This document shows positions 1 through 64,000 of a DNA stretch of 64,000 nt, piece by piece. A program made the position numbers and the translations under genes. The notes under the pieces were generated by a model that saw only the letters and a list, made by a program, of their open reading frames with translations, ran no database searches and had not been told where the DNA came from. This DNA is from Parcubacteria group bacterium GW2011_GWA2_40_23. Lineage in GTDB: Bacteria > Patescibacteriota > Patescibacteriia > UBA11705 > JABHMO01. Where the stretch lies: NCBI GenBank assembly GCA_000996245.1, contig LBYP01000001.1:17197-81196 (forward strand), read 5' to 3'. The first letter of the stretch is position 1. Every line of letters starts with the position of its first letter.

Positions 1-543
1 CCCCAAAAGGAAGCCAAAAAAAGCATATGAAATTAAACGTCCGATATTAAACGTGAGGTATGGCGCTAAGCCTTTTTGCGTTTTGGCGGCATTCCATTGT
101 TTTGTCATGGACAAGATTAACCCGCCGACTAATGCGGCACAACTAGAGAGGCCAGCGATAATGCCAAAGATAAAAAATAAAGGGAGGGAAGAATCTTCAT
201 TGACATTAACGATACTCGTCAGGCCAAGTTTGTTTAAGCCTAAAAATAATATGATGATACCGAGAGCAACACCAATGACTCCAAAAATATTTTTTGTTTC
301 CATCCCTTTTTGAACAAAAGGTTTTTCAGAGAACTGATAGCCGTCGCCGTTAAATTTATGGTTAAGTTGCTCGGCTGATGGGAATTCTCCGTTGTAATCG
401 ATCACGACAGTTTCGGTTTTAAGCGAAGCTTCAACTTTCTGAATGTTTTTGTTCTCCAAGAGCTCTCGTTCAATTAATATTTCGCACGATGGACAGTGCA
501 AACCTTTAACAAAGTAAGTTTTAGTTTTTAAATTTTCTGACAT
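1..543 (-). CDS. Heavy-metal-associated (HMA) domain fused to a multi-pass membrane protein. Partial: the C-terminus runs off the window start.
   Basis: Reverse-strand ORF starts with ATG at 543 (MSENLKTKTYFVKGLHCPSCEILIE...). GLHCPSC matches the CopZ-type MxCxxC metal-binding motif. Hydrophobic helices follow (GVIGVALGIIILFLG, LFFIFGIIAGLSSCAALVGG). It sits directly downstream of the csoR-like gene on the same strand. Confidence 0.6.
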   Translation of the reverse strand, partial: MSENLKTKTYFVKGLHCPSCEILIERELLENKNIQKVEASLKTETVVIDYNGEFPSAEQLNHKFNGDGYQFSEKPFVQKGMETKNIFGVIGVALGIIILFLGLNKLGLTSIVNVNEDSSLPLFFIFGIIAGLSSCAALVGGLILSMTKQWNAAKTQKGLAPYLTFNIGRLISYAFFGFLLG

Positions 544-550
544 ATTTTTT

Positions 551-823
551 TTATTTGTTAAATAATTTAGTGACTGTTAAAATTTCTTGAGTCATGTCTT
601 GCTTTTGCCTTTCATTTTTGGTGCTCATAGCATTTTTAAAACAGGTTTGCAGGTGGTTCTCCATAAGTAATTGATGGGCTGATTTTAAAAGTCCAATAGC
701 GGCTAAATTTTGCTGCATGACATTGATGCAATATTCATCACCTTCGATCATTTTGATTATCTTGGCTGTTAGACTGTTGGCTTTTTTGAAACTGATGAGA
801 GCCTTAGCTTTTTGCGTAGTCAT
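551..823 (-). CDS. csoR: CsoR/RcnR-family metal-sensing transcriptional repressor
   Basis: 90 aa. DEYCINVMQQNLAAIGLLKSAHQLLMENHLQTCF aligns with the CsoR signature (x-Y-C ... H-x-x-x-C). Gene order csoR then HMA protein resembles csoR-copZ. Confidence 0.75.
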   Translation of the reverse strand: MTTQKAKALISFKKANSLTAKIIKMIEGDEYCINVMQQNLAAIGLLKSAHQLLMENHLQTCFKNAMSTKNERQKQDMTQEILTVTKLFNK

Positions 824-846
824 AATATAAGTTATTATTTATTTTT

Positions 847-867
847 ACCTATACCCAGGGTATAGGT
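847..867. promoter_or_regulatory. Perfect inverted repeat ACCTATACCC-a-GGGTATAGGT, a CsoR-type operator candidate. It overlaps a predicted minus-strand promoter: -35 TTGACA at 892-897, -10 TACACT about 16 nt downstream.
   Basis: Seen directly. Arms of 10 bp, perfect, centred on 857. The TACCC...GGGTA core is characteristic of CsoR operators. It lies 24-44 bp upstream of the csoR start at 823. Confidence 0.6.
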
Positions 868-921
868 ATAGTGTAGCATGTTTAAAAGTATTGTCAAACC
901 AATAGTATTTTGTTCCTCGGC

Positions 922-1002
922 TAATCATGTTAATTATAGTAATAGCGTTTTGTTTCTAAAATAATCATGGTAATCATACAAATCATAGTTAATCATAGTA
1001 AG
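922..1002. repeat. AATCAT-rich degenerate tandem repeat (family member 1)
   Basis: ctaatcatgttaattatagtaat ... ataatcatggtaatcatacaaatcatagttaatcatagtaag. It shares the AATCATAGTAA(G/T) core with the repeats at 6056-6262 and 16716-16890. Confidence 0.6.
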
Positions 1003-1063
1003 CGAAGCGCACTGATGCTTAAAAACAAAAAAGAGCCATCGTCAGCTCTTTTAAAAGCGTTGT

Positions 1064-2320
1064 TTACTCGTGTCCCAAAGCATCAATCGGGTTTTTATGG
1101 GCCGCTTGTTGCGCAGGATAAAGACCAAAAACTAGCCCCACAAAAACTGACATAAAGACTGCGGCCAAGATGCCTTTCCACGAAACGGAAAAATCCCAAT
1201 TGTAGCCAAGTAATTGCGCTATCACTGAAACTAAATACGAAAGTAAAACACCTAGTACAATGCCGACTAGACCGCCGATTGAGGTTACGATAACTGATTC
1301 AGCGAGGAATTGCCACAAAATGTTTTTATTTTTTGCGCCAAGAGATTTACGTAAACCAATCTCGGGCGTGCGTTCAGTTACAGATACATACATAATATTC
1401 ATGATACCGACTCCGCCGACTATGAGGGAGATGGAACCAAGGGCTAAAAGCAAAATTTGGATGCCATAGATAATTGTTCCGAGCATGTCCATGGCTTGTT
1501 CCATAGTAGTGATAGCAAAATCATCTTTGTCTGGGTCGGTTATTTTATGACGTTCACGCAAAGTTAAGGTGATGTCTTCGGCCGTACTTGAAGAAAGGCT
1601 GGTGTCATAGACTTGAGCCAAGATAAAGCTGACGTAATCAATGCCGAGAAGTCTTTTTTGGATGGTTTGTACTGGGATAAAAGCCATGCCATCCATATCT
1701 AGGGCAAAGCTAGCGCCTTTTTCTTTTAAAATACCAATTACCTGAAATTTTTCTGAACCAATTTTTATGGATTCACCAACTGCAGGGGAGTCACCAAAAA
1801 GATTGTTTTTAAGTTTTGAGCCTAAAACAACCACTTTGCTTAAAGTGCGATCTTCTTCGTTAGTAAAAAACCGTCCAAATTCTACTTCGCTGGTATCGAT
1901 ATCAATAAAACCAGCACCGCAGCCAAAAAGATTCGCTTTTTTAAATTCATTTTCATAACTCAAAATTTCTTGGCCCATGACAGCGGCATAATAGTTTTTG
2001 ACGTTGGGTAATTTGGCAATAGCTTCAGCATCAGTTAATTTTAAAGTTGTAATTACGGAGCCCCCCACCATGCTAAAAGAATTTTCGCTGGAAGTGTGTG
2101 ATGTTTGGGGAGTTTTTACTTCCACTTGAATATAATCTGTTCCAAAAGCCTGTACTTCACCAACAATAAATTGTTTAATGGCTTGTCCAATCGATAAAAC
2201 AGAAATAACTGCGGTAATACCAATGGCTATGCCTAAAATTGTTAATAAAGTGCGTCCCTTGTTTTTGTTTAGGGCGTTTTGTGCAATTTTAACTGAATTG
2301 ATGAGTAATTCTTTATTCAT
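1064..2320 (-). CDS. ABC transporter permease, FtsX/MacB family
   Basis: 418 aa. N-terminal TM helix, large extracytoplasmic domain, then three C-terminal TM helices with the conserved FtsX region (GIMNIMYVSVTERTPEIGLRKSLGA). Confidence 0.8.
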   Translation of the reverse strand: MNKELLINSVKIAQNALNKNKGRTLLTILGIAIGITAVISVLSIGQAIKQFIVGEVQAFGTDYIQVEVKTPQTSHTSSENSFSMVGGSVITTLKLTDAEAIAKLPNVKNYYAAVMGQEILSYENEFKKANLFGCGAGFIDIDTSEVEFGRFFTNEEDRTLSKVVVLGSKLKNNLFGDSPAVGESIKIGSEKFQVIGILKEKGASFALDMDGMAFIPVQTIQKRLLGIDYVSFILAQVYDTSLSSSTAEDITLTLRERHKITDPDKDDFAITTMEQAMDMLGTIIYGIQILLLALGSISLIVGGVGIMNIMYVSVTERTPEIGLRKSLGAKNKNILWQFLAESVIVTSIGGLVGIVLGVLLSYLVSVIAQLLGYNWDFSVSWKGILAAVFMSVFVGLVFGLYPAQQAAHKNPIDALGHE

Positions 2321-3548
2321 AATGAAGAGCTGAAATAGGATCTAATTTGGCGGCTTTTCTGGCTGGATATAAGCCAAAAATTAAACCAACAAGGGAAGAC
2401 ATAAAACAGGCGAGGATGATTGAACTTAACGTAATAACAAAGGTCCAATCATAGCCGAGCTTATTAACGACGATTGAGATGAGATAGGAAAGGAGAACGC
2501 CAATAACAATGCCAATGATTGCTCCGAGAGTAGTAATAACTAAAGTTTCCAATAAAAATTGATAAATAATTTGTTTAGCTTTAGCGCCGACGGCCTTGCG
2601 CAAACCAATTTCTTTAATTCTTTGAGTAACCGCTGCCAACATGATGTTCATAATTCCAATACCACCAACAATTAAAGATATTGAAACAATGGCCAGAAGA
2701 AAAAACTGGAGAGAGTTTGTGATGGTGCCTAACATCACTTGAGCATCATTGGTGTTGCGAACAGAAAAATCATCCTTGCCTGGGTCTTTAATATTGTGTC
2801 TTGTTCTTAATATGTTTTCAACTTCAGAGACAACATAGTCAGTATTATCTTCGCTATCAACTTTGATGCGCATAAATCCAATGTGCTTGATGCCCAAGAT
2901 TCTTGTTTGTGCCGTTGTCACTGGAACAAAAACCATGTTATCAACATTTTGGAAACCAGAAGTGCCTTGTGGAGCCATAATGCCAACGATTGTAAAGCTA
3001 TTTTGTTTGATGTTAATTTTTTGACCGAGCGGATCAGCGCCTTTAAATAAATCATCTTTTATTTGCGAGCCAATAACGGCCACGGTGGCGTTAGTTTTTT
3101 TATCTTCTTCTGTAAAAAAATCACCCGATTCTAATTTGGAATCAGCTATGAGAGGGTAGTCAGACGAAACTCCATAAATTGGTGTAACTGTTTTTTGATC
3201 TTCCCAAGTTGCGGTCTCAGTTGCACTAACATAAGAGCAAGCTGCCACGACGCTTGGTAGTTCTTTTTTAATCGCTTCAGTATCAGAATCTTTTAATGAT
3301 GTAATAACAACGCCAAAAACAGCGGCTGGAGGACCGTTTTCATCTGATTTTCCAGGAAGAACACCGATGACGTTTGAGCCGATGCCACGGATTTGGTTGG
3401 TAATTAAACTTTCAGCCCCAGCCACAACAGAGGTAATGGTAATAACCGAAGAAATGCCGATGATAATTCCCAGCATTGTCAAAAACGAACGCATTTTATA
3501 GCTGCGTAAGTTGGTAAATGATTGTTTGACTGTGGCGCGTATGAGCAT
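2313..3548 (-). CDS. ABC transporter permease, FtsX/MacB family (second copy)
   Basis: 411 aa with the same architecture (GIMNIMLAAVTQRIKEIGLRKAVGA). Overlaps the downstream permease by 8 nt. Confidence 0.8.
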   Translation of the reverse strand: MLIRATVKQSFTNLRSYKMRSFLTMLGIIIGISSVITITSVVAGAESLITNQIRGIGSNVIGVLPGKSDENGPPAAVFGVVITSLKDSDTEAIKKELPSVVAACSYVSATETATWEDQKTVTPIYGVSSDYPLIADSKLESGDFFTEEDKKTNATVAVIGSQIKDDLFKGADPLGQKINIKQNSFTIVGIMAPQGTSGFQNVDNMVFVPVTTAQTRILGIKHIGFMRIKVDSEDNTDYVVSEVENILRTRHNIKDPGKDDFSVRNTNDAQVMLGTITNSLQFFLLAIVSISLIVGGIGIMNIMLAAVTQRIKEIGLRKAVGAKAKQIIYQFLLETLVITTLGAIIGIVIGVLLSYLISIVVNKLGYDWTFVITLSSIILACFMSSLVGLIFGLYPARKAAKLDPISALHYE

Positions 3549-3549
3549 G

Positions 3550-4272
3550 TTATTTTTTTAATTCATCAGTAGCCGAGGCGATCTTGCGGCCTTGAACAAA
3601 TTGGTCAGAAACAATTTCGCCATCTTTAATTTTGATGATTCTTTTGGCATGGTCAGCTGTATCGCTTTCGTGTGTTACGATGATAATTGTTTTACCCTTG
3701 TCGTTTAATTCTTGGAGTAGATGCATAATTTGTCCACCGGTTTTGGAATCGAGGTTGCCGGTTGGTTCGTCAGCTAAAATAATATCTGGATCATTAACTA
3801 AAGCTCGGGCGATTGCAACTCTTTGTTTTTCGCCACCAGAAAGTTGGTTTGATAAATAGTCTTGGCGATGTTCCAGACCAACCTCTTTAATAGCGATTGA
3901 AGCAAGGGAATTATGCTTGGAAACTGCTTGTTTACTATAAATTAAGGGAAGTTTTACGTTTTCAAAGACAGAGGTACGTGGTAGTAAATTAAATGCTTGG
4001 AAAACAAAACCGATTTCTTTGTTTCTAATGTCAGCCATTTCATCATCAGTTAATTTTTCGATGTTTTGGCCTTTGAAGATATATTGACCACCTGTTGGTT
4101 TCGTTAAAAAGCCAATAATATGCATCAGCGTCGATTTGCCCGAACCTGATGGTCCCATGATAGCCACAAATTCACCCTTCTCAATAGTAAAGCTAGCTTC
4201 TTTTAGGGCTAGAGTTTTGACGTCTTCGTTTTCGTAAACTTTTTGTAGTTTTTTAGCTTCAATTAAAGTCAT
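3550..4272 (-). CDS. ABC transporter ATP-binding protein (MacB/LolD-like)
   Basis: Walker [10 protein letters not shown], signature [15 protein letters not shown], Walker [13 protein letters not shown]. The ORF track extends to 4299. The start at 4272 ([13 protein letters not shown]) avoids a 26-nt overlap with the upstream gene and fits the typical N-terminus. Confidence 0.85.
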
Positions 4273-4273
4273 A

Positions 4274-6031
4274 TTATTTTTGAGTAGTAGTGGAGACAAT
4301 TATGACATCGCCCACATTAATGCCTTCAAGAATTTCTATGTTTCCATTGGTGCCGCGAATTCCAGTTGTGACTTTTACTTCTTGAACTTCGGTGGTATTT
4401 TTTAGAATTCGAACAGTTTTATCTCCGTTGGTTCTGATAATTGCTCGTTGCGGTATAGTCACAATATCATTTTTTTCAGCTGTTAAAATATCAACATTAG
4501 CAGTTAAACCGGATTTAATGTTTTCATTCTCCTCTGTAAATTCAAGCGTGACTTTGTAAGTCGGAACGCCATCAATAATAGTTTCAGCTGGATCAACCAA
4601 AATTATTTTGGCTTCAAATTTGGTGTCGCTGCCAAAAGCATCAAGAGTTACAGCGGCAGTGTCGCCGATTTTTACGTTGGCAATATCAACTTCAGCTACA
4701 TTAGCTTCTATTTGGAAGTTATTATCAGAAATTACTTTAATAACAGTTGTGTTTGATTGGATAATTTCACCAACCTTAGCGTCTTGCATGACGACAATGC
4801 CATCAATTGGGGAAACAATATTGTTTTTAGCGATTTGAGCCGAGATGTTTCCGATATTAGCTTGGGCATATTTAATTTGAGCTTGTTGAGATCTGACATT
4901 GGCTTCAGCTAATTTAACCTGAGATTCTTGAGCATTGATTTGTTCTTGAGTGGAACCTGCGCGTTTGAGTAAGAGTGTGTTTTGTGATGATTGTAAAGTG
5001 TTTTGAGAAGTATTGACCGCGGCTAAGGCTGTAGCAATGGTCGAAGTGTTGGTTGCTTTCTGAGCTTTAATTGCATTTTCATTAGTGGCAATAGAAGTTA
5101 TTTGTGCATCTACATAGCTTTTTTGAGTATTGAGGCTGCTGATGTCGGTTGTGGAAAGTGGAGACAATGAAATCGCATTAAAGGTTTGACGTACTTGTTG
5201 CATGGCAGCTTTCGTTGCCGTTAATGCGACATTAATATTTTCTTCAGTCGGGGTTTGAAAGGCGGTGTTGACTAGTCCCTTGGCTCCGCCATTTAAACTG
5301 TTTAATCCTGAGTTGCTCATTCGTCCGGCATTGTAACCACCGAGTAATGAGACTACGGCAAAACTTTTCGCATCGGCGAGGCGGGTTCCTTCTGGAGTGG
5401 AATCTCCAAAATAAGTATTTTGTATGTCTGTAATTGTAAATAGAGCATAAAGACCAACATTTACGGCATCACTTAATCCGGCGTTGGTAACTTCAAGTTG
5501 TTTTTGTAGATCAGTTATGGCTTTTGTTTTAGAATTTTCATAAGCGATTTGGGCATCAGCTAAACTATTTTGGGCGCCGGTGACAGTTTCTTCGGCAATG
5601 ACCATTTCCTCGGGACGGGTGCCACTTTTAAGTTCATTTAATTTTGACTGTTGAGTCGCTAGCGCTGATTCGTAATTCATTAGTAGGGCACGACTACTCT
5701 CGAGAGAAGCAGCCGCTTGACTGCTTTGTGCAAATAAATCATTGCTAGTTAAACTAGCTAGTAATTGGCCAGATTTTACAACATCACCAACTTTAACATT
5801 GATTTTTGCGACTTTTCCGGGTTTTTCAAAGGCTAACTCAACATTATTGGCAGCTTTGACTGTACCAGTAACACTGACTTCTTGTGTTAAGTTCGATTTC
5901 TCTGCTACAACCGTGGTGTAAATGGGGTCTGTGTTCTTTCTTGATAAAAGGATTCCCCCAATCATAATAATTAAAATGATCCCGATAATGATGTAGAATT
6001 TTTTCAGCTTAAAAATTTTGGGTAGATTCAT
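4274..6031 (-). CDS. HlyD-family periplasmic adaptor / membrane-fusion protein (long form)
   Basis: 585 aa. N-terminal TM anchor (IIIGIILIIMIGGILL), a long Ala/Gln/Ser/Thr-rich coiled-coil segment, and C-terminal beta-barrel/lipoyl-like motifs (VKAANNVELAF...GQLLASL). Same operon as the ABC ATPase and two FtsX permeases. Confidence 0.7.
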   Translation of the reverse strand: MNLPKIFKLKKFYIIIGIILIIMIGGILLSRKNTDPIYTTVVAEKSNLTQEVSVTGTVKAANNVELAFEKPGKVAKINVKVGDVVKSGQLLASLTSNDLFAQSSQAAASLESSRALLMNYESALATQQSKLNELKSGTRPEEMVIAEETVTGAQNSLADAQIAYENSKTKAITDLQKQLEVTNAGLSDAVNVGLYALFTITDIQNTYFGDSTPEGTRLADAKSFAVVSLLGGYNAGRMSNSGLNSLNGGAKGLVNTAFQTPTEENINVALTATKAAMQQVRQTFNAISLSPLSTTDISSLNTQKSYVDAQITSIATNENAIKAQKATNTSTIATALAAVNTSQNTLQSSQNTLLLKRAGSTQEQINAQESQVKLAEANVRSQQAQIKYAQANIGNISAQIAKNNIVSPIDGIVVMQDAKVGEIIQSNTTVIKVISDNNFQIEANVAEVDIANVKIGDTAAVTLDAFGSDTKFEAKIILVDPAETIIDGVPTYKVTLEFTEENENIKSGLTANVDILTAEKNDIVTIPQRAIIRTNGDKTVRILKNTTEVQEVKVTTGIRGTNGNIEILEGINVGDVIIVSTTTQK

Positions 6032-6055
6032 ATAGTTTATTATTTTTGGTAAATG

Positions 6056-6262
6056 TTAGTTGCCATTAATCATATTAATCATGATAATCATTGTAATCAT
6101 AGTAATGTTCGTTGCCACTAATCATATTAATCATAAGAATCAGGGTAATCATAGTAATGTTTGTTGCCGCTGCTAATCATATTAATCATGATAATCATTG
6201 TAATCATAGTAATGTTTGTTGCCACTAATCATATTAATCATGATAATCATTGTAATCATAGT
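6056..6262. repeat. Tandem repeat, about 52-55 bp unit x 4 (GTTGCCACTAATCATATTAATCATGATAATCATTGTAATCATAGTAATGTTT)
   Basis: Seen directly: four consecutive near-identical copies between marR (upstream) and the adaptor gene. Contains the palindromic ATCATGAT core. The last copy overlaps the marR stop. Confidence 0.75.
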
Positions 6263-6687
6263 CTTTCGTAATGCTTAAAAAGTTTTTGATATATATTAAT
6301 TAAATCTTTTTTGTCTTTTTCGTTTAGAGGAGAGAGAAAGTTAATCATTTTACTTTTTATGTTTTTCTGTGTTGTTTCCAGGAATTTTTTGCCCGTTTTT
6401 GTTAATTCTAGATAAACGTTACGACGATCTTGTTTCTCGTGCTTACGGGACAGTAGCTTTTTGTCTTCGAGTTTATTAATGAAACAGGTAATAGAGGGTG
6501 GCGTGATACCAAAAAGACGAGCCAGGTCTTTCATGCGGGTCTTTTCTTGACTGTTGATGAAGGAGAGGGCTTCAAATTGAATCATTTTTTCTGCTGAGAT
6601 TTGAGTGGTTTTTTGCAGTTGTGAGAAAATGAGGCGTTTTAGGTTAAAAATGGTTTCGATTAGTTGTTCTGTGTTTTGTGTAGACAT
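6256..6687 (-). CDS. MarR-family transcriptional regulator
   Basis: 143 aa with a winged-helix region (MKDLARLFGITPPSITCFINKLEDKKLLSRKHEKQDRRNVYLELTKTGKKF). First gene of the minus-strand efflux operon. Confidence 0.8.
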   Translation of the reverse strand: MSTQNTEQLIETIFNLKRLIFSQLQKTTQISAEKMIQFEALSFINSQEKTRMKDLARLFGITPPSITCFINKLEDKKLLSRKHEKQDRRNVYLELTKTGKKFLETTQKNIKSKMINFLSPLNEKDKKDLINIYQKLFKHYERL

Positions 6688-6889
6688 ATTTAGTTTATCT
6701 AACTATTATGTTTTCTAAGTATAACAGGGCGGATAAAAAAAACAATGTTTGGCGTTGCGTGAAGATGCTTGGGTTTGTTTTGAAGTGTTCAATTGAAAAA
6801 GACAATTTGGGTGGTTTTTTGATTGATTTTTTATCACAGATGATGTAAAATTGCATTAGTTTGTAAACAATTTAACTTTATTACTAAAT

Positions 6890-8341
6890 ATGTTCGAACA
6901 ATCCTTTAAAAACATTGATAATATTCTCCATACTGATTCTGGCTGTGGAACTGAGTTGGATTATGTTGAGCAAACGTCCTGGATTCTCTTTTTGAAGTAT
7001 CTTGATGACTTAGAAGAGACCAAGAAAACTGAAGCCGCACTTGCCGGTAAAAAGTATGAGTATATTTTGTCCTCTGAGTATCGTTGGAACTCTTGGGCTT
7101 GCCCGAAAAACGGAGGTGGCAAATTGGATCATAATAAATCATTAGACGGTGACGATTTGAAGGATTTTGTGAATAATAAACTTTTCCCATATTTGAAACG
7201 ATTCAAAGCTGAAGAACCAAATACCATCGAATATAAAATTGGAGAAATTTTTTCTGAATTAAAAAATAAAATCTCTAGCGGCTATAAGTTGCGAGAGATT
7301 TTAAATATTGTTGATGACATGCATTTTCGACTTTACGAAGAAAAACATGAGCTGTCGCATCTTTATGAAGCTAAGATCAAGAACATGGGTAACGCGGGTC
7401 GGAATGGTGGTGAATACTATACGCCCCGCCCTTTAATTAAAACAATTGTAAAAGTTGTTGCACCAAAAATTGGTGACACTATTTATGACGGTGCTTGTGG
7501 GAGTGCAGGGTTTTTGGTGGAAGCATATAAATATTTAACAGAAAATCAGGCCAAGCTTTCTTCTAAACAAATGGAAATATTACAGACAAAAACTTTTTAT
7601 GGAAAAGAAATAAAATCCCTCGCTTACATCATTGGCATTATGAATATGATTTTGCACGGCATTGAAGCGCCGAATATCCGCCACATGAACACATTGGCAG
7701 AAAACATTAATGATATTCAAGAAAAAGATCGGTTTGATATTATTTTGGCCAATCCGCCTTTTGGTGCTGGTATTGGACGAGAGATTCAACAGAACTTTCC
7801 AATTAAGACAGGTGAAACTGCTTTTCTTTTCTTGCAACATTTTATAAAAATTTTGAAAGCTGGTGGGCGAGCCGGTATTGTTATCAAAAATACTTTTCTT
7901 TCTAATACAGATAATGCGAGCGTTTCCCTAAGAAAATTACTTTTGGAAAACTGCAATCTGCACACGGTTTTGGATTTGCCTGGCGGTGCTTTTCAAGGTG
8001 CTGGGGTGAAAACTGTAGTTTTATTCTTTGAAAAGGGCGCGCCAACGAAAAAGGTTTGGTTTTATCAGCTTAATCTTGCTCGCAATCTTGGCAAAGGGAA
8101 TCCTTTGAATGAAAATGATTTGGTGGAATTTGTGGAACTGCAAAAAACTAAAGCAGATAGTGAAAATTCGTGGTCGATTGATGTGACAAAAGTTGATCAA
8201 AATACTTTTGATTTGTCGGTGAAGAATCCAACCAAAAGCAATGAGGTGGCTTTGAGAGAGCCGAAGGAGATTTTGGAGGATATGAAAAGTATTGATGATA
8301 ATGTAAAAAATATTTTGGAACAAATTGGGGAAATAATATAA
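6890..8341 (+). CDS. hsdM: Type I restriction-modification N6-adenine DNA methyltransferase subunit M
   Basis: 483 aa. HsdM N-domain, AdoMet motif DGACGSAGFL, catalytic NPPFG (ILANPPFGAG). Confidence 0.85.
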   Translation: MFEQSFKNIDNILHTDSGCGTELDYVEQTSWILFLKYLDDLEETKKTEAALAGKKYEYILSSEYRWNSWACPKNGGGKLDHNKSLDGDDLKDFVNNKLFPYLKRFKAEEPNTIEYKIGEIFSELKNKISSGYKLREILNIVDDMHFRLYEEKHELSHLYEAKIKNMGNAGRNGGEYYTPRPLIKTIVKVVAPKIGDTIYDGACGSAGFLVEAYKYLTENQAKLSSKQMEILQTKTFYGKEIKSLAYIIGIMNMILHGIEAPNIRHMNTLAENINDIQEKDRFDIILANPPFGAGIGREIQQNFPIKTGETAFLFLQHFIKILKAGGRAGIVIKNTFLSNTDNASVSLRKLLLENCNLHTVLDLPGGAFQGAGVKTVVLFFEKGAPTKKVWFYQLNLARNLGKGNPLNENDLVEFVELQKTKADSENSWSIDVTKVDQNTFDLSVKNPTKSNEVALREPKEILEDMKSIDDNVKNILEQIGEII

Positions 8342-8359
8342 TAAATAATTTTATAAGGT

Positions 8360-9184
8360 ATGATAGATGAAACTATAAAGATTTCTCTTAATAAGGGTTA
8401 TGAAAATATAAAAAAAGTTGACGAAAATGGTGTTGAATATTGGCAGGCGAGGGAGCTGATGCCATTGTTGGGTTATGAGGTATGGCAAAAGGCCGAAGAT
8501 GTGATTGGTAGGGCTGCAAGGGCCTGTGTTAATAGCGGTCAGGCTGTGGATAACCATTTTAACCTTTCCAGTAAAATGGTTGAGATAGGCTCAAATACAG
8601 TCCGCGAAGTGCGTGACTGGAAATTGGATCGTTTTGCATGTTATTTAGTTGCACAAAATGGCGACTCGAATAAGCAGGAGATTGCTTTGGCACAGACCTA
8701 CTTTGCCATTCAAACCAGAAGACAAGAGATGTTCGAGCAGCTTACAGAAGATGATAAACGTTTATTTATAAGGGGTGAAGTATCAGATGAGAATAAGAAA
8801 CTGTTTAGCACAGCAAAAAGTGCGGGTGTTACTAAGTTTGGTTCTTTTAATGATGCTGGTTATAGAGGGCTTTATGGAATGTCACTCGTCGAAGTAGAAG
8901 AAAGAAAGAATGTCAGAAAGGGTGAACTGCTTGATAGAGCAGGAACGACGGAGTTGGCGGCTAATTTGTTTCGGATTACTCAAACAAAAGAAAAGATAAA
9001 AAAGGATAATATCCGTGGTGATTATGATGCGTCGCAGACTCATTTTATGGTCGGTGGCAAAGTTAGGCAAACCATAAAAGATATTGGAGGGACTACGCCA
9101 GAAAATTTGCCAGCGGAAAGACATATCAAAGAATTGAAGAGCAGAAAGAAGAAACTCTTAAAAAGGAATAACAGTGAGAATTAA
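8360..9184 (+). CDS. dinD: DinD-like protein (DNA-damage-inducible protein D family)
   Basis: 274 aa. Colinear with E. coli DinD as recalled from memory: YWQARELMPLLGY, DRFACYLVAQNGD, QTYFAIQTRRQE, GTTELAANLF, HFMVGGKVRQTIKDIGGT. Same length class. Confidence 0.75.
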   Translation: MIDETIKISLNKGYENIKKVDENGVEYWQARELMPLLGYEVWQKAEDVIGRAARACVNSGQAVDNHFNLSSKMVEIGSNTVREVRDWKLDRFACYLVAQNGDSNKQEIALAQTYFAIQTRRQEMFEQLTEDDKRLFIRGEVSDENKKLFSTAKSAGVTKFGSFNDAGYRGLYGMSLVEVEERKNVRKGELLDRAGTTELAANLFRITQTKEKIKKDNIRGDYDASQTHFMVGGKVRQTIKDIGGTTPENLPAERHIKELKSRKKKLLKRNNSEN

Positions 9185-9190
9185 TTTTAT

Positions 9191-9823
9191 ATGAATGAAA
9201 AAATTTTACAAAAATATATTCAACTAATTAACGATGTCGATTCTTCTATCCGAGTCGCGTGCGATGGTTGGCCTGATACAACAGTTGTAAGTAGAGTTGT
9301 AACGGAGGCGATGAATTTAATAAAAAAAACCTGTGGCGAAGCGAGCGATCATTATATCCGTCTAAAAGAAATTACAAAAGGGGATAATTATCACCCCGAT
9401 AATGCAACTCAGTATAAAGGTGTCATAGAAGCTGCCTATAATGATTATAGGGATGGTTTCGCTAATCTTGATTTTTTTGTAAGAGCAGAAATTTTTGAGG
9501 ATTTTTTATCTATGGCTGAATATCTTCTTTCAGAAGGATATTATGTCCCAGCCGCATCTTTGGTTGGTGGTGTACTTGAAGATTTTTTGAGAAAATTGTG
9601 TGATAAAAACGTTGTTTCTTATCAGACGAAAACAAAGATTAATTCTCTGAATGTTGATTTGGCAAAAGCTGGTGTTTATACTGCTTTGGTCTCAAAAGAG
9701 ATTATTGCAAAGGCTGATATTAGGAATAATGCTGATCATGGTAAACCAAATGCATTTAACAAACAGGATGTTGAAGATATGGTAAAATGGGTTCGTAGGT
9801 TTATTGTCGATTTCTCACAATAA
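9191..9823 (+). CDS. Hypothetical protein embedded in the hsd operon
   Basis: 210 aa, no family recognised by eye. Tightly packed between the dinD-like gene and hsdS (gaps of 6 and 12 nt). Confidence 0.5.
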   Translation: MNEKILQKYIQLINDVDSSIRVACDGWPDTTVVSRVVTEAMNLIKKTCGEASDHYIRLKEITKGDNYHPDNATQYKGVIEAAYNDYRDGFANLDFFVRAEIFEDFLSMAEYLLSEGYYVPAASLVGGVLEDFLRKLCDKNVVSYQTKTKINSLNVDLAKAGVYTALVSKEIIAKADIRNNADHGKPNAFNKQDVEDMVKWVRRFIVDFSQ

Positions 9824-9835
9824 AATTTAAAAGAT

Positions 9836-10399
9836 ATGGACTGGCAAACAAAAAAACTTCGTGATGTTTGTGATGTAATTGCTGGCCAATCGCCAGAAGG
9901 TAAATTTTATAATAAGTCTGGAAATGGTGTACCCTTTTATCAGGGCAAAAAAGAATTTGGCGAAAAAATAGTTGGAAAACCAACAACTTGGACAACTAAA
10001 GTTACAAAGGAAGCATTGAGTGGCGATATTCTAATGTCGGTGAGAGCACCGGTTGGACCAACTAATTTTGCTACAGAAAAAATCTGTATCGGTCGTGGTC
10101 TTGCCGCAATTAGGGTTGGTAAAGATATCGATAAGTTTTTTCTATTTAATTTTTTGCAGTTATATGAAAGTAAAATAGTTGGTAATAAAGGTGCTGTGTT
10201 TGATTCAATTAGCAAAACACAGATAGAAAATATTGAGATATTATTGCCACCTCTACCCGAACAGAAATCCATCGTCGCCAAACTCGACGCTCTTTCCACT
10301 GAAACTAAAAAACTGGAAGCAATTTATAAACAAAAACTGGCGGATTTGGAAGAATTGAAAAAGTCAGTGTTGAAGAAGGCGTTTAGTGGGGTGTTATAA
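9836..10399 (+). CDS. hsdS: Type I R-M specificity subunit S, half-size (single target-recognition domain)
   Basis: 187 aa. TRD followed by the conserved C-terminal coiled-coil repeat (LPPLPEQKSIVAKLDALSTETKKLEAIYKQKLADLEELKKSVLKKAF). Confidence 0.7.
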   Translation: MDWQTKKLRDVCDVIAGQSPEGKFYNKSGNGVPFYQGKKEFGEKIVGKPTTWTTKVTKEALSGDILMSVRAPVGPTNFATEKICIGRGLAAIRVGKDIDKFFLFNFLQLYESKIVGNKGAVFDSISKTQIENIEILLPPLPEQKSIVAKLDALSTETKKLEAIYKQKLADLEELKKSVLKKAFSGVL

Positions 10400-10533
10400 T
10401 GCTGGTTCTTGATTTTCGAAAGAATGCTTTAAAGTTATAATTGTAAATCAGATCTTGTAGTTTACTGTTAATTATGTTAAAATTAGCAGTAAGTTAACAG
10501 AAGGGATAAAAATAATAAATTTAGCCAAATAAT

Positions 10534-11856
10534 ATGATTGAAAAACCTCCCAAATGGGAAGAACTATTATCAGGGGAGCTTATTAGGAAAGTTCATGATT
10601 CTAAGGAAACTCAAGAAATTTTGAGTAAGGCACAAAAGGAATATGTTTATTGGGATAAATTTAAGTATTATTTATTTCCTAAAAATGTAACACCCAAAGA
10701 GGCCTGGGCATTCTTAAAAATTTCAAGATCCTCAAATGAAAAAACTCCCATTAAGTCTATTACAGGGAGCACTTTTACTTATAATCTTCCAAAAAGTTTA
10801 TATCAAAAATTAAATTTTATTGACACTCACGGAGCGGGTTTGCTTAAGAGTTTTAAAGACAGACCTTCAAGTACACAGACAGTAAAATATATAATTAGCA
10901 GTTTGGCTGAAGAAGCTATCGCTTCTAGTCAAATTGAGGGCGCTAATACTACACATAAGGTGGCGAAAGAAATGATTTTATCTCAAAGAAAACCACGTAA
11001 CAGAAGTGAACAAATGATCGTAAATAACTATTTGGCTATGCAAAGGGTCTCCGAATGGAAAGACATGGATTTAACAGAACAAATGTTGCTTGATCTGCAA
11101 AAGACCATCACAGACCAAACAATTGATGAGCCTACTAGTGTTGGTAGGTTTAGGAATGATGAGGATCAAATAGTTGTAAGCGATCCAATAACAGGCGAGA
11201 TAGCGCATATTCCGTTTAAACGAGAAAAGATGTTGTCTGAATTAAAGAGGTTGATTGATTATGCTAATAAGCCGGAGGACGATGATGACTTTACTCATCC
11301 TGTTGTAAAAGCGACTATTTTGCATTTTTGGTTTGCCTATTTACACCCTTTTGTAGACGGTAACGGGAGATCCTCAAGAGCTCTTTTTTATTGGTATTTA
11401 TTAAAAAATAATTATTGGCTTATAGAGTATATTTCTGTTTCTAGAACAATTAAACAAAGTAGAAAAGCATATGACAATGCGTTCTTGTATAGCGAAAATG
11501 ATGATAATGACTTGACCTATTTTTTGCTTTATAATGCCGAGATATTCAAAAAATCAATTCTTCAATTTTTGGAATATTTTGCGGAAAAAATGAAAGAGGT
11601 TGATGAATCGAAGAAGACCACTTCGTTGTTGGGTATATTTAATTCCAGACAAGTTATGTTGCTTAAATATTTTCTTTCTCATATTGATGAATACACTGAC
11701 GTTATAACACATCAAAATAAGCACGGAATATCACGTCCTTCCGCTTATAATGATCTTAGCTTTTTGGTGGGAAAAGGATATCTTGCGAAGACAAGAAAAG
11801 GAAAGAGGTTAGTGTATATGCCAAATGCAACAAAAATTAAAGAAATATTTAATTAG
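10534..11856 (+). CDS. fic: Fic/DOC-family protein (AMPylation/filamentation induced by cAMP)
   Basis: 440 aa. Canonical Fic motif HPFVDGNGRSSR (HxFx(D/E)GNGRxxR) and a C-terminal winged-helix-like region. Confidence 0.8.
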   Translation: MIEKPPKWEELLSGELIRKVHDSKETQEILSKAQKEYVYWDKFKYYLFPKNVTPKEAWAFLKISRSSNEKTPIKSITGSTFTYNLPKSLYQKLNFIDTHGAGLLKSFKDRPSSTQTVKYIISSLAEEAIASSQIEGANTTHKVAKEMILSQRKPRNRSEQMIVNNYLAMQRVSEWKDMDLTEQMLLDLQKTITDQTIDEPTSVGRFRNDEDQIVVSDPITGEIAHIPFKREKMLSELKRLIDYANKPEDDDDFTHPVVKATILHFWFAYLHPFVDGNGRSSRALFYWYLLKNNYWLIEYISVSRTIKQSRKAYDNAFLYSENDDNDLTYFLLYNAEIFKKSILQFLEYFAEKMKEVDESKKTTSLLGIFNSRQVMLLKYFLSHIDEYTDVITHQNKHGISRPSAYNDLSFLVGKGYLAKTRKGKRLVYMPNATKIKEIFN

Positions 11857-11858
11857 TT

Positions 11859-14162
11859 ATGAATGAATCAGAAACTAGAGCTGAATATATTGACCCCAAA
11901 CTCAAAGCAAGTGGTTGGGGTGAAGTCGAAGGGTCAAAAGTTCTAAGAGAATTTAGAATTACCGATGGTCGTATCCAAACGGGCGGACTTCGAGGTAAAC
12001 CTGAAATTGCTGATTACATTTTAGTTTATAAAAATTGTAAGATTGGTGTAATTGAAGCCAAGGCTGAAAATTTAGAAGCAACTGAAGGTGCAGCACAAGC
12101 AAAATCTTATGCGCAAAAACTGCAAATAGATTATACCTATGCCACAAATGGCAAAGAGATTTATGAAATATCGATGGGTACGGGTAAAGAAAAAAGTATT
12201 GCTGATTTCCCGACACCTGATGAATTGTGGAATAAAACTTTTTCAAATCAAAATGAATGGAAAGAAAAATTTGCTAATCAACCAAACGAAGGCGAATATG
12301 GGAAACGTTATTATCAAGAAATTGCAATTAATAATGTGTTAAATGCTGTTGCAGAAGACAAAACAAGAATTCTTTTGACCATGGCCACTGGAACTGGGAA
12401 AACAGCGGTGGCATTCCAAATCGCCTGGAAACTTTTTCAAACTCGTTGGAGTTTAAACCCAGACGGTGGTCGACGGCCAAGAATTTTATTTTTAGCAGAT
12501 CGAAATATTTTAGCTGATCAAGCTTTTAATTCATTCTCAGCTTTCGATAAAGACGCACTTGTTCGCATAAATCCGTTAGATATTCGTAAAAAAGGCGCAG
12601 TTCCAAAAAGTGGAAGCGTCTTTTTCACTATTTTTCAAACTTTTATGAGTGGCCCTGATGGGACGCCTTATTTTGGGGATTACCCAGCAGATTTTTTTGA
12701 TTTTATAGTTATTGATGAGTGCCATAGAGGTGGAGCTAACGACGAAAGTAATTGGCGCGGAATATTAGAATATTTCTTTCCAGCCGTACAACTTGGTTTA
12801 ACAGCTACGCCAAAGCGCAAAGATAACGTCGATACATATAAATATTTTGGCGAACCTGTATATACATATTCGCTTAAGGAAGGTGTTAATGATGGTTTTT
12901 TGACTCCATTTAAGGTTAAAAGAATTCAAACTACCTTAGATGATTATGTTTATACTTCGGATGATCAAATAATTGAAGGAGAAGTTGAGGTTGGTAAAGT
13001 TTATACGGAACCAGAGTTCAATAGAACTATTGTAATTGAACAACGAGAAGCAAAACGTGTAAAAGTATTTCTTGATGACATTAATCAAAACGAGAAGTCA
13101 ATCATTTTCTGTGCAACTCAGGGACACGCTCTTTTGATTCGTGATTTAATAAATCAAATGAAAAACAGTAAAGATCCTAATTACTGTGTACGAGTAACAG
13201 CAAATGACGGCGCACGAGGAGATCAATTTTTGAGAGAATTCCAAGATAATGAAAAGACCATCCCAACGATTTTAACTACATCACAAAAACTTTCAACAGG
13301 TGTTGATGCACGCAACATTCGTAATATAGTATTAATGCGTCCAGTAAACTCGATGATTGAATTCAAACAAATTATTGGGCGAGGGACTAGACTTTTTGAT
13401 GGGAAAGAATATTTTACCATCTATGATTTCGTTGATGCATATAAGCATTTTTCTGATCCAGAATGGGATGGTGAACCTGTAGATGAGTCTACCGAGAGAG
13501 AACCGAAGATCAAAAAATTGAAAGCTGTAGTGGAAACATTACCACAGCCTGAACCAATATATGAACCAATGGAAAAGTTGAAAATAAAGTTGCGTGATGG
13601 TAAGGAGCGAGAAATTAAACATATGATTTCTACTTCATTTTGGAGTGCCGACGGGAAACCAATATCCATCCAGGAATTTATGGATAACATGTTTGGTGCT
13701 ATGCCTGAGTTCTTTAAGAGTGAAGAAGAATTACGGAAAATTTGGTCGAATCCAACTACACGTAAAGTGTTTTTAGATAAAATTGCTGAAAAAGGCTATG
13801 GCAAGGATGAATTAGAGACTTTGCAAAAAATGGTTGATGCTGAACAAAGCGATTTATTTGACGTTCTAACTTATATTTCATTTTTAACACAACCTATTTC
13901 AAGAGTGGAAAGAGTTGAACAAACAAAAGATAAAATTTTCAAAGGACTTGATGCAAAACAAAAGGAATTTTTAGATTTCGTTTTGACAAAATATGAAGAG
14001 AAAGGTGTTGAAGAATTAGATGAGGACAAGTTGCCCATACTGTTAAATTTAAAATATCATGCCATAGCTGATGCTGAACAATTGCTCGGAAGCGTCGATG
14101 ACATCCGATCAATTTTCTTCAATTTTCAGAAGAATTTATATGCTAAACTAAGTAATAAATAA
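11859..14162 (+). CDS. hsdR: Type I restriction enzyme R subunit (helicase/endonuclease)
   Basis: 767 aa. N-terminal nuclease region, Walker A TMATGTGKT, DEAD-like VIDECHRG, helicase C motifs (QIIGRGTR). Confidence 0.85.
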   Translation: MNESETRAEYIDPKLKASGWGEVEGSKVLREFRITDGRIQTGGLRGKPEIADYILVYKNCKIGVIEAKAENLEATEGAAQAKSYAQKLQIDYTYATNGKEIYEISMGTGKEKSIADFPTPDELWNKTFSNQNEWKEKFANQPNEGEYGKRYYQEIAINNVLNAVAEDKTRILLTMATGTGKTAVAFQIAWKLFQTRWSLNPDGGRRPRILFLADRNILADQAFNSFSAFDKDALVRINPLDIRKKGAVPKSGSVFFTIFQTFMSGPDGTPYFGDYPADFFDFIVIDECHRGGANDESNWRGILEYFFPAVQLGLTATPKRKDNVDTYKYFGEPVYTYSLKEGVNDGFLTPFKVKRIQTTLDDYVYTSDDQIIEGEVEVGKVYTEPEFNRTIVIEQREAKRVKVFLDDINQNEKSIIFCATQGHALLIRDLINQMKNSKDPNYCVRVTANDGARGDQFLREFQDNEKTIPTILTTSQKLSTGVDARNIRNIVLMRPVNSMIEFKQIIGRGTRLFDGKEYFTIYDFVDAYKHFSDPEWDGEPVDESTEREPKIKKLKAVVETLPQPEPIYEPMEKLKIKLRDGKEREIKHMISTSFWSADGKPISIQEFMDNMFGAMPEFFKSEEELRKIWSNPTTRKVFLDKIAEKGYGKDELETLQKMVDAEQSDLFDVLTYISFLTQPISRVERVEQTKDKIFKGLDAKQKEFLDFVLTKYEEKGVEELDEDKLPILLNLKYHAIADAEQLLGSVDDIRSIFFNFQKNLYAKLSNK

Positions 14163-14202
14163 TGTCTGATTAAATTGGTTCACTTAAAAGGAGTAAATTT
14201 TT

Positions 14203-14931
14203 ATGTCGCCTAAATACAACTTAGACAAAATTAAACATGCCACTGATGCACCTACCTTCCAAAAGGCGATTGGTTTGTATGAGGGTGGCAAAGTCATAAA
14301 CTTTCATGAGGATTTTGGTCGTTTTAGTGCGACAGTTTTAGGCACAGAACCGTATATGGTTTATGTTGATGGCAATCATTATGGTCAAGGTGCTTGTGAT
14401 TGTTATCTGGGGCAAAACGATACTCTTTGTAAACACATGGTGGCAGTAGCAATTTACGCTGTTTTGAATGGTCAGGAGTTGAGTTCTACGGATAAAAATA
14501 TAATTACAGAACTTGTTTGTAGTGCTAAGTCGGGAGCATTAAACAAAGAAGATTTAGCGGTGGTTAAAAAAAATATCACTTCTTCTATTAAGTATATTAA
14601 AGCTTATGTCGGTCCGTCGAGGACTTGGTTTGCCTATCAAAACTCCTTGGATGAGGGGTGCTCCCGTTTGTCAGAGATTGTGTGCAGTCTGCCCATTAGT
14701 CTGCAAACTGCAAAATTAATTGTTAATTTGCTTTTACGTCTTGATAAGAAGTTATGCCAGGGTGGAGTTGATGATTCCAACGGTACCGTTGGTGGATTTA
14801 TAGAAGAACTTGTTAAAGTCCTGGAAGACTTTGTAAAAGCTGATGCTTCTTGTTTAGCATCTTTTAATGAATTAAAAAACAGGGAAACATGTTTTGGCTG
14901 GGAAGAGCCTCTTCTTAAATTACTTATCTAG
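14203..14931 (+). CDS. SWIM zinc-finger domain protein
   Basis: 242 aa. CDCYLGQNDTLCKHMVAV has the CxC-x(n)-CxH SWIM pattern. SD AAAGGAG lies upstream. Confidence 0.6.
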   Translation: MSPKYNLDKIKHATDAPTFQKAIGLYEGGKVINFHEDFGRFSATVLGTEPYMVYVDGNHYGQGACDCYLGQNDTLCKHMVAVAIYAVLNGQELSSTDKNIITELVCSAKSGALNKEDLAVVKKNITSSIKYIKAYVGPSRTWFAYQNSLDEGCSRLSEIVCSLPISLQTAKLIVNLLLRLDKKLCQGGVDDSNGTVGGFIEELVKVLEDFVKADASCLASFNELKNRETCFGWEEPLLKLLI

Positions 14932-15028
14932 TTTTTGTGTTTTATGCTCCCTGTTCTATCACGAATCAGGAATTTTGTTTTCTTGTTCTCGAATGCTACG
15001 ATATCATTATAAAACCTAAAAATAAATT

Positions 15029-16675
15029 ATGTTAAAACGTTTTGCGTTCGTGATGATTTTGGCTTTCCTTTTATTACCGCAAATTACTTTGGCCGATGGT
15101 GCTGCTTTTATTCCTGGCCCATACGATGATCGTTGGGATTATAATCAGGAATCCACTCAGTCGGCCATCATTGATTTTAAAAATGGCACGCAAAAAATGC
15201 TTTTGAATGTAGGTTTTGAATCTGCTGAAGTCGACACAGTTTGGCTTTTCCCGGTGCCAGCTCAACCAGAAAAAATAATTATTGATGTAGTCGAAGATGT
15301 TCCAAATCTTCGTGGAGAAGAACTAGGTGATAGTGCCAAATCACAGCTGGATATTTCTAGACGTGGTTTGTTGGCCTTACAAGTGTATGCTATTCCTTTT
15401 GCGTTAAGTCATAGATATTCTGGTTCTGGTGGAACAGGCGTGTCTTTGGGTGGTGCTGGTTTTGGTGCGTCAGATGGCAAGTCCGCAGATGTTCTTGTCT
15501 ATGAAACCATTGAAAAAGAGGGCATTACGTCACAAATAATTACCGCCAAGACTTCTGTTGGACTTTTTAAATATTTAAGAGAAAAGAATCTGAATATTAA
15601 GGGTGGCAGTATTCCTGCACTGGACGAATATGTTGGTAAAGATTTTTCTTTTGTGGTTTCTTGGATTTCAACACAAAATAAGCCGGATAAGAGTCGCCAA
15701 GAGGTAGAAGATAAACTTTTACGCTTTTCTAATAATTATTTTCAAGAGTCTAATGGTATTAAAAAAGATTTTTTGAAAGGAATTCAAACGCAATTTCCTG
15801 ATAATTATCTTGCTTATACGTCAGCCGTTTATCAGGGATCGCATGTCGGAGGTGATTATCTAATTATAAATACTGAGTTTAAGAACAAGTTGGTGGATTT
15901 GTTACTGCAATCGCCAGAATTACTAATAGAAGATACGTATTATGATTATAGGGGGGCTGAGAGTAAGGTCCGTGGCGTTTTCGTTAGTTTCCCTACGGAA
16001 AAAGCTTTTTATCCATTAAAGTTGACGAGTGTCTATGGCAGTGAAATTATTCCTACTGATATTCGTCTTGTTGGGTATGTGGAACCGCAAACTTATAAGG
16101 ATATTGCCCCGTATGTTGAGACAAGTTATTATTTTGAGTCTGATTATTATGATACTTATGGTACTCCTAAGAATTTGTTTGGGTGGGAAAATAATCAGTC
16201 GATACGTTATACAAAAGTTACTTTGAAGGCACCATCTAAATTATTTACACAAGATCTTTGGTTTACCCCGAATAATAGTATCAAGTTGTCTGTTCTTGAA
16301 TTGCTTGGTCGATCTTTCTTTTTCACTTTTATACCGTTATTTCTGATTTGTTCATTTTTAGCTGGTATCTTTGCTGCTTGGATTGCGTTTTGGGGAAGAT
16401 TGGAATCTCGTCGTAAACTATGGAGGTATGGTTTATTAAGTTGGTTTAATTTTTTTAGTATATTTGCAGTCATGTTAGTTGTTTTCTTCTCGAGAACAAG
16501 AAGTTTAGACGAAGCACATAAGGCAACTCTAGTTGGATTAAAGTCCCAGGGTTTATCAACCTGGGCTATTCATTCAAAGGACTATGGTCGAAAATTGTTG
16601 TTCGTGATATTGTTCTCTTTGACTTATGTCGCCCTGGTTTTATTCTTTTGCTGGATTTTGCGTGTAATTCTGTAA
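15029..16675 (+). CDS. Secreted/membrane-anchored hypothetical protein
   Basis: 548 aa. N-terminal signal peptide (MLKRFAFVMILAFLLLPQITLA), a large extracytoplasmic domain with a Gly-rich loop, and three C-terminal TM helices. Confidence 0.55.
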   Translation: MLKRFAFVMILAFLLLPQITLADGAAFIPGPYDDRWDYNQESTQSAIIDFKNGTQKMLLNVGFESAEVDTVWLFPVPAQPEKIIIDVVEDVPNLRGEELGDSAKSQLDISRRGLLALQVYAIPFALSHRYSGSGGTGVSLGGAGFGASDGKSADVLVYETIEKEGITSQIITAKTSVGLFKYLREKNLNIKGGSIPALDEYVGKDFSFVVSWISTQNKPDKSRQEVEDKLLRFSNNYFQESNGIKKDFLKGIQTQFPDNYLAYTSAVYQGSHVGGDYLIINTEFKNKLVDLLLQSPELLIEDTYYDYRGAESKVRGVFVSFPTEKAFYPLKLTSVYGSEIIPTDIRLVGYVEPQTYKDIAPYVETSYYFESDYYDTYGTPKNLFGWENNQSIRYTKVTLKAPSKLFTQDLWFTPNNSIKLSVLELLGRSFFFTFIPLFLICSFLAGIFAAWIAFWGRLESRRKLWRYGLLSWFNFFSIFAVMLVVFFSRTRSLDEAHKATLVGLKSQGLSTWAIHSKDYGRKLLFVILFSLTYVALVLFFCWILRVIL

Positions 16676-16715
16676 TCATTTAATCATGGTAATCATTTAA
16701 TCATAGAAATCATAG

Positions 16716-16890
16716 TAATGGTGCTGTGTCTGAGCTAAATCACAGTCATCATAAAAATCATAGTTAATCATAGTAATGGTGCTGTGTCGAGCTAAATCAC
16801 AGTCATCATAAAAATCATAGTTAATCATAGTAATGGTGCTGTGTCTGAGCTAAATCACAGTCATCACAAAAATCATAGTTAATCATAGTA
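16716..16890. repeat. Tandem repeat, about 58 bp unit x 3 (GTAATGGTGCTGTGTCTGAGCTAAATCACAGTCATCATAAAAATCATAGTTAATCATA)
   Basis: Seen directly: three near-identical copies, preceded by degenerate AATCAT repeats from 16672. It abuts the start of the phosphoesterase gene at 16894. Confidence 0.75.
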
Positions 16891-16893
16891 AGT

Positions 16894-17595
16894 ATGGTCA
16901 GAAAGTATAACAATGTCTTTGTAACTGGCGACACGCATTTGGGCGATGTTGTTTTTAATTATGAGGACAAGCTTGTTGATGCCATAAAACAAGATAATTT
17001 TGATGCCATTATCTTCGGCGGAGATACTTTTGATTCTTGGCGTGGAGGCTCTATTAAAGATATTCTTGCTAAGTACGATCAGTTGTTTAAGTTTTTACAA
17101 AAATTGAAAAGTAAGGTCGTATTTATCAGAGGGAACCATGATCCGCATATCGATGTGTTGAAAAGATTGGGGTTCTCAGTACGTAAACGATTTAAATATA
17201 TTGGATCATTAGGTGAGCGTGTTAAGGTTGTTCATGGGCATGAGTTTGATGATACTTGTAAGCGTTGGGAGTTTTTTATCAAGAGAATTGCTTATATTGA
17301 GAATAAAATTAATCAATGTCTCACAAAAGTAGACAATGAAACTTTTATTCGTTTTATGAATTTGATTAAACTTAACAAAATTGATTTACAAAGAGTTTTG
17401 AGTAGTTTCCGCGAGCGAGTTAATAATTATCGTAATACCGACGCCTTCCTCTTTGGACACACTCATTTGCCTATGACAGAGGAGCTGGGGAAGGTGAAGT
17501 TTTACAATTGGGGTGGCTGGCAAAAGGATTTTGGATCAAACCCACATTTCATTATCCACAAAGACGGTAAGTTTAGTAATATTGATATAAAATAA
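16894..17595 (+). CDS. Calcineurin-like metallophosphoesterase
   Basis: 233 aa with motifs GDTHLG, GGDTFD, GNHD, HGH, GHTH. Confidence 0.75.
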   Translation: MVRKYNNVFVTGDTHLGDVVFNYEDKLVDAIKQDNFDAIIFGGDTFDSWRGGSIKDILAKYDQLFKFLQKLKSKVVFIRGNHDPHIDVLKRLGFSVRKRFKYIGSLGERVKVVHGHEFDDTCKRWEFFIKRIAYIENKINQCLTKVDNETFIRFMNLIKLNKIDLQRVLSSFRERVNNYRNTDAFLFGHTHLPMTEELGKVKFYNWGGWQKDFGSNPHFIIHKDGKFSNIDIK

Positions 17596-17630
17596 AAATT
17601 CCGTGGCTTATTGGCCGACGGGATTTTTTA
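17594..17630. terminator. Bidirectional rho-independent terminator between convergent genes
   Basis: AAAAATTCCGTGGC-ttattg-GCCGACGGGAT-TTTTTT: an A-run, a bulged stem-loop, then a T-run. Confidence 0.5.
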
Positions 17631-17646
17631 TTCTGTCTACAACGTC

Positions 17647-17820
17647 TTATTTAGTCTTTGCCAAAGTTTTTATGCAACGTGTGCAGGCCTTTGTTCTCTT
17701 GCCATCAATAGTTTTGATTTGAAGATTTGGATATTGTCTTGCTTTGGTGGCAATACGAGAATGACTGCGTGTGGTTGTTGCTTTTGGACCTTTACCGCAA
17801 ATTTCGCAAATTCTTGACAT
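17647..17820 (-). CDS. rpmB: 50S ribosomal protein L28
   Basis: MSRICEICGKGPKATTTRSHSRIATKARQYPNLQ... is a typical L28 N-terminus. The ORF-track start at 17859 is probably an N-terminal over-extension. Confidence 0.8.
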   Translation of the reverse strand: MSRICEICGKGPKATTTRSHSRIATKARQYPNLQIKTIDGKRTKACTRCIKTLAKTK

Positions 17821-17883
17821 ATAATAGGTTAATATCTTTAGATGGTCATATACTAACATGTATGATATAATTTATCAAGTTTT

Positions 17884-18525
17884 ATGATATTAATGAATTT
17901 TTTCGACAATCCCATTATTATCATCCCTTGGCTAGCCGCTATTATTATTGCTTTAACGGTGCACGAATTTTCTCATGCATTGGCAGCGACATTATTGGGC
18001 GATTCAACAGCCAAGGATGAAGGTCGGTTGACTCTAAACCCTCTGGCACATGTCAGTTGGATCGGTTTTTTTATGCTGTTGCTTGTTGGTTTCGGTTGGG
18101 GAAAACCAGTCCCGTTTAACCCCTATAACCTCAAATATCAGCGTTTTGGGCCAGCTTTAGTTGCTGTTGCTGGACCATTTTCTAACCTAATTTTAGCTAT
18201 TATTTCTGGTGTTGCCCTTAAATTAGTTGTTATTTCAGGTTTTGTTTCAGTAAATAATCTTCTTTTTCAGTTTTTATTCACTTTGATTTCGTTAAACATT
18301 GTTTTACTATTATTCAATTTGTTACCTTTTCCTCCTTTAGACGGCTCAAAGATCCTTTTTGCCTTTTTATCTGGACCAAAATATTACGCATTTAGACAAT
18401 TGTTAGAAACTCAAGGACCATTCTTTTTGATGTTATTGCTAATTTTCGACAATTTTTTGAATATTAACATTTTTGGCTCTATTTTTTCAGTTGTGATCAA
18501 TTTCGTTTACAGTATTTTGCTTTAA
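17884..18525 (+). CDS. Membrane zinc metalloprotease, M50 (site-2 protease) family
   Basis: 213 aa multi-pass protein. HExxH within TM1 (LTVHEFSHALAA), and a later LLPFPPLDGSKIL motif typical of M50/SpoIVFB-like proteases. Confidence 0.65.
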   Translation: MILMNFFDNPIIIIPWLAAIIIALTVHEFSHALAATLLGDSTAKDEGRLTLNPLAHVSWIGFFMLLLVGFGWGKPVPFNPYNLKYQRFGPALVAVAGPFSNLILAIISGVALKLVVISGFVSVNNLLFQFLFTLISLNIVLLLFNLLPFPPLDGSKILFAFLSGPKYYAFRQLLETQGPFFLMLLLIFDNFLNINIFGSIFSVVINFVYSILL

Positions 18526-18544
18526 AATCTTCAGGATCAGCTTC

Positions 18545-18573
18545 TTGACGTATATTATTTCATGTGCTATCCT
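18545..18573 (+). promoter_or_regulatory. Candidate sigma70-type promoter of the str operon (TTGACG-17-TATCCT with upstream TG)
   Basis: Seen directly, about 60 nt upstream of rpsL. Confidence 0.4.
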
Positions 18574-18630
18574 GTGGTTAATTATTATAGCCTAAATTAA
18601 GCTAATTTTTATTTTCCGAGAACATAATTT

Positions 18631-19050
18631 ATGCCAACAACTAATCAATTGATTCGAAAAGGACGCCAAAGCACAAGCAAAAAGACAAAGTCTCCTGCCA
18701 TGCAAACTGTTTTGAATACAATCAAGAGAACTCGCAATACGCTACCAAAAGGTGCTGCTTTTAAGCGTGGTGTTTGTGTTAAAGTAACTACAACAACACC
18801 AAAGAAACCTAACTCAGCTCTCCGAAAAATTGCTCGTGTTCGTTTATCAAATGGACAAGAAGTTACCGCCTATATTCCGGGAGAAGGACATAATTTACAA
18901 GAACACTCAATCGTCATGATCCGTGGTGGACGTGTGTCAGATTTACCAGGTGTTCGTTATCATATTGTACGTGGTGTTTACGATACCCATGGAGTAGAGG
19001 GAAGAAAGAATTCTCGTTCACTTTATGGCGCTAAGAAAGCTACTAAATAA
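18631..19050 (+). CDS. rpsL: 30S ribosomal protein S12
   Basis: [13 protein letters not shown]... with the conserved [10 protein letters not shown]. Confidence 0.95.
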
Positions 19051-19061
19051 TTGAATCGCTT

Positions 19062-19556
19062 ATGAGAGGAAAACAAGCTCCAAAAAGAAAAATTAAGCCA
19101 GATAGTAAGTATAATAGTACTTTAGTGGCTAAATTTATTAATTACATCATGGAACGTGGCAAAAAATCAGTCGCTGAACAAATTGTTTACGATTGTTTTA
19201 ATATTATTGATGATCAAATTAAATCAGGTAAGATTGCTAAGGAAAATGAAAATGCTCTTAATGTTTTTGATCTCGCAGTAAAAAACGTTTCACCGCAAAT
19301 TGAAGTTAAAAGTAAACGGGTTGGTGGTGGTAATTATCAAATCCCAATTCCAGTTCGTGGCGAACGCAAATACTATTTAGCTTTTCATTGGTTAATCAAT
19401 GCTGCTACTTCAAAAAAAGGTAGACCAATGGCCAAAAAGTTAGCTGACGAATTAATTGCTGCTTTGAATAATGAAGGTGATGCTATTAAAAAGAAAAATG
19501 ATGTGCATCGTATGGCAGAAGCCAATCGCGCCTTTGCTCATTTCGCACGTGGTTAA
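19062..19556 (+). CDS. rpsG: 30S ribosomal protein S7
   Basis: 164 aa, S7 family. Sits in the position between rpsL and fusA. Confidence 0.9.
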   Translation: MRGKQAPKRKIKPDSKYNSTLVAKFINYIMERGKKSVAEQIVYDCFNIIDDQIKSGKIAKENENALNVFDLAVKNVSPQIEVKSKRVGGGNYQIPIPVRGERKYYLAFHWLINAATSKKGRPMAKKLADELIAALNNEGDAIKKKNDVHRMAEANRAFAHFARG

Positions 19557-19583
19557 ATATTAAATTATTAGTTTTAAAATTGT

Positions 19584-21662
19584 ATGCCTCGTGAATATAG
19601 CCTTGAAAACACCCGTAATATCGGGATTATTGCTCACATTGATGCTGGTAAAACAACAGTTTCAGAACGTATTTTGTTTTATACTGGCAAGAAACATAAA
19701 ATAGGTGAAGTTCATGAAGGCGCAGCTGAAATGGATTGGATGGATCAAGAGCGAGAACGCGGTATTACTATTACTTCAGCCGCTACGACTTGTTTTTGGA
19801 AGGGGATACGCATCAATTTAATTGATACTCCCGGGCACGTTGATTTTACTGCAGAAGTTGAACGTTCACTCCGTGTTTTAGACGGCGGTGTGGTTGTTTT
19901 TGATGGCGTTGCTGGTGTGGAACCACAATCAGAAACTGTGTGGCATCAAGCGGACAAATATCATGTGCCACGCATTGCTTTTATTAACAAAATGGATCGC
20001 ATGGGCGCTGATTTCTACGCTGATTTAGCTTCCATCCACGATCGTTTAACTAAAGATGCTCACCCAATTCAATTGCCAATAGGATCAGCTGAAACCTTTA
20101 AAGGTATTATCGATTTATTAACTCGCGTTGCCTATATTTTTGAAGATGATTTAGGTGTCAAGGTGACCGAAATAGAAATCCCAGCTGATATGAAAGATAA
20201 AGTTGAAGAATATCGCGCCAAGTTGGTTGAGGCGATTGCTGAAAATGATGAAGTGCTGATGGACAAATATTTAAATGGTCAAGAAATTTCAATTGAAGAG
20301 TTAAAGCCAGTTTTGCATAAAGCGATTGTTGATAATAAGATTGTTCCTGTGGCTACAGGTAGCGCTTTAAAGAATAAAGGAATTCAACAATTGTTAGATG
20401 CTGTTGTTGATTACTTGCCAAACCCCTTAGAAATTCCACCACTAGAAGCTATTGATCCCAAGGATCCTGAAAAAACAATCACTATTAAGCCAGATGATAC
20501 TGCATCATTTGCAGGTTTAGCTTTTAAAATTGCGACTGACCCCTTTGTGGGCAAGTTGTGTTTTGTGCGTGTTTATTCTGGTGTTTTAAAATCAGGTTCT
20601 TATATTGTTAATGTTAATACTGGAGAAAAAGAACGTGTCGGACGTTTGGTACGTATGCACGCTAACCACCGCGAAGAAATTACTGAAGTTTATGCTGGTG
20701 AAATTGCAGCTATTATTGGTTTAAAAAATACTTTTACTGGTCACACTCTTTGCGATGAAGATCATAAGGTTCTTTTGGAAATGATTACCTTTCCTGAACC
20801 AGTTATTGATTTGGCTATTGAACCAAAAACAAAGGCTGATCAAGAGAAAATGGGTATTGCATTACAAAAATTGGCTGAAGAAGATCCAACGTTCAGAGTA
20901 CGCACAGACGAAGAAACTATGCAGACTGTTATTGCTGGTATGGGTGAATTACACCTTGAAGTTTTGGTCGAACGAATGAAACGTGAGTTTAAGGTAGAAG
21001 CCAATGTTGGAAAGCCTCAGGTTGCTTTTAAAGAAACAATTAAAAAAGAAGCAGAAGCGGAAGGCAAATATATTAAACAATCTGGAGGCCGTGGACAATA
21101 TGGTCATTGTTGGATTAAAGTTGCACCGCTAGAACGTGGTGGTGGCTTTCAATTTGTGGATGAAGTTAAAGGTGGTTCTATTCCACGTGAATATATCCCT
21201 GCTATTGAAAAAGGTATTAAAGAAGCTTTAAGCCGTGGTATTTTAGCTGGTTATCCTGTTTTAGATATTAAGGCTACTGTTTTTGATGGTTCCTTCCATG
21301 AAGTTGACTCTTCTGAAGCTGCTTTCAAAATCGCTGGTTCAATGGCTTTCCAAGAAGCTGCCCGTAAGGCTGAGCCAGTTGTATTAGAGCCGATTATGAA
21401 GATTGAAGTTGTTGTGGCTGAAAAATATTTGGGGGATGTTGTGGGAGATCTAAATTCTCGCCGCGCCCAAATTAGTGAAATGAAAGACAGAGGAAATACC
21501 AAAGTTATCGATGCTACAGCACCTCTTTCTGAAATGTTTGGATACGCTACACAATTACGTTCAATTACACAGGGTCGCGGTAGTTATTCAATGGAATTTA
21601 AGCATTATGCTGATGTCCCAGGTAATGTTCTTAAGGAAATGCTAGAAGCTAAAAAGAAATAG
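19584..21662 (+). CDS. fusA: Elongation factor G
   Basis: 692 aa. G-domain motifs [21 protein letters not shown]. Confidence 0.95.
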
Positions 21663-21685
21663 AAGCTAAAAGAGAAAGAAATATT

Positions 21686-22000
21686 ATGTTGATAGATAAA
21701 TGGACAAAAATATTTTCTTTAGTGAAAAAAACAGGGGATAAAGTCATCATCTTTGATGAAAAAGGTATTGATACGTTAGTGGTTATGCCCTTTGATCAGT
21801 ATGAGCGACTTATTTCTCAATCTACGCAGGTAAAAGGGTTGACAGAAGATGAAATGTTAGATAGAATAAACCAGGATATTGCGCGCTGGCAGGCGACGCA
21901 AAAAGAAACACAACCAGTAGTTGAAAATTTAGAAAAAGAATCTGTTTCTGATGATAAAGATGAAGAAGACGAACGTTATTATGTCGAACCGTTAGAATAG
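21686..22000 (+). CDS. Hypothetical acidic protein inserted between fusA and tuf
   Basis: 104 aa ORF with an acidic C-terminus (DDKDEEDERYYVEPLE). No recognised family. Confidence 0.45.
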   Translation: MLIDKWTKIFSLVKKTGDKVIIFDEKGIDTLVVMPFDQYERLISQSTQVKGLTEDEMLDRINQDIARWQATQKETQPVVENLEKESVSDDKDEEDERYYVEPLE

Positions 22001-22002
22001 CC

Positions 22003-22030
22003 TTGCCAAAAAGAGAAATTGTGATATAAT
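22003..22030 (+). promoter_or_regulatory. Candidate promoter for tuf (TTGCCA-16-TGaTATAAT, extended -10)
   Basis: Seen directly. A 5'-UTR hairpin AGCGAC...GTCGCT follows, at about 22067-22108. Confidence 0.45.
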
Positions 22031-22118
22031 TTATATACGTAAAAATTTTAAATAATTAATTTTAAGCGACTGGATGAAACCCTACTTTAGGTGGGGGTCG
22101 CTGACGGAGAAATATACA

Positions 22119-23309
22119 ATGGTCGCAACATTTGAACGAACTAAACCGCATGTAAACATCGGAACAATTGGTCACGTTGACCACGGTAAGACAACATTAA
22201 CTGCCGCTATTTTGAAGTACTTACGAGGCAAGGGTGGAGTAGCACAAGACAAGGGTATTGATGACTTGGATAAAGCTCCAGAATCAAAGGCTCGTGGTAT
22301 TACTATTGCTACAGCTCACGTTGAGTATGAGACAGAAAAAAGACACTATGCACACGTAGATTGTCCGGGGCATGCTGATTATGTAAAAAACATGATTACT
22401 GGTGCTGCTCAGATGGATGGTGCTATCGTTGTTGTAGCTGCTACTGATGGTCCTATGCCTCAAACTCGCGAACACATTTTGTTAGCTCGCCAAGTAGGTG
22501 TGCCATCAATCGTCGTTTTCTTAAACAAAGTTGATTTAGTTGAAGATAAAGAATTAATTGACCTAGTTGAAGAAGAAGTTCGTGATTTATTAAAGAAATA
22601 TGAATTCCCAGGAGATGAAACACCAATTATTCGTGGTTCAGCTCTAAAAGCTTTAGAAAATCCAACAGATCCAGAAGCTACAAAGTGTATCCAGGAATTG
22701 CTTGATGCTGTTGATTCATTTATCCCGGAACCAGTTCGTGAAATCGATAAACCTTTCTTGATGCCTATTGAAGACATCTTCTCAATTGAAGGTCGTGGTA
22801 CAGTTGTTACTGGACGTGTCGAACGTGGTATGGTAAAGGTTAATGAAGACATTGAAATTATCGGTTTAAAAGCAACCGCTAAGAGCGTGGTAACTGGTAT
22901 CGAAATGTTCAATAAACAATTACAAGAAGGCCGTGCTGGAGATAATGCTGGTATCCTTTTACGCGGCATCAAAAAGGAAGACGTTGAGCGTGGTCAAGTT
23001 ATTGCTAAACCAGGTTCAGTTACTCCTCATTCAGAGTTTGAAGGTAAAGTCTATGTTTTATCAAAAGACGAAGGTGGTCGTCATAAACCATTCTTCAAAG
23101 GATATAAGCCACAATTCTATATTAGAACAACAGATGTTACGGGTGAGGTAGAATTACCAGCAGGAACTGAAATGGTTATGCCTGGTGATACTGTTGTTTT
23201 GAATATTAAATTGATTTCACCTGTTGCGCTCGAAGAACAACAACGTTTTGCTATCCGCGAAGGTGGAAAGACTATTGGTGCTGGTGTTGTTAATAAGATT
23301 ATTAAATAA
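22119..23309 (+). CDS. tuf: Elongation factor Tu
   Basis: [38 protein letters not shown]. Start chosen at 22119, with GGAG 9 nt upstream. The ORF track extends to 22074. Confidence 0.95.
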
Positions 23310-23315
23310 ACAGAC

Positions 23316-23645
23316 ATGGCAGACGAGAAGATAGACAAGAATATCCAGCGTGTTAGGATCAAAATCAAAGCCTATGATCACAAGGTTATTGATCAATCGA
23401 CACAGAAAATTATGGAAGCTTGTGAGCGTACTGGGGCAGAGATTCGAGGCCCCATACCTTTGCCAGTAGCGAAAAAACGCTATACTGTAAACCGTTCTAC
23501 CTTTGTTCATAAGGATGCTCGGGATCAGTATGAAATGCGTGTCCATAAGCGTCTTATTGATATCCTTAACCCAACAGCGAAAACGATAGATTCTCTTATG
23601 AATTTGAATTTACCAGCTGGGGTTGACATAGAAATAAAAATGTAA
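23316..23645 (+). CDS. rpsJ: 30S ribosomal protein S10
   Basis: [20 protein letters not shown] is typical S10. It lies only 6 nt after the tuf stop. Confidence 0.9.
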
Positions 23646-23801
23646 TAGAATACATTCGAAATCCCCTGGGCTAGCGGCGCAATAACCGTTTACACGAAGT
23701 GTTGTGTTGCCGACCAGAGAGGAGCGGAGAATAGCAACTTGAAACGCGACATAAAAATTTAAGACAAGCGACTTATAAAACCGGGGGTTATAGAACCCAT
23801 T

Positions 23802-23826
23802 GACCGGACTTAAGTCCGGTCTTTTG
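23802..23826 (+). terminator. Intrinsic-terminator-like hairpin inside the S10 operon (GACCGGACT-taa-AGTCCGGTC-TTTTgatt)
   Basis: Perfect 9-bp stem plus a T-run, at the 3' end of an unusually long (about 190 nt), relatively GC-rich rpsJ-rplC spacer. Confidence 0.5.
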
Positions 23827-23839
23827 ATTATAAAGTAGT

Positions 23840-24556
23840 ATGAAATTCCTTATTGGCAAAAAACAAGAGATGCAGCAGGTCTTTGCTGAAGATGGAACAG
23901 CTCAAACAGTTACTTCTGTTATAGCTGGTCCCTGTTTTGTTACTGCCAAGAAAAGTATTGAAAAAGACGGTTATTCTGCTGTTCAATTCGCTTGGGAAGA
24001 ACTTCCAGCTAAAAAAGCCAATAAACCCTTATTGGGTTTTTTGAAAAAGATTTTTAATAAAGATATTGCTTACCGTCACATCAGAGAATGCCGTTTCCCA
24101 GAAGGAGACAAAATGATTAATGAGTTAACACCAGGGCAAAAGGTGGACGTTAGTATGTTTAATGTTGGAGATTTGGTTGATGTTGTAGGTACTTCAAAGG
24201 GTCGTGGGTTTCAAGGTGTAGTTAAACGTCATGGATTTCATGGTATGCCTAAATCACACGGACATAAAGATCAAGAGAGAATGCCTGGTTCTATTGGTGC
24301 GGGTGGTGTTCAACGTGTGTTTAAAGGAAAGCGTATGGGTGGTCACATGGGGGATCAATCTGTAACTGTAAAAAATCTTAAAGTAGTAGCTATTGATTTA
24401 GATACAAATAAATTACTTCTTGGTGGCTCTATCCCGGGTTGTCGCAATGGTCTTTTATTCATGCGCACTAAAGGTGATTTTGAAATTAATAAACCTGCCG
24501 CACCGGTTGTTGAACCTGTAGTTGAGGTAGAAAAGAAAGAAGAAACCAACATTTAA
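23840..24556 (+). CDS. rplC: 50S ribosomal protein L3
   Basis: 238 aa, L3 family (GKGFQGVVKRHGF). Confidence 0.9.
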   Translation: MKFLIGKKQEMQQVFAEDGTAQTVTSVIAGPCFVTAKKSIEKDGYSAVQFAWEELPAKKANKPLLGFLKKIFNKDIAYRHIRECRFPEGDKMINELTPGQKVDVSMFNVGDLVDVVGTSKGRGFQGVVKRHGFHGMPKSHGHKDQERMPGSIGAGGVQRVFKGKRMGGHMGDQSVTVKNLKVVAIDLDTNKLLLGGSIPGCRNGLLFMRTKGDFEINKPAAPVVEPVVEVEKKEETNI

Positions 24557-24563
24557 TAAAAGT

Positions 24564-25193
24564 ATGGTCAAAGCCAAATTATACAATAAAGAAGGGCAGG
24601 AAAAGGGTGAGGTTCAATTGAACCCAAAGATTTTTGAAATTGAAGCTAACGAAATCTTGGTTAAGCAAGCTATTGAGGCTGTTTTGGCAAATCGTCGTTT
24701 AGTTATAGCAGACACAAAAAATCGTGGCGAAGTTCGAGGTGGTGGGAAAAAACCATGGAATCAAAAGGGTACTGGGCGCGCTCGTCATGGTTCTATACGT
24801 TCTCCTCTTTGGAGAGGCGGTGGTGTTACCTTCGGTCCAAATACAGATAGAAATTTCACCAAGAAAATAAACAAGAAGGTTCGTACTACGGCTTTGTTAA
24901 TGGCATTATCAGATAAGGTGAAAAATGAAAAAACAATAGTTATTGACGAGTTGAATGCAGCAACTGGTAAGACCAAGGAATTATCACAGGCTTTGAAAGG
25001 AATGAAATTTAACCGTGGTTTAATTGTTTTGCCTAAGATGGAGAAAAATTTAGTGCGAGCATTGAATAATTTGCCACGCATTGAACTCATCGCCGCTAAT
25101 AGTTTAAATGTTTATGATGTCGTGAAGGCCTATCGAGTATTGTTTGTGGAGGCTGCCTTAAAAGAAACTGAAAAAACATTTTTGAGTAAATAA
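24564..25193 (+). CDS. rplD: 50S ribosomal protein L4
   Basis: 209 aa, L4 family (RGGGKKPWNQKGTGRARHGS). Confidence 0.9.
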   Translation: MVKAKLYNKEGQEKGEVQLNPKIFEIEANEILVKQAIEAVLANRRLVIADTKNRGEVRGGGKKPWNQKGTGRARHGSIRSPLWRGGGVTFGPNTDRNFTKKINKKVRTTALLMALSDKVKNEKTIVIDELNAATGKTKELSQALKGMKFNRGLIVLPKMEKNLVRALNNLPRIELIAANSLNVYDVVKAYRVLFVEAALKETEKTFLSK

Positions 25194-25195
25194 GT

Positions 25196-25627
25196 ATGAG
25201 TTTTTTAAATAAAATATTAAAGAAGACTGATGACGAAACTCTAGAGAAGAAAGAGCCTGTAGTTAAAGTTGCAAAGAAAGATGAAGAAAAAAAAGAAGAG
25301 GTTTTGTTAACTCATCAGAACAAAACAAAGAAACATGACGATCCATTGGCTTATCGTGTTATCTTGAAGCCTCTGATAACGGAAAAATCAACAGATTTAG
25401 CACAGTTGAATAAATATGTCTTTGTTGTCCCTGTGACAGCAAACAAGAACTCTGTTGCTGAAAGAATCTTCGGTATTTATGGAGTTAAACCAGTTAAAGT
25501 TAATATAATCAGACGCCCAGGCAAAGTGGTTCGCTCTGGACGCAAATCCGGCACCACTAAGAGCTATAAAAAAGCAATTGTTACCTTAGCTCCGGGTGAA
25601 AAAATTGAAGTCTACGAAGGAGTTTAG
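25196..25627 (+). CDS. rplW: 50S ribosomal protein L23, with an N-terminal Lys/Glu-rich extension of about 50 aa
   Basis: L23 core YRVILKPLITEKS...YVFVVPVTANK. 143 aa, against about 95 aa typical. Confidence 0.85.
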   Translation: MSFLNKILKKTDDETLEKKEPVVKVAKKDEEKKEEVLLTHQNKTKKHDDPLAYRVILKPLITEKSTDLAQLNKYVFVVPVTANKNSVAERIFGIYGVKPVKVNIIRRPGKVVRSGRKSGTTKSYKKAIVTLAPGEKIEVYEGV

Positions 25628-25636
25628 AATTAATAT

Positions 25637-26485
25637 ATGGCGATAAAAATTTACAAACCAACCGGAAATGCACGACGCCAAATGAGCGTGGTAGATTCTT
25701 CTAATCTTTCCAAAGCTCGTCCAGTAAAGAGATTGATTTCGATTATCAAAAAAACGGGTGGTCGTAATTCTCAAGGCAAGATTACTATTCGTCATCATGG
25801 TGGTGGCGCCAAGCAGTTTTATCGCATGGTTGATTTTAAGCGAGATAAATTTAATATTCCGGCTACTGTTAAGGCTTTGGAATATGATCCAAATCGTACT
25901 GCACACATCGCTCTATTACAATATGCTGATGGTGAAAAAAGATATATTATTGCCCCAGCAGGTATTCAAGTTGGCGATTCATTAATATCATCAAAAGAAA
26001 GCGTAAAGATACAAGTTGGTAATTGTACAAGATTAGAAAATATTTCAGTTGGCTCTTTAATTCATAATGTTGAATTATCAGCCGGTATGGGAGCAAAAAT
26101 GGTGCGTACAGCAGGTGCCTGGGCTAAGCTCATGGCGATTGAAGGAAAGTATGCCCAAATAAAAATGCCTTCTTCTGAAGTCCGCCTAATCGATAAGAAT
26201 TGTATGGCAACGCTAGGTGAAGTTGGTAATGCCGAGAAAATGCATGTTAAAATAGGTAAGGCCGGCCGTAATCGCCATCTGGGTATTCGTCCAACCGTTC
26301 GTGGTAAGGCTATGAACCCAGTAGATCACCCACATGGTGGTGGTGAGGGGCACAACCCGATTGGTCTGAAGCACCCAAAGACGCCTTGGGGCAAGCCAGC
26401 GCTTGGTGTGTTAACACGAAAGCGAAAGAAACAATCAAGCAAGTTCATTGTTCGTAAACGACAGAATAAGAGACTCAAGAAATAA
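25637..26485 (+). CDS. rplB: 50S ribosomal protein L2
   Basis: 282 aa ([22 protein letters not shown]). Confidence 0.95.
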
Positions 26486-26502
26486 TCACGAAAATATTAC
26501 AT

Positions 26503-26832
26503 ATGTCACGAAGTCTTAAAAAAGGACCATATATAGATCCTAAGTTGATAAAGAAGATCTTGAACCTGAAACCAGGAGAAAAGAAAACTATCAAGACTTG
26601 GGCTCGAAGATCAACAATCACTCCAGAAATGGTCGGACATACTTTTGGTGTGCATAATGGTAAGGATTTTCTTGATGTTTACGTTGTTGAGAATATGGTT
26701 GGCCATAAGTTGGGAGAATTTTCATTAACGAGAAAGTTTATTGGTCATGGTGGTAAGATGGCGAAAGAACAAGCTAAAGGACCAGCACCCGTTGTTAGTA
26801 AGCCTGCAGCTAAACCAGCTACTAAAAAATAA
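26503..26832 (+). CDS. rpsS: 30S ribosomal protein S19 (C-terminal extension)
   Basis: [15 protein letters not shown]...GHKLGEF, plus a C-terminal tail of about 20 aa rich in Ala/Lys/Pro. Confidence 0.9.
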
Positions 26833-26840
26833 TCAATGAT

Positions 26841-27365
26841 ATGCAAGTAAAGGCAAAAGCAAAATACATCCACATCGCACCAAGAAAAGTTCGCCTCGTC
26901 GCTGGGGTAGTGCGTGGTCTTGATGTTGACTTGGCTTTACAAAAGTTATCTGTCATGGACAAACGTTCTGTGGCTCCGGTTCAGAAGTTATTAGATTCAG
27001 CCATTGCTAGTGCTGAGCACAATTATGAATTAACAAAAAACAATTTATTTATAGAAAGAATTATAGTTAATGATGGCCCAACAAATTTTCGGTGGATGCA
27101 AAAAGCTTTTGGTCGTGCGACTCCACTTAGACATCGTACTTCCATAATTGATATTATATTGGCTGAAAAGAATCCGGAAAGTAAGTCGAAAGCAAAGAAG
27201 AAAAAAGGAAAAGAGCAAATTGCTACAGAAGTAATTGCAGACGAGGTTAAGGAAACAAAGGACATTAAGAAAGATGATCATAAGGTTGCGAAACATCCAG
27301 GTTTGCGGAAGGGAAGTGAAAAAAGTTTAATAAAGAAAGTTTTTCGCAGAAAAACCGGAATGTAA
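26841..27365 (+). CDS. rplV: 50S ribosomal protein L22 (Lys-rich C-terminal extension)
   Basis: 174 aa. L22 core followed by a basic tail of about 60 aa. Confidence 0.9.
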   Translation: MQVKAKAKYIHIAPRKVRLVAGVVRGLDVDLALQKLSVMDKRSVAPVQKLLDSAIASAEHNYELTKNNLFIERIIVNDGPTNFRWMQKAFGRATPLRHRTSIIDIILAEKNPESKSKAKKKKGKEQIATEVIADEVKETKDIKKDDHKVAKHPGLRKGSEKSLIKKVFRRKTGM

Positions 27366-27376
27366 AAATATTTAAT

Positions 27377-28042
27377 ATGGGTAAAAAAATAAATCCAAAA
27401 GTATTCCGACTAGGGCAAACGAGAACTTGGGACTCGCGCTGGTTTTCTAGTAAAAATTTTAGCAATCTTTTGCAACAAGATATTTTAATCAAAAAGTTTT
27501 TAAATAAAAAGTTAGAAGGTGCTTTTGTTTCAAGAATTGAAATCGAAAGAACCGCTAAAGAAGTTAATGTTATTGTTACTTCTGCTCGTCCTGGTGTCAT
27601 CATCGGTCGTGGCGGGGTAGGAGTAGAAGATCTAAAGAAGGAAATCAAAAGACAATATTTGAAAGATAGAAAAATTGCTGTAAATATTAATATTAAGGAA
27701 GTAGAGAATGTTAATACTGATGCCACAATTGTTGGTTTGGGTATTAAGGCAGATATTGAAAAGCGTATCCCTTTCCGTCGCGCCATGAAGCAAGCTATTA
27801 ATAAGGTAGAGAAGGCTGGCGCCAAGGGGGTTAAGGTTCAAATATCTGGACGTTTAAATGGAGTAGAAATTGCGCGTTCAGAAAAATTATTATCAGGTAA
27901 AGTTCCATTACATACTATCCGTGCTGATGTAGATTATGCGCAGATAGAAGCCTTCACTCTTTATGGAGTTATCGGTATAAAAGTGTGGATTTACCGCGGT
28001 GACATTTTTAATGTAAAAAAAGTAGAAACTACAAAAGAATAA
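27377..28042 (+). CDS. rpsC: 30S ribosomal protein S3
   Basis: KH domain followed by the S3 C-terminal domain (GRLNGVEIARSE). Confidence 0.95.
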   Translation: MGKKINPKVFRLGQTRTWDSRWFSSKNFSNLLQQDILIKKFLNKKLEGAFVSRIEIERTAKEVNVIVTSARPGVIIGRGGVGVEDLKKEIKRQYLKDRKIAVNINIKEVENVNTDATIVGLGIKADIEKRIPFRRAMKQAINKVEKAGAKGVKVQISGRLNGVEIARSEKLLSGKVPLHTIRADVDYAQIEAFTLYGVIGIKVWIYRGDIFNVKKVETTKE

Positions 28043-28053
28043 GATATTAAGAT

Positions 28054-28467
28054 ATGTTAACGCCAAAAAAAGTAAAACATCGTAAATGGCAGAAGGGTCG
28101 TGGACGCGATAGAGAATCGGTCGCTACCCGCATGGTTGATATTTCTTTTGGGCAATATGGTTTAAAGGCTATAACAGCTGGTTGGATTGATTCTAGACAA
28201 ATCGAGGCTTCTCGCCGAGCGATTACACGTCATATTAAACGTGGTGGTAAGGTCTGGATTCGTATTTTCCCAGATAGACCAGTTAGCTCTAAGGGATCAC
28301 AAACAACTATGGGTGGCGGTAAAGGCAACCCTGACAAATATGTTGCCGTTGTAAAACCAGGAACAATTATGTTTGAAATGGATGGTGTTGCAGAGGATAT
28401 TGCTAAAGAAGCCTTAAGATTGGCATCACATAAGTTGCCAGTAAAGACAAGATTCATTGCTAAGTAA
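28054..28467 (+). CDS. rplP: 50S ribosomal protein L16
   Basis: [16 protein letters not shown]... Confidence 0.95.
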
Positions 28468-28475
28468 TTTATTAT

Positions 28476-28670
28476 ATGAAGCTGCGCGAATTAAAAGATA
28501 AAACAACAGACGAATTACAGAAACTCTATAAAGAGCTTTGTGTTAAAAGACAAGAGTTTAATTTTAAAGTTGCCAGCAAGCAAATGAAGAATGTTCGTGA
28601 TATGCGCAAGCTAAAGATTAATACAGCTCAAATCTTAACGATTTTAAAGATAAGAAAAGAAGTAAAATAA
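28476..28670 (+). CDS. rpmC: 50S ribosomal protein L29
   Basis: 64 aa, MKLRELKDKTTDELQK... Confidence 0.85.
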   Translation: MKLRELKDKTTDELQKLYKELCVKRQEFNFKVASKQMKNVRDMRKLKINTAQILTILKIRKEVK

Positions 28671-28674
28671 TTAT

Positions 28675-28929
28675 ATGGAACAAGCAGCAAAAAAAATCAG
28701 CCGCCGTTTTGAAGGCGAAGTGGTAAGTACCAAAATGGATAAAACAGCTGTAGTTTTAGTTGCTCGAACTGTTAGACACAAAAAGTATTTAAAACAATAT
28801 ATCGTGAGCCGTAAATATAAGGCTCATGATGAGAAAAATGAATGTAAAGTTGGTGAAAAAGTTGAAATCCGTGAATGTTGTCCTATGAGTAAAGATAAAA
28901 AATGGATTATTGTTAGAAAAGTTAAGTAA
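28675..28929 (+). CDS. rpsQ: 30S ribosomal protein S17
   Basis: 84 aa, [20 protein letters not shown]... Confidence 0.9.
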
Positions 28930-28937
28930 TATTTTAT

Positions 28938-29309
28938 ATGATACAACACAGAACTATGTTAAAATCCGCGGATAATACAGGAGCTAAAATTCTCCAATGT
29001 ATTAGAGTTCTTGGTGGATATAAAAAGCGCTATGCGCGTATTGGTGATGTTGTTAATATTACTATTAAAGTAGCTAAGCCACATAGTATGGTTAAAAAAG
29101 GTGAGGTTCATCATGCTGTGGTTGTCAGAACTGCCAAGGAAGTCCGTCGTCATGATGGGTCATATATACGTTTTGATGAAAATGCTGTTGTGCTTATCGA
29201 TAATAAAACCAAGGAACCAAAAGGCACACGTATTTTTGGACCAGTAGCTAGAGAATTAAGACAATTCGGATTTAATAAAATTATTTCATTAGCACCCGAG
29301 GTGCTTTAA
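28938..29309 (+). CDS. rplN: 50S ribosomal protein L14
   Basis: [17 protein letters not shown]... Confidence 0.95.
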
Positions 29310-29312
29310 ATA

Positions 29313-29678
29313 TTGGATATGAAGTTAAGAAAAGGCGATAAAGTACAAATTATTAAAGGTAAAGACCGCGTCCGCAAGACAAAAGCGGGCGAAAAAATGA
29401 CCAAGGGTAACCAAGGTAAAGTTATTGCGGTTTTGCCAGAGAAAGCACGCCTAGTAATTGAAGGTTTGAATTTACGTTATAAACATATTCGTCCAAAACG
29501 TGAAGGTGAAAAAGGCCAAAGAGTTGAATTACCAACTTCAATTTCAATATCTAACGTAATGTTGGTTTGTCCTAAGTGTAGTAAAGCTACACGCGTTGGT
29601 TACCGTCTTTTGGACTCAGATATTAAGGGTAAGAAAAAGGTACGTATTTGTAAAAAATGTGGAGAAGCAATTGATTAG
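29313..29678 (+). CDS. rplX: 50S ribosomal protein L24 with a C-terminal Cys4 zinc ribbon
   Basis: KOW motif (KGDKVQIIKGKDR) plus CPKC...CKKC. Confidence 0.85.
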   Translation: MDMKLRKGDKVQIIKGKDRVRKTKAGEKMTKGNQGKVIAVLPEKARLVIEGLNLRYKHIRPKREGEKGQRVELPTSISISNVMLVCPKCSKATRVGYRLLDSDIKGKKKVRICKKCGEAID

Positions 29679-29689
29679 TATATAAATTT

Positions 29690-30241
29690 ATGAATAATTT
29701 GTTAAAACAATATCGAGAGACAATTGCCCCAGCATTGATGGCCAAGTTTAGTTATAAAAACAAAATGGCTGTGCCAAACCTAAATAAGGTTGTGCTTAAT
29801 GTTGGTATGGGACAATCATTGAAAGACAAAGAATTCATTGAAGCTGTGGTGAAAACCTTAGAAAGAATCACAGGGCAAAGACCAGTAAAAACAATAGCAA
29901 AAAAAGCTATTTCAAACTTTAAGATTCGCGAAGGACAAGTTATTGGTGCTATGGTAACGTTACGTGGAAACATGATGTGGGATTTTATAGAAAAACTAAT
30001 TAAGGTCACATTACCACGTGTACGCGACTTTAGAGGTATTTCAACCACTGGTTTTGATAAAAAGGGTAGTTATTCATTAGGATTAAAAGAATATATTTGT
30101 TTCCCAGAAATACAGCAGGATGAAGTTGAACGTTTGCATGGTTTGCAAGTAAACGTAGTCACTACAGCACAAACAGCAGCTGAAGGCAGAGAATTATTGA
30201 CATATCTTGGATTTCCATTTAAAACAGAAGAGAATAAATAA
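29690..30241 (+). CDS. rplE: 50S ribosomal protein L5
   Basis: 183 aa, L5 family. Confidence 0.95.
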   Translation: MNNLLKQYRETIAPALMAKFSYKNKMAVPNLNKVVLNVGMGQSLKDKEFIEAVVKTLERITGQRPVKTIAKKAISNFKIREGQVIGAMVTLRGNMMWDFIEKLIKVTLPRVRDFRGISTTGFDKKGSYSLGLKEYICFPEIQQDEVERLHGLQVNVVTTAQTAAEGRELLTYLGFPFKTEENK

Positions 30242-30246
30242 TATAT

Positions 30247-30432
30247 ATGGCAACAGAAGCACAAATCGCAAAATCAAAAGGAAAGCAGAAATTTCCAACA
30301 CGAAAAGTTAATCGTTGCTGGAAGTGCGGTCGCCGACATGGTTATATGCGAGACTTTGATTTATGCCGTATTTGTTTTCGTGAATTAGCTGACCGTGGTG
30401 AGATCCCGGGCATAACAAGAAGTAGTTGGTAA
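30247..30432 (+). CDS. rpsZ: 30S ribosomal protein S14, zinc-binding type Z
   Basis: 61 aa, CWKCGRRHGYMRDFDLCRICFRELA. Confidence 0.9.
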   Translation: MATEAQIAKSKGKQKFPTRKVNRCWKCGRRHGYMRDFDLCRICFRELADRGEIPGITRSSW

Positions 30433-30468
30433 TTATTAATGATAAATTAAGTGACTAAGTAAAACACT

Positions 30469-30855
30469 ATGATGGATCCTATTGCTGACATGTTAACTAG
30501 AATTCGCAACGCAGCGATGGCGAAAAAGAAAGAAGTTTTGGTTCCATATTCCAGAATAAAGTTTGAAATTGCAAAAATTTTAGAAAAAGAAAGATATGTG
30601 GCTAGTGTCGGAATAAGTGAAGAAGGAGCTAAAATGTTAATATTGGGATTAAAATATACCGATTCAAAGTCTGTTATTTCTAGTATTAAAAGAATCAGCA
30701 CTGTGGGACGAAGAATGTATATTAAGTATGGTGATATTAAACCAGTTTTAAATGGATTTGGTATCATGATTATATCAACCTCAAGTGGTATTATGACTGG
30801 TAGGGAAGCGAAACGTGCGAAGATGGGTGGTGAGGTGCTTTGCGAGATTTACTAA
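30469..30855 (+). CDS. rpsH: 30S ribosomal protein S8
   Basis: MMDPIADMLTRIRNA... Confidence 0.9.
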   Translation: MMDPIADMLTRIRNAAMAKKKEVLVPYSRIKFEIAKILEKERYVASVGISEEGAKMLILGLKYTDSKSVISSIKRISTVGRRMYIKYGDIKPVLNGFGIMIISTSSGIMTGREAKRAKMGGEVLCEIY

Positions 30856-30872
30856 AAAGTTAGAAAGAATAT

Positions 30873-31421
30873 ATGTCAAGAATCGGAAAAAAACCAATTG
30901 AACTTACAGACAAAGTCGAAGTAAAAATCGAGGGTGATTTAATTACTGTTAAAGGACCTAAGGGAACTTTAACTCAAAAAATTCATCCCTTAGTTAAGGT
31001 TGCTGTTCAAGACGGTCAGATCCTTGTATCAGTTGATAAGCCAGAAGATTGTAATGAAAATGCTCTCTGGGGTTTGTTCCGAAGTTTGATCAATAATATG
31101 GTTGTTGGTGTTACTAATGGCTTTGAAAAGAAATTGGAAATTAATGGTGTCGGTTATAAAGCAAGAGTTGAAGGATCAAAGAAATTAATTTTGAATGTCG
31201 GGTATTCTCATCCAGTTGATTTTGAATTAGCACCTGGTATTTTTTGCCAAGTAGAAAACAATGTTATTACAATTACCGGAATCGACAAGCAATTAGTAGG
31301 TGAAACTGCTGCTAATATTAGAAAAGTAAGAAAACCAGAACCATATAAAGGTAAAGGTATTAAGTATGCTGATGAAGTTCTACGTCGAAAAGCAGGTAAA
31401 ACTGCAGCCAAGTCAGCCTAA
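30873..31421 (+). CDS. rplF: 50S ribosomal protein L6
   Basis: MSRIGKKPIEL... Confidence 0.9.
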   Translation: MSRIGKKPIELTDKVEVKIEGDLITVKGPKGTLTQKIHPLVKVAVQDGQILVSVDKPEDCNENALWGLFRSLINNMVVGVTNGFEKKLEINGVGYKARVEGSKKLILNVGYSHPVDFELAPGIFCQVENNVITITGIDKQLVGETAANIRKVRKPEPYKGKGIKYADEVLRRKAGKTAAKSA

Positions 31422-31431
31422 AGATTAATAT

Positions 31432-31794
31432 ATGCCACAAAGAGAACAACAAAAAAGACAGTTGAATGTAATTTTACGAAAGAACCGTACCAGAAAACAA
31501 ATTATTGGTAAGACTGAACAACCACGTCTCTCTGTTTTTCGCAGCTTAAAACATTTTTATTTACAAATTATTGATGATAATAAAGGTATTACTCTTTGTG
31601 CTGCTAGCGACAAAGATGTTGCAGCTAAGGGGAAGACTGGTATGGAAATAGCTATTGCGGTGGGAACTGAAATTGCTAAACGCGCAGTAGAAAAAAAGAT
31701 TAATCAGGTCGTTTTTGATCGAGGTGCTTATAGATATCATGGTTGCGTCAAGGCAGCAGCTGATGCTGCTCGAGCTGGCGGCTTAAAATTTTAA
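31432..31794 (+). CDS. rplR: 50S ribosomal protein L18
   Basis: 120 aa, [19 protein letters not shown]... Confidence 0.9.
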
Positions 31795-31817
31795 ACATTG
31801 AATAGATAAGATACAAT

Positions 31818-32390
31818 ATGGAAGATCAAAAAACACGTGGAAAAGAAGGTGGACGAGACAAATTCCGACGTACAGCTTCAAAGGAACCACAAGAGTTTGA
31901 ACAAAAAATTGTGGATTTAGCACGTGTCACACGTGTTATGGCTGGCGGCAAGAGAATGCGTTTCCGCGCCTGTGTTGCTTTAGGCGACAAAAAGGGTCGT
32001 GTGGGTTTTGGTTTGGCTAAGGGTGCTGATGTAACTATCGCTGTAACAAAAGCCGTCAACAAAGCAAAAAAAGACTTAATTCAAATTCCGATTATTAATG
32101 AAACAATCCCACATCAAATCGTTTTTAAAAAAGGTGCTGCTTTAATTTTATTGAAACCCGCACCTAAAGGAACTGGTATTAAGGCGGGTGGTGCTATGCG
32201 TATTGTTTTAGAATTAGCCGGTGTGCCAAATGTGGTTGGTAAAATTCTTGGAACAAATAACAAAGTAAGTAATGTTAAAGCTTTGATTGAAGCGTTAACG
32301 TCATTTAAGACACGTCCTGTAAAGAGATCAGCTGTGGCTAGGATAGAGAAGACAGTTGAAAAGACTCCAATAAAGAAGGAGACAAAATAA
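31818..32390 (+). CDS. rpsE: 30S ribosomal protein S5
   Basis: 190 aa, RVTRVMAGGKRMRFRACVALGD... Confidence 0.9.
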   Translation: MEDQKTRGKEGGRDKFRRTASKEPQEFEQKIVDLARVTRVMAGGKRMRFRACVALGDKKGRVGFGLAKGADVTIAVTKAVNKAKKDLIQIPIINETIPHQIVFKKGAALILLKPAPKGTGIKAGGAMRIVLELAGVPNVVGKILGTNNKVSNVKALIEALTSFKTRPVKRSAVARIEKTVEKTPIKKETK

Positions 32391-32391
32391 T

Positions 32392-32862
32392 ATGGAAATT
32401 ACATTACATACTCTAGGCCATAAACATAAAACCCGAAAAAACCTTGGTCGTGGCAATGCCTCTGGTCATGGTACTACTGCTGGTCGTGGTAGCAAGGGAC
32501 AAAGATCACGTTCTGGTGGAAAAAAGGGGTTAAAGTTAAAAGGCTTCAGACAAAATTTACTTAATTTACCAAAATTCAAGGGCATGAAGAGCCCACGTTC
32601 TAAGAATCAGATTGTTAAATTAAGTGATTTAGTCAAAAAGTTTACTTCTGAGAAGCTAGTAAACCCAGGAACATTATTGGAAAAAGGATTAATACGAAAT
32701 ACAGTTGATCCTGTTAAGGTGTTGCTTGATGTAAAAGAGATTAAATTAGAACAACAATTTGAAATTTCTTCAATATTGGTCTCAAAAACAGTTCGTGAAA
32801 TTTTAGAAAAGGCTGGTGCTAAGTTTTTAGACCCAGAAGAAGACAAAGCAGAAGTCGTGTAA
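32392..32862 (+). CDS. rplO: 50S ribosomal protein L15. It directly follows rpsE, with no rpmD/L30 in between.
   Basis: 156 aa, Gly/Arg-rich N-terminus (GRGNASGHGTTAGRGSKGQ). The gap between rpsE and rplO is 1 nt. Confidence 0.9.
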   Translation: MEITLHTLGHKHKTRKNLGRGNASGHGTTAGRGSKGQRSRSGGKKGLKLKGFRQNLLNLPKFKGMKSPRSKNQIVKLSDLVKKFTSEKLVNPGTLLEKGLIRNTVDPVKVLLDVKEIKLEQQFEISSILVSKTVREILEKAGAKFLDPEEDKAEVV

Positions 32863-32875
32863 AAAATAGAAATTT

Positions 32876-34147
32876 ATGCTAGAAAAACTAACACAAATCT
32901 GGAAGCTGAAAGAATTGCGCAACAAGATTTTATTTGTTTTGGCCATGTTATTGGTTTTTCGTTTTACAGCACATATACCGATTCCAGGAGTGAACTTGGA
33001 AAATTTAAAAGACTTTTTTTCTTCAAATCAGATTTTAGGTTTAATGAACATCTTCTCTGGTGGTGGGATGCAGAACTTTTCCATTGTTATGATGGGGGTA
33101 GCGCCATATATTACAGCTTCAATTATTTTTCAATTGTTAGCCATGATTATCCCTAAATTGGAAGAATGGATGAAAGAACCAGCTGGTCGTCAAAAAGTTA
33201 ATTTGTATACTCGTATTGCAACCGTACCTTTGTCAATATTGCAGGCCTATAGCATGATTTCTTTGCTTAGAAATTCGCCCAAACCAATTATTGAAAATTT
33301 AGATTGGTTCAATCTAAGCGCCATGTTAATTACTATCACTGCCGGTACGATGCTTTTGATGTGGATTGGAGAATTGATAACAGAAAAAAAGATCGGGAAT
33401 GGAATTTCATTATTGATTTTTGCTGGTATCGTAGCTCGAGTGCCTCAGGCGATATCTGAAGTCGTCTTGAATTTTAATCAACAACAAGTTACTAACTTTG
33501 TAATTTTTGGCATTATTGCCTTAATTACTATTATCGGTGTTGTGATTATAACTGAAGGGCAGAGAAACATTCCAGTATCTTATGCTAAGCGTGTTCGTGG
33601 AATGAAAATGTATGGCGGAATGAATACCCATTTACCAATTCGTGTTAATACAGCCGGTGTTATCCCAATTATTTTTGCAATTTCAATTATTCTTTTTCCG
33701 CCGATGATTGCACAATTTTTGATGAGGGTGCAGAATGCTATTGTTCATAATGTTGCCCAGACAATCATTAATGTGTTTAATAATCAATTGTTCTACGGTA
33801 TTCTATACTTTATTTTAGTTTTTGGATTTACATATTTTTATACCGCGGTTATTTTTCATCCATATCAAATTGCAGAAAATTTGCAGAAGAATGGGGGTTT
33901 CATCCCAGGTATACGTCCAGGAACACATACTGCACAATATTTACAAAATACTATTAGCCGAATTACATTAACAGGAGCTTTGTTTCTAGGTATTATTTCT
34001 GTTTTACCGCTTCTTATGCAAAATGCAACAGGCATGCAATCTATGGTGATTGGCGGGACAAGTTTATTGATCGTTGTAAGTGTGGTCATTGAAATGATTA
34101 AACAAGTCGAAGCGCAAATGACCATGCGCGATTATGAAGGATTCTAG
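32876..34147 (+). CDS. secY: Preprotein translocase subunit SecY
   Basis: 423 aa with 10 TM helices, conserved after rplO. Confidence 0.95.
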   Translation: MLEKLTQIWKLKELRNKILFVLAMLLVFRFTAHIPIPGVNLENLKDFFSSNQILGLMNIFSGGGMQNFSIVMMGVAPYITASIIFQLLAMIIPKLEEWMKEPAGRQKVNLYTRIATVPLSILQAYSMISLLRNSPKPIIENLDWFNLSAMLITITAGTMLLMWIGELITEKKIGNGISLLIFAGIVARVPQAISEVVLNFNQQQVTNFVIFGIIALITIIGVVIITEGQRNIPVSYAKRVRGMKMYGGMNTHLPIRVNTAGVIPIIFAISIILFPPMIAQFLMRVQNAIVHNVAQTIINVFNNQLFYGILYFILVFGFTYFYTAVIFHPYQIAENLQKNGGFIPGIRPGTHTAQYLQNTISRITLTGALFLGIISVLPLLMQNATGMQSMVIGGTSLLIVVSVVIEMIKQVEAQMTMRDYEGF

Positions 34148-34162
34148 TCAATTAAATAAAAA

Positions 34163-34188
34163 GAGCTGGTCAGGTACCAGCTTTTTTG
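34163..34188 (+). terminator. Rho-independent terminator after secY (GAGCTGGT-cagGT-ACCAGCT-TTTTTT)
   Basis: Seen directly. Confidence 0.6.
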
Positions 34189-34216
34189 TTAAACTTAAAA
34201 TAGTTAAATTAACACT

Positions 34217-34876
34217 ATGAAACAAAAAAGGAAATTGTTCATTTTTATTGGTCCTCCTGGGTCAGGTAAGGGGACACAAGCTGAATTACTAACTCGTGAA
34301 TATAACATTAATTATTTTTCTGTGGGTGAAATTTTGCGTACCGAGGTTAGGAATAAAACAAAACTCGGACGTGAAGTAGCGGCCTATTTACGCTCAGGAC
34401 AATTAGCTCCAGATGAGGTTGTATCTAAAATTATGTTTGGTAAGCTAAAAAGAAGTCGTAAAGATATTATTTTTGATGGATTCCCTCGTAATGTAGATCA
34501 GGCAGTTTCTTTGGATATGGAACTTGATAAGATGAAGATTCAGCGTGTTGTCTTTGAGATAACCTTACCAACAAAAAAAATCGTTGAAAGAATTATGGGA
34601 CGTCGCTATTGTGTCTGCGGAAAGACTTACCATATAAAACATAATCCACCCGTGAGAAACAATGTTTGTGATAGCTGCGGCCGACGTTTAAAAACTAGGG
34701 CTGATGCTAAATCAGATGTTATTGTCAAGAGACAAGAAATTTATTTATTACAAACAGCAAAAGTTCTGCATTTTTATAAAGCGGATGGAGGCTATTTGTT
34801 GAAGAAGATTAATGGGGATAGAACGATACCAGTTATAAATCAGGAAATAAATAATATTATTAAAGAGTTAAAATGA
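34217..34876 (+). CDS. adk: Adenylate kinase (zinc-finger lid)
   Basis: P-loop GPPGSGKGTQ. Lid CVCGKTYH...CDSCG. Confidence 0.9.
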   Translation: MKQKRKLFIFIGPPGSGKGTQAELLTREYNINYFSVGEILRTEVRNKTKLGREVAAYLRSGQLAPDEVVSKIMFGKLKRSRKDIIFDGFPRNVDQAVSLDMELDKMKIQRVVFEITLPTKKIVERIMGRRYCVCGKTYHIKHNPPVRNNVCDSCGRRLKTRADAKSDVIVKRQEIYLLQTAKVLHFYKADGGYLLKKINGDRTIPVINQEINNIIKELK

Positions 34877-35637
34877 TCCGTTTAAAAAGTCCAGATGAAA
34901 TTAGTTTATTAAGACAGGGCGGTAAAATATTAGCCTCAGTTTTGCGTCAAGTTGTAGCTGAAACAAAAGCTGGAAAAACAACAGCAGAACTGGACGCTCT
35001 GGCTGAACGTCTTATATTGGAGGCCGGAGGGGAACCTTCATTTAAAGGCTATGGAGGGCCTAAAAACCCCTTTCCAGCGACTCTTTGTACCTCTGTTAAC
35101 TCAGAGTTAGTTCATGGGATCCCTAATGATTATATCTTACGCGATGGGGACATAGTTAGTCTTGATGTAGGAATGCGTTATCCTAAAAAAACAGGTTTAT
35201 ACACTGATATGGCTACCACGGTTATAATCGGTAAAGTAAGCCCTGCAGTTGAAAAGCTAGTTAAGGTTACAAAGAAGGCTCTTCAATTATGGATTAAATT
35301 AATAAAACCAGGAGAACAGTTAAATTATATTGGTGGCAAAGTTCAAGATTATATTGAAAATGAGGGTTTTGGTGTAGTGCGTGATTTGGTTGGTCATGGA
35401 GTTGGTCATGAGGTACATGAGGACCCACCAATTCCAAATTATTTTACAAATGGTTTAAAAGTAGAGTTAAAAGAAGGTATGGTTTTAGCCTTGGAGCCAA
35501 TGGTTAGCCTTGGCGATTATCGAATCAGAACATTAAACGATGAGTGGACAGTTGTTATGCGAGACAATAGTTTATGCTCCCACGAGGAACATACAATTGT
35601 TGTTACAAAACGTGGCTGTGAAGTTTTAACCGAGTAA
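34873..35637 (+). CDS. map: Methionine aminopeptidase type I
   Basis: 254 aa. Pita-bread-fold motifs (DGDIVSLDVG, GHGVGHEVHE). Confidence 0.9.
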   Translation: MIRLKSPDEISLLRQGGKILASVLRQVVAETKAGKTTAELDALAERLILEAGGEPSFKGYGGPKNPFPATLCTSVNSELVHGIPNDYILRDGDIVSLDVGMRYPKKTGLYTDMATTVIIGKVSPAVEKLVKVTKKALQLWIKLIKPGEQLNYIGGKVQDYIENEGFGVVRDLVGHGVGHEVHEDPPIPNYFTNGLKVELKEGMVLALEPMVSLGDYRIRTLNDEWTVVMRDNSLCSHEEHTIVVTKRGCEVLTE

Positions 35638-35639
35638 AT

Positions 35640-35900
35640 ATGCGTATTGAAAAGAAAATTTTACCAGAATATTTCAAGAAAGTGGCTTGTGGTGATAAAA
35701 ATTTTGAATTGCGTTTAGCAGATTGGGAGTGCCACCCCGGAGATGTTCTTATCCTTCGTGAGTGGGATTTAAAAACAAAGCAATATACTGGTTCATCAAT
35801 TGAAAAAGAAGTTACCTGTGTGCTCAAAACAAAGGATCAAACTTTTTTTAGCGATGAAGATGTTAACAAATACGGTTTTCAAGTAATTGGTTTTAAATAA
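35640..35900 (+). CDS. Small hypothetical protein (possibly an ASCH-like beta-barrel fold)
   Basis: 86 aa ORF occupying the slot where infA/rpmJ usually follow map. Confidence 0.4.
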   Translation: MRIEKKILPEYFKKVACGDKNFELRLADWECHPGDVLILREWDLKTKQYTGSSIEKEVTCVLKTKDQTFFSDEDVNKYGFQVIGFK

Positions 35901-35901
35901 T

Positions 35902-36294
35902 ATGAATTGTTTAGGTCTTGATTGGGGTAAAAGTAAATTGGGCGTCGCACTAGGTGACGATGGGATCAAAATTTCCACACCTTTTAAAATTATTAAGTTC
36001 AAAACATACTCCGAGGCAATTCAAGACCTCAAAAAACTTATTTTAGAAGAGCAGGCAGGGCGCTTGGTAATTGGTCGACCAAAAAATTTGGCTGGATTGG
36101 AGTTTGTATCAAATGATTTTGAGAATTTTTTAACAGAATTAAAAAAGCTGAATCTTCCAATCAGCTTCGAAGATGAACGTCTTTCAACAAAAGTGGCAGT
36201 CAAAAAGAATATCGAAAGACGTAATCATAGAAATCAAGATGATGATGACTTAGCCGCTTCAGAAATTTTGCAATCTTACTTTGATAAATTGTAA
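35902..36294 (+). CDS. ruvX: Holliday-junction resolvase-like nuclease RuvX/YqgF
   Basis: MNCLGLDWGKSKLGVALGD... (RNase H-like YqgF N-terminus). The ORF-track start at 35887 is probably extended. Confidence 0.8.
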   Translation: MNCLGLDWGKSKLGVALGDDGIKISTPFKIIKFKTYSEAIQDLKKLILEEQAGRLVIGRPKNLAGLEFVSNDFENFLTELKKLNLPISFEDERLSTKVAVKKNIERRNHRNQDDDDLAASEILQSYFDKL

Positions 36295-36296
36295 TT

Positions 36297-37016
36297 ATGG
36301 ATAAAGCCTTTAAAACAGAGGCGATAGTCCTCACTAAAAAAAACTGGAGGGAAAATGATCTCCTTTTTTCTTTCTATACAAAAGATTTTGGTAAAATTGA
36401 AGCAGTTGTTACGGGTGCCAGAAGATCCAAGAGTAAGTTGATCGGTCCACTTTCTAGCGTTGGCTTGATTGAAATACTTTTTGTTAAAGGAAAGGTTCAA
36501 AATAAAATTACGCATACTTATTTATTGTCGCCGTGGCCATTCAAAACCCTAGAAGAATTCCATTTTTTGTTAGCTGTGCGTGAAATTATCGCTCGTTTTG
36601 TTCAGGTTGGAGTTCCCAGTAAACCATTGTGGCAACTTTTGAAATGGTTTTCGGAAAAGTTAGTTGCATCTGAGAATAATGAGACAAAAAGATTACTGCT
36701 TAATATTTTCATGATTAGGTCTTTGCAGATTTTAGGTTATGATTTAAAAACAGACAACTGTGTCCAATGTGAATTACCAATTAATTCAGTCAGAAGATTT
36801 AGTTTTAATCACAAAGGTTTTGTGTGTACGAAATGTCACGGTGGGGATATGAACACTTCACAAAAAATGTTTGAAACAATAAAAAAAATCCAGAATCAGG
36901 ATTTTATTAAGGAATTAAGTATCGATAAATCTTCTAACAAAGAACTGTTTATTTTTTTAAAGAAGTATCTGCAGTATTTTCTAGAAAGGGAAGTGCGAAG
37001 TTTGTCTCTAATTTAA
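36297..37016 (+). CDS. recO: DNA repair protein RecO
   Basis: 239 aa. N-terminal OB fold and a C-terminal zinc finger CVQC...CTKCHG. Confidence 0.7.
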   Translation: MDKAFKTEAIVLTKKNWRENDLLFSFYTKDFGKIEAVVTGARRSKSKLIGPLSSVGLIEILFVKGKVQNKITHTYLLSPWPFKTLEEFHFLLAVREIIARFVQVGVPSKPLWQLLKWFSEKLVASENNETKRLLLNIFMIRSLQILGYDLKTDNCVQCELPINSVRRFSFNHKGFVCTKCHGGDMNTSQKMFETIKKIQNQDFIKELSIDKSSNKELFIFLKKYLQYFLEREVRSLSLI

Positions 37017-37799
37017 TTTTGTTAGTCCGTTGGCAATATCCAGGCAGGCCTGGGTATATTTTTTTAGGTTTGTTTTCTGTTTCTCGGTAATTTTATCACA
37101 AGCCCAGCCCCAATGATAAGAAATATTATCTCCAATCGTTGGATTTTGTAAAAAACTTTTGTGTAAAAGTTTAAAAGATATGTTTTTATCAATTGTCTCT
37201 GACAGTTTTAGCCTATTATTTTCGTAAACTAAGCGTTGTGTTTCAACGATTAAATCGTTCTCGGAAATTTTTTTAACTTTACCCCAACCAATGCGGCAAC
37301 TATCCATTGATTCAAGCGTATGGGGAACTGCTAAATGACCAGTCCTAAAATATATATTCAAAACATGAAAACAGTGATGGGGGATGGCACCTCGAGGGAT
37401 TTTACCCATGAGCAACTCTAAGTCTTTTGGTTGGAGTTTTTTCTTAAGATGGAGGCCATCAACAAAGTGCGAGTATAAACGTTTCATCGAAACATTCTCA
37501 AGCAATTCATTCCCGAGCCAATAAGCTTCGACTATACGTGCGTCAAAAACATCCTTTATTTTATTCGATTCAGCAATCAATTTTAAATAGGGAAAGAGTG
37601 TTTGAAATTCTTTTAATAACGCAGATAAGCCAGGATCACTGACATTCTCGGTATTATAAGCAAAAAGTTCCTCATTGTTTGGGCCACCACAATATTGCAG
37701 CCGGTTGGGCATGAAAGCATAACGGGCACAGGTGAGGAGCCCATTAGATTGTGGCTGGTTCTGTTTTATGAAGTCGGTTAAAGACATAAGTGAAAGCAA
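37008..37799 (-). CDS. Hypothetical protein
   Basis: 263 aa, no family recognised. The 5' end overlaps the upstream transporter ORF by up to 56 nt, so the true start may be internal (for example the Met at 37712). Confidence 0.5.
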   Translation of the reverse strand: MLSLMSLTDFIKQNQPQSNGLLTCARYAFMPNRLQYCGGPNNEELFAYNTENVSDPGLSALLKEFQTLFPYLKLIAESNKIKDVFDARIVEAYWLGNELLENVSMKRLYSHFVDGLHLKKKLQPKDLELLMGKIPRGAIPHHCFHVLNIYFRTGHLAVPHTLESMDSCRIGWGKVKKISENDLIVETQRLVYENNRLKLSETIDKNISFKLLHKSFLQNPTIGDNISYHWGWACDKITEKQKTNLKKYTQACLDIANGLTKLN

Positions 37800-38649
37800 T
37801 GGCTGCGATAATTAGAATAACTGAACTGCTGAGCTGTTGAAGATTGTATTTGTGAGTGACAAAAATTGAGTTCAAGGCGGTCGTTATGGGTGAGGCAATA
37901 ACTAAAACACTGGTAACAACTGTTGCTGGGAGTTTTTGTAGCGCTTGATACCAAGTAAGAACGTACCCAAGTAAAAAGGCTGAACTAATTGTCAGCCATA
38001 ACCATTGGGTTGAATTTAAGGCGATGAGTCCCGCGGTTTGATTCGTCAAAACCAAATAACTGAGAAGGAAAAGTGCACCAAAAAACATTCTGCCCCAGCT
38101 GACAATTTTAGCATCAACATTCTGTAAAATCTTTTTCGCTATGACAAATTCAATTGCCCAAAGCAAGGTTGCTCCAAGTATTAAAAAGTCAGCGTACGAA
38201 AATTTCCAGGTTTTTACCCCCACTAAAAAATAATTTCCCAGTAAAAGAACAGCTAAGGCAAACCATTGAACTTTACTAAGTTTTTCTTTCAAAAAAGGAA
38301 TGGCTAATAATGTGACCCAAATAAAAAGTGTTTTGTGAATGAAGCCAGCATTAACTGCAGAAGTTAAACTTAAACCTTTGAAGAACATTAGGAAAGGGAT
38401 ACTTCCTCCGATTAGTCCAATCAAAACGAGCTTTAACCAATCATTTCTTTGTAGAAGTTTTAGTTTTTTGAAAACAAAGGGAGTGAGAATAAAAAGAGAA
38501 AGTACCAATGCGACTAAAATGTTCTTGGCAGTTGTTAGAACGCTTGGGTTTGTGATAACTTTGGTGGCAAAACTATTGAAGAATACTGAGCAGCCGCTGA
38601 TAATGGCGGTGCCAAAGACGAGAAGTAGAGCTTTTTGTTTTGAGGTCAT
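37744..38649 (-). CDS. EamA/DMT-superfamily transporter
   Basis: 301 aa, about 10 TM helices, two EamA-like repeats. Confidence 0.75.
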   Translation of the reverse strand: MTSKQKALLLVFGTAIISGCSVFFNSFATKVITNPSVLTTAKNILVALVLSLFILTPFVFKKLKLLQRNDWLKLVLIGLIGGSIPFLMFFKGLSLTSAVNAGFIHKTLFIWVTLLAIPFLKEKLSKVQWFALAVLLLGNYFLVGVKTWKFSYADFLILGATLLWAIEFVIAKKILQNVDAKIVSWGRMFFGALFLLSYLVLTNQTAGLIALNSTQWLWLTISSAFLLGYVLTWYQALQKLPATVVTSVLVIASPITTALNSIFVTHKYNLQQLSSSVILIIAAIAFTYVFNRLHKTEPATI

Positions 38650-38650
38650 T

Positions 38651-38854
38651 TTATTTTAAAATATTTATTAATTCTTGAGCTTCTTCGTTGGATATTTTTT
38701 GTATTGCTAGATTACCATTAATCATAATCCAATCATTGATTTGTGGATTTTTTATGGTGCTAATCAAAATATTCTGCTCTTGGTTGTTATGTGTTTTAAC
38801 AAGCGCAGTTTGTCCATCTATTTTTATGATTTGAGCAGGAAGAGTTAGGCACAT
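38651..38854 (-). CDS. hypC: HypC/HupF-family protein (hydrogenase maturation chaperone-like)
   Basis: 67 aa starting MCLTLPAQIIKIDG, which matches the invariant MCL(A/G)(I/V)P N-terminus. No hydrogenase genes are in the window. Confidence 0.55.
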   Translation of the reverse strand: MCLTLPAQIIKIDGQTALVKTHNNQEQNILISTIKNPQINDWIMINGNLAIQKISNEEAQELINILK

Positions 38855-38884
38855 AAGTATCTTAATAGTACAAGAAATTTAGGT

Positions 38885-38923
38885 AAAAAAGAAGTCCCCA
38901 CACCGATGCCGATGTGAGGACTT
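38885..38923 (-). terminator. Rho-independent terminator of the GC-rich island-1 gene
   Basis: On the minus strand: AAGTCC-(20 nt loop)-GGACTT-c-TTTTTT. A second hairpin GTCCC...GGGAC lies at 38924-38939. Confidence 0.55.
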
Positions 38924-38949
38924 GTCCCGTGAGAGGGACGGGGGACAGG

Positions 38950-40026
38950 CTACGCCTTGGCGCCGTCGCGGATGGCGCGGCAGCGGGCGAAGCCGAAGGG
39001 GAACAGGGGGCAGGACGAGCCGGCGCAGATGCCCATGAGGCACATGGCGGCGTGCTCTGCCGCGTAGTAGCGGGGGTCGAGCGCGATCTTCACGATCTGG
39101 ATCAGCCGCTCGAACGGGATCTTGGTCGGGTCGATGCCCTTGGCAGAGTGCGACCCGTTCAGGATGCTGTGACCGTGTGCGAAGTGCCACACGCTTTCTT
39201 CGTCGTCGCCGCGCAGCTTCTTCTCTTCTACCTCGATGGCGTTGGCGAGGTCGCTCAGGTCCAGTCCCAGGCGCTGGTCGGTCTGGATCGCCACGTTCCC
39301 GCGGGAGTCGATCTTGACGACGACCGCGGCGTTGGCACCATGCTGGCTACGAGCGTAGCGCATGATCGCCATCGAGTCGCTCCGCACCGAGCACAGGGTG
39401 ATGTCCCCCTTGCTGCTGCGGATGGTCTCGATCTTGGAGTTGGCCTCGAAGTCCTTCTTGGAGGTCTCCACGAAGTCGAAGTGATCGAACACCTTCGCCT
39501 CCATCCCCAGCTCCAGCCATTTTTTCCAGTTCCTCTTGTCCTGGGCCAGCAGCATTGCGATGAGCTGAAGGCTGTAGTCGTTCGACGGGTTCAGCTCGCC
39601 GATCTTGACGTCGAAGGCCGCGTAGGCCCACTCCAGCATGTCGACGGCAGGGACGTTCTGCATCCCCATGAAGGTGAGGATCCTGCAGAGGTTGAAGGGT
39701 TGGTCGCCGGAGTTCGTGTCGTTCTTGTGCACGTAGTTCAGCAACCCCGCGATCTGCGGGGTGTGCTCGACGTGCAAAGCGTTGGCCAGCAACATGGCGC
39801 TGCTGGTTTCGCCAGACTTCATCAGGTGGTCGTTGAAGCGACCCTTGCCCACGCCGAACTCCAGGATGCCTTCGGGCGAGGCGTACTCGCGCAAGAAGGC
39901 GGGCGTGCCCCAATTTTCGGCGATGTAGCAGCACAGAAACTCGTCCGGGTGAGGGTTGGTATGCGTCACCACGATGATTTTGCGTCCCGCCACTTTGACG
40001 GGAATGCGGATCGTCTCTCTGGCCAT
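38950..40026 (-). CDS. GC-rich island-1 gene: putative UPF0160/MYG1-like metal-dependent hydrolase
   Basis: 358 aa with normal amino-acid composition and strong G/C third-position bias. VVTHTNPHPDEFLCCYIA resembles the MYG1 THxGxFHxDEALAC motif. GVGKGRFNDH and HFAHGHSILNGSH resemble later MYG1 metal-site segments. Consensus SD GGAGG lies 7 nt upstream. Confidence 0.6.
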   Translation of the reverse strand: MARETIRIPVKVAGRKIIVVTHTNPHPDEFLCCYIAENWGTPAFLREYASPEGILEFGVGKGRFNDHLMKSGETSSAMLLANALHVEHTPQIAGLLNYVHKNDTNSGDQPFNLCRILTFMGMQNVPAVDMLEWAYAAFDVKIGELNPSNDYSLQLIAMLLAQDKRNWKKWLELGMEAKVFDHFDFVETSKKDFEANSKIETIRSSKGDITLCSVRSDSMAIMRYARSQHGANAAVVVKIDSRGNVAIQTDQRLGLDLSDLANAIEVEEKKLRGDDEESVWHFAHGHSILNGSHSAKGIDPTKIPFERLIQIVKIALDPRYYAAEHAAMCLMGICAGSSCPLFPFGFARCRAIRDGAKA

Positions 40027-40085
40027 GAAAGCACCTCCAGTAAATGGTTTTTGTTGACTCTTAACTGTGTCCTTTTGAACTAGCC

Positions 40086-40127
40086 ATTATAGCATACTTT
40101 TATCTTTTTGTCAACTCTTTTTGTCAA
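40086..40127 (-). promoter_or_regulatory. Perfect-consensus sigma70 promoter driving island-1 gene (TTGACA-17-TATAAT), with a second TTGACA 13 nt upstream
   Basis: Seen directly on the minus strand: -35 at 40109-40114, -10 at 40086-40091, extra TTGACA at 40122-40127. Confidence 0.6.
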
Positions 40128-40294
40128 CTGTGAGTATAAGGGTTTTCTTTAACTGCACAGCAAGTCCATTTAAAGGAATGATAAATATTTTTATCTAAAT
40201 TTAAACGTTTTTTGTCTTTAACAAAACAAAAAAAAGACAATTTTTGTCTTTTTTTAAAAGGTTTACCATGAAGTCACACTTCGTGTGTACTTCA

Positions 40295-40373
40295 TGGTGG
40301 ACGCTAGTGGGGTCGAACCACTGACCTCCTCGACGTCAACGAGGCGCTCTAGCCAACTGAGCTAAGCGTCCAC
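40295..40373 (-). tRNA. tRNA-Val (anticodon GAC)
   Basis: GTGGACGCTTAGCTCAGTTGGCTAGAGCGCCTCGTTGACGTCGAGGAGGTCAGTGGTTCGACCCCACTAGCGTCCACCA. 7-bp acceptor stem, anticodon loop TTGACGT, encoded CCA. Confidence 0.85.
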
Positions 40374-40616
40374 AAAGTACAGACTTTGCCTGACTTTATG
40401 GCAAGCCCCTAGTCGGCAAAGCTGTTTTTGATGGACAATAGATTTGTTTTTTATTAACGTGGCTTGTCACGTACTGACGTATGGTTCACCAGGAAGTACA
40501 CACGAAGTGTGACTTCATGGCAAGCCAGGCAGTATAAACAGAGTTTAACTTCATAGCAAGCCTAAAGCTATGCTGTCGTATGGTTCACCATAAAGTCACG
40601 CGTAGCGTGTACTTTA

Positions 40617-40693
40617 TGGTGGGCCTGATGGGACTCGGACCCATGACCCCCACTTTATAAGAGTGGTGCTCTAACCAGCTGAGCTACAGGCCC
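40617..40693 (-). tRNA. tRNA-Ile (anticodon UAU)
   Basis: GGGCCTGTAGCTCAGCTGGTTAGAGCACCACTCTTATAAAGTGGGGGTCATGGGTCCGAGTCCCATCAGGCCCACCA. Ile-type body (resembles tRNA-Ile GAU) but the anticodon loop is CTTATAA. The T-loop is TCCGAGT (C at position 55). Confidence 0.7.
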
Positions 40694-40851
40694 TGAACTA
40701 CTCGTTCCTCGAGTTCAGGGCAAGCCCGAATCGAGGATGCGGAAAAATAGTGTGCTTCGCTCGGGTTTCGGGCAAGCCCTTCATCGAGGAAAGCGATCAA
40801 ACGTGATTGAATAATATCAAATATCAAACTATTTGTCGAGGTAAGAAGCAG

Positions 40852-42006
40852 CTAAAGTATTATTTGGGCAGCGGTTTCTAGAATGCTTTGCTTATTGGTA
40901 TTGAAAGGGAATTTAATCAAAGTCTTTTGACCTTGTGGGTTATAAATACTAAAGTAATTCCTTAAATCAACACCTTTTTCTGATTTAATAATGGAATAGG
41001 TTTGATTTCCTTTTTGAAAGAAAATTATTGAAAGTTCCACTGTCGGTATGTTGCTGATTAACTCCTCAAGAACACCTGAGAGGTCTTTTTCATCTGTCCT
41101 AGTATCAAAAAAGTCTTGTTCTGTAATTTCGGTCCAAGCAATCTTTTGTCTAACATCCGTCTCAAGTTTTAAAAGTGTTTTACCCCACAAGCGAAGAGTA
41201 TTTACTGATCTTGTCTGATAAAGGTTTTTGATAATAGAATCTCGTTCGGCCCCTGCAGCCATAAGTTGGCTGGCGATATTTAAGCTTTTGGGAGTAATTG
41301 TTGGAATTTTAAAACTCTTGGTTCTTTCTATCATGCCGGTTAAAAGATGCGTGGCCATTTGCTCATCCATAAGGCTAGGATCGAGCGAATCAATTAAATC
41401 ATAAAGGATTTCGGAAACTGAGGTTGCAGTTATATTAATCAAATTGATATGGCCATAATGTTCGTTTTCTGGTGAATAATCAATGTTGATAATGGGTACA
41501 TTGAAGAAAAATTCAGTATTGTCTTCGTAAAATTTTTCTAGTGATGAAAGATCTGGTGTATTCAAGGTAATAATCAGATCATGTTTATAGCTGGTTTCAG
41601 AAATTTTAATATTTTCTTTGGTAAAATCAGCTTGATCTGAGTTAATGTGAATATGTAACTGATTGTCTCGTTCTTCATGCTCTAGATGATGGCTTCTAAT
41701 GGCTGGGTGATCAAGCGAGATCGTGACCCGTTTAAGGTTAGTACTTTGTCTTTTAATCTTTTCAACCCCTTCTAAAAATTTAAAATTGTCCGGCAATTCG
41801 TATTGCGGCGCAATGATATCACAAGAGCGATTCCATTTTTTAAGTAAGCGACCAAGAGCTAGGCTGCTGGCAACCACATCACCGGTTGCTTCTTTGTGGA
41901 AGGTGATGAGTGGGTACTGACTTTTCTGGATCGTTTCGTAGAGTTGTTGTTGCTGTGTTAAAGACATAAATGAAAGTGACGGGGTAGCTACCTTAAAGCC
42001 ACACAA
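40852..42006 (-). CDS. DHH-family phosphoesterase (NrnA-like nanoRNase/pAp phosphatase)
   Basis: HKEATGDVVASSLAL resembles the NrnA HxxPDGDAxGSxxAL motif. The C-terminal DHHA1-like region is present. The true start may be the internal Met (MSLTQQQQ, about 41964). Confidence 0.65.
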   Translation of the reverse strand: MCGFKVATPSLSFMSLTQQQQLYETIQKSQYPLITFHKEATGDVVASSLALGRLLKKWNRSCDIIAPQYELPDNFKFLEGVEKIKRQSTNLKRVTISLDHPAIRSHHLEHEERDNQLHIHINSDQADFTKENIKISETSYKHDLIITLNTPDLSSLEKFYEDNTEFFFNVPIINIDYSPENEHYGHINLINITATSVSEILYDLIDSLDPSLMDEQMATHLLTGMIERTKSFKIPTITPKSLNIASQLMAAGAERDSIIKNLYQTRSVNTLRLWGKTLLKLETDVRQKIAWTEITEQDFFDTRTDEKDLSGVLEELISNIPTVELSIIFFQKGNQTYSIIKSEKGVDLRNYFSIYNPQGQKTLIKFPFNTNKQSILETAAQIIL

Positions 42007-42156
42007 TCAAGATATTGTATAGAAAACAGTAACTACTGTCAAGGTATGAGTGGGGGTAAACCATAACTGCTTTATTGTGTCAATTTTGTTGTAATTTTGG
42101 GGGTTATATGGTATTATTTAGGCAGTTAGTTTGTGGTAAATTAATATTTTTTTAGT

Positions 42157-45100
42157 ATGGAAATTGATAAAGCTTATAGCCCCCAGGAAAAAGAAGAAAA
42201 AATTTATACTGATTGGCAAAAAAAAGGACTTTTTAATCCAGATACTTTAAATAGAAAAGGCGCCAAGGCTTTCTCAATTGTTTTACCGCCGCCAAATGTT
42301 ACCGGCACTTTGCATTTGGGGCATGCTTCGATGTTGGCTATTGAAGATTTAATGATCCGCTATAAACGCATGCAAGGTTTCGATACTCTATGGGTACCAG
42401 GGACAGACCATGCGGCTATTGCCACTCAAAATGTGGTTGAGAAAAAAATTTATAATGAAGCCAAAAAGACTCGTCACGATTTTGAGCGTGATGATTTTTT
42501 ATCTTTAGTGGCTGATTTTGCTGAAAAATCAAAAGAGACAATCCGCAATCAAGTGCGAAAAATGGGTTCAAGCTTAGATTGGAGTCGCGAAGCTTATACG
42601 TTGGATGAGGTTAGAAGTAAGGCTGTCAAAAAAGTTTTCAAAATGATGTCTGACGATGGTTTGGTTTATCGTGGATACCGTATCGTCAATTGGTGCCCGC
42701 GATGTCACACAACTTTAGCTGACGATGAAATTGTATACAAGGAAACAAAGAGTAAATTATATTGGATAAAATATGGTCCGTTTGTTTTAGCTACAACTAG
42801 GCCTGAAACAAAGCTGGGAGATACGGCTGTAGCTGTAAATCCAGGCGACGAACGTTATAAAGACATGGTCGGAAAGAAATATATGATCCCAGGGGTTTTG
42901 GGAGAGTTTGAAATTACTGTTATTGCTGATGAAGCAGTTGATCCTGTCTTTGGTTCTGGCGCAGTTAAAGTTACGCCAGGACATAGTGTAGTTGATTATG
43001 ACATGGCTATGCGTCATCACATTAAAGTTAAAAAGATTATCGACGAAGATGGTCGCATGATGGCAAATTGTGGAAAGTATGCCGGCATGACAACGTTCGA
43101 AGCGCGCGAAGCGATTGTCAAAGATATGCAAGCTATGGGTTTGATCGAAAAGATTGATGAAGATTATGATAATAAATTGTCAGTTTGTTATCGTTGCAAA
43201 ACAATCGTGGAACCATTGCCATCGTCTCAATGGTTTATTGATGTTAATAAAAAAATTATTAAGAAAGATAATAAGTATTTTAAAAATGGAGCTTCGCTTA
43301 AAGAAGTATCGCTCAAAGTTGTGCGTGATGGAGAAATTAAAATTATTCCTGAGAGATTTGAAAAAACATATTTTCAATGGATGGAAAATTTGCGTCCTTG
43401 GTGTATTTCACGTCAAATATGGTTTGGCCATCGCATTCCTGTTTGGTATAAAAAACAAAAATCTTTTTTGGTTATGGCTTCACGTCACGGAGAAGCTAAA
43501 AATAATCACGAAAAGCTTTTAAATTCAGATATAAACTATCGTTCATATACGTTAACTGAAAAAGGCAGAGCCGATATTGCCGCTGATGCTGAAAGATTGA
43601 AACGAGAAGGACATAAATTCGATATAATTTTTACTTCAGACTTTGAAAGAACAATGCAAACTGCAAAAGTTTTTGCAGAAGCTTTTAAGGCTGAAATTAT
43701 TCCAGAAAAACGTTTACGTGAAGTCGGTATGGGTGAGTTTGATGGGCAAGAAGATGTGCCCGAAGGACCATTTGACCAATTGCGTAATAATTTTGAGGGC
43801 TGGCATCACAATAGTCCAAAGGGAATTGAATCTTTTGATAGTTTAAAGATACGGGTCGAATCCTTTCTTAATGAAATTAAAGCTAAATATCCAGATAAGA
43901 AAGTTATGATTGTAACTCATGGTGACCCACTGAGAATTATAAATGGATACGGCACAGATTTTTCTGACGAAGAAATATTTAATTTGGGTTTTCCTGGAGT
44001 CGGTGAACAGATTTGGATTGATTTAGCTCGTAAAAAAGAACGAGTTGTGACAGAAGAGGTTTTGGATTCTAGTGAATGGGAACAAGATTCAGACACCCTT
44101 GATACTTGGTTCTCGGCCGGACTTTGGTCATTTACAACTTTGTTGCCAAAGGATTGGGACGGCAAAGACTTCAAGTCCGCTGACATGAAACGATTTCACC
44201 CCACAACAGTTTTAGAAACAGGTTATGATATTATTTTCTTTTGGGTAGCGCGTATGATTCTTATGACCACTTATGTTTTGGGTGAAGTGCCATTTGAAAA
44301 TGTTTATTTACATGGTTTGATCCGGGATATAGACGGCGAAAAAATGTCAAAATCAAAACCGGAGACATCCATCGATCCATTAGACGCGGGGAACAAATAT
44401 GGTTTTGATGCGGTTCGTCTCAGCCTCTTGATTGGCAACTCTGCTGGCAATGATATTCGTTTATACGATGAAAAAATTGAAAGCTATCGTAATTTCGTTA
44501 ATAAACTTTGGAATGTGGCTCGTTTCATTTTAACTTCGGTTTCAGATATCTCAGTTGACACCAAGAATCTTGTGGGAGACACTTTAGCTGATAAGTGGAT
44601 TCTGTCCCGATTCAACACTTTGAAACGCGAAGTTACTAGATTATTAGATGAATACAATTTTTCTTTGGCTGGTGAAATGCTACGAGATTTTACTTGGTAC
44701 GAACTCGCTGATTGGTATTTGGAAATTGCTAAAGTCGAAAAAAATAAAGATGCTATTTTGATGAGTATACTTAAAGAGGTTTTGGCTATGTGGCATCCAT
44801 TCGTTCCATTCGTTACAGAAGCGATTTGGAGTAATCTTAATCAACCAGAACAATTGATCGTCAGCGCTTGGCCGGAGACACAGAAAGATTTTATCGACGA
44901 AAAGATCGAAAAACAATTTGAAGTTATTAAACAGATCACAGTCGGAATCCGAAACGTCAGAGCTGAATATAATATTCCATATTCAAAAGACATTGAAGCG
45001 ATCGTCGCTGTAAATTCAGATGCCGAAATGATTGAATCAAATCAAGATGTTGTGAAAAGAATTACACGATTAACAGAATTCAAAGTTGTCGAAGTCGCTA

Positions 45101-45390
45101 AGGGCACAGAATATCCTCAACCAGAAGGTTATGTTTCTGGCGGAACATTTAGTCTCGGGACAGTTTTTGTTAATCTTTCCGGTGCAGTAGATTTGAGTAA
45201 AGAAAGGGAACGCTTACAAAAAGAATTAGATAGTTTAGAAAAATATCTTTCTGGATTAGAAAAGAAATTGTCGAACGATGAGTATGTTAAAAATGCTCCG
45301 GCGAATATTGTGGAAGCAGATAAGGCTCGTCAACTTGAGTCTCAGGAGAAAGTCACGAGCTTGAAAGCACAAATTGCAGAATTAAAATAA
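42157..45390 (+). CDS. valS: Valyl-tRNA synthetase with an inserted histidine-phosphatase (PGAM-like) domain
   Basis: HIGH-type PPNVTGTLHLGHA, KMSKS, and the C-terminal coiled coil. Between WFGHRIPVWY and DSDTLDTWFS lies an in-frame segment of about 210 aa (nt about 43450-44086). Within it, SRHGEAKNN ... IIFTSDFERTMQTA ... VMIVTHGDPLR match the histidine-phosphatase branch-1 signature. Confidence 0.9.
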   Translation: MEIDKAYSPQEKEEKIYTDWQKKGLFNPDTLNRKGAKAFSIVLPPPNVTGTLHLGHASMLAIEDLMIRYKRMQGFDTLWVPGTDHAAIATQNVVEKKIYNEAKKTRHDFERDDFLSLVADFAEKSKETIRNQVRKMGSSLDWSREAYTLDEVRSKAVKKVFKMMSDDGLVYRGYRIVNWCPRCHTTLADDEIVYKETKSKLYWIKYGPFVLATTRPETKLGDTAVAVNPGDERYKDMVGKKYMIPGVLGEFEITVIADEAVDPVFGSGAVKVTPGHSVVDYDMAMRHHIKVKKIIDEDGRMMANCGKYAGMTTFEAREAIVKDMQAMGLIEKIDEDYDNKLSVCYRCKTIVEPLPSSQWFIDVNKKIIKKDNKYFKNGASLKEVSLKVVRDGEIKIIPERFEKTYFQWMENLRPWCISRQIWFGHRIPVWYKKQKSFLVMASRHGEAKNNHEKLLNSDINYRSYTLTEKGRADIAADAERLKREGHKFDIIFTSDFERTMQTAKVFAEAFKAEIIPEKRLREVGMGEFDGQEDVPEGPFDQLRNNFEGWHHNSPKGIESFDSLKIRVESFLNEIKAKYPDKKVMIVTHGDPLRIINGYGTDFSDEEIFNLGFPGVGEQIWIDLARKKERVVTEEVLDSSEWEQDSDTLDTWFSAGLWSFTTLLPKDWDGKDFKSADMKRFHPTTVLETGYDIIFFWVARMILMTTYVLGEVPFENVYLHGLIRDIDGEKMSKSKPETSIDPLDAGNKYGFDAVRLSLLIGNSAGNDIRLYDEKIESYRNFVNKLWNVARFILTSVSDISVDTKNLVGDTLADKWILSRFNTLKREVTRLLDEYNFSLAGEMLRDFTWYELADWYLEIAKVEKNKDAILMSILKEVLAMWHPFVPFVTEAIWSNLNQPEQLIVSAWPETQKDFIDEKIEKQFEVIKQITVGIRNVRAEYNIPYSKDIEAIVAVNSDAEMIESNQDVVKRITRLTEFKVVEVAKGTEYPQPEGYVSGGTFSLGTVFVNLSGAVDLSKERERLQKELDSLEKYLSGLEKKLSNDEYVKNAPANIVEADKARQLESQEKVTSLKAQIAELK

Positions 45391-45425
45391 CCCACGCCTT
45401 TCTCGAAAGGCGGGATACAAATTAT

Positions 45426-46610
45426 ATGCCAACTGACACTGATTCTAAAAAAATTGAAGAATTATTAACGCGTGGTGTTGAGGAAGTTATCGATCGTGAA
45501 AGTTTAAAGAAAAAACTTCAAAGTGGAAAAAAATTACGCATTAAGTTCGGAGTTGATCCAACTTCTCCTGATTTACATGTTGGGCATGCTGTTCCATTAC
45601 GAAAGCTGAGACAATTTCAAGACGCGGGGCATCAAGTTATTCTGCTCATTGGTGATTATACAGCAATGGTCGGAGATCCAAGTGGGAGGAATGAAACTCG
45701 TCCAATGTTGGCACGGGAAGATGTTGAGAAGAACATGAAAACGTATATAGAACAAGCAACTCGTATTTTGAAAATGGATGATGTTGAGTTGCGTTATAAT
45801 AGTGAGTGGTATGAAGATAAGGGCTGGAACTTTATTATGTCTCTAACGGGGAAAATTACTGTTGCTCGTGTTTTAGATAGAGATGATTTTCAAAAGAGAT
45901 TAAAAGAGGGTTCAGATATTCAAATGCAGGAAATATTGTATCCTCTTATGCAGGGGTATGATTCTGTCGAATTGAAGGCGGATGTTGAAATTGGTGGTAC
46001 TGATCAGAAATTTAATATGTTGATGGGAAGAAAGCTACAAAAAAAATATAATGAACCCGAACAGGATGTGATAACAATTCCATTGCTTGTGGGTCTTGAT
46101 GGTGAAAAAAAGATGAGTAAAAGCTATGGTAATTACATTGCTCTTACGGATTCGGTTGAGGAAATGTTTGGGAAAATTATGTCTATTCCTGATCATCTGA
46201 TTATAAAATATTTTGAGTTAGCCACGGCAACATCAATGGAGAAGATTGAAGAGATTAAACATAGAATGGAGAACGGAGAAAATCCACGCGACTTAAAGTT
46301 AGAGTTGGCTGGAGCTGTCGTCGAAATATATTATGGCGTTAAAGCTGCCACTGAAGCCAAGGAAAACTTTTTACAAATGTTTCAAAAGAAAGAAGTGCCA
46401 GATGATATTGCAGAATTGAAATTAGCAGGTGCTTCCATCATCGATGTTTTGGTTGAAGCAAAGTTTGTGACTTCAAAAACCGATGCTCGTCGTAACATTG
46501 AACAAAAAGGCGTCAAGTTGAATGGGGCTGTCGTCTCGGATCTTGCTCAAACTGTAAAAAGCGGGGACATAATTCAAAAAGGTAAAAGGTTTTTCATCAA
46601 AATAAAATAA
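45426..46610 (+). CDS. tyrS: Tyrosyl-tRNA synthetase
   Basis: HVGH, KMSKS, and a C-terminal S4-like domain. Confidence 0.9.
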   Translation: MPTDTDSKKIEELLTRGVEEVIDRESLKKKLQSGKKLRIKFGVDPTSPDLHVGHAVPLRKLRQFQDAGHQVILLIGDYTAMVGDPSGRNETRPMLAREDVEKNMKTYIEQATRILKMDDVELRYNSEWYEDKGWNFIMSLTGKITVARVLDRDDFQKRLKEGSDIQMQEILYPLMQGYDSVELKADVEIGGTDQKFNMLMGRKLQKKYNEPEQDVITIPLLVGLDGEKKMSKSYGNYIALTDSVEEMFGKIMSIPDHLIIKYFELATATSMEKIEEIKHRMENGENPRDLKLELAGAVVEIYYGVKAATEAKENFLQMFQKKEVPDDIAELKLAGASIIDVLVEAKFVTSKTDARRNIEQKGVKLNGAVVSDLAQTVKSGDIIQKGKRFFIKIK

Positions 46611-46614
46611 AAGT

Positions 46615-47055
46615 ATGAAAATTTTGGTCTTGCTCGAAAATTTAGTTCTAAACCCAGACGCAGATTATGCTGTCATCGAATCATCAATGAATAAAATCCA
46701 TAAATGGTTAGACGCTGGTGCTGAGGTAGAATATTTAACAGGTATCAATAAGTTTTTAGAACTTAAAAAGATTGATGATCGTTTTCATGACCTTGATTTA
46801 CCAGATGCCAAGGTTCATAAAAAACAGGAAACAGAAAAATTTAAAGAAGTTTTAGAAATGGTTTCCCCCAGTTTCTTTATTGATTTAAAAGGAAGTTTGG
46901 ATGGCGAAAAAGACATCTCTTCTCAACTAAATGGTGAAAATAAAATTGCAGCTATTGTTTTAGCTGATTTGGCCGAAATGACAAAACTGCCGGATTATCT
47001 CGAAGAACTGAAAGATTATTTAGAGGAAGAAGAAGTTGTTGAAGAAGTAGAATAA
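46615..47055 (+). CDS. Hypothetical acidic protein
   Basis: 146 aa, Glu-rich C-terminus, no family recognised. Confidence 0.45.
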   Translation: MKILVLLENLVLNPDADYAVIESSMNKIHKWLDAGAEVEYLTGINKFLELKKIDDRFHDLDLPDAKVHKKQETEKFKEVLEMVSPSFFIDLKGSLDGEKDISSQLNGENKIAAIVLADLAEMTKLPDYLEELKDYLEEEEVVEEVE

Positions 47056-47056
47056 T

Positions 47057-48751
47057 ATGATTGATATTAAAACACAACTCAGCCGCGAAATCGGGAAGAT
47101 AGTCAATCTCGCGGTTAGTGCTATGGATTTCGCGGCACCGCCAAATGTGAATTTGGGCGATTTAGCATTTCCATGTTTTAATTTGGCTAAGGAATTAAAG
47201 ACAAATCCAAATGAAGTAGCTAATAATATTGCCGAAAAATTAAGTTCCAGTAAGATTGTCTCAAGTTGTAAGGCCGCTGGACCTTATGTCAATATTATTG
47301 TTAAAGACGAAGCTTTAATAAATTTACTCAGCGAAAATATTTTAGCTAATGAACAATTCGGAGTCGGCCAAGACAAGAAAACGAAATTGATGGTTGAGTT
47401 TGCTCATCCAAATACTTTAAAATCTTTTCATATTGGTCATCTTCGCAATATTGTGACGGGTGAAAGCATCGCTCGTATTTTGCAAAATGATGGTTATGAA
47501 GTAGTTAGAGCCAATTATCAAGGTGATGTGGGCTTGCATATTCCAAAAGCTCTTTGGGGGATCAAACAACTTTGGGGTGAATATGAGTCAATTAAAAAAG
47601 CTTCGGTAGAAAAGCGAGTAGCCTTTTTAGGTAAGGCCTATGCTTTTGGTTCTCAGAATTTCGAAAAAGATGAAGCGGTTAAAACTCAAGTATATGAGTT
47701 AAATGAAAAAATTTATAAGTTAAGTCCAGATATTGAAGAACTCTATCAAGAAACCAGAACTTGGAGTTTAGAATATTTTGATCATATCTATGCCAGAGTT
47801 GATACCAAATTTGATCGTCTGTATTTTGAATCAGAAACTTTCAAACGCGGGAAAGAAATAGTCGAAAAATTTATTAAAAAGGGAATTTTTGAAAAAAGCG
47901 AAGGTGCCATAATTTTCCCAGGCGAGAAATTCGGATTACACAATCGAGTTTTTATTAGTAGTAAGGGCGCGCCAATGTACGAAGCCAAGGATATTGCTTT
48001 AGCTGAAATGCAGTTTAAAGAATTTAATCCGAAAAAAATTATTCACGTTGTCGGCAAAGAACAAACAGAATATTTTAAAGTTATTTTTGAAGCTTTGAGT
48101 CAGGTTTTCCCAAAGTTAAAAGGGCGCGAGTTCCATTTAGCATATGGATGGGTTTCTTTAAAGCATGGTAAAATGAGTTCACGTACTGGCCAAGTTGTTT
48201 TGGGTGAATGGCTTTTGGATGAAGTAGAAAAACAAGTTCAAGAGATCATGAAGGATTCAGATATCAAGAAAAAGGATGCGACGATCAGCGCCGTATCTTT
48301 AGCGGCTGTTAAATATGCTTTACTAAAAGTCGGAGTAAAAATTGATTTGGCTTTCGACATAAACGAATCTGTTAGTCTTTCTGGCGACAGCGGACCATAT
48401 TTACTTTATATTAATGCCCGTATTAATAGTATTCTAGCCAAAGCATCAGGTAAAATAGTAGGGCGTAAATTGGGAATTGATACAATCCATTCAAGCGAGA
48501 AAAAAATAATAATGAGTTTGTCCAATTTTGCTGAAGCCACCGAGAAGGCCGCGGACGAACTTGATCCCTCAGTCATTGCTCGATATTTATTTAATTTAGC
48601 GCAAGATTTTAATACTTTTTACGCTGAATGCCCAGTTTTGCAAGCCGAAGAGAAGATTAAAATATGGAGACTTCAAATAATTACAGCCGTACGTGATGTG
48701 ATGAATAGCGGTTTAAACCTGTTGGGCATCCCTGTTGTCGAGAAAATGTAG
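47057..48751 (+). CDS. argS: Arginyl-tRNA synthetase
   Basis: 564 aa. HIGH variant HIGHLRN and the C-terminal DALR anticodon-binding region. Confidence 0.9.
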   Translation: MIDIKTQLSREIGKIVNLAVSAMDFAAPPNVNLGDLAFPCFNLAKELKTNPNEVANNIAEKLSSSKIVSSCKAAGPYVNIIVKDEALINLLSENILANEQFGVGQDKKTKLMVEFAHPNTLKSFHIGHLRNIVTGESIARILQNDGYEVVRANYQGDVGLHIPKALWGIKQLWGEYESIKKASVEKRVAFLGKAYAFGSQNFEKDEAVKTQVYELNEKIYKLSPDIEELYQETRTWSLEYFDHIYARVDTKFDRLYFESETFKRGKEIVEKFIKKGIFEKSEGAIIFPGEKFGLHNRVFISSKGAPMYEAKDIALAEMQFKEFNPKKIIHVVGKEQTEYFKVIFEALSQVFPKLKGREFHLAYGWVSLKHGKMSSRTGQVVLGEWLLDEVEKQVQEIMKDSDIKKKDATISAVSLAAVKYALLKVGVKIDLAFDINESVSLSGDSGPYLLYINARINSILAKASGKIVGRKLGIDTIHSSEKKIIMSLSNFAEATEKAADELDPSVIARYLFNLAQDFNTFYAECPVLQAEEKIKIWRLQIITAVRDVMNSGLNLLGIPVVEKM

Positions 48752-48810
48752 TTTTTGACTTAAGAGGGGCAATATATTAAGATAGCTTTTAATGGAGGGG
48801 TTTATAAATA

Positions 48811-49233
48811 ATGTCAAAGCGTATGTTTAAAAACAATGAGGATGAGGGTTATGGTCCTGAAACCAATGGGGTAGAGGATACTTTGATTGGTAGTTCAATA
48901 AAAATTGAAGGTGATTTGGTTAGTAATGGCAGTATCAACGTTGAAGGTGAAGTTGTAGGAAGTTTGAAAACTGAAAAACGCTTACGTGTGGGAGAAAAGG
49001 CCAAGGTTGTAGCTGATGTTAAAGCTCAAGAAGCTTTTATTTCTGGCACAATTCAAGGCAATATTACGGTTGGTGGACGCTTGGAATTATCAAGCACGGC
49101 TAGAGTTACAGGGGACATTCAATCTGCGACACTTTCAATTGCTGCTGGTGCTATTTTTAATGGCAAATCAACAATGCAAGAAATTTCAAGTATTAAAGTT
49201 GAGAAGAAACAAGAAGAAGTTGATGAAGAATAG
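48811..49233 (+). CDS. Bactofilin-family cytoskeletal protein
   Basis: 140 aa. Repetitive beta-helix motifs (GSINVEGEVVGSL..., GTIQGNITVGGRLEL..., VTGDIQSATLSIAAGA). Confidence 0.75.
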   Translation: MSKRMFKNNEDEGYGPETNGVEDTLIGSSIKIEGDLVSNGSINVEGEVVGSLKTEKRLRVGEKAKVVADVKAQEAFISGTIQGNITVGGRLELSSTARVTGDIQSATLSIAAGAIFNGKSTMQEISSIKVEKKQEEVDEE

Positions 49234-49241
49234 ATTTAGCT

Positions 49242-50030
49242 ATGTACTATTATGTTTATGATACTTTTTTGAGTGATAAAAAATACGAAAAAGTTTTGGA
49301 TAAAATAAAAGTGGCGTTGCTTGATTTGGACATTCAGGGCAAGCATGAGCGTTTAACTTTACTCAAAAGTATCGATGAATTAATTAAAGACGAAGTCAAA
49401 CGAGGTATTAATACCTTGATTGTTTTGGGTAATGATAAGACTTTGTTGCGTGTAATCGATACGGTTGGACGTCACAATATTACATTGGGGATGATTCCTA
49501 TCGGTCCTGACAATAAAATTGCAGAATGCTTAGGTATTCCACCTGAAGAAGCTGCCTGTGAAATTATCGCCGCACGAAAAATTATTCAGCTCGATTTAGG
49601 CAAGGCTAATGATCAATATTTTTTCTCAAGTTTAAAAGTTGAAAAAAATATCAATCGCGTTAGTATTCATAAAGATAATTATAGAATAGTGCCTCAACCG
49701 AATTGTGTGGAATTTGATATTTATAATTTTTATTATCCTGCAGTGGCCGAAAATTATGAAAAAGAGATGAAGAAATTTTCGCCTCAAGACGAAAAATTGG
49801 AATTGGTAATACGCAAGCAAGGCAAACGACAAGGCTGGTTTAAAAAGAAAGACGTTCTAAAACCAATTGATAGTATTATTCAAAGTAAAGTTTTTAAAAT
49901 AAAGAGTTTTGAATATCTCCCCGTAGTTTTAGATGGTTATAAAGTAATTAAGACTCCGGTCATAGTTGAATTAGCTCCATGTAAACTGAAAATGATAGTG
50001 GGTAAAGATCGCTTAAAACATATTCAATAA
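49242..50030 (+). CDS. DAGK_cat-like (YegS/BmrU lipid-kinase-like) protein with a degenerate glycine motif
   Basis: LIVLGNDKTLLRVID...LGMIPIGPDNKIAECLGIP parallels GGDGT...PxGTGNDFAR. The GGDGT box is replaced by GNDKT. Confidence 0.5.
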   Translation: MYYYVYDTFLSDKKYEKVLDKIKVALLDLDIQGKHERLTLLKSIDELIKDEVKRGINTLIVLGNDKTLLRVIDTVGRHNITLGMIPIGPDNKIAECLGIPPEEAACEIIAARKIIQLDLGKANDQYFFSSLKVEKNINRVSIHKDNYRIVPQPNCVEFDIYNFYYPAVAENYEKEMKKFSPQDEKLELVIRKQGKRQGWFKKKDVLKPIDSIIQSKVFKIKSFEYLPVVLDGYKVIKTPVIVELAPCKLKMIVGKDRLKHIQ

Positions 50031-50048
50031 AAAATAAAATATAAGTCT

Positions 50049-50237
50049 ATGACACCAAAAGTAAACAAAGAAGCTTGCATTGGTTGCGGCACATGCGTTT
50101 CTCTTGCTGGTGATATTTTTCAAATGGGATCAGATGGCAAAGCAGAAGTTATCCCAGGCTGTGATTGTGCTGGTAAGGAAGAATTAGTCAATCAATCTAA
50201 GGATGCTTGCCCGGTTCAGGCAATTAGCGTAGAATAG
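50049..50237 (+). CDS. Small 4Fe-4S ferredoxin
   Basis: 62 aa, CIGCGTC...C...CP. Confidence 0.8.
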   Translation: MTPKVNKEACIGCGTCVSLAGDIFQMGSDGKAEVIPGCDCAGKEELVNQSKDACPVQAISVE

Positions 50238-50251
50238 TTTTATCGTTTGGT

Positions 50252-50279
50252 GTAGGGACAAGTCCCGACCTGTCCCTAC
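50252..50279 (+). terminator. Hairpin after the ferredoxin gene (GTAGGGACA-agtcccgacc-TGTCCCTAC)
   Basis: 9-bp perfect stem, followed by an A/T tract and then tRNA-Leu. Confidence 0.4.
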
Positions 50280-50290
50280 ATTAAAAATTT

Positions 50291-50377
50291 GCTCAGGTGG
50301 CGAAATTGGTACACGCACTACCTTGAGGTGGTAGCGGCCGCAAGGCCATGGAGGTTCAAGTCCTCTCCTGAGCACCA
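50291..50377 (+). tRNA. tRNA-Leu (anticodon GAG), with a long variable arm
   Basis: GCTCAGGTGGCGAAATTGGTACACGCACTACCTTGAGGTGGTAGCGGCCGCAAGGCCATGGAGGTTCAAGTCCTCTCCTGAGCACCA. Encoded CCA. Confidence 0.85.
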
Positions 50378-50522
50378 TAAAGTACACGATTCTCGTGACT
50401 TTATGGCTGGTCATGGAGTTAACTTCTGGTATACTTCAGGGTGAACCATGGTTTTAAATAGATGAATTTAATAGTCCTTAAGTGTTATTTTTTTGACATG
50501 CCATGTCCCAGTTGACGAAACA

Positions 50523-50552
50523 GATTTTTGGTGTTAAAGTAATGAGTCCATT
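50523..50552 (+). promoter_or_regulatory. Candidate promoter for island-2 (TTGACG-17-TAAAGT), followed by the SD GGAAGGGAGAG
   Basis: Seen directly in the AT-rich leader immediately before the GC-rich block. Confidence 0.4.
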
Positions 50553-50597
50553 GAACAGTGCAAAACCTGATTCCGCGGGAGGCGGAAGGGAGAGAAA

Positions 50598-51324
50598 AAT
50601 GCGTCCTATACCTTTACCCGATCGCCTGGACCTAAAACTCCAAGAGATCAACACGAAGCTACGAGGCTTCGGTGTTCCGTTCGACCTGTCTCGTTTGGGG
50701 AATTTCCGCAAGGGAGATTGGCAGATTGACGATGTCATTTCTGTCTTTGCTCATCGGGAGTTCAAGATCGCGGTCTGTTTCATCCTTTTGAAGCCGTGGA
50801 CTGGTGAGCGAACTGAGTATTGGTGCCAGTTCAATAGCACCTACTCGAGCGAAGCTCTGTCCGGCCACATCGTGATTCCCGTGGTGAACGGAACGCACTT
50901 TTTGATGATCAAGTCGTACGGGACTTTCATCGGAGTAGCGCCGCTCCTTTTTCCCCGAGGATTCATCCCGAAGTCGAAAGAGGATTTGCCGGCCGTGGTA
51001 GTTGCGCAGAGTTTGATCGAGCGCAAGCTCGGGGATTGCCTTACGGCTGTCCAGGGTGAAGTTCAAGGTCAAGCTCAGCTTCTGCGTGGTGAGCGCGGCA
51101 CCTTGCGTCTGGCCGAAGATCAGAGCACCAGCGGAAACTGGGTTACAGTCTCGGTCGTCCAGATCAAACTGGATATGGCCAAGTTCGAAGAACGACCCAA
51201 GGATTTCCGTGCGTTCAAGTTGGTTGCCATCAGCGATTTCCTTCAGCGAGTTGTCGCAGGCGAGATCGTTGATATGCACTCTCTTTCCGCATACGTGATG
51301 TACACGGCGGCGAGCAAAGGCTAG
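50598..51324 (+). CDS. GC-rich island-2 gene A: degenerate Nudix-fold-like protein
   Basis: Start chosen at MRPIPLPD, with SD GGAAGGGAGAG 5 nt upstream. The track's 50503 start lies in the AT-rich promoter. LFPRGFIPKSKEDLPAVVVAQSLIERKLG occupies the Nudix-box position but lacks the canonical REx2EE. Confidence 0.5.
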
Positions 51325-51399
51325 CGGGAGGCTAGTCTGGACAATTCTGTTTTCTGACTGTTTAGACGGGAGGTCTGACAGTGAGAAGGCAAGGTTGCT

Positions 51400-52077
51400 A
51401 TGATTCGAGATCTGTTGAAGGCACTCGCTCAGGGTGCCACGGCGGGTTGGAAGCTCCGTGTCAACGGAGTGGAAGTCCCGGCGAACGAAGTCGAGCTCGA
51501 GAACCTCAAGTTCGGGATGATCCGTTGGGGTTCCCTCGGGAGCTACGACTCCTGGGGCTTCCAGGAGGTGGGCGGTGGTGGTGCGGTCCTCGTGCCGTAC
51601 TTCGTCCACCCCGAGCGTGGCATCGTGGTCGGCCTGGTGCAGCAGCCCCGGCCGTTCATGTCCGAGAAGCCGGTGTGGAACCTGCCGCGCGGCTTCATGA
51701 ACCCGGGCCAGACGCACTTCAAGTCGGCCACGGGTGAAGCCCTCGAGGAGATCGGCTCCACCGACGGCAATCGCATCTTCCTGCTGAACGGTGAGCCGGC
51801 CAACCCCAACTCGACCTTCTTCGTCACTCGTGGCAACAACGCCGACGGCAGCCCCAAGGGCATCCGCTTCTACGGCGTCGGCTTCCTGCCCAGCGAGTTC
51901 GAGCCCGAGGGCAACGGCTTCAAGTTCAAGCCTGGCGTGGTCGTTCCGGCCACCAAGGACGCCGAGAAGATCATGGGCTGCCGGTTCGTCGACTGGATGG
52001 AAGCGACGCAGCTCGGCTGCATGATGACCATCTCGGGCGTCGCTCGTCTCGTCGTGTACAAGTACACGGATCTCTGA
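51400..52077 (+). CDS. GC-rich island-2 gene B: Nudix-hydrolase-like (ADP-ribose pyrophosphatase-like) with a variant Nudix box
   Basis: GGGAVLVPYFVHPERGIVVGLVQQ...WNLPRGFMNPGQTHFKSATGEALEEIG = G-x5-Q-x7-GE-x2-EE-xG. The canonical Nudix box is G-x5-E-x7-RE-x2-EE-xG. Confidence 0.55.
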   Translation: MIRDLLKALAQGATAGWKLRVNGVEVPANEVELENLKFGMIRWGSLGSYDSWGFQEVGGGGAVLVPYFVHPERGIVVGLVQQPRPFMSEKPVWNLPRGFMNPGQTHFKSATGEALEEIGSTDGNRIFLLNGEPANPNSTFFVTRGNNADGSPKGIRFYGVGFLPSEFEPEGNGFKFKPGVVVPATKDAEKIMGCRFVDWMEATQLGCMMTISGVARLVVYKYTDL

Positions 52078-52084
52078 TCCACAA

Positions 52085-52120
52085 CCCCCATTCGATGCAA
52101 GGTCGAGTGGGGGCATTTTT
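52085..52120 (+). terminator. Terminator of island-2 (CCCCCA-t-TCGA-tgcaagg-TCGA-g-TGGGGG-catTTTTT)
   Basis: Seen directly. Confidence 0.55.
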
Positions 52121-52139
52121 GTTGCGAGGAACGATAGTG

Positions 52140-52495
52140 ACGAAGCAATCTGTTGTTACGAATAACTTCATAAAGTTGAAGGTTACGAATTATTTCTTAC
52201 GAATAGAATATTCTAATTGGAAGTTTCGAATTATTGTTAACATCTAATTGTTAAGCAGGCAGGTAACATCAAAATAGATGGTTCTATTCGTGAAACGGGA
52301 GCAGTAATTAGTAACATCAATATAGAATGTCTTATTCGTAACCATTTTGTCGAACCTCGTGGTTCATGCTATAATTTTAGTGAAAATATAATAACAAATA
52401 CAAGCTCATAGCTTATAGCAAGTTAGCTTATAGGTGCTAAGCCTTTGGATCATAAGTACCTAGAAGCTATAAGCTAGATTGCTAAAAGCTATATA
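52140..52495. promoter_or_regulatory. Repeat-dense intergenic region: six or more copies of TTACGAATA/TATTCGTAA, plus AGCTTATAG/CTATAAGCT direct and inverted repeats
   Basis: TTACGAATA-type copies at about 52155, 52183, 52199, 52227 (direct) and about 52285, 52330 (inverted). GTAACATCAA(A/T)ATAG occurs twice. AGCTTATAG occurs twice, with CTATAAGCT once, at 52410-52480. Confidence 0.4.
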
Positions 52496-52501
52496 AAAAA
52501 T

Positions 52502-52738
52502 ATGCTTGGACGTATCATCCTTGGTCTGATTTTGTGTGTGGTGGGTTACTTCTTTGTCTGGAAACCCTTAACCTTTCTTGATCTCATCGGCCCGATACCC
52601 TTTGCTGAAAAATGGTTTGGCAATAGTGTGTCTTTTTATAAATTCGTGGGCGTTTTTATTATTATGATTGGTTTTTTAGCCATTACTAACCTTCACGGAC
52701 GTGTACTTGAGTGGTTAGTTGGTTTTATAGCAAGATAA
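52502..52738 (+). CDS. Small membrane protein
   Basis: 78 aa with two TM helices. Confidence 0.45.
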   Translation: MLGRIILGLILCVVGYFFVWKPLTFLDLIGPIPFAEKWFGNSVSFYKFVGVFIIMIGFLAITNLHGRVLEWLVGFIAR

Positions 52739-53103
52739 TGTTGGGTCAAAACAAAAAAATTGGAAAATGGGGTGAACAATTAGCCAAAGATTTTTTAATT
52801 AAGGCCGGCTATCAAGTTATTGCTGATAATTGGACCAGGAAAATAGGGGAGATTGATCTTGTTGCCATTAAAGATAATGATATAGTCTTCGTGGAGGTTA
52901 AAACGCGTTCAACTCCATTTTGCGGTTGGGGCGAGGAGGCGGTTAATCATGCTAAGAAGAAAAAAATTAGTTTGCTCATCGATCGTTATCTTTTGGAAGA
53001 AAAGAAGTACCAGGATTTTTTTCCACGTTTTGATATTATCATTGTTGAACTTATTTCTCTCACGCCAAAATTTATTCATTATGAAAATGTATTATTAACT
53101 TAA
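52738..53103 (+). CDS. YraN-family (UPF0102) endonuclease-like protein
   Basis: KIGEIDLVAIKDNDIVFVEVKTR is a PD-(D/E)xK-like signature. The start at MLGQNKK overlaps the upstream stop by 1 nt. Confidence 0.7.
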   Translation: MLGQNKKIGKWGEQLAKDFLIKAGYQVIADNWTRKIGEIDLVAIKDNDIVFVEVKTRSTPFCGWGEEAVNHAKKKKISLLIDRYLLEEKKYQDFFPRFDIIIVELISLTPKFIHYENVLLT

Positions 53104-53107
53104 TTTT

Positions 53108-53455
53108 ATGGAAACTCCAAATAAAAAAGAAACGCCTCGCGATCCTCATGTTGCTGACAATAATAAAATTCTCGCAGCTATGAGTTATTTAGGTTTTTTG
53201 TGTTTCGTCCCTTTGTTTCTAAAAAAATCTAGTCCCTTTGTGCAATTTCATGCCAAGCAGGGTTTGGTTTTATTTATAGCTGAAGTTATTATTTCTTTTA
53301 TTAATATCATTCCATTTTTGGGACAATTGGTTTGGTTCTTGGCCATTGTTGTGTTTTGTATAGTTTCAATTAAGGGCATGATTAAAGCCTGGGACGGAGT
53401 TTATTGGAAAATACCGGTGTTATCTGACTATGCCAAAAAAATTAATTTAGATTAA
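53108..53455 (+). CDS. Small multi-pass membrane protein (DUF4870/TM2-like)
   Basis: 115 aa with three hydrophobic helices. Confidence 0.45.
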   Translation: METPNKKETPRDPHVADNNKILAAMSYLGFLCFVPLFLKKSSPFVQFHAKQGLVLFIAEVIISFINIIPFLGQLVWFLAIVVFCIVSIKGMIKAWDGVYWKIPVLSDYAKKINLD

Positions 53456-53457
53456 AT

Positions 53458-54867
53458 ATGAAAAGAACGAAAATTGTTTGTACTATAGGTCCGGCTTCAG
53501 ATAAACCAGAGACGCTCAAGAAATTAATCAAGGCCGGCATGAATGTGGCGCGACTTAATTTTTCGCATAATGTGTTGGCCTATCATGCTAAAGTTATTAA
53601 AAATATTCGACAATTAGCACAAGAGTCTAACCAGCCAATAGCTATTATTCAAGATCTGCAAGGGCCACGTATCCGTTTAGGTGATTTACCATTAGTGGGG
53701 ATTGAATTAAAAAAGAACACTGAAGTGATTTTGACGACAGGAAAAAGGAACGCGAAAAAAATAAGCGTGACTTATAAAAACATGCATTTGGATGTTAAAC
53801 CCAAGCAAAGAGTTTTAATTGCTGATGGAACCATTGAGTTGCTGGTTGAAAAAGTGAAGGGGCAGGATGTTATTTGTCGCGTTGTTGTTGAAGGAACAAT
53901 TTTTTCACACAAAGGAATAAATTTGCCTGACACGAATGTCCGTATTCAATTATTTTCTGACAAAGACAAGAAGGATTTGATTTTTGGTGTTAAACAAGAG
54001 GTTGATTATGTGGCTTTGTCATTTGTCCGAACAGCTCAAGATGTTTTGACTTTAAAGAAAATGATAAAAGCAGCCTCTATTAAACTAAAAAAGACCAAAC
54101 TTGATATCAAAGTAATCGTTAAAATAGAAAAACCTGAAGCCATCAAAAATTTTGATGCGATTTTAGCGGTAACTGATGCAGTTATGATTGCTCGAGGTGA
54201 TTTGGGTATAGAAATGTCGGCTGAAGATATTCCTGTTATTCAGAAAATGATTATCAACAAATGTTTGCATGCATCAAAGCCAGTTATTGTAGCGACACAA
54301 ATGCTCGACTCAATGATAAATAATCCAAGACCAACACGAGCTGAAGCGAGCGACGTGGCTAATGCAGTAATTGATCATACAGATGCAGTTATGCTTTCGG
54401 GCGAAACAGCTAGCGGTAAATATCCTGTCGAAGCAGTCGAAACTATGAGTCGCATCATCAATAAAACAGAAAATTCTGTTTACGATAATATGGTTTTAAA
54501 AGAAATTGCACGTTTTGCTACCGCCACGGACGATGTTATGGCGAATGTGGTTAAAAAGATTTCCACTAAAGTTAGACCACGGGCAATAATCGTCGCCACA
54601 CGTTCGGGTTATTCCGCTCGGATTGTTAGCCGCTATAGACCGGAGGTTTCTATGTGGGTTGTTTCTGAAAATCGTAAAACAGCTCAGCAACTAAATCTGT
54701 GTTGGGGCATAACTTCTTTCGTCTTGCCTCGAGTAAAAGATTATGAAGAGTTGCTTAATCAGGCCATCCAATATTTAAAAGAGAATAAAAAGATTAAAGC
54801 CGGTGATAAACTGGTAGTTATTGCCGGTCTTTTAGAATTAAATAGAGTTGAAATTAGAGTTGCTTAA
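53458..54867 (+). CDS. pyk: Pyruvate kinase
   Basis: MKRTKIVCTIGPAS...NFSH...MIARGDLGIE. Confidence 0.95.
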   Translation: MKRTKIVCTIGPASDKPETLKKLIKAGMNVARLNFSHNVLAYHAKVIKNIRQLAQESNQPIAIIQDLQGPRIRLGDLPLVGIELKKNTEVILTTGKRNAKKISVTYKNMHLDVKPKQRVLIADGTIELLVEKVKGQDVICRVVVEGTIFSHKGINLPDTNVRIQLFSDKDKKDLIFGVKQEVDYVALSFVRTAQDVLTLKKMIKAASIKLKKTKLDIKVIVKIEKPEAIKNFDAILAVTDAVMIARGDLGIEMSAEDIPVIQKMIINKCLHASKPVIVATQMLDSMINNPRPTRAEASDVANAVIDHTDAVMLSGETASGKYPVEAVETMSRIINKTENSVYDNMVLKEIARFATATDDVMANVVKKISTKVRPRAIIVATRSGYSARIVSRYRPEVSMWVVSENRKTAQQLNLCWGITSFVLPRVKDYEELLNQAIQYLKENKKIKAGDKLVVIAGLLELNRVEIRVA

Positions 54868-54868
54868 T

Positions 54869-55993
54869 ATGAAACTGGGTTTTTGGGAAGCTATTGCAGC
54901 TATGGTCGGCACCATGATTGGTGCTGGTGTTTTGGGTTTGCCTTATGTCATAAGTAAAGTTGGTCTGTCTATTGGTTTGGTCATGTTATTGCTTTTAGGC
55001 GTCGCGGCCTTAATCCTCAACCTTATGCTGACCGAGGTTGTCTTGCGTACAACAGCCTCACATCAACTTGCTGGTTATGCAAAAAAATATTTAGGGGTAA
55101 TCCCGTATCGTTTCGAAACCTTAGCTGTTATTATTGGAACTTATGGTGGTTTAACAGCTTATCTCATCGGAGAAGGAAAAGTTTTATCGATTTTATTGGG
55201 AGGTAAGGAATTAACTTATAGTTTATTTTTTTTCGTAATCATTAGTTTTTTGTTACTATTTGAAATTAAAACTATTAAAATTTTTGGATTGATAATTGTT
55301 TGCTGCTTGTTGGTCGTTGTTTTTGCCATAGTTCTTCTTGGGGGAGGCTCACTTAAGATTGAAAACATGAACTACTCTGATTTTTCTAATATTTTTATTC
55401 CCTATGGTGTTATTTTGTTCGCTTATGGCGGTGCGGCTGCGGTAGTGACAGTGCGACAAATTTTACGCAGGAATGAGAAAAAAATATTGCCTGCAGTTTT
55501 GATTGGCACATTAATTCCAATAGTCATTTATGTAATTTTTACTTTAGTTATTGTTGGCGTTACGGGAAGGGCTACGACAGAAATTGCAACCGTGGGATTA
55601 GGACAAGCTTTGGGACCATGGATGTTGCTTTTTGGTAATTTATTCGCATTTTTTGCTATGGGTTCGGTTTTTTTAAATGGGGGACTCATTTTACGCGAGT
55701 TTTATCAATACGATTTTCATATACATAAAATTTGGGCCTGGCTTTTGGTTATTTCTGTACCGTTAGTTCTGTTTTTGTTTGTGGCTCATGATTTTGTTAA
55801 GACTATGGGCGTAGCCGGTGGTCTGGCTTATGGTATTACCGGAATTACAATTGTCTCTTTATTTTGGAAAGCCAAGCAAAAAGGAGATCGTCAGCCGGAA
55901 TTTTCATTACCACGGTTTAGGATAATCGGCAGTGTTTTAATACTAACTTTTATACTCGGAATGATTTATACTCTAGTCACATTTAAACTTTAA
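54869..55993 (+). CDS. Amino-acid permease-family membrane transporter
   Basis: About 11 TM helices. N-terminal GTMIGAGVLGLPYV is typical of amino-acid/aromatic amino-acid permeases. Confidence 0.6.
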   Translation: MKLGFWEAIAAMVGTMIGAGVLGLPYVISKVGLSIGLVMLLLLGVAALILNLMLTEVVLRTTASHQLAGYAKKYLGVIPYRFETLAVIIGTYGGLTAYLIGEGKVLSILLGGKELTYSLFFFVIISFLLLFEIKTIKIFGLIIVCCLLVVVFAIVLLGGGSLKIENMNYSDFSNIFIPYGVILFAYGGAAAVVTVRQILRRNEKKILPAVLIGTLIPIVIYVIFTLVIVGVTGRATTEIATVGLGQALGPWMLLFGNLFAFFAMGSVFLNGGLILREFYQYDFHIHKIWAWLLVISVPLVLFLFVAHDFVKTMGVAGGLAYGITGITIVSLFWKAKQKGDRQPEFSLPRFRIIGSVLILTFILGMIYTLVTFKL

Positions 55994-56063
55994 AAGCACT
56001 TCGCCGTCTGCGGACGGAAGGCTTGATTTTTCTCTAAATTTATGGTATATTCTCTAAGCTAAT

Positions 56064-57551
56064 ATGAAGCCAGAAACCAAATATTATAGGCTCTTAGAGA
56101 TGATCCCAGGTGCTCTTATCTGGACAACTTTGTTGTTGTCCGTCATCGTATCTTTTTGGCAGCCCCTCTGGGTAATTTTCTTTATCATTGCTTTTGATCT
56201 TTTTTGGCTTTTTCGTATTGCACACTTTATCTTCTTTGTAAGTTTATCATTCTTCAAGTATAAACAAGTGGTACAAGTCAACTGGTTTGAAAAAGTTAAA
56301 CAAATTGATAATTGGGAACGTCTTTTTCATATAATTTATTTGCCGACTGCTGGCGAACCAGTAGAAGTTTTACGTAGTACTTTTCGAAGCTTATTAAATA
56401 GTGAATATCCTGCGCAAAAAATGATTGTGGTTTTGGGTGGGGAGGGTAGAATGGAAAATGATTTTTTACCAAAAGCCGAGGCGATAAAAAGAGAATTTAC
56501 TTCTAAATTTTTTCGTGTTTTTATAACATTACACCCAGGGGACCTGCCAGACGAAATGAAAGGCAAGGGTGCTAATGCTAATTGGATGGGACACGAGTCC
56601 AAAAAGAAGATTGATGAACTTAATATTCCTTACGAAGACTTGATCGTCTCGTATTTTGATAGTGATACTTGTGTGCATCCTCAATACTTTTCGTATTTGA
56701 CGTACAAATATTTAACGCACCCTACACCGATGCGAGTTTCTTATCAACCAGCTGTTTTGTACAATAATAATATCTGGGATGCACCGGCGGCCATGCGTGT
56801 AACGGCTTTTGGTACTATCTTTTGGCTATTAACAGAATTGATGCGTCCAGAACGTATGTATACTTTTTCTTCTCATAGTATGAGTTATAAAGCACTGATT
56901 GATGTTGATTTTTGGCAAAAAGATATTGTCACTGATGATTCACGCATATTTTTACAATGTTTTTTTAAGTATCATGGGGAGTATGCTGTAGAGCCAATGT
57001 ATATTCCAGTTTCTATGGATACAGTTATGGATAAAAGTTATTGGAGAAGTTTTCGTAATTTGTATAAGCAACAACGACGTTGGGCCTGGGGAGTGGAACA
57101 TTTCCCTTATATGATGTGGAACTTTAAAAAAGATAAATTAATACCTTGGTATAAAAAAGTAAAATATACTTGGAATTTAGTTGAGGGGATGTATTCTTGG
57201 GCCACAGCGCCAATTCTTATTTTTATTCTTGGTCGTTTGCCACTTTGGGTGGCTGGACGTGGAGCTGAATCAACTTCAGTGATTGTCCAAAATGCACCTT
57301 TTGTCTTGGAATGTTTAATGCAGATATCGATGCTTGGTATTACAGTTTCCGCAATTATCAGTGTCTTGCTTTTGCCGGCACGACCAAAAGGGCACTCGAA
57401 ATGGAAGTATCCTGTTATGTTATTGCAATGGATATTGCTGCCGGTAACTTTAATTCTTTTTGGATCTATCCCCGCCATAGAAGCGCAAACGCGTTTGATG
57501 TTGGGTAAAAAATTTCATTTAGGTTTCTTTGTAACTCCAAAATCACGTTAA
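56064..57551 (+). CDS. Integral-membrane family-2 glycosyltransferase (processive, cellulose/chitin-synthase-like)
   Basis: N- and C-terminal TM helices, DxD-type FDSDT, and the Q(Q/R)xRW motif YKQQRRWAWG. Confidence 0.75.
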   Translation: MKPETKYYRLLEMIPGALIWTTLLLSVIVSFWQPLWVIFFIIAFDLFWLFRIAHFIFFVSLSFFKYKQVVQVNWFEKVKQIDNWERLFHIIYLPTAGEPVEVLRSTFRSLLNSEYPAQKMIVVLGGEGRMENDFLPKAEAIKREFTSKFFRVFITLHPGDLPDEMKGKGANANWMGHESKKKIDELNIPYEDLIVSYFDSDTCVHPQYFSYLTYKYLTHPTPMRVSYQPAVLYNNNIWDAPAAMRVTAFGTIFWLLTELMRPERMYTFSSHSMSYKALIDVDFWQKDIVTDDSRIFLQCFFKYHGEYAVEPMYIPVSMDTVMDKSYWRSFRNLYKQQRRWAWGVEHFPYMMWNFKKDKLIPWYKKVKYTWNLVEGMYSWATAPILIFILGRLPLWVAGRGAESTSVIVQNAPFVLECLMQISMLGITVSAIISVLLLPARPKGHSKWKYPVMLLQWILLPVTLILFGSIPAIEAQTRLMLGKKFHLGFFVTPKSR

Positions 57552-57552
57552 T

Positions 57553-58530
57553 ATGAGTAAAGTTTCAATCAATCTAGTTACTTGGAACGGAGCCAAATAT
57601 ATAGACAATTGTTTGCGCTCTGTTTTTGCTCAGACGTTTAAAGATTATTCCATTCTAATAATTGACAATGGTTCTTCCGATGAGACTTTGGCGATTATAA
57701 AAGAGCAATATCCGCAACTTAAAGTTATCGAGCATAAAAAAAATATCGGGTTTGCTAAAGCGCACAATCAAGCTATTCATTGGAGCAAGTCTGATTATGT
57801 TTTGCTCTTAAATCAGGATGTGGTTTTAGCATCGGGATATTTAAATGATTTAGTTAATTTTTTGGATAATAATTCCATGGCCGGTTCTGTCGCAGGAAAA
57901 ATTTTGCGTCTTCAAGACGAAGAAAAAACTAATTATATTGATTCTGTTGGTTTGCGTATTTATAAAAATTATCGAGTCGTGGATATGGGGGCGGGGGAAG
58001 TTGATGAAGGGCAATATGACGCTATTACGGAAATTTTTGGTGTTTCTGGCGCTTTGCCAGTTTATCGACGTAAAGCTTTGGAAGAAATAATGTACCAACA
58101 AGAATATTTAGATGAATCATTTTTTAGTTATAAGGAAGATGTTGATTTAGCGCATCGGTTGATCACTGCCGGTTGGCAATCCTGGAGAGTGCCGACAGCG
58201 GTTGCCTATCATGACCGGACGGTAAGTTCTCCATATGAAAAAATGACCGCAGTGAAGGTGGCTCAAAACCGTCAAAAAAAATCAAAATTTGCTAAATTCT
58301 ATTCTTACCGTAATCATCTATATTTTTTGAAAAAGAATTTATCTCGTTTGACCTTGGCAGTATTTTTTTATGAGTTAGTAAAGGCAGTATATGTGTTGTT
58401 GTTTGAACCACGTAATTTGAGAGCGTGGAAAGACTATTTTCATGTCCGCAAGGAATTAAAAGCCAAAAGGGATTTAATTCAAAAACGACGTAAAATTTCT
58501 GAAGAAAAATTAAGCTCTTGGCTCAGTTGA
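57553..58530 (+). CDS. Glycosyltransferase family 2
   Basis: VSINLVTWNGAKYIDNCLRSV...IIDNGSSDET, with a DxD motif. Confidence 0.8.
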   Translation: MSKVSINLVTWNGAKYIDNCLRSVFAQTFKDYSILIIDNGSSDETLAIIKEQYPQLKVIEHKKNIGFAKAHNQAIHWSKSDYVLLLNQDVVLASGYLNDLVNFLDNNSMAGSVAGKILRLQDEEKTNYIDSVGLRIYKNYRVVDMGAGEVDEGQYDAITEIFGVSGALPVYRRKALEEIMYQQEYLDESFFSYKEDVDLAHRLITAGWQSWRVPTAVAYHDRTVSSPYEKMTAVKVAQNRQKKSKFAKFYSYRNHLYFLKKNLSRLTLAVFFYELVKAVYVLLFEPRNLRAWKDYFHVRKELKAKRDLIQKRRKISEEKLSSWLS

Positions 58531-58531
58531 T

Positions 58532-59329
58532 ATGGAGATTTCAATTGTTATTCTAAATTATAAAATGAAGGGCCTGGTTAAAAATTGTTTACAGGCTATT
58601 TTTGAATCACAAATTTCTGTTCCGTACGAAATTATTGTGGTTGATAATGACTCGCATGATGGAGTTGAGCAACTGATTAAAGAAAAATTTCCTACAGTTC
58701 GTTTTATTCAAACTGGTCAAAACCTGGGTATGGGTGGGGGAAATAACGTGGGGATCAAGGCTGCTGTTGGTAAATTTATTTTGATCATGAATCCGGATAT
58801 CTTTGTCTATCCTAATTCTATTCAACAAATGTATGATTATATCAAAGCTAGGTCTGATGTTGGCTTGGTGGCACCGCGTTTGTTAAATCCGGATAAAAGT
58901 TTACAGTATTCTTGTTATCGCTGGTACAACTATCTGACCCCATTATATCGCCGTACAGTTTTAGGCAAATTAAAATTTGCACAGAAAGAAGTTGATCGTT
59001 TTTTAATGACTGATTGGGACCATGCGACTACGAGAGAAGTAGATTGGATACAGGGTTCTTGTTGGTTGGTTCCCAAAAAGGTTTTTGACGAAGTCGGTGT
59101 GTTCGATGAAAAGTTTTTTATGTATTTTGAGGACACAGATTTGTGTCGTCGAATTCATAATGCAAAATATAAAATAATGTATTTAGCTCAGAGCGAAGTT
59201 TTGCATCTTCACCGGCGGCAATCTGCTGACAGTCAATTTTGGGGTGTAGTTTTAAATAAATTAACACGGATACATATTGTGAGTTGGCTGAGATATTTGT
59301 GGAAGTGGCGGGAGAAAAATGTTTTATAG
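58532..59329 (+). CDS. Glycosyltransferase family 2
   Basis: ISIVILNYKMKGLVKNCLQAI...VVDNDSHDG. Confidence 0.8.
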   Translation: MEISIVILNYKMKGLVKNCLQAIFESQISVPYEIIVVDNDSHDGVEQLIKEKFPTVRFIQTGQNLGMGGGNNVGIKAAVGKFILIMNPDIFVYPNSIQQMYDYIKARSDVGLVAPRLLNPDKSLQYSCYRWYNYLTPLYRRTVLGKLKFAQKEVDRFLMTDWDHATTREVDWIQGSCWLVPKKVFDEVGVFDEKFFMYFEDTDLCRRIHNAKYKIMYLAQSEVLHLHRRQSADSQFWGVVLNKLTRIHIVSWLRYLWKWREKNVL

Positions 59330-59330
59330 G

Positions 59331-59360
59331 CAGATTCGTTTAGAGGGAATCTGTTTTATT
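59331..59360 (+). terminator. Terminator after the glycosyltransferase operon (CAGATTC-gtttagagg-GAATCTG-TTTTatt)
   Basis: Seen directly. Confidence 0.5.
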
Positions 59361-59446
59361 GATCGTTTTTCTGATACAATTTAGCTAGCTGAGATGTTGT
59401 TTGTTTTGAGTTACGGAAAAGGGTGGTATAAACTTAACTTTATTCA

Positions 59447-60292
59447 ATGCTCAATATGAAGAAATCAAACTCGGTAATATTATTTAACCAAAAGCAAGTT
59501 CGTCGTTTTTACGATGACGGTAAAGAAACTTGGTATTTTTCTATTATTGATGTTATTGAGATTTTGACTGACACTAGTATCCCAAGGAGATATTGGAGTG
59601 ATTTAAAAAATAAGCTGAAAAACGAGGGTAGTGAAGTGTACGAAAAAATCGTACAGTTGAAAATGACTGCTCCTGATGGAAAACAAAGAAAAACAGACTC
59701 TTTTTCTACGGAAGACTTGCTTCGTGTAATCCAATCGATTCCTTCTCCAAAAGCAGAGCCATTTAAATTATGGTTGGCAAAAGTTGGGTACGAACGGATA
59801 GAAGAAACGGAAGATCCTGAACTTGCCATTGATAGGGCAATGAAAACTTATTTGAAAAAAGGTTATTCAAAAGAATGGATAAATCAACGTCTAAAAAGTA
59901 TTGAAGTACGCAAAGAATTAACTGATGAATGGCAAGAGCGCGGAATGAAAGAAGGGCTGGAATATGCGATATTAACTGATGAAATTACCAGAGCGTGGGC
60001 AGATAGAAGCGTGAGAGATTATAAAAAGTTTAAGGGCTTAAAAAAGGGGAATCTGAGAGATAATATGACTAATCTTGAGTTGATATTGAATATGCTCGCT
60101 GAAGCATCAACAGCAGAAATATCAAAGAAGAAAAAGCCCAATGGGTTAGAAAACAATAAACAAGTTGCCAGAAAAGGAGGATTTGCCGCAAAAAAGGCGA
60201 GACTTGAAATAGAAAAGCAAATGGGGGAAAGTATAATAACCGCTAAGCGGGCAAAAAAAATAAAAGTAAAACAAAACTTTTTTTTAGAGTAA
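59447..60292 (+). CDS. Bro-N/KilA-N-like DNA-binding domain protein (phage antirepressor-like)
   Basis: The N-terminal region (VRRFYDDGKETWYFSIIDVIEILTD...RYWSDLK) resembles Bro-N. C-terminal basic helical region. Confidence 0.5.
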   Translation: MLNMKKSNSVILFNQKQVRRFYDDGKETWYFSIIDVIEILTDTSIPRRYWSDLKNKLKNEGSEVYEKIVQLKMTAPDGKQRKTDSFSTEDLLRVIQSIPSPKAEPFKLWLAKVGYERIEETEDPELAIDRAMKTYLKKGYSKEWINQRLKSIEVRKELTDEWQERGMKEGLEYAILTDEITRAWADRSVRDYKKFKGLKKGNLRDNMTNLELILNMLAEASTAEISKKKKPNGLENNKQVARKGGFAAKKARLEIEKQMGESIITAKRAKKIKVKQNFFLE

Positions 60293-60327
60293 CGTTCTGC
60301 TAGAAATTAGATATAGTAAACGTCATT

Positions 60328-62352
60328 ATGCACAGTCACAAACAAAACTTCATCTTTAAACCCCCAAAAAGAAAGTTGCCTGAACATCTTAGTTTTTTAG
60401 GTAATGTTTTGGTTGTCAGTCTGCGTTTATTACCATATTTGTTCATATTATTTATTTGTTTAATTGTTTGCTTGTTGATTATTGTCGCCGCAGGGGTAGT
60501 GCCACATTATGCTTCTTTGAAAAATGTTTATGTGGAAGCACAGCTCGGTCAGCAGCACATGTTAACAGCAGAAGCCCAGGTACGTGAGTATGAATTCGCC
60601 AAAGCTGAGACGGAGTTGCAACTAGCCAAAGAAAGTTTTGTCGAGGCGCAAAAAAGTTTAGCTGTTGTCGATGATTCATTTCTCATGAAGAGTAGCTATT
60701 TACGTAATCAATATGATGTTGCTAGCGATGTTTTGTTTATCGGTGAAGAATTAGCCAATTCAGTCAATGGTTTGTGTGTCATAGGCGCTCGGGCCATGGA
60801 CGCGGTTTCAGATAAGAATATGAGTTTTGAAAAGATTGATGCTACGACTAAGGGCGAACTCTTGGCGGTTCTCATATCTTCAATGAATGAACTCAAAGAC
60901 GTGCGTCGTAATATCGGTATAGTGGGAGAAAAGCTCCGAGAAATTAACACTAAACAACCACTATTCATTTTTGATAAAGTCGTAGATCCATTACAAGCAA
61001 AAATCCCACAAATCGAAAAAGCTTTTGATGCTTCACTGTCATTTTTACGTGCCTTGCCTTGGCTTACAGGTTACCCAGAAGAAAAAACATATTTGTTTAT
61101 ACTCGAGAATAACAGAGAAATGCGTCCGGCCGGTGGTTTTATTGGCACATACGGAATTTTTCAAGTTGCCAATGCTGAAATTAAAAATTTTTATACAGAT
61201 AATAGTTATAATTTAGATGTCAAAGTTAAAGATACTCAAAAGATTCCGGCGCCAAAACCAATGGAAAAGTATATGGCGCAACCAAATTGGTTTTTTCGTG
61301 ATTCTAACTGGTGGCCAGATTGGCCAACTTCAGCCGAAAAGATTGCTTGGTTTTATGATCAAGAGGGCGGCACGGAAAAACTTGATGGGGTAATTGCTAT
61401 TACTCCGACAGTTATTGAACAGTTACTGGGATTCCTCGGTGAATTTGAAATTGGTGGTTTAAAATTCAACCAACAAAATTTTTGGGAACAATTACAATAC
61501 CAAGTTGAGTACGGTTATTATAAACAGGGAATAGATGCAGCAGACCGCAAAGATATTATCGGTGACCTCAGTCGCGAAATGATTAAACGTCTTTATTCGT
61601 ATCCGATTTCGCAGTGGCCAGCTTTGATTGATACTATTTCTAAATCAGTCAAAGAAAAACATATTCTGATTTATTTCTTCGATCCATTAGCTCAGTCAGT
61701 GTCAGTGGAAAATGGTTGGGCTGGGGAAGTGAAGCCAAATCCAGGTGATTATGTGATGCTTGTCGATGCGAATCTAGCAGCTCTCAAAACTGATTCTGTT
61801 ATGGCGCGCACGATGGTTTATAATTTACATGAGAACAAAGATGGAGCAGTGCTCGCTGAAACTCGCGTCAATTATCAAAACATGGGGACCTTTACTTGGA
61901 AAACAACTCGTTATCGATCTTATACTCGTTTATATGTTCCAGAAGGCAGTCAACTGATTTCTGTCGAAGCTGGTGGTAAAGTTTATAAACCAGAGGATGT
62001 TGATACTGTTAATGAATTTGGTAAAACTTCATACGCAGTTTTCTTTGAGGTAGAACCGCAGACATCCAAAGAAGTTGTGTGGAAATATCAATTACCAAAT
62101 TCTATTGTCGAACAAATTAAAAACGGAGAATATCAACTTTTAGTTCAAAAACAACCTGGGATTGAGAAAATGAATTTACAACTTAATCTTAATTTTTCGA
62201 CTGAAGTTCGTGATCTTGGTGTTGAGGAACAATTAAATGCTTTAGATATCAGCAAAAAAGCAAAAAAGCAAGAAAGCAAACAGATTGTGAAACAAGCTAC
62301 TGTCTTGCGACAAGATCAGGAATATTCTGTGTGGTTTAATGCAAAAAAATAA
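60328..62352 (+). CDS. Membrane-anchored extracytoplasmic protein, DUF4012-like
   Basis: 674 aa. N-terminal TM helix, a coiled-coil segment, and ENNREMRPAGGFIGTYG resembling the DUF4012 core (NNAE(I/L)RATGGFIGS). Confidence 0.55.
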   Translation: MHSHKQNFIFKPPKRKLPEHLSFLGNVLVVSLRLLPYLFILFICLIVCLLIIVAAGVVPHYASLKNVYVEAQLGQQHMLTAEAQVREYEFAKAETELQLAKESFVEAQKSLAVVDDSFLMKSSYLRNQYDVASDVLFIGEELANSVNGLCVIGARAMDAVSDKNMSFEKIDATTKGELLAVLISSMNELKDVRRNIGIVGEKLREINTKQPLFIFDKVVDPLQAKIPQIEKAFDASLSFLRALPWLTGYPEEKTYLFILENNREMRPAGGFIGTYGIFQVANAEIKNFYTDNSYNLDVKVKDTQKIPAPKPMEKYMAQPNWFFRDSNWWPDWPTSAEKIAWFYDQEGGTEKLDGVIAITPTVIEQLLGFLGEFEIGGLKFNQQNFWEQLQYQVEYGYYKQGIDAADRKDIIGDLSREMIKRLYSYPISQWPALIDTISKSVKEKHILIYFFDPLAQSVSVENGWAGEVKPNPGDYVMLVDANLAALKTDSVMARTMVYNLHENKDGAVLAETRVNYQNMGTFTWKTTRYRSYTRLYVPEGSQLISVEAGGKVYKPEDVDTVNEFGKTSYAVFFEVEPQTSKEVVWKYQLPNSIVEQIKNGEYQLLVQKQPGIEKMNLQLNLNFSTEVRDLGVEEQLNALDISKKAKKQESKQIVKQATVLRQDQEYSVWFNAKK

Positions 62353-62388
62353 CCCTTTGAAGCTTTAGCGGAGAAGGATACAAAGTTA

Positions 62389-62419
62389 AGAGCCGGAACG
62401 ATGAGATCGTTCCGGCTCT
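62389..62419. terminator. Bidirectional terminator: a perfect 14-bp stem (AGAGCCGGAACGAT-gag-ATCGTTCCGGCTCT)
   Basis: Seen directly between convergent genes. It marks the left edge of GC-rich island-3. Confidence 0.65.
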
Positions 62420-62426
62420 TGTTGTC

Positions 62427-62714
62427 TTAGCTTCGTGATTTGATCTGCTCGGCACGATCCCACGCAGCCTGGATCGTAGCGGAGGTCGGGCCAAGATCCG
62501 GGTTCTCGTACGGATATTGGCGTCCTGGAAAGAGGGTCGGATTTTCTTGGCCACAGGAACAGAACCACCCCGTAGCGTCGCTATTCAAGACATTGGCTGT
62601 TTTGTGGCATTTGCCACAAGTGGCGCCTGTCATGCCTGGATAAGCAGCCCAAGTGGTCATGGCCTCGACCAGCTCGTCTTCGGTGTAGCTGTGGAAACGG
62701 TCCTTCGCCATCAT
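62427..62714 (-). CDS. GC-rich island-3 gene: small Cys-rich zinc-ribbon-like protein
   Basis: 95 aa, with CGKCHK...CSCGQE. Confidence 0.5.
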   Translation of the reverse strand: MMAKDRFHSYTEDELVEAMTTWAAYPGMTGATCGKCHKTANVLNSDATGWFCSCGQENPTLFPGRQYPYENPDLGPTSATIQAAWDRAEQIKSRS

Positions 62715-62722
62715 AGCCTCCT

Positions 62723-63319
62723 TTACACGGTCGCTTGCGCGACCGGTTGCGCAAATTGGTGTCGTTGCTTCTTGAGCGGTTCGCGCAGATAGATGACGAC
62801 GAGCTGGAAGTCGTTATAACTGCGCTTACGCCATTGACGCCATGACCCACAGGAGGCACCGAGGTTCGTTCCCTTGAGGACGAACCAGGGAGCCAAGTGT
62901 CCGTACGGATTGGGGATGATCTCGAGTTCATGGTAGCCGGGTGCGAGAGCGATGGGGTCCTTGCATTTGGGCTGGTTGCTATCATAGACCGTGTGCTGTG
63001 ATCCTCGAACCAGCGCGTAGATGTGCTTGGTCTTGCGGTAGTGGAGGGTCACGCCGCTCTCGGGGTCGGCGGACTTGGCCTGCCAGGCGTCGCTGGCGAT
63101 GCCGGTCATGGTGCCGGTGAGGACGTACCACGGCGAGCCGTGATCGAAGCCGTACGGATTTTCCACTTCTTCGAGCTGGTAGTAGCCAGGCTCGAGAGTG
63201 TAGTCCGCGAAATCAGGATCACGGTCGAGATCGCGGTCTGCCTCGGTCTGAGGAACGTGCTCGAACAGCCGAATTGGCTTGCGCACCAGGGCGAAGATGA
63301 ACTGTTTTCTTTCGATCAT
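62723..63319 (-). CDS. GC-rich island-3 gene: protein built from two copies of an unrecognised ~90-aa domain
   Basis: Repeat 1 is FIFALVRK...PGYYQLEEVENPYGFDHGSPWYVLTGTMTGIASDAW. Repeat 2 is HIYALVRG...PGYHELEIIPNPYGHLAPWFVLKGTNLGASCGSW. Confidence 0.55.
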   Translation of the reverse strand: MIERKQFIFALVRKPIRLFEHVPQTEADRDLDRDPDFADYTLEPGYYQLEEVENPYGFDHGSPWYVLTGTMTGIASDAWQAKSADPESGVTLHYRKTKHIYALVRGSQHTVYDSNQPKCKDPIALAPGYHELEIIPNPYGHLAPWFVLKGTNLGASCGSWRQWRKRSYNDFQLVVIYLREPLKKQRHQFAQPVAQATV

Positions 63320-63331
63320 CGCCGTTACTCC

Positions 63332-63622
63332 TTACGCTGTTACGATGAGGGTGGGCGGCGGGGTCAACTTGATGTTGAGCGGCGTGTCCTGGATGATTAC
63401 CGTCGGCCAGTAGTTCTTGCAGGCGCCGATCTTGCTGCCCTTGATCACGTACCAGGGAATTTCGTGTCCCAGCGGGTTCTTGATCTCTTCCAGTTCGTAG
63501 TCGCCGGCCGCGAGCTCCAACTTGGCGTGGTAGTATTCCGGCTTTCCAGCGAGGTTACCTTGGAAGACTGTGAATCCGGGGAGCTTGAGGTGGACGTAGA
63601 TGAACTTTTCTTGCGTAGCCAT
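63332..63622 (-). CDS. GC-rich island-3 gene: single-domain paralog of the same ~90-aa domain
   Basis: FIYVHLKL...AGDYELEEIKNPLGHEIPWYVIKGSKIGACKNYW. SD AAGGG lies upstream. Confidence 0.55.
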   Translation of the reverse strand: MATQEKFIYVHLKLPGFTVFQGNLAGKPEYYHAKLELAAGDYELEEIKNPLGHEIPWYVIKGSKIGACKNYWPTVIIQDTPLNIKLTPPPTLIVTA

Positions 63623-63661
63623 CTCGTGGCCCTTTCAGGTTGTTACTCAAAGCAACTTGGA

Positions 63662-63690
63662 ATATTATCAGAAAGTGCAAAATTTGTCAA
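63662..63690 (-). promoter_or_regulatory. Near-consensus promoter for the island-3 operon (TTGACA-17-TAATAT)
   Basis: Seen directly on the minus strand: -35 at 63685-63690, -10 at 63662-63667. It shares the intergenic region with the divergent dnaE. Confidence 0.5.
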
Positions 63691-63781
63691 TATTAGTAAT
63701 AAAATTAGTGAAAAACACGAAATTCCACCCTGGCAATTTTATCTATCTATGATAAAATAATGACACATTAAAGAAATATTT

Positions 63782-64000
63782 ATGGCTTTTGTCCCACTCC
63801 ACGTACATACTCATTACAGCTTGCTAGATGGTCTAGCCAAGGTTGATGATATAGTCCAAAAAGCCAAAACTGACGGCATGACCGCGGTGGCTATTACTGA
63901 CCATGGGGTTATGTATGGCGTGATTGAGTTTTACAAAAAATGTCGCGCGGCTGGTATCAAACCAATTATTGGAGTGGAAGCTTATATCGTCAATGATAGA
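63782..64000 (+). CDS. dnaE: DNA polymerase III alpha subunit, N-terminal PHP domain (partial; continues beyond the window)
   Basis: MAFVPLHVHTHYSLLDGLAKVDDIVQKAKTDGMTAVAITDHGVMYG... Confidence 0.8.
   Translation, partial: MAFVPLHVHTHYSLLDGLAKVDDIVQKAKTDGMTAVAITDHGVMYGVIEFYKKCRAAGIKPIIGVEAYIVNDR

What the first reader, a model, noticed from the sequence alone, without database searches (positions are those of the whole stretch)
62385..63700. GC-rich island 3: operon of a Zn-ribbon protein plus proteins made of a thrice-repeated unrecognised ~90-aa domain
The third GC-rich cassette is on the minus strand, between a 14-bp perfect-stem terminator and the dnaE promoter region. It is driven by a near-consensus TTGACA-17-TAATAT promoter. 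The 198-aa and 96-aa products contain three copies of one domain with a shared motif close to (F/H)IY(A/V)xV...PGY(Y/H)ELE(E/I)xxNP(Y/L)Gxxx(A/S)PW(Y/F)V(L/I)KG(T/S)xxGAxxxxW. I cannot assign it to a known family. A duplicated small beta-rich domain with a dedicated Zn-ribbon partner is reminiscent of immunity or inhibitor-type or phage accessory proteins.
Basis: partly seen in the sequence, partly recalled or inferred. Interest (0 to 1): 0.7.

Follow-up and report, generated by a model that had tools for sequence, protein, structure and literature searches.

The report
Foreign GC-rich operon, undescribed small domain
A real three-gene operon with foreign, GC-rich codon usage sits between dnaE and a DUF4012 gene in a low-GC Parcubacteria (CPR) genome; it carries three copies of an unnamed small beta-rich domain that turns out to define a wider, laterally mobile CPR protein family whose function is still unknown.

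Summary
Window 62.39-63.65 kb is 56-61% GC against about 36%, and codon third positions (GC3) are 0.74-0.80 against 0.31 in host genes. It carries a TTGACA-17-TAATAT promoter, three tightly spaced minus-strand genes (96, 198 and 95 aa) and a 15-bp hairpin. Independent assemblies reproduce both junctions.

A related Parcubacterium has a different, also GC-enriched cassette of the same family (five domain copies, no Zn-ribbon gene) in the same dnaE/DUF4012 slot, with conserved promoter and hairpin. The family has native composition in high-GC Patescibacteria and raised GC3 in several low-GC ones. The best reading is lateral transfer within CPR into a reusable slot.

Nothing supports a phage, immunity or defence role. 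The Zn-ribbon gene is an orphan. Interest is moderate.

The parts
63662..63690 (-). Sigma-70-type promoter TTGACA-17-TAATAT with TG extension. It drives the cassette and faces away from dnaE.
   Evidence: Consensus scan gives 10 of 12 matches. The -35 box and most of the spacer are conserved in the syntenic locus L001.
63623..63661 (-). 5' leader with a weak Shine-Dalgarno sequence (GAAAGGG), partly conserved with L001.
   Evidence: Sequence read and alignment.
63332..63622 (-). Gene A, 96 aa, one copy of the small beta-rich domain.
   Evidence: ORF. Family HMM E 2e-23. GC3 0.80. AlphaFold model pLDDT 81.
62723..63319 (-). Gene B, 198 aa, two tandem copies of the domain. Copy 1 is about nt 63038-63310 and copy 2 about nt 62762-63037.
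   Evidence: ORF. Two HMM domains, residues 4-94 and 95-186. 44% identical to P0002 of Parcubacteria GW2011_GWC2_38_7.
62723..62794 (-). Last 72 nt of gene B. These are 68/72 identical at nucleotide level to the orthologue in L001, although synonymous sites between the two genomes are saturated.
   Evidence: Alignment. dS 1.6-2.1 in flanking genes. No notable RNA fold.
62427..62714 (-). Gene C, 95 aa, an acidic orphan protein with CxxC-x15-CxC (putative Zn ribbon).
   Evidence: ORF. The only hit among 5.8e9 proteins is itself. No Pfam or NCBIfam family. pI 5.2.
62388..62420 (.). Perfect 15-bp hairpin with a 3-nt loop. It is a bidirectional terminator-like element between gene C and the convergent DUF4012 gene.
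   Evidence: z = -7.4. A 42-nt block including the hairpin is identical in L001.
60328..62352 (+). Context: host DUF4012 gene, the right-hand boundary of the slot.
   Evidence: Pfam E 1.6e-26. 84% aa identity to the L001 orthologue.
63782..64000 (+). Context: start of host dnaE (PHP domain). It is the left-hand boundary of the slot and runs off the window.
   Evidence: The N-terminus MAFVPLHVHTHYS matches dnaE of L001. L013 gene table.

Best explanation
This is a genuine, laterally acquired accessory operon in a low-GC Parcubacteria (CPR/Patescibacteria) genome. It occupies a conserved 'slot' between dnaE and a DUF4012 gene. The slot is bounded by a host-like AT-rich promoter and a strongly conserved hairpin terminator.

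The cargo is two genes with three copies of an undescribed small beta-rich domain of about 75-90 aa, plus an orphan putative Zn-ribbon gene. The domain defines a Patescibacteria-centred family of mostly single-domain proteins of 65-110 aa. It moves between CPR lineages of different GC content. The cassette here still carries the codon usage of a high-GC donor, most plausibly another Patescibacterium.

Inferred, not shown: the products are cytoplasmic and non-enzymatic. They probably work by binding a partner, either a protein or a nucleotide-type ligand. Copy number and sequence turn over quickly while remaining under purifying selection, as expected of an accessory or conflict-type function rather than housekeeping.
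For: Composition:
- GC is 0.56-0.61 against 0.36, and GC3 is 0.74-0.80 against 0.31.
- Codon usage correlates with a 59%-GC Patescibacterium (r = 0.76) and negatively with host genes (r = -0.22).

Operon anatomy: promoter, Shine-Dalgarno sequences and hairpin are all present.

Real assembly.

Protein coding and constrained:
- The domain is repeated three times.
- Cassette dN/dS is 0.32-0.63 against 0.04-0.06 in flanking genes.

Conserved slot with variable cargo:
- L001 (GW2011_GWC2_38_7) has dnaE | 95 | 95 | 95 | 188 aa | hairpin | DUF4012.
- That cassette is 50-55% GC against 37% in its flanks.
- Its promoter and hairpin are conserved.

Patescibacterial distribution: Uhrbacteria, Vogelbacteria, Woesebacteria and two 'Patescibacteria group' MAGs.

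GC3 of the family gene relative to its host:
- Native: L020 0.80 (host genes 0.76-0.81), L009 0.61/0.69, L019 0.39/0.36.
- Raised: L011 0.56/0.34, L021 0.58/0.36.

Island-like sites elsewhere: in L014 the member lies about 200 bp downstream of tmRNA, and in L015 it sits in an islet that follows tmRNA.

Timing: a simple amelioration model predicts GC3 of at most 0.40-0.52 if the cassette had been inherited since the split from L001. This argues for later (re)acquisition.

Binding-module inference:
- The AlphaFold model is a six-strand beta domain.
- There is no recognisable catalytic family.
- The domain is fused promiscuously to NUDIX (P0074) and to Cys-rich or unknown regions.

Genomic islands and mainly intra-phylum transfer are documented for Patescibacteria (PMC12455944).
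Against: - There is no integrase, tRNA or direct repeats at this island, so the insertion mechanism is unknown.
- No actual donor sequence was found. The closest relatives outside the syntenic clade are only about 30% identical.
- The related genome also carries a GC-enriched cassette in the same place. One ancient acquisition with GC maintained by selection is therefore not excluded.
- The amelioration argument rests on saturated dS values and a crude two-state model.
- The function is pure inference. There is no significant structural neighbour, no conserved gene partner across loci, and no expression data.
Confidence: 0.6

Rival explanations
1. Single ancient acquisition, or an old lineage-specific locus. 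The cassette was already in the common ancestor of the window organism and GW2011_GWC2_38_7 and has been inherited vertically. It has diversified by tandem duplication and loss. Its high GC3 is kept by selection or by a local mutational or repair bias, not by recent transfer.
For: - The slot is the same and the promoter and hairpin are conserved in two species.
- Orthology is recognisable: B and the 188-aa protein are 44-46% identical, and A and P0004 are 49% identical.
- The 72-nt 3' end of B is shared.
- Cassette dS (1.0-1.6) is in the same range as flank dS.
- GC3 in L001 (0.50-0.65) is near the upper bound of the amelioration model.
Against: - GC3 of 0.74-0.80 in the window is well above the 0.40-0.52 expected after the divergence seen in the flanks.
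- Two unrelated islands in the same window share the foreign signature.
- Other low-GC CPR genomes show the same family with raised GC3 at unrelated sites. That fits repeated transfer better than locus-specific selection.
Confidence: 0.25
2. One reading: a phage-derived or conflict cassette. The small duplicated domain would be an inhibitor, immunity or anti-defence protein, for example a sponge or decoy, working with the Zn-ribbon protein.
For: - The proteins are small, evolve fast, are tandemly duplicated and have foreign composition.
- Most family members are acidic: median pI 5.5, and 38 of 60 have pI below 6.
- The domain is fused to NUDIX in P0074, and a Nudix gene lies in the same tmRNA-adjacent islet in L015.
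- Neighbouring slots hold Bro-N (window) or NYN plus a SocA/Panacea-type gene (L001).
- Two Zn-ribbon ORFs lie directly upstream of the member in L016.
Against: - There are no PHROGs or PADLOC hits for the cassette proteins, and no PHROGs hit for any of 60 family members.
- IMG/VR and INPHARED gave no hit.
- BFVD gave no significant match.
- No phage structural or integration genes are nearby.
- The Zn-ribbon gene is absent from the syntenic cassette and is an orphan.
- Most members sit alone between housekeeping genes with no recurring partner.
Confidence: 0.15
3. Artefact: a chimeric assembly or contaminating high-GC DNA joined into a low-GC contig. A variant of this is that the region is a GC-rich non-coding or diversity-generating-retroelement variable region rather than ordinary genes.
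For: The composition switches sharply at the ORF boundaries. A 23S_rRNA_IVP/bAvd-like gene lies about 7 kb away on the source contig.
Against: - Three independent assemblies reproduce the junctions.
- A different species has a homologous cassette in the same slot.
- The flanking regulatory DNA is continuous and conserved.
- No reverse transcriptase or template/variable repeat pair is present.
- No Rfam family matches the cassette.
- There is clear protein-level conservation, with dN/dS below 1.
Confidence: 0.02

Closest known systems
Genomic islands and individually transferred genes of Patescibacteria (PMC12455944)
   Same: Both show atypical composition, small hypothetical cargo and variable content between related genomes. 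Transfer is mostly within the phylum. Other members of this family, and the two other islands in the window, lie next to tRNA or tmRNA genes.
   Different: This island has no tRNA, integrase or flanking repeats. It sits in a slot with a conserved host-like promoter and terminator, and a related species fills that slot with different cargo of the same family.
SH3-like small beta-barrels (bacterial SH3b cell-wall-binding domains, Tudor/PWWP-type barrels)
SpaA / Cna-B prealbumin-like repeats (PF17802, PF05738)
   Same: They share the motif L-x-PG-x-Y-x-L-x-E-x-x-x-P-x-G-(Y/H)...P-(F/W)-x-(V/L)-x-KG. Giant SpaA-repeat proteins appear among the HMM hits through profile positions of about 23-53. hhalign aligns 32 columns.
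Zn-ribbon proteins
   Same: Gene C has CxxC-x15-CxC in a short acidic protein.
   Different: No family model matches and there is no homologue anywhere. Metal binding is untested.

Membership tests
Horizontally acquired genomic island (Patescibacteria) | Composition and codon usage deviate from the host genome | tested here: met
   GC is 0.56-0.61 against 0.36. GC3 is 0.74-0.80 against 0.24-0.35. RSCU correlation with host genes is r = -0.22.
Horizontally acquired genomic island (Patescibacteria) | Variable presence or content between related genomes with conserved flanks | tested here: met
   L001 has the same slot with four genes and five domain copies and no gene C. The flanks are syntenic.
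Horizontally acquired genomic island (Patescibacteria) | Integration hallmarks: tRNA/tmRNA target, integrase, flanking direct repeats | tested here: not met
   There is no tRNA within 10 kb of this island, and no integrase or repeats. Islands 1 and 2 and the members in L014 and L015 do lie near tRNA or tmRNA genes.
Horizontally acquired genomic island (Patescibacteria) | Homologues in a plausible donor lineage with matching composition | tested here: inconclusive
   The family has native composition in 59-61% GC Patescibacteria (L020, L009). However, the closest non-syntenic relatives are only about 30% identical. No actual donor was identified.
SH3b / SH3-like small beta-barrel | Significant structural superposition on SH3-like domains | tested here: not met
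SH3b / SH3-like small beta-barrel | Match to SH3-type profile HMMs | tested here: not met
   No SH3 family appears for 60 members, even at E up to 5.
SpaA / Cna-B prealbumin-like domain | Pfam PF17802/PF05738 hit above the gathering score over the whole domain | tested here: not met
   Only 2 of 60 members hit, at E of at least 0.027. hhalign aligns 32 columns with 17% probability.
SpaA / Cna-B prealbumin-like domain | Secreted, multi-repeat, wall-anchored architecture | tested here: not met
   A and B have no signal peptide or LPXTG motif by inspection, and carry one or two domains only.
Phage accessory / anti-defence / defence system | Homology to phage protein families or presence in phage genomes | tested here: not met
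   PHROGs gave no hit for A, B, C or 60 family members. IMG/VR pattern scans and INPHARED tblastn were negative.
Phage accessory / anti-defence / defence system | Match to known defence-system models | tested here: not met
   PADLOC gave no hit.
Zn-ribbon protein (gene C) | Two Cys knuckles at Zn-ribbon spacing | tested here: met
   CGKC (residues 33-36) and CSC (52-54) are seen directly in the sequence.
Zn-ribbon protein (gene C) | Profile or structural match to a Zn-ribbon family; bound zinc | tested here: inconclusive
   There is no Pfam or NCBIfam match. Metal content cannot be tested here.
Diversity-generating retroelement target | Reverse transcriptase plus a template/variable repeat pair | tested here: not met
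   There is no reverse transcriptase in 20 kb of the source contig. No repeat involves the cassette.

The most novel reading that the evidence does not exclude
The dnaE/DUF4012 intergenic region is a conserved 'expression slot' in a clade of Parcubacteria. It repeatedly captures or exchanges GC-rich cassettes drawn from high-GC Patescibacteria. The cargo domain is a new fold-level family of small binding modules, linked to NUDIX in some lineages. These modules would act as sponges, decoys or sensors for nucleotide-type signals or proteins in conflicts between CPR cells and their phages or host bacteria. The conserved 72-nt end of gene B plus the hairpin would then be the recombination anchor.
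Probability: 0.12. Interest if true: 0.65.

Novelty: new member of a known kind. Interest (0 to 1): 0.4.

Why it matters
CPR/Patescibacteria genomes are tiny, and most of their accessory genes are unannotated. This finding defines a previously unnamed domain family of at least about 300 clusters at 50% identity. The family is largely confined to that radiation, it has no significant match among the solved (PDB) and viral (BFVD) structures that could be searched, and it is repeatedly seen as a compositionally foreign islet.

It also shows a concrete case where two species keep the same promoter and terminator frame but fill it with different cargo of one family. If followed up, this could give a handle on how streamlined symbionts exchange and express accessory genes. 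By itself it is a hypothetical-protein island, which is common in these genomes, and no function has been shown.

Tried and rejected
Searches that found nothing:
- Pfam, NCBIfam, PHROGs and PADLOC for A, B and C, and Pfam, NCBIfam and PHROGs for 60 family members.
- PDB sequence profile search. The only result was E = 0.2 to a SpaA-like chain.
- The afdb50 library was not available.
- The first GTDB pattern scan, using close family members.
- IMG/VR scans and INPHARED tblastn.
- The word-indexed protein search found only 2-3 close relatives. The exhaustive HMM search was needed to see the family.
- Gene C has no homologue and no similarity to the Zn-ribbon ORFs next to the L016 member or to any ORF in the fetched loci. 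Its match to P0022 was weak (E 0.011).

Ideas tested and dropped:
- Shared flanking repeats, or the hairpin recurring at the other two islands. Neither was seen.
- RNA structure in the conserved 72-nt tail. The fold z-score was only -1.56.
- Rfam on the region. It gave only a sub-threshold group I intron hit and miRNA noise on the hairpin.
- Homology between the Nudix-like protein of island 2 and the NUDIX part of fusion protein P0074. None was found.
- Island 1 and 2 proteins against the PDB and against ORFs of all fetched loci. Nothing was found.
- No conserved gene partner emerged from the loci examined.
Full report
**1. What is in the sequence**

The window is about 36% GC throughout, except for three blocks of 52-62% GC at about 38.9-40.1, 50.4-52.1 and 62.4-63.65 kb. 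In the third block, 300-nt windows reach 0.56-0.61 GC and drop to 0.32-0.43 on both sides.

It holds three minus-strand ORFs:
- A, 63332-63622, 96 aa.
- B, 62723-63319, 198 aa.
- C, 62427-62714, 95 aa.

They are separated by 12 and 8 nt that carry AAGGAG and AGGAGG. Upstream is TTGACA-17-TAATAT with a TG extension at 63690-63662. Six nucleotides after the stop codon of C is a perfect 15-bp/3-nt hairpin at 62388-62420, with free energy -28.8 kcal/mol and z = -7.4.

dnaE starts at 63782 on the opposite strand, and a DUF4012 gene converges on the hairpin.

GC3 is 0.80, 0.74 and 0.62 for A, B and C, against 0.24-0.35 for five host genes. The contrast therefore lies in codon usage and not only in amino-acid content.

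A aligns twice to B (E 3.4e-11 and 8.5e-10). A family HMM finds one domain in A, two in B, and none elsewhere in the window. C carries CxxC-x15-CxC.

**2. Not an artefact**

Three other assemblies reproduce the region:
- A Logan assembly of another run (L006) is 100% identical from dnaE to 62759.
- An ENA scaffold (L005) is 99.7% identical over 62615-63382.
- A JGI contig of 113 kb (L013) is identical over 52427-64000.

Public gene calls on that contig miss A and B and call the antisense 245-aa ORF instead.

**3. Relatives and synteny**

The word-indexed search found only B itself and a 188-aa protein, 44% identical, from Parcubacteria group bacterium GW2011_GWC2_38_7. On that organism's contig (L001) the homologue lies in the same place. 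The order is dnaE, then three one-domain genes of 95 aa, then the two-domain 188-aa gene, then the hairpin, then DUF4012. One of the 95-aa genes is mis-called in the public annotation.

That cassette has five domain copies and no Zn-ribbon gene. It is 50-55% GC against about 37% in its flanks, with GC3 of 0.50-0.65.

The promoter and leader, and a 42-nt block containing the hairpin, are conserved between the two genomes. The two genomes are nevertheless far apart:
- Flanking genes (dnaE, DUF4012, a glycosyltransferase) have dS 1.6-2.1, which is saturated, and dN/dS 0.04-0.06.
- Cassette pairs have dN 0.43-0.76 and dN/dS 0.32-0.63.

The cassette genes are therefore real, constrained coding sequences that evolve five to eight times faster at the protein level than their neighbours.

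**4. The domain family**

An exhaustive HMM search of 1.84 billion representatives, using a profile of the close copies, gave 321 proteins at E of at most 1e-3. In regular-expression form this is G-x-[YHF]-x-[LIVMF]...P...W-x-x-[LIVF]-x-G-[TS]-x-x-G.
- The median length of motif-bearing proteins is 92 aa, and 97 of them are 120 aa or shorter.
- Five are two-domain proteins.
- Most of the largest hits, of 941 to 4669 aa, match profile positions of about 23-53 only; the one checked against Pfam (P0034) is a SpaA/Cna-B repeat protein.

Pairwise BLASTP of B against many small members gives E values from 1e-13 to 1e-21. The family consensus is PGxYELERIxNPxGxxxxWLVLKGTxIGxxExxWRxW.

None of 60 members hits Pfam, NCBIfam or PHROGs. 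Even at E up to 5 only scattered noise appears. A PDB profile search gives only E = 0.2 to a SpaA-like chain.

The named sources are Candidatus Uhrbacteria, Vogelbacteria, Woesebacteria, two 'Patescibacteria group' MAGs, the Parcubacteria MAG, and one 'Candidatus Binatia' contig.

**5. Structure**

With five sequences, AlphaFold gave pLDDT 62. With the 60-sequence alignment it gave pLDDT 81 and pTM 0.68, with the core at 87-94. The model has six strands and two short helices.

hhalign against a SpaA-repeat protein aligns 32 columns, from the PGxYxLxE...P.G hairpin through to ...KG, at 17% probability. I treat both resemblances as leads and not as membership.

**6. Context of other members**

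Members usually sit alone, or in islets of small unannotated genes between housekeeping genes.
- In L014 the member lies about 200 bp downstream of tmRNA.
- In L015 it lies in an islet that follows tmRNA and also contains a Nudix gene.
- In L011 it lies in a GC-rich islet about 1 kb from tRNA-Asp.
- P0074 is a NUDIX-plus-domain fusion.
- L016 has two Zn-ribbon ORFs immediately upstream.
- P0022 embeds the domain between Cys-rich segments.
- L017 has a frameshifted copy.

No partner recurs. Gene C has no homologue at all. The idea of a dedicated Zn-ribbon partner is therefore not supported.

**7. Composition across the family**

| Locus | Host type | GC3 of family gene | GC3 of host genes |
|---|---|---|---|
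| L020 | 59% GC Patescibacterium | 0.80 | 0.76-0.81 |
| L009 | 61% GC Uhrbacteria | 0.61 | 0.69 |
| L019 | 40% GC genome | 0.39 | 0.36 |
| L011 | low-GC genome | 0.56 | 0.34 |
| L021 | low-GC genome | 0.58 | 0.36 |
| L001 | low-GC genome | 0.50-0.65 | 0.32-0.36 |
| window | low-GC genome | 0.74-0.80 | 0.31 |

The gene is native in the first three loci and clearly raised in the last four.

The three islands of the window resemble each other in dinucleotide signature (delta* 79-84 against 116-197 to host DNA). Their codon usage correlates with each other (r = 0.66-0.76) and with L020 (r = 0.72-0.82), and is anticorrelated with host genes.

A two-state amelioration model, using the flank dS, predicts GC3 of at most 0.40-0.52 had the cassette resided here since the split from L001. 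This is my own rough inference.

Together these results favour transfer from high-GC Patescibacteria, with the window's cassette being a relatively recent arrival or replacement in a slot that the sister lineage also uses. Patescibacterial genomic islands and predominantly intra-phylum transfer are described in PMC12455944.

**8. What it probably does**

Shown: this is an expressed-looking operon of constrained, fast-evolving, cytoplasmic small proteins with no catalytic signature. The domain is modular, occurring at the N- or C-terminus of otherwise unrelated proteins, and is laterally mobile.

Inferred: it is a binding module for a protein or small ligand with an accessory, possibly conflict-related, role. 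I put about 30% on the conflict or inhibitor reading and much more on the 'laterally acquired accessory operon of a new CPR family' reading.

The phage-origin idea has no positive evidence. PHROGs, PADLOC, IMG/VR, INPHARED and BFVD were all negative. CPR phages are poorly sampled, however.

**9. Unexplained**

- The last 72 nt of B are 68/72 identical to the L001 orthologue, including 19 of 20 third positions of conserved codons, although synonymous sites are saturated elsewhere. The segment does not fold notably and occurs nowhere else in the window or in IMG/VR. In L001 it abuts the hairpin. In the window, gene C is wedged between the two. It may be a recombination boundary or a nucleotide-level element.
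- It is also unexplained why the composition switch coincides so closely with the ORF boundaries while the promoters and terminators look host-like. The same pattern holds at islands 1 and 2.

**10. Verdict**

This is a new, unnamed domain family inside an otherwise familiar kind of object, a small horizontally acquired islet in a CPR genome. Interest is moderate, at 0.4.

Noticed in passing
window 38879-40083 (358-aa ORF 38950-40026, minus strand): GC-rich island 1 is a single 358-aa ORF with GC3 of 0.90 and no Pfam, NCBIfam, PDB or phage match. It has a host-like TTGACA...TATAAT promoter and its own terminator. It lies between a 29%-GC HypC-like gene and tRNA-Val/tRNA-Ile.
   Followed up: partly
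window 50400-52120 (ORFs 50503-51324 and 51400-52077, plus strand): GC-rich island 2 lies directly downstream of tRNA-Leu(GAG). It holds a 273-aa unknown protein and a 225-aa weak Nudix-like protein (Pfam E 0.002, below the cut-off; GC3 0.87). Nudix is also fused to, or adjacent to, the finding's domain in other genomes (P0074, L015). The two Nudix sequences are not detectably related.
   Followed up: partly
window 40260-40641 and 50353-50407: A repeated palindromic element of about 33 nt (CCATAAAGTACAC...GTGACTTTATGG) follows each tRNA gene. There are three good copies plus a 64% match at 53907. It looks like a tRNA-associated terminator or repeat family.
   Followed up: no
window 40617-40693 (minus strand): ARAGORN calls a tRNA-Ile with anticodon TAT. 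From general knowledge this is an unusual way for bacteria to read AUA.
   Followed up: no
window 62723-62794 (minus strand): The 72-nt 3' end of gene B is conserved at nucleotide level (68/72) with the L001 orthologue, although synonymous sites are saturated elsewhere. No RNA structure or other copy was found.
   Followed up: partly
window 63679-63876 (plus strand): There is a sub-threshold Rfam hit to the group I intron model (25.6 bits against a gathering score of 50; E 6e-4 for this small search). It is antisense to the dnaE start and promoter region and is probably chance.
   Followed up: no
window about 59447-60292 (L013 12423-13268) versus L001 12808-14523: The next slot beyond DUF4012 is also variable. 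The window genome has a Bro-N domain gene there. The related genome has NYN, a 129-aa ORF and an HTH/SocA-Panacea-type gene.
   Followed up: no
L013 8955-9692 (= window 63023-63760 plus strand); L001 9453-9710: Public gene calls are wrong in the GC-rich cassette. The JGI contig calls the antisense 245-aa ORF instead of genes A and B. The ENA, NCBI and Logan gene calls for L001-L003 list an 85-aa out-of-frame ORF instead of the 95-aa family member P0004.
   Followed up: yes
L017 8001-8229: The family copy in a Patescibacteria group MAG is split by a frameshift into 54-aa and 48-aa ORFs. It is either a pseudogene or an assembly error.
   Followed up: no
L013 2532-2912 (outside the window, about 7 kb beyond dnaE): A 23S_rRNA_IVP/bAvd-like four-helix-bundle gene is conserved in both genomes. 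No reverse transcriptase lies nearby, so there is no evidence of a diversity-generating retroelement.
   Followed up: partly
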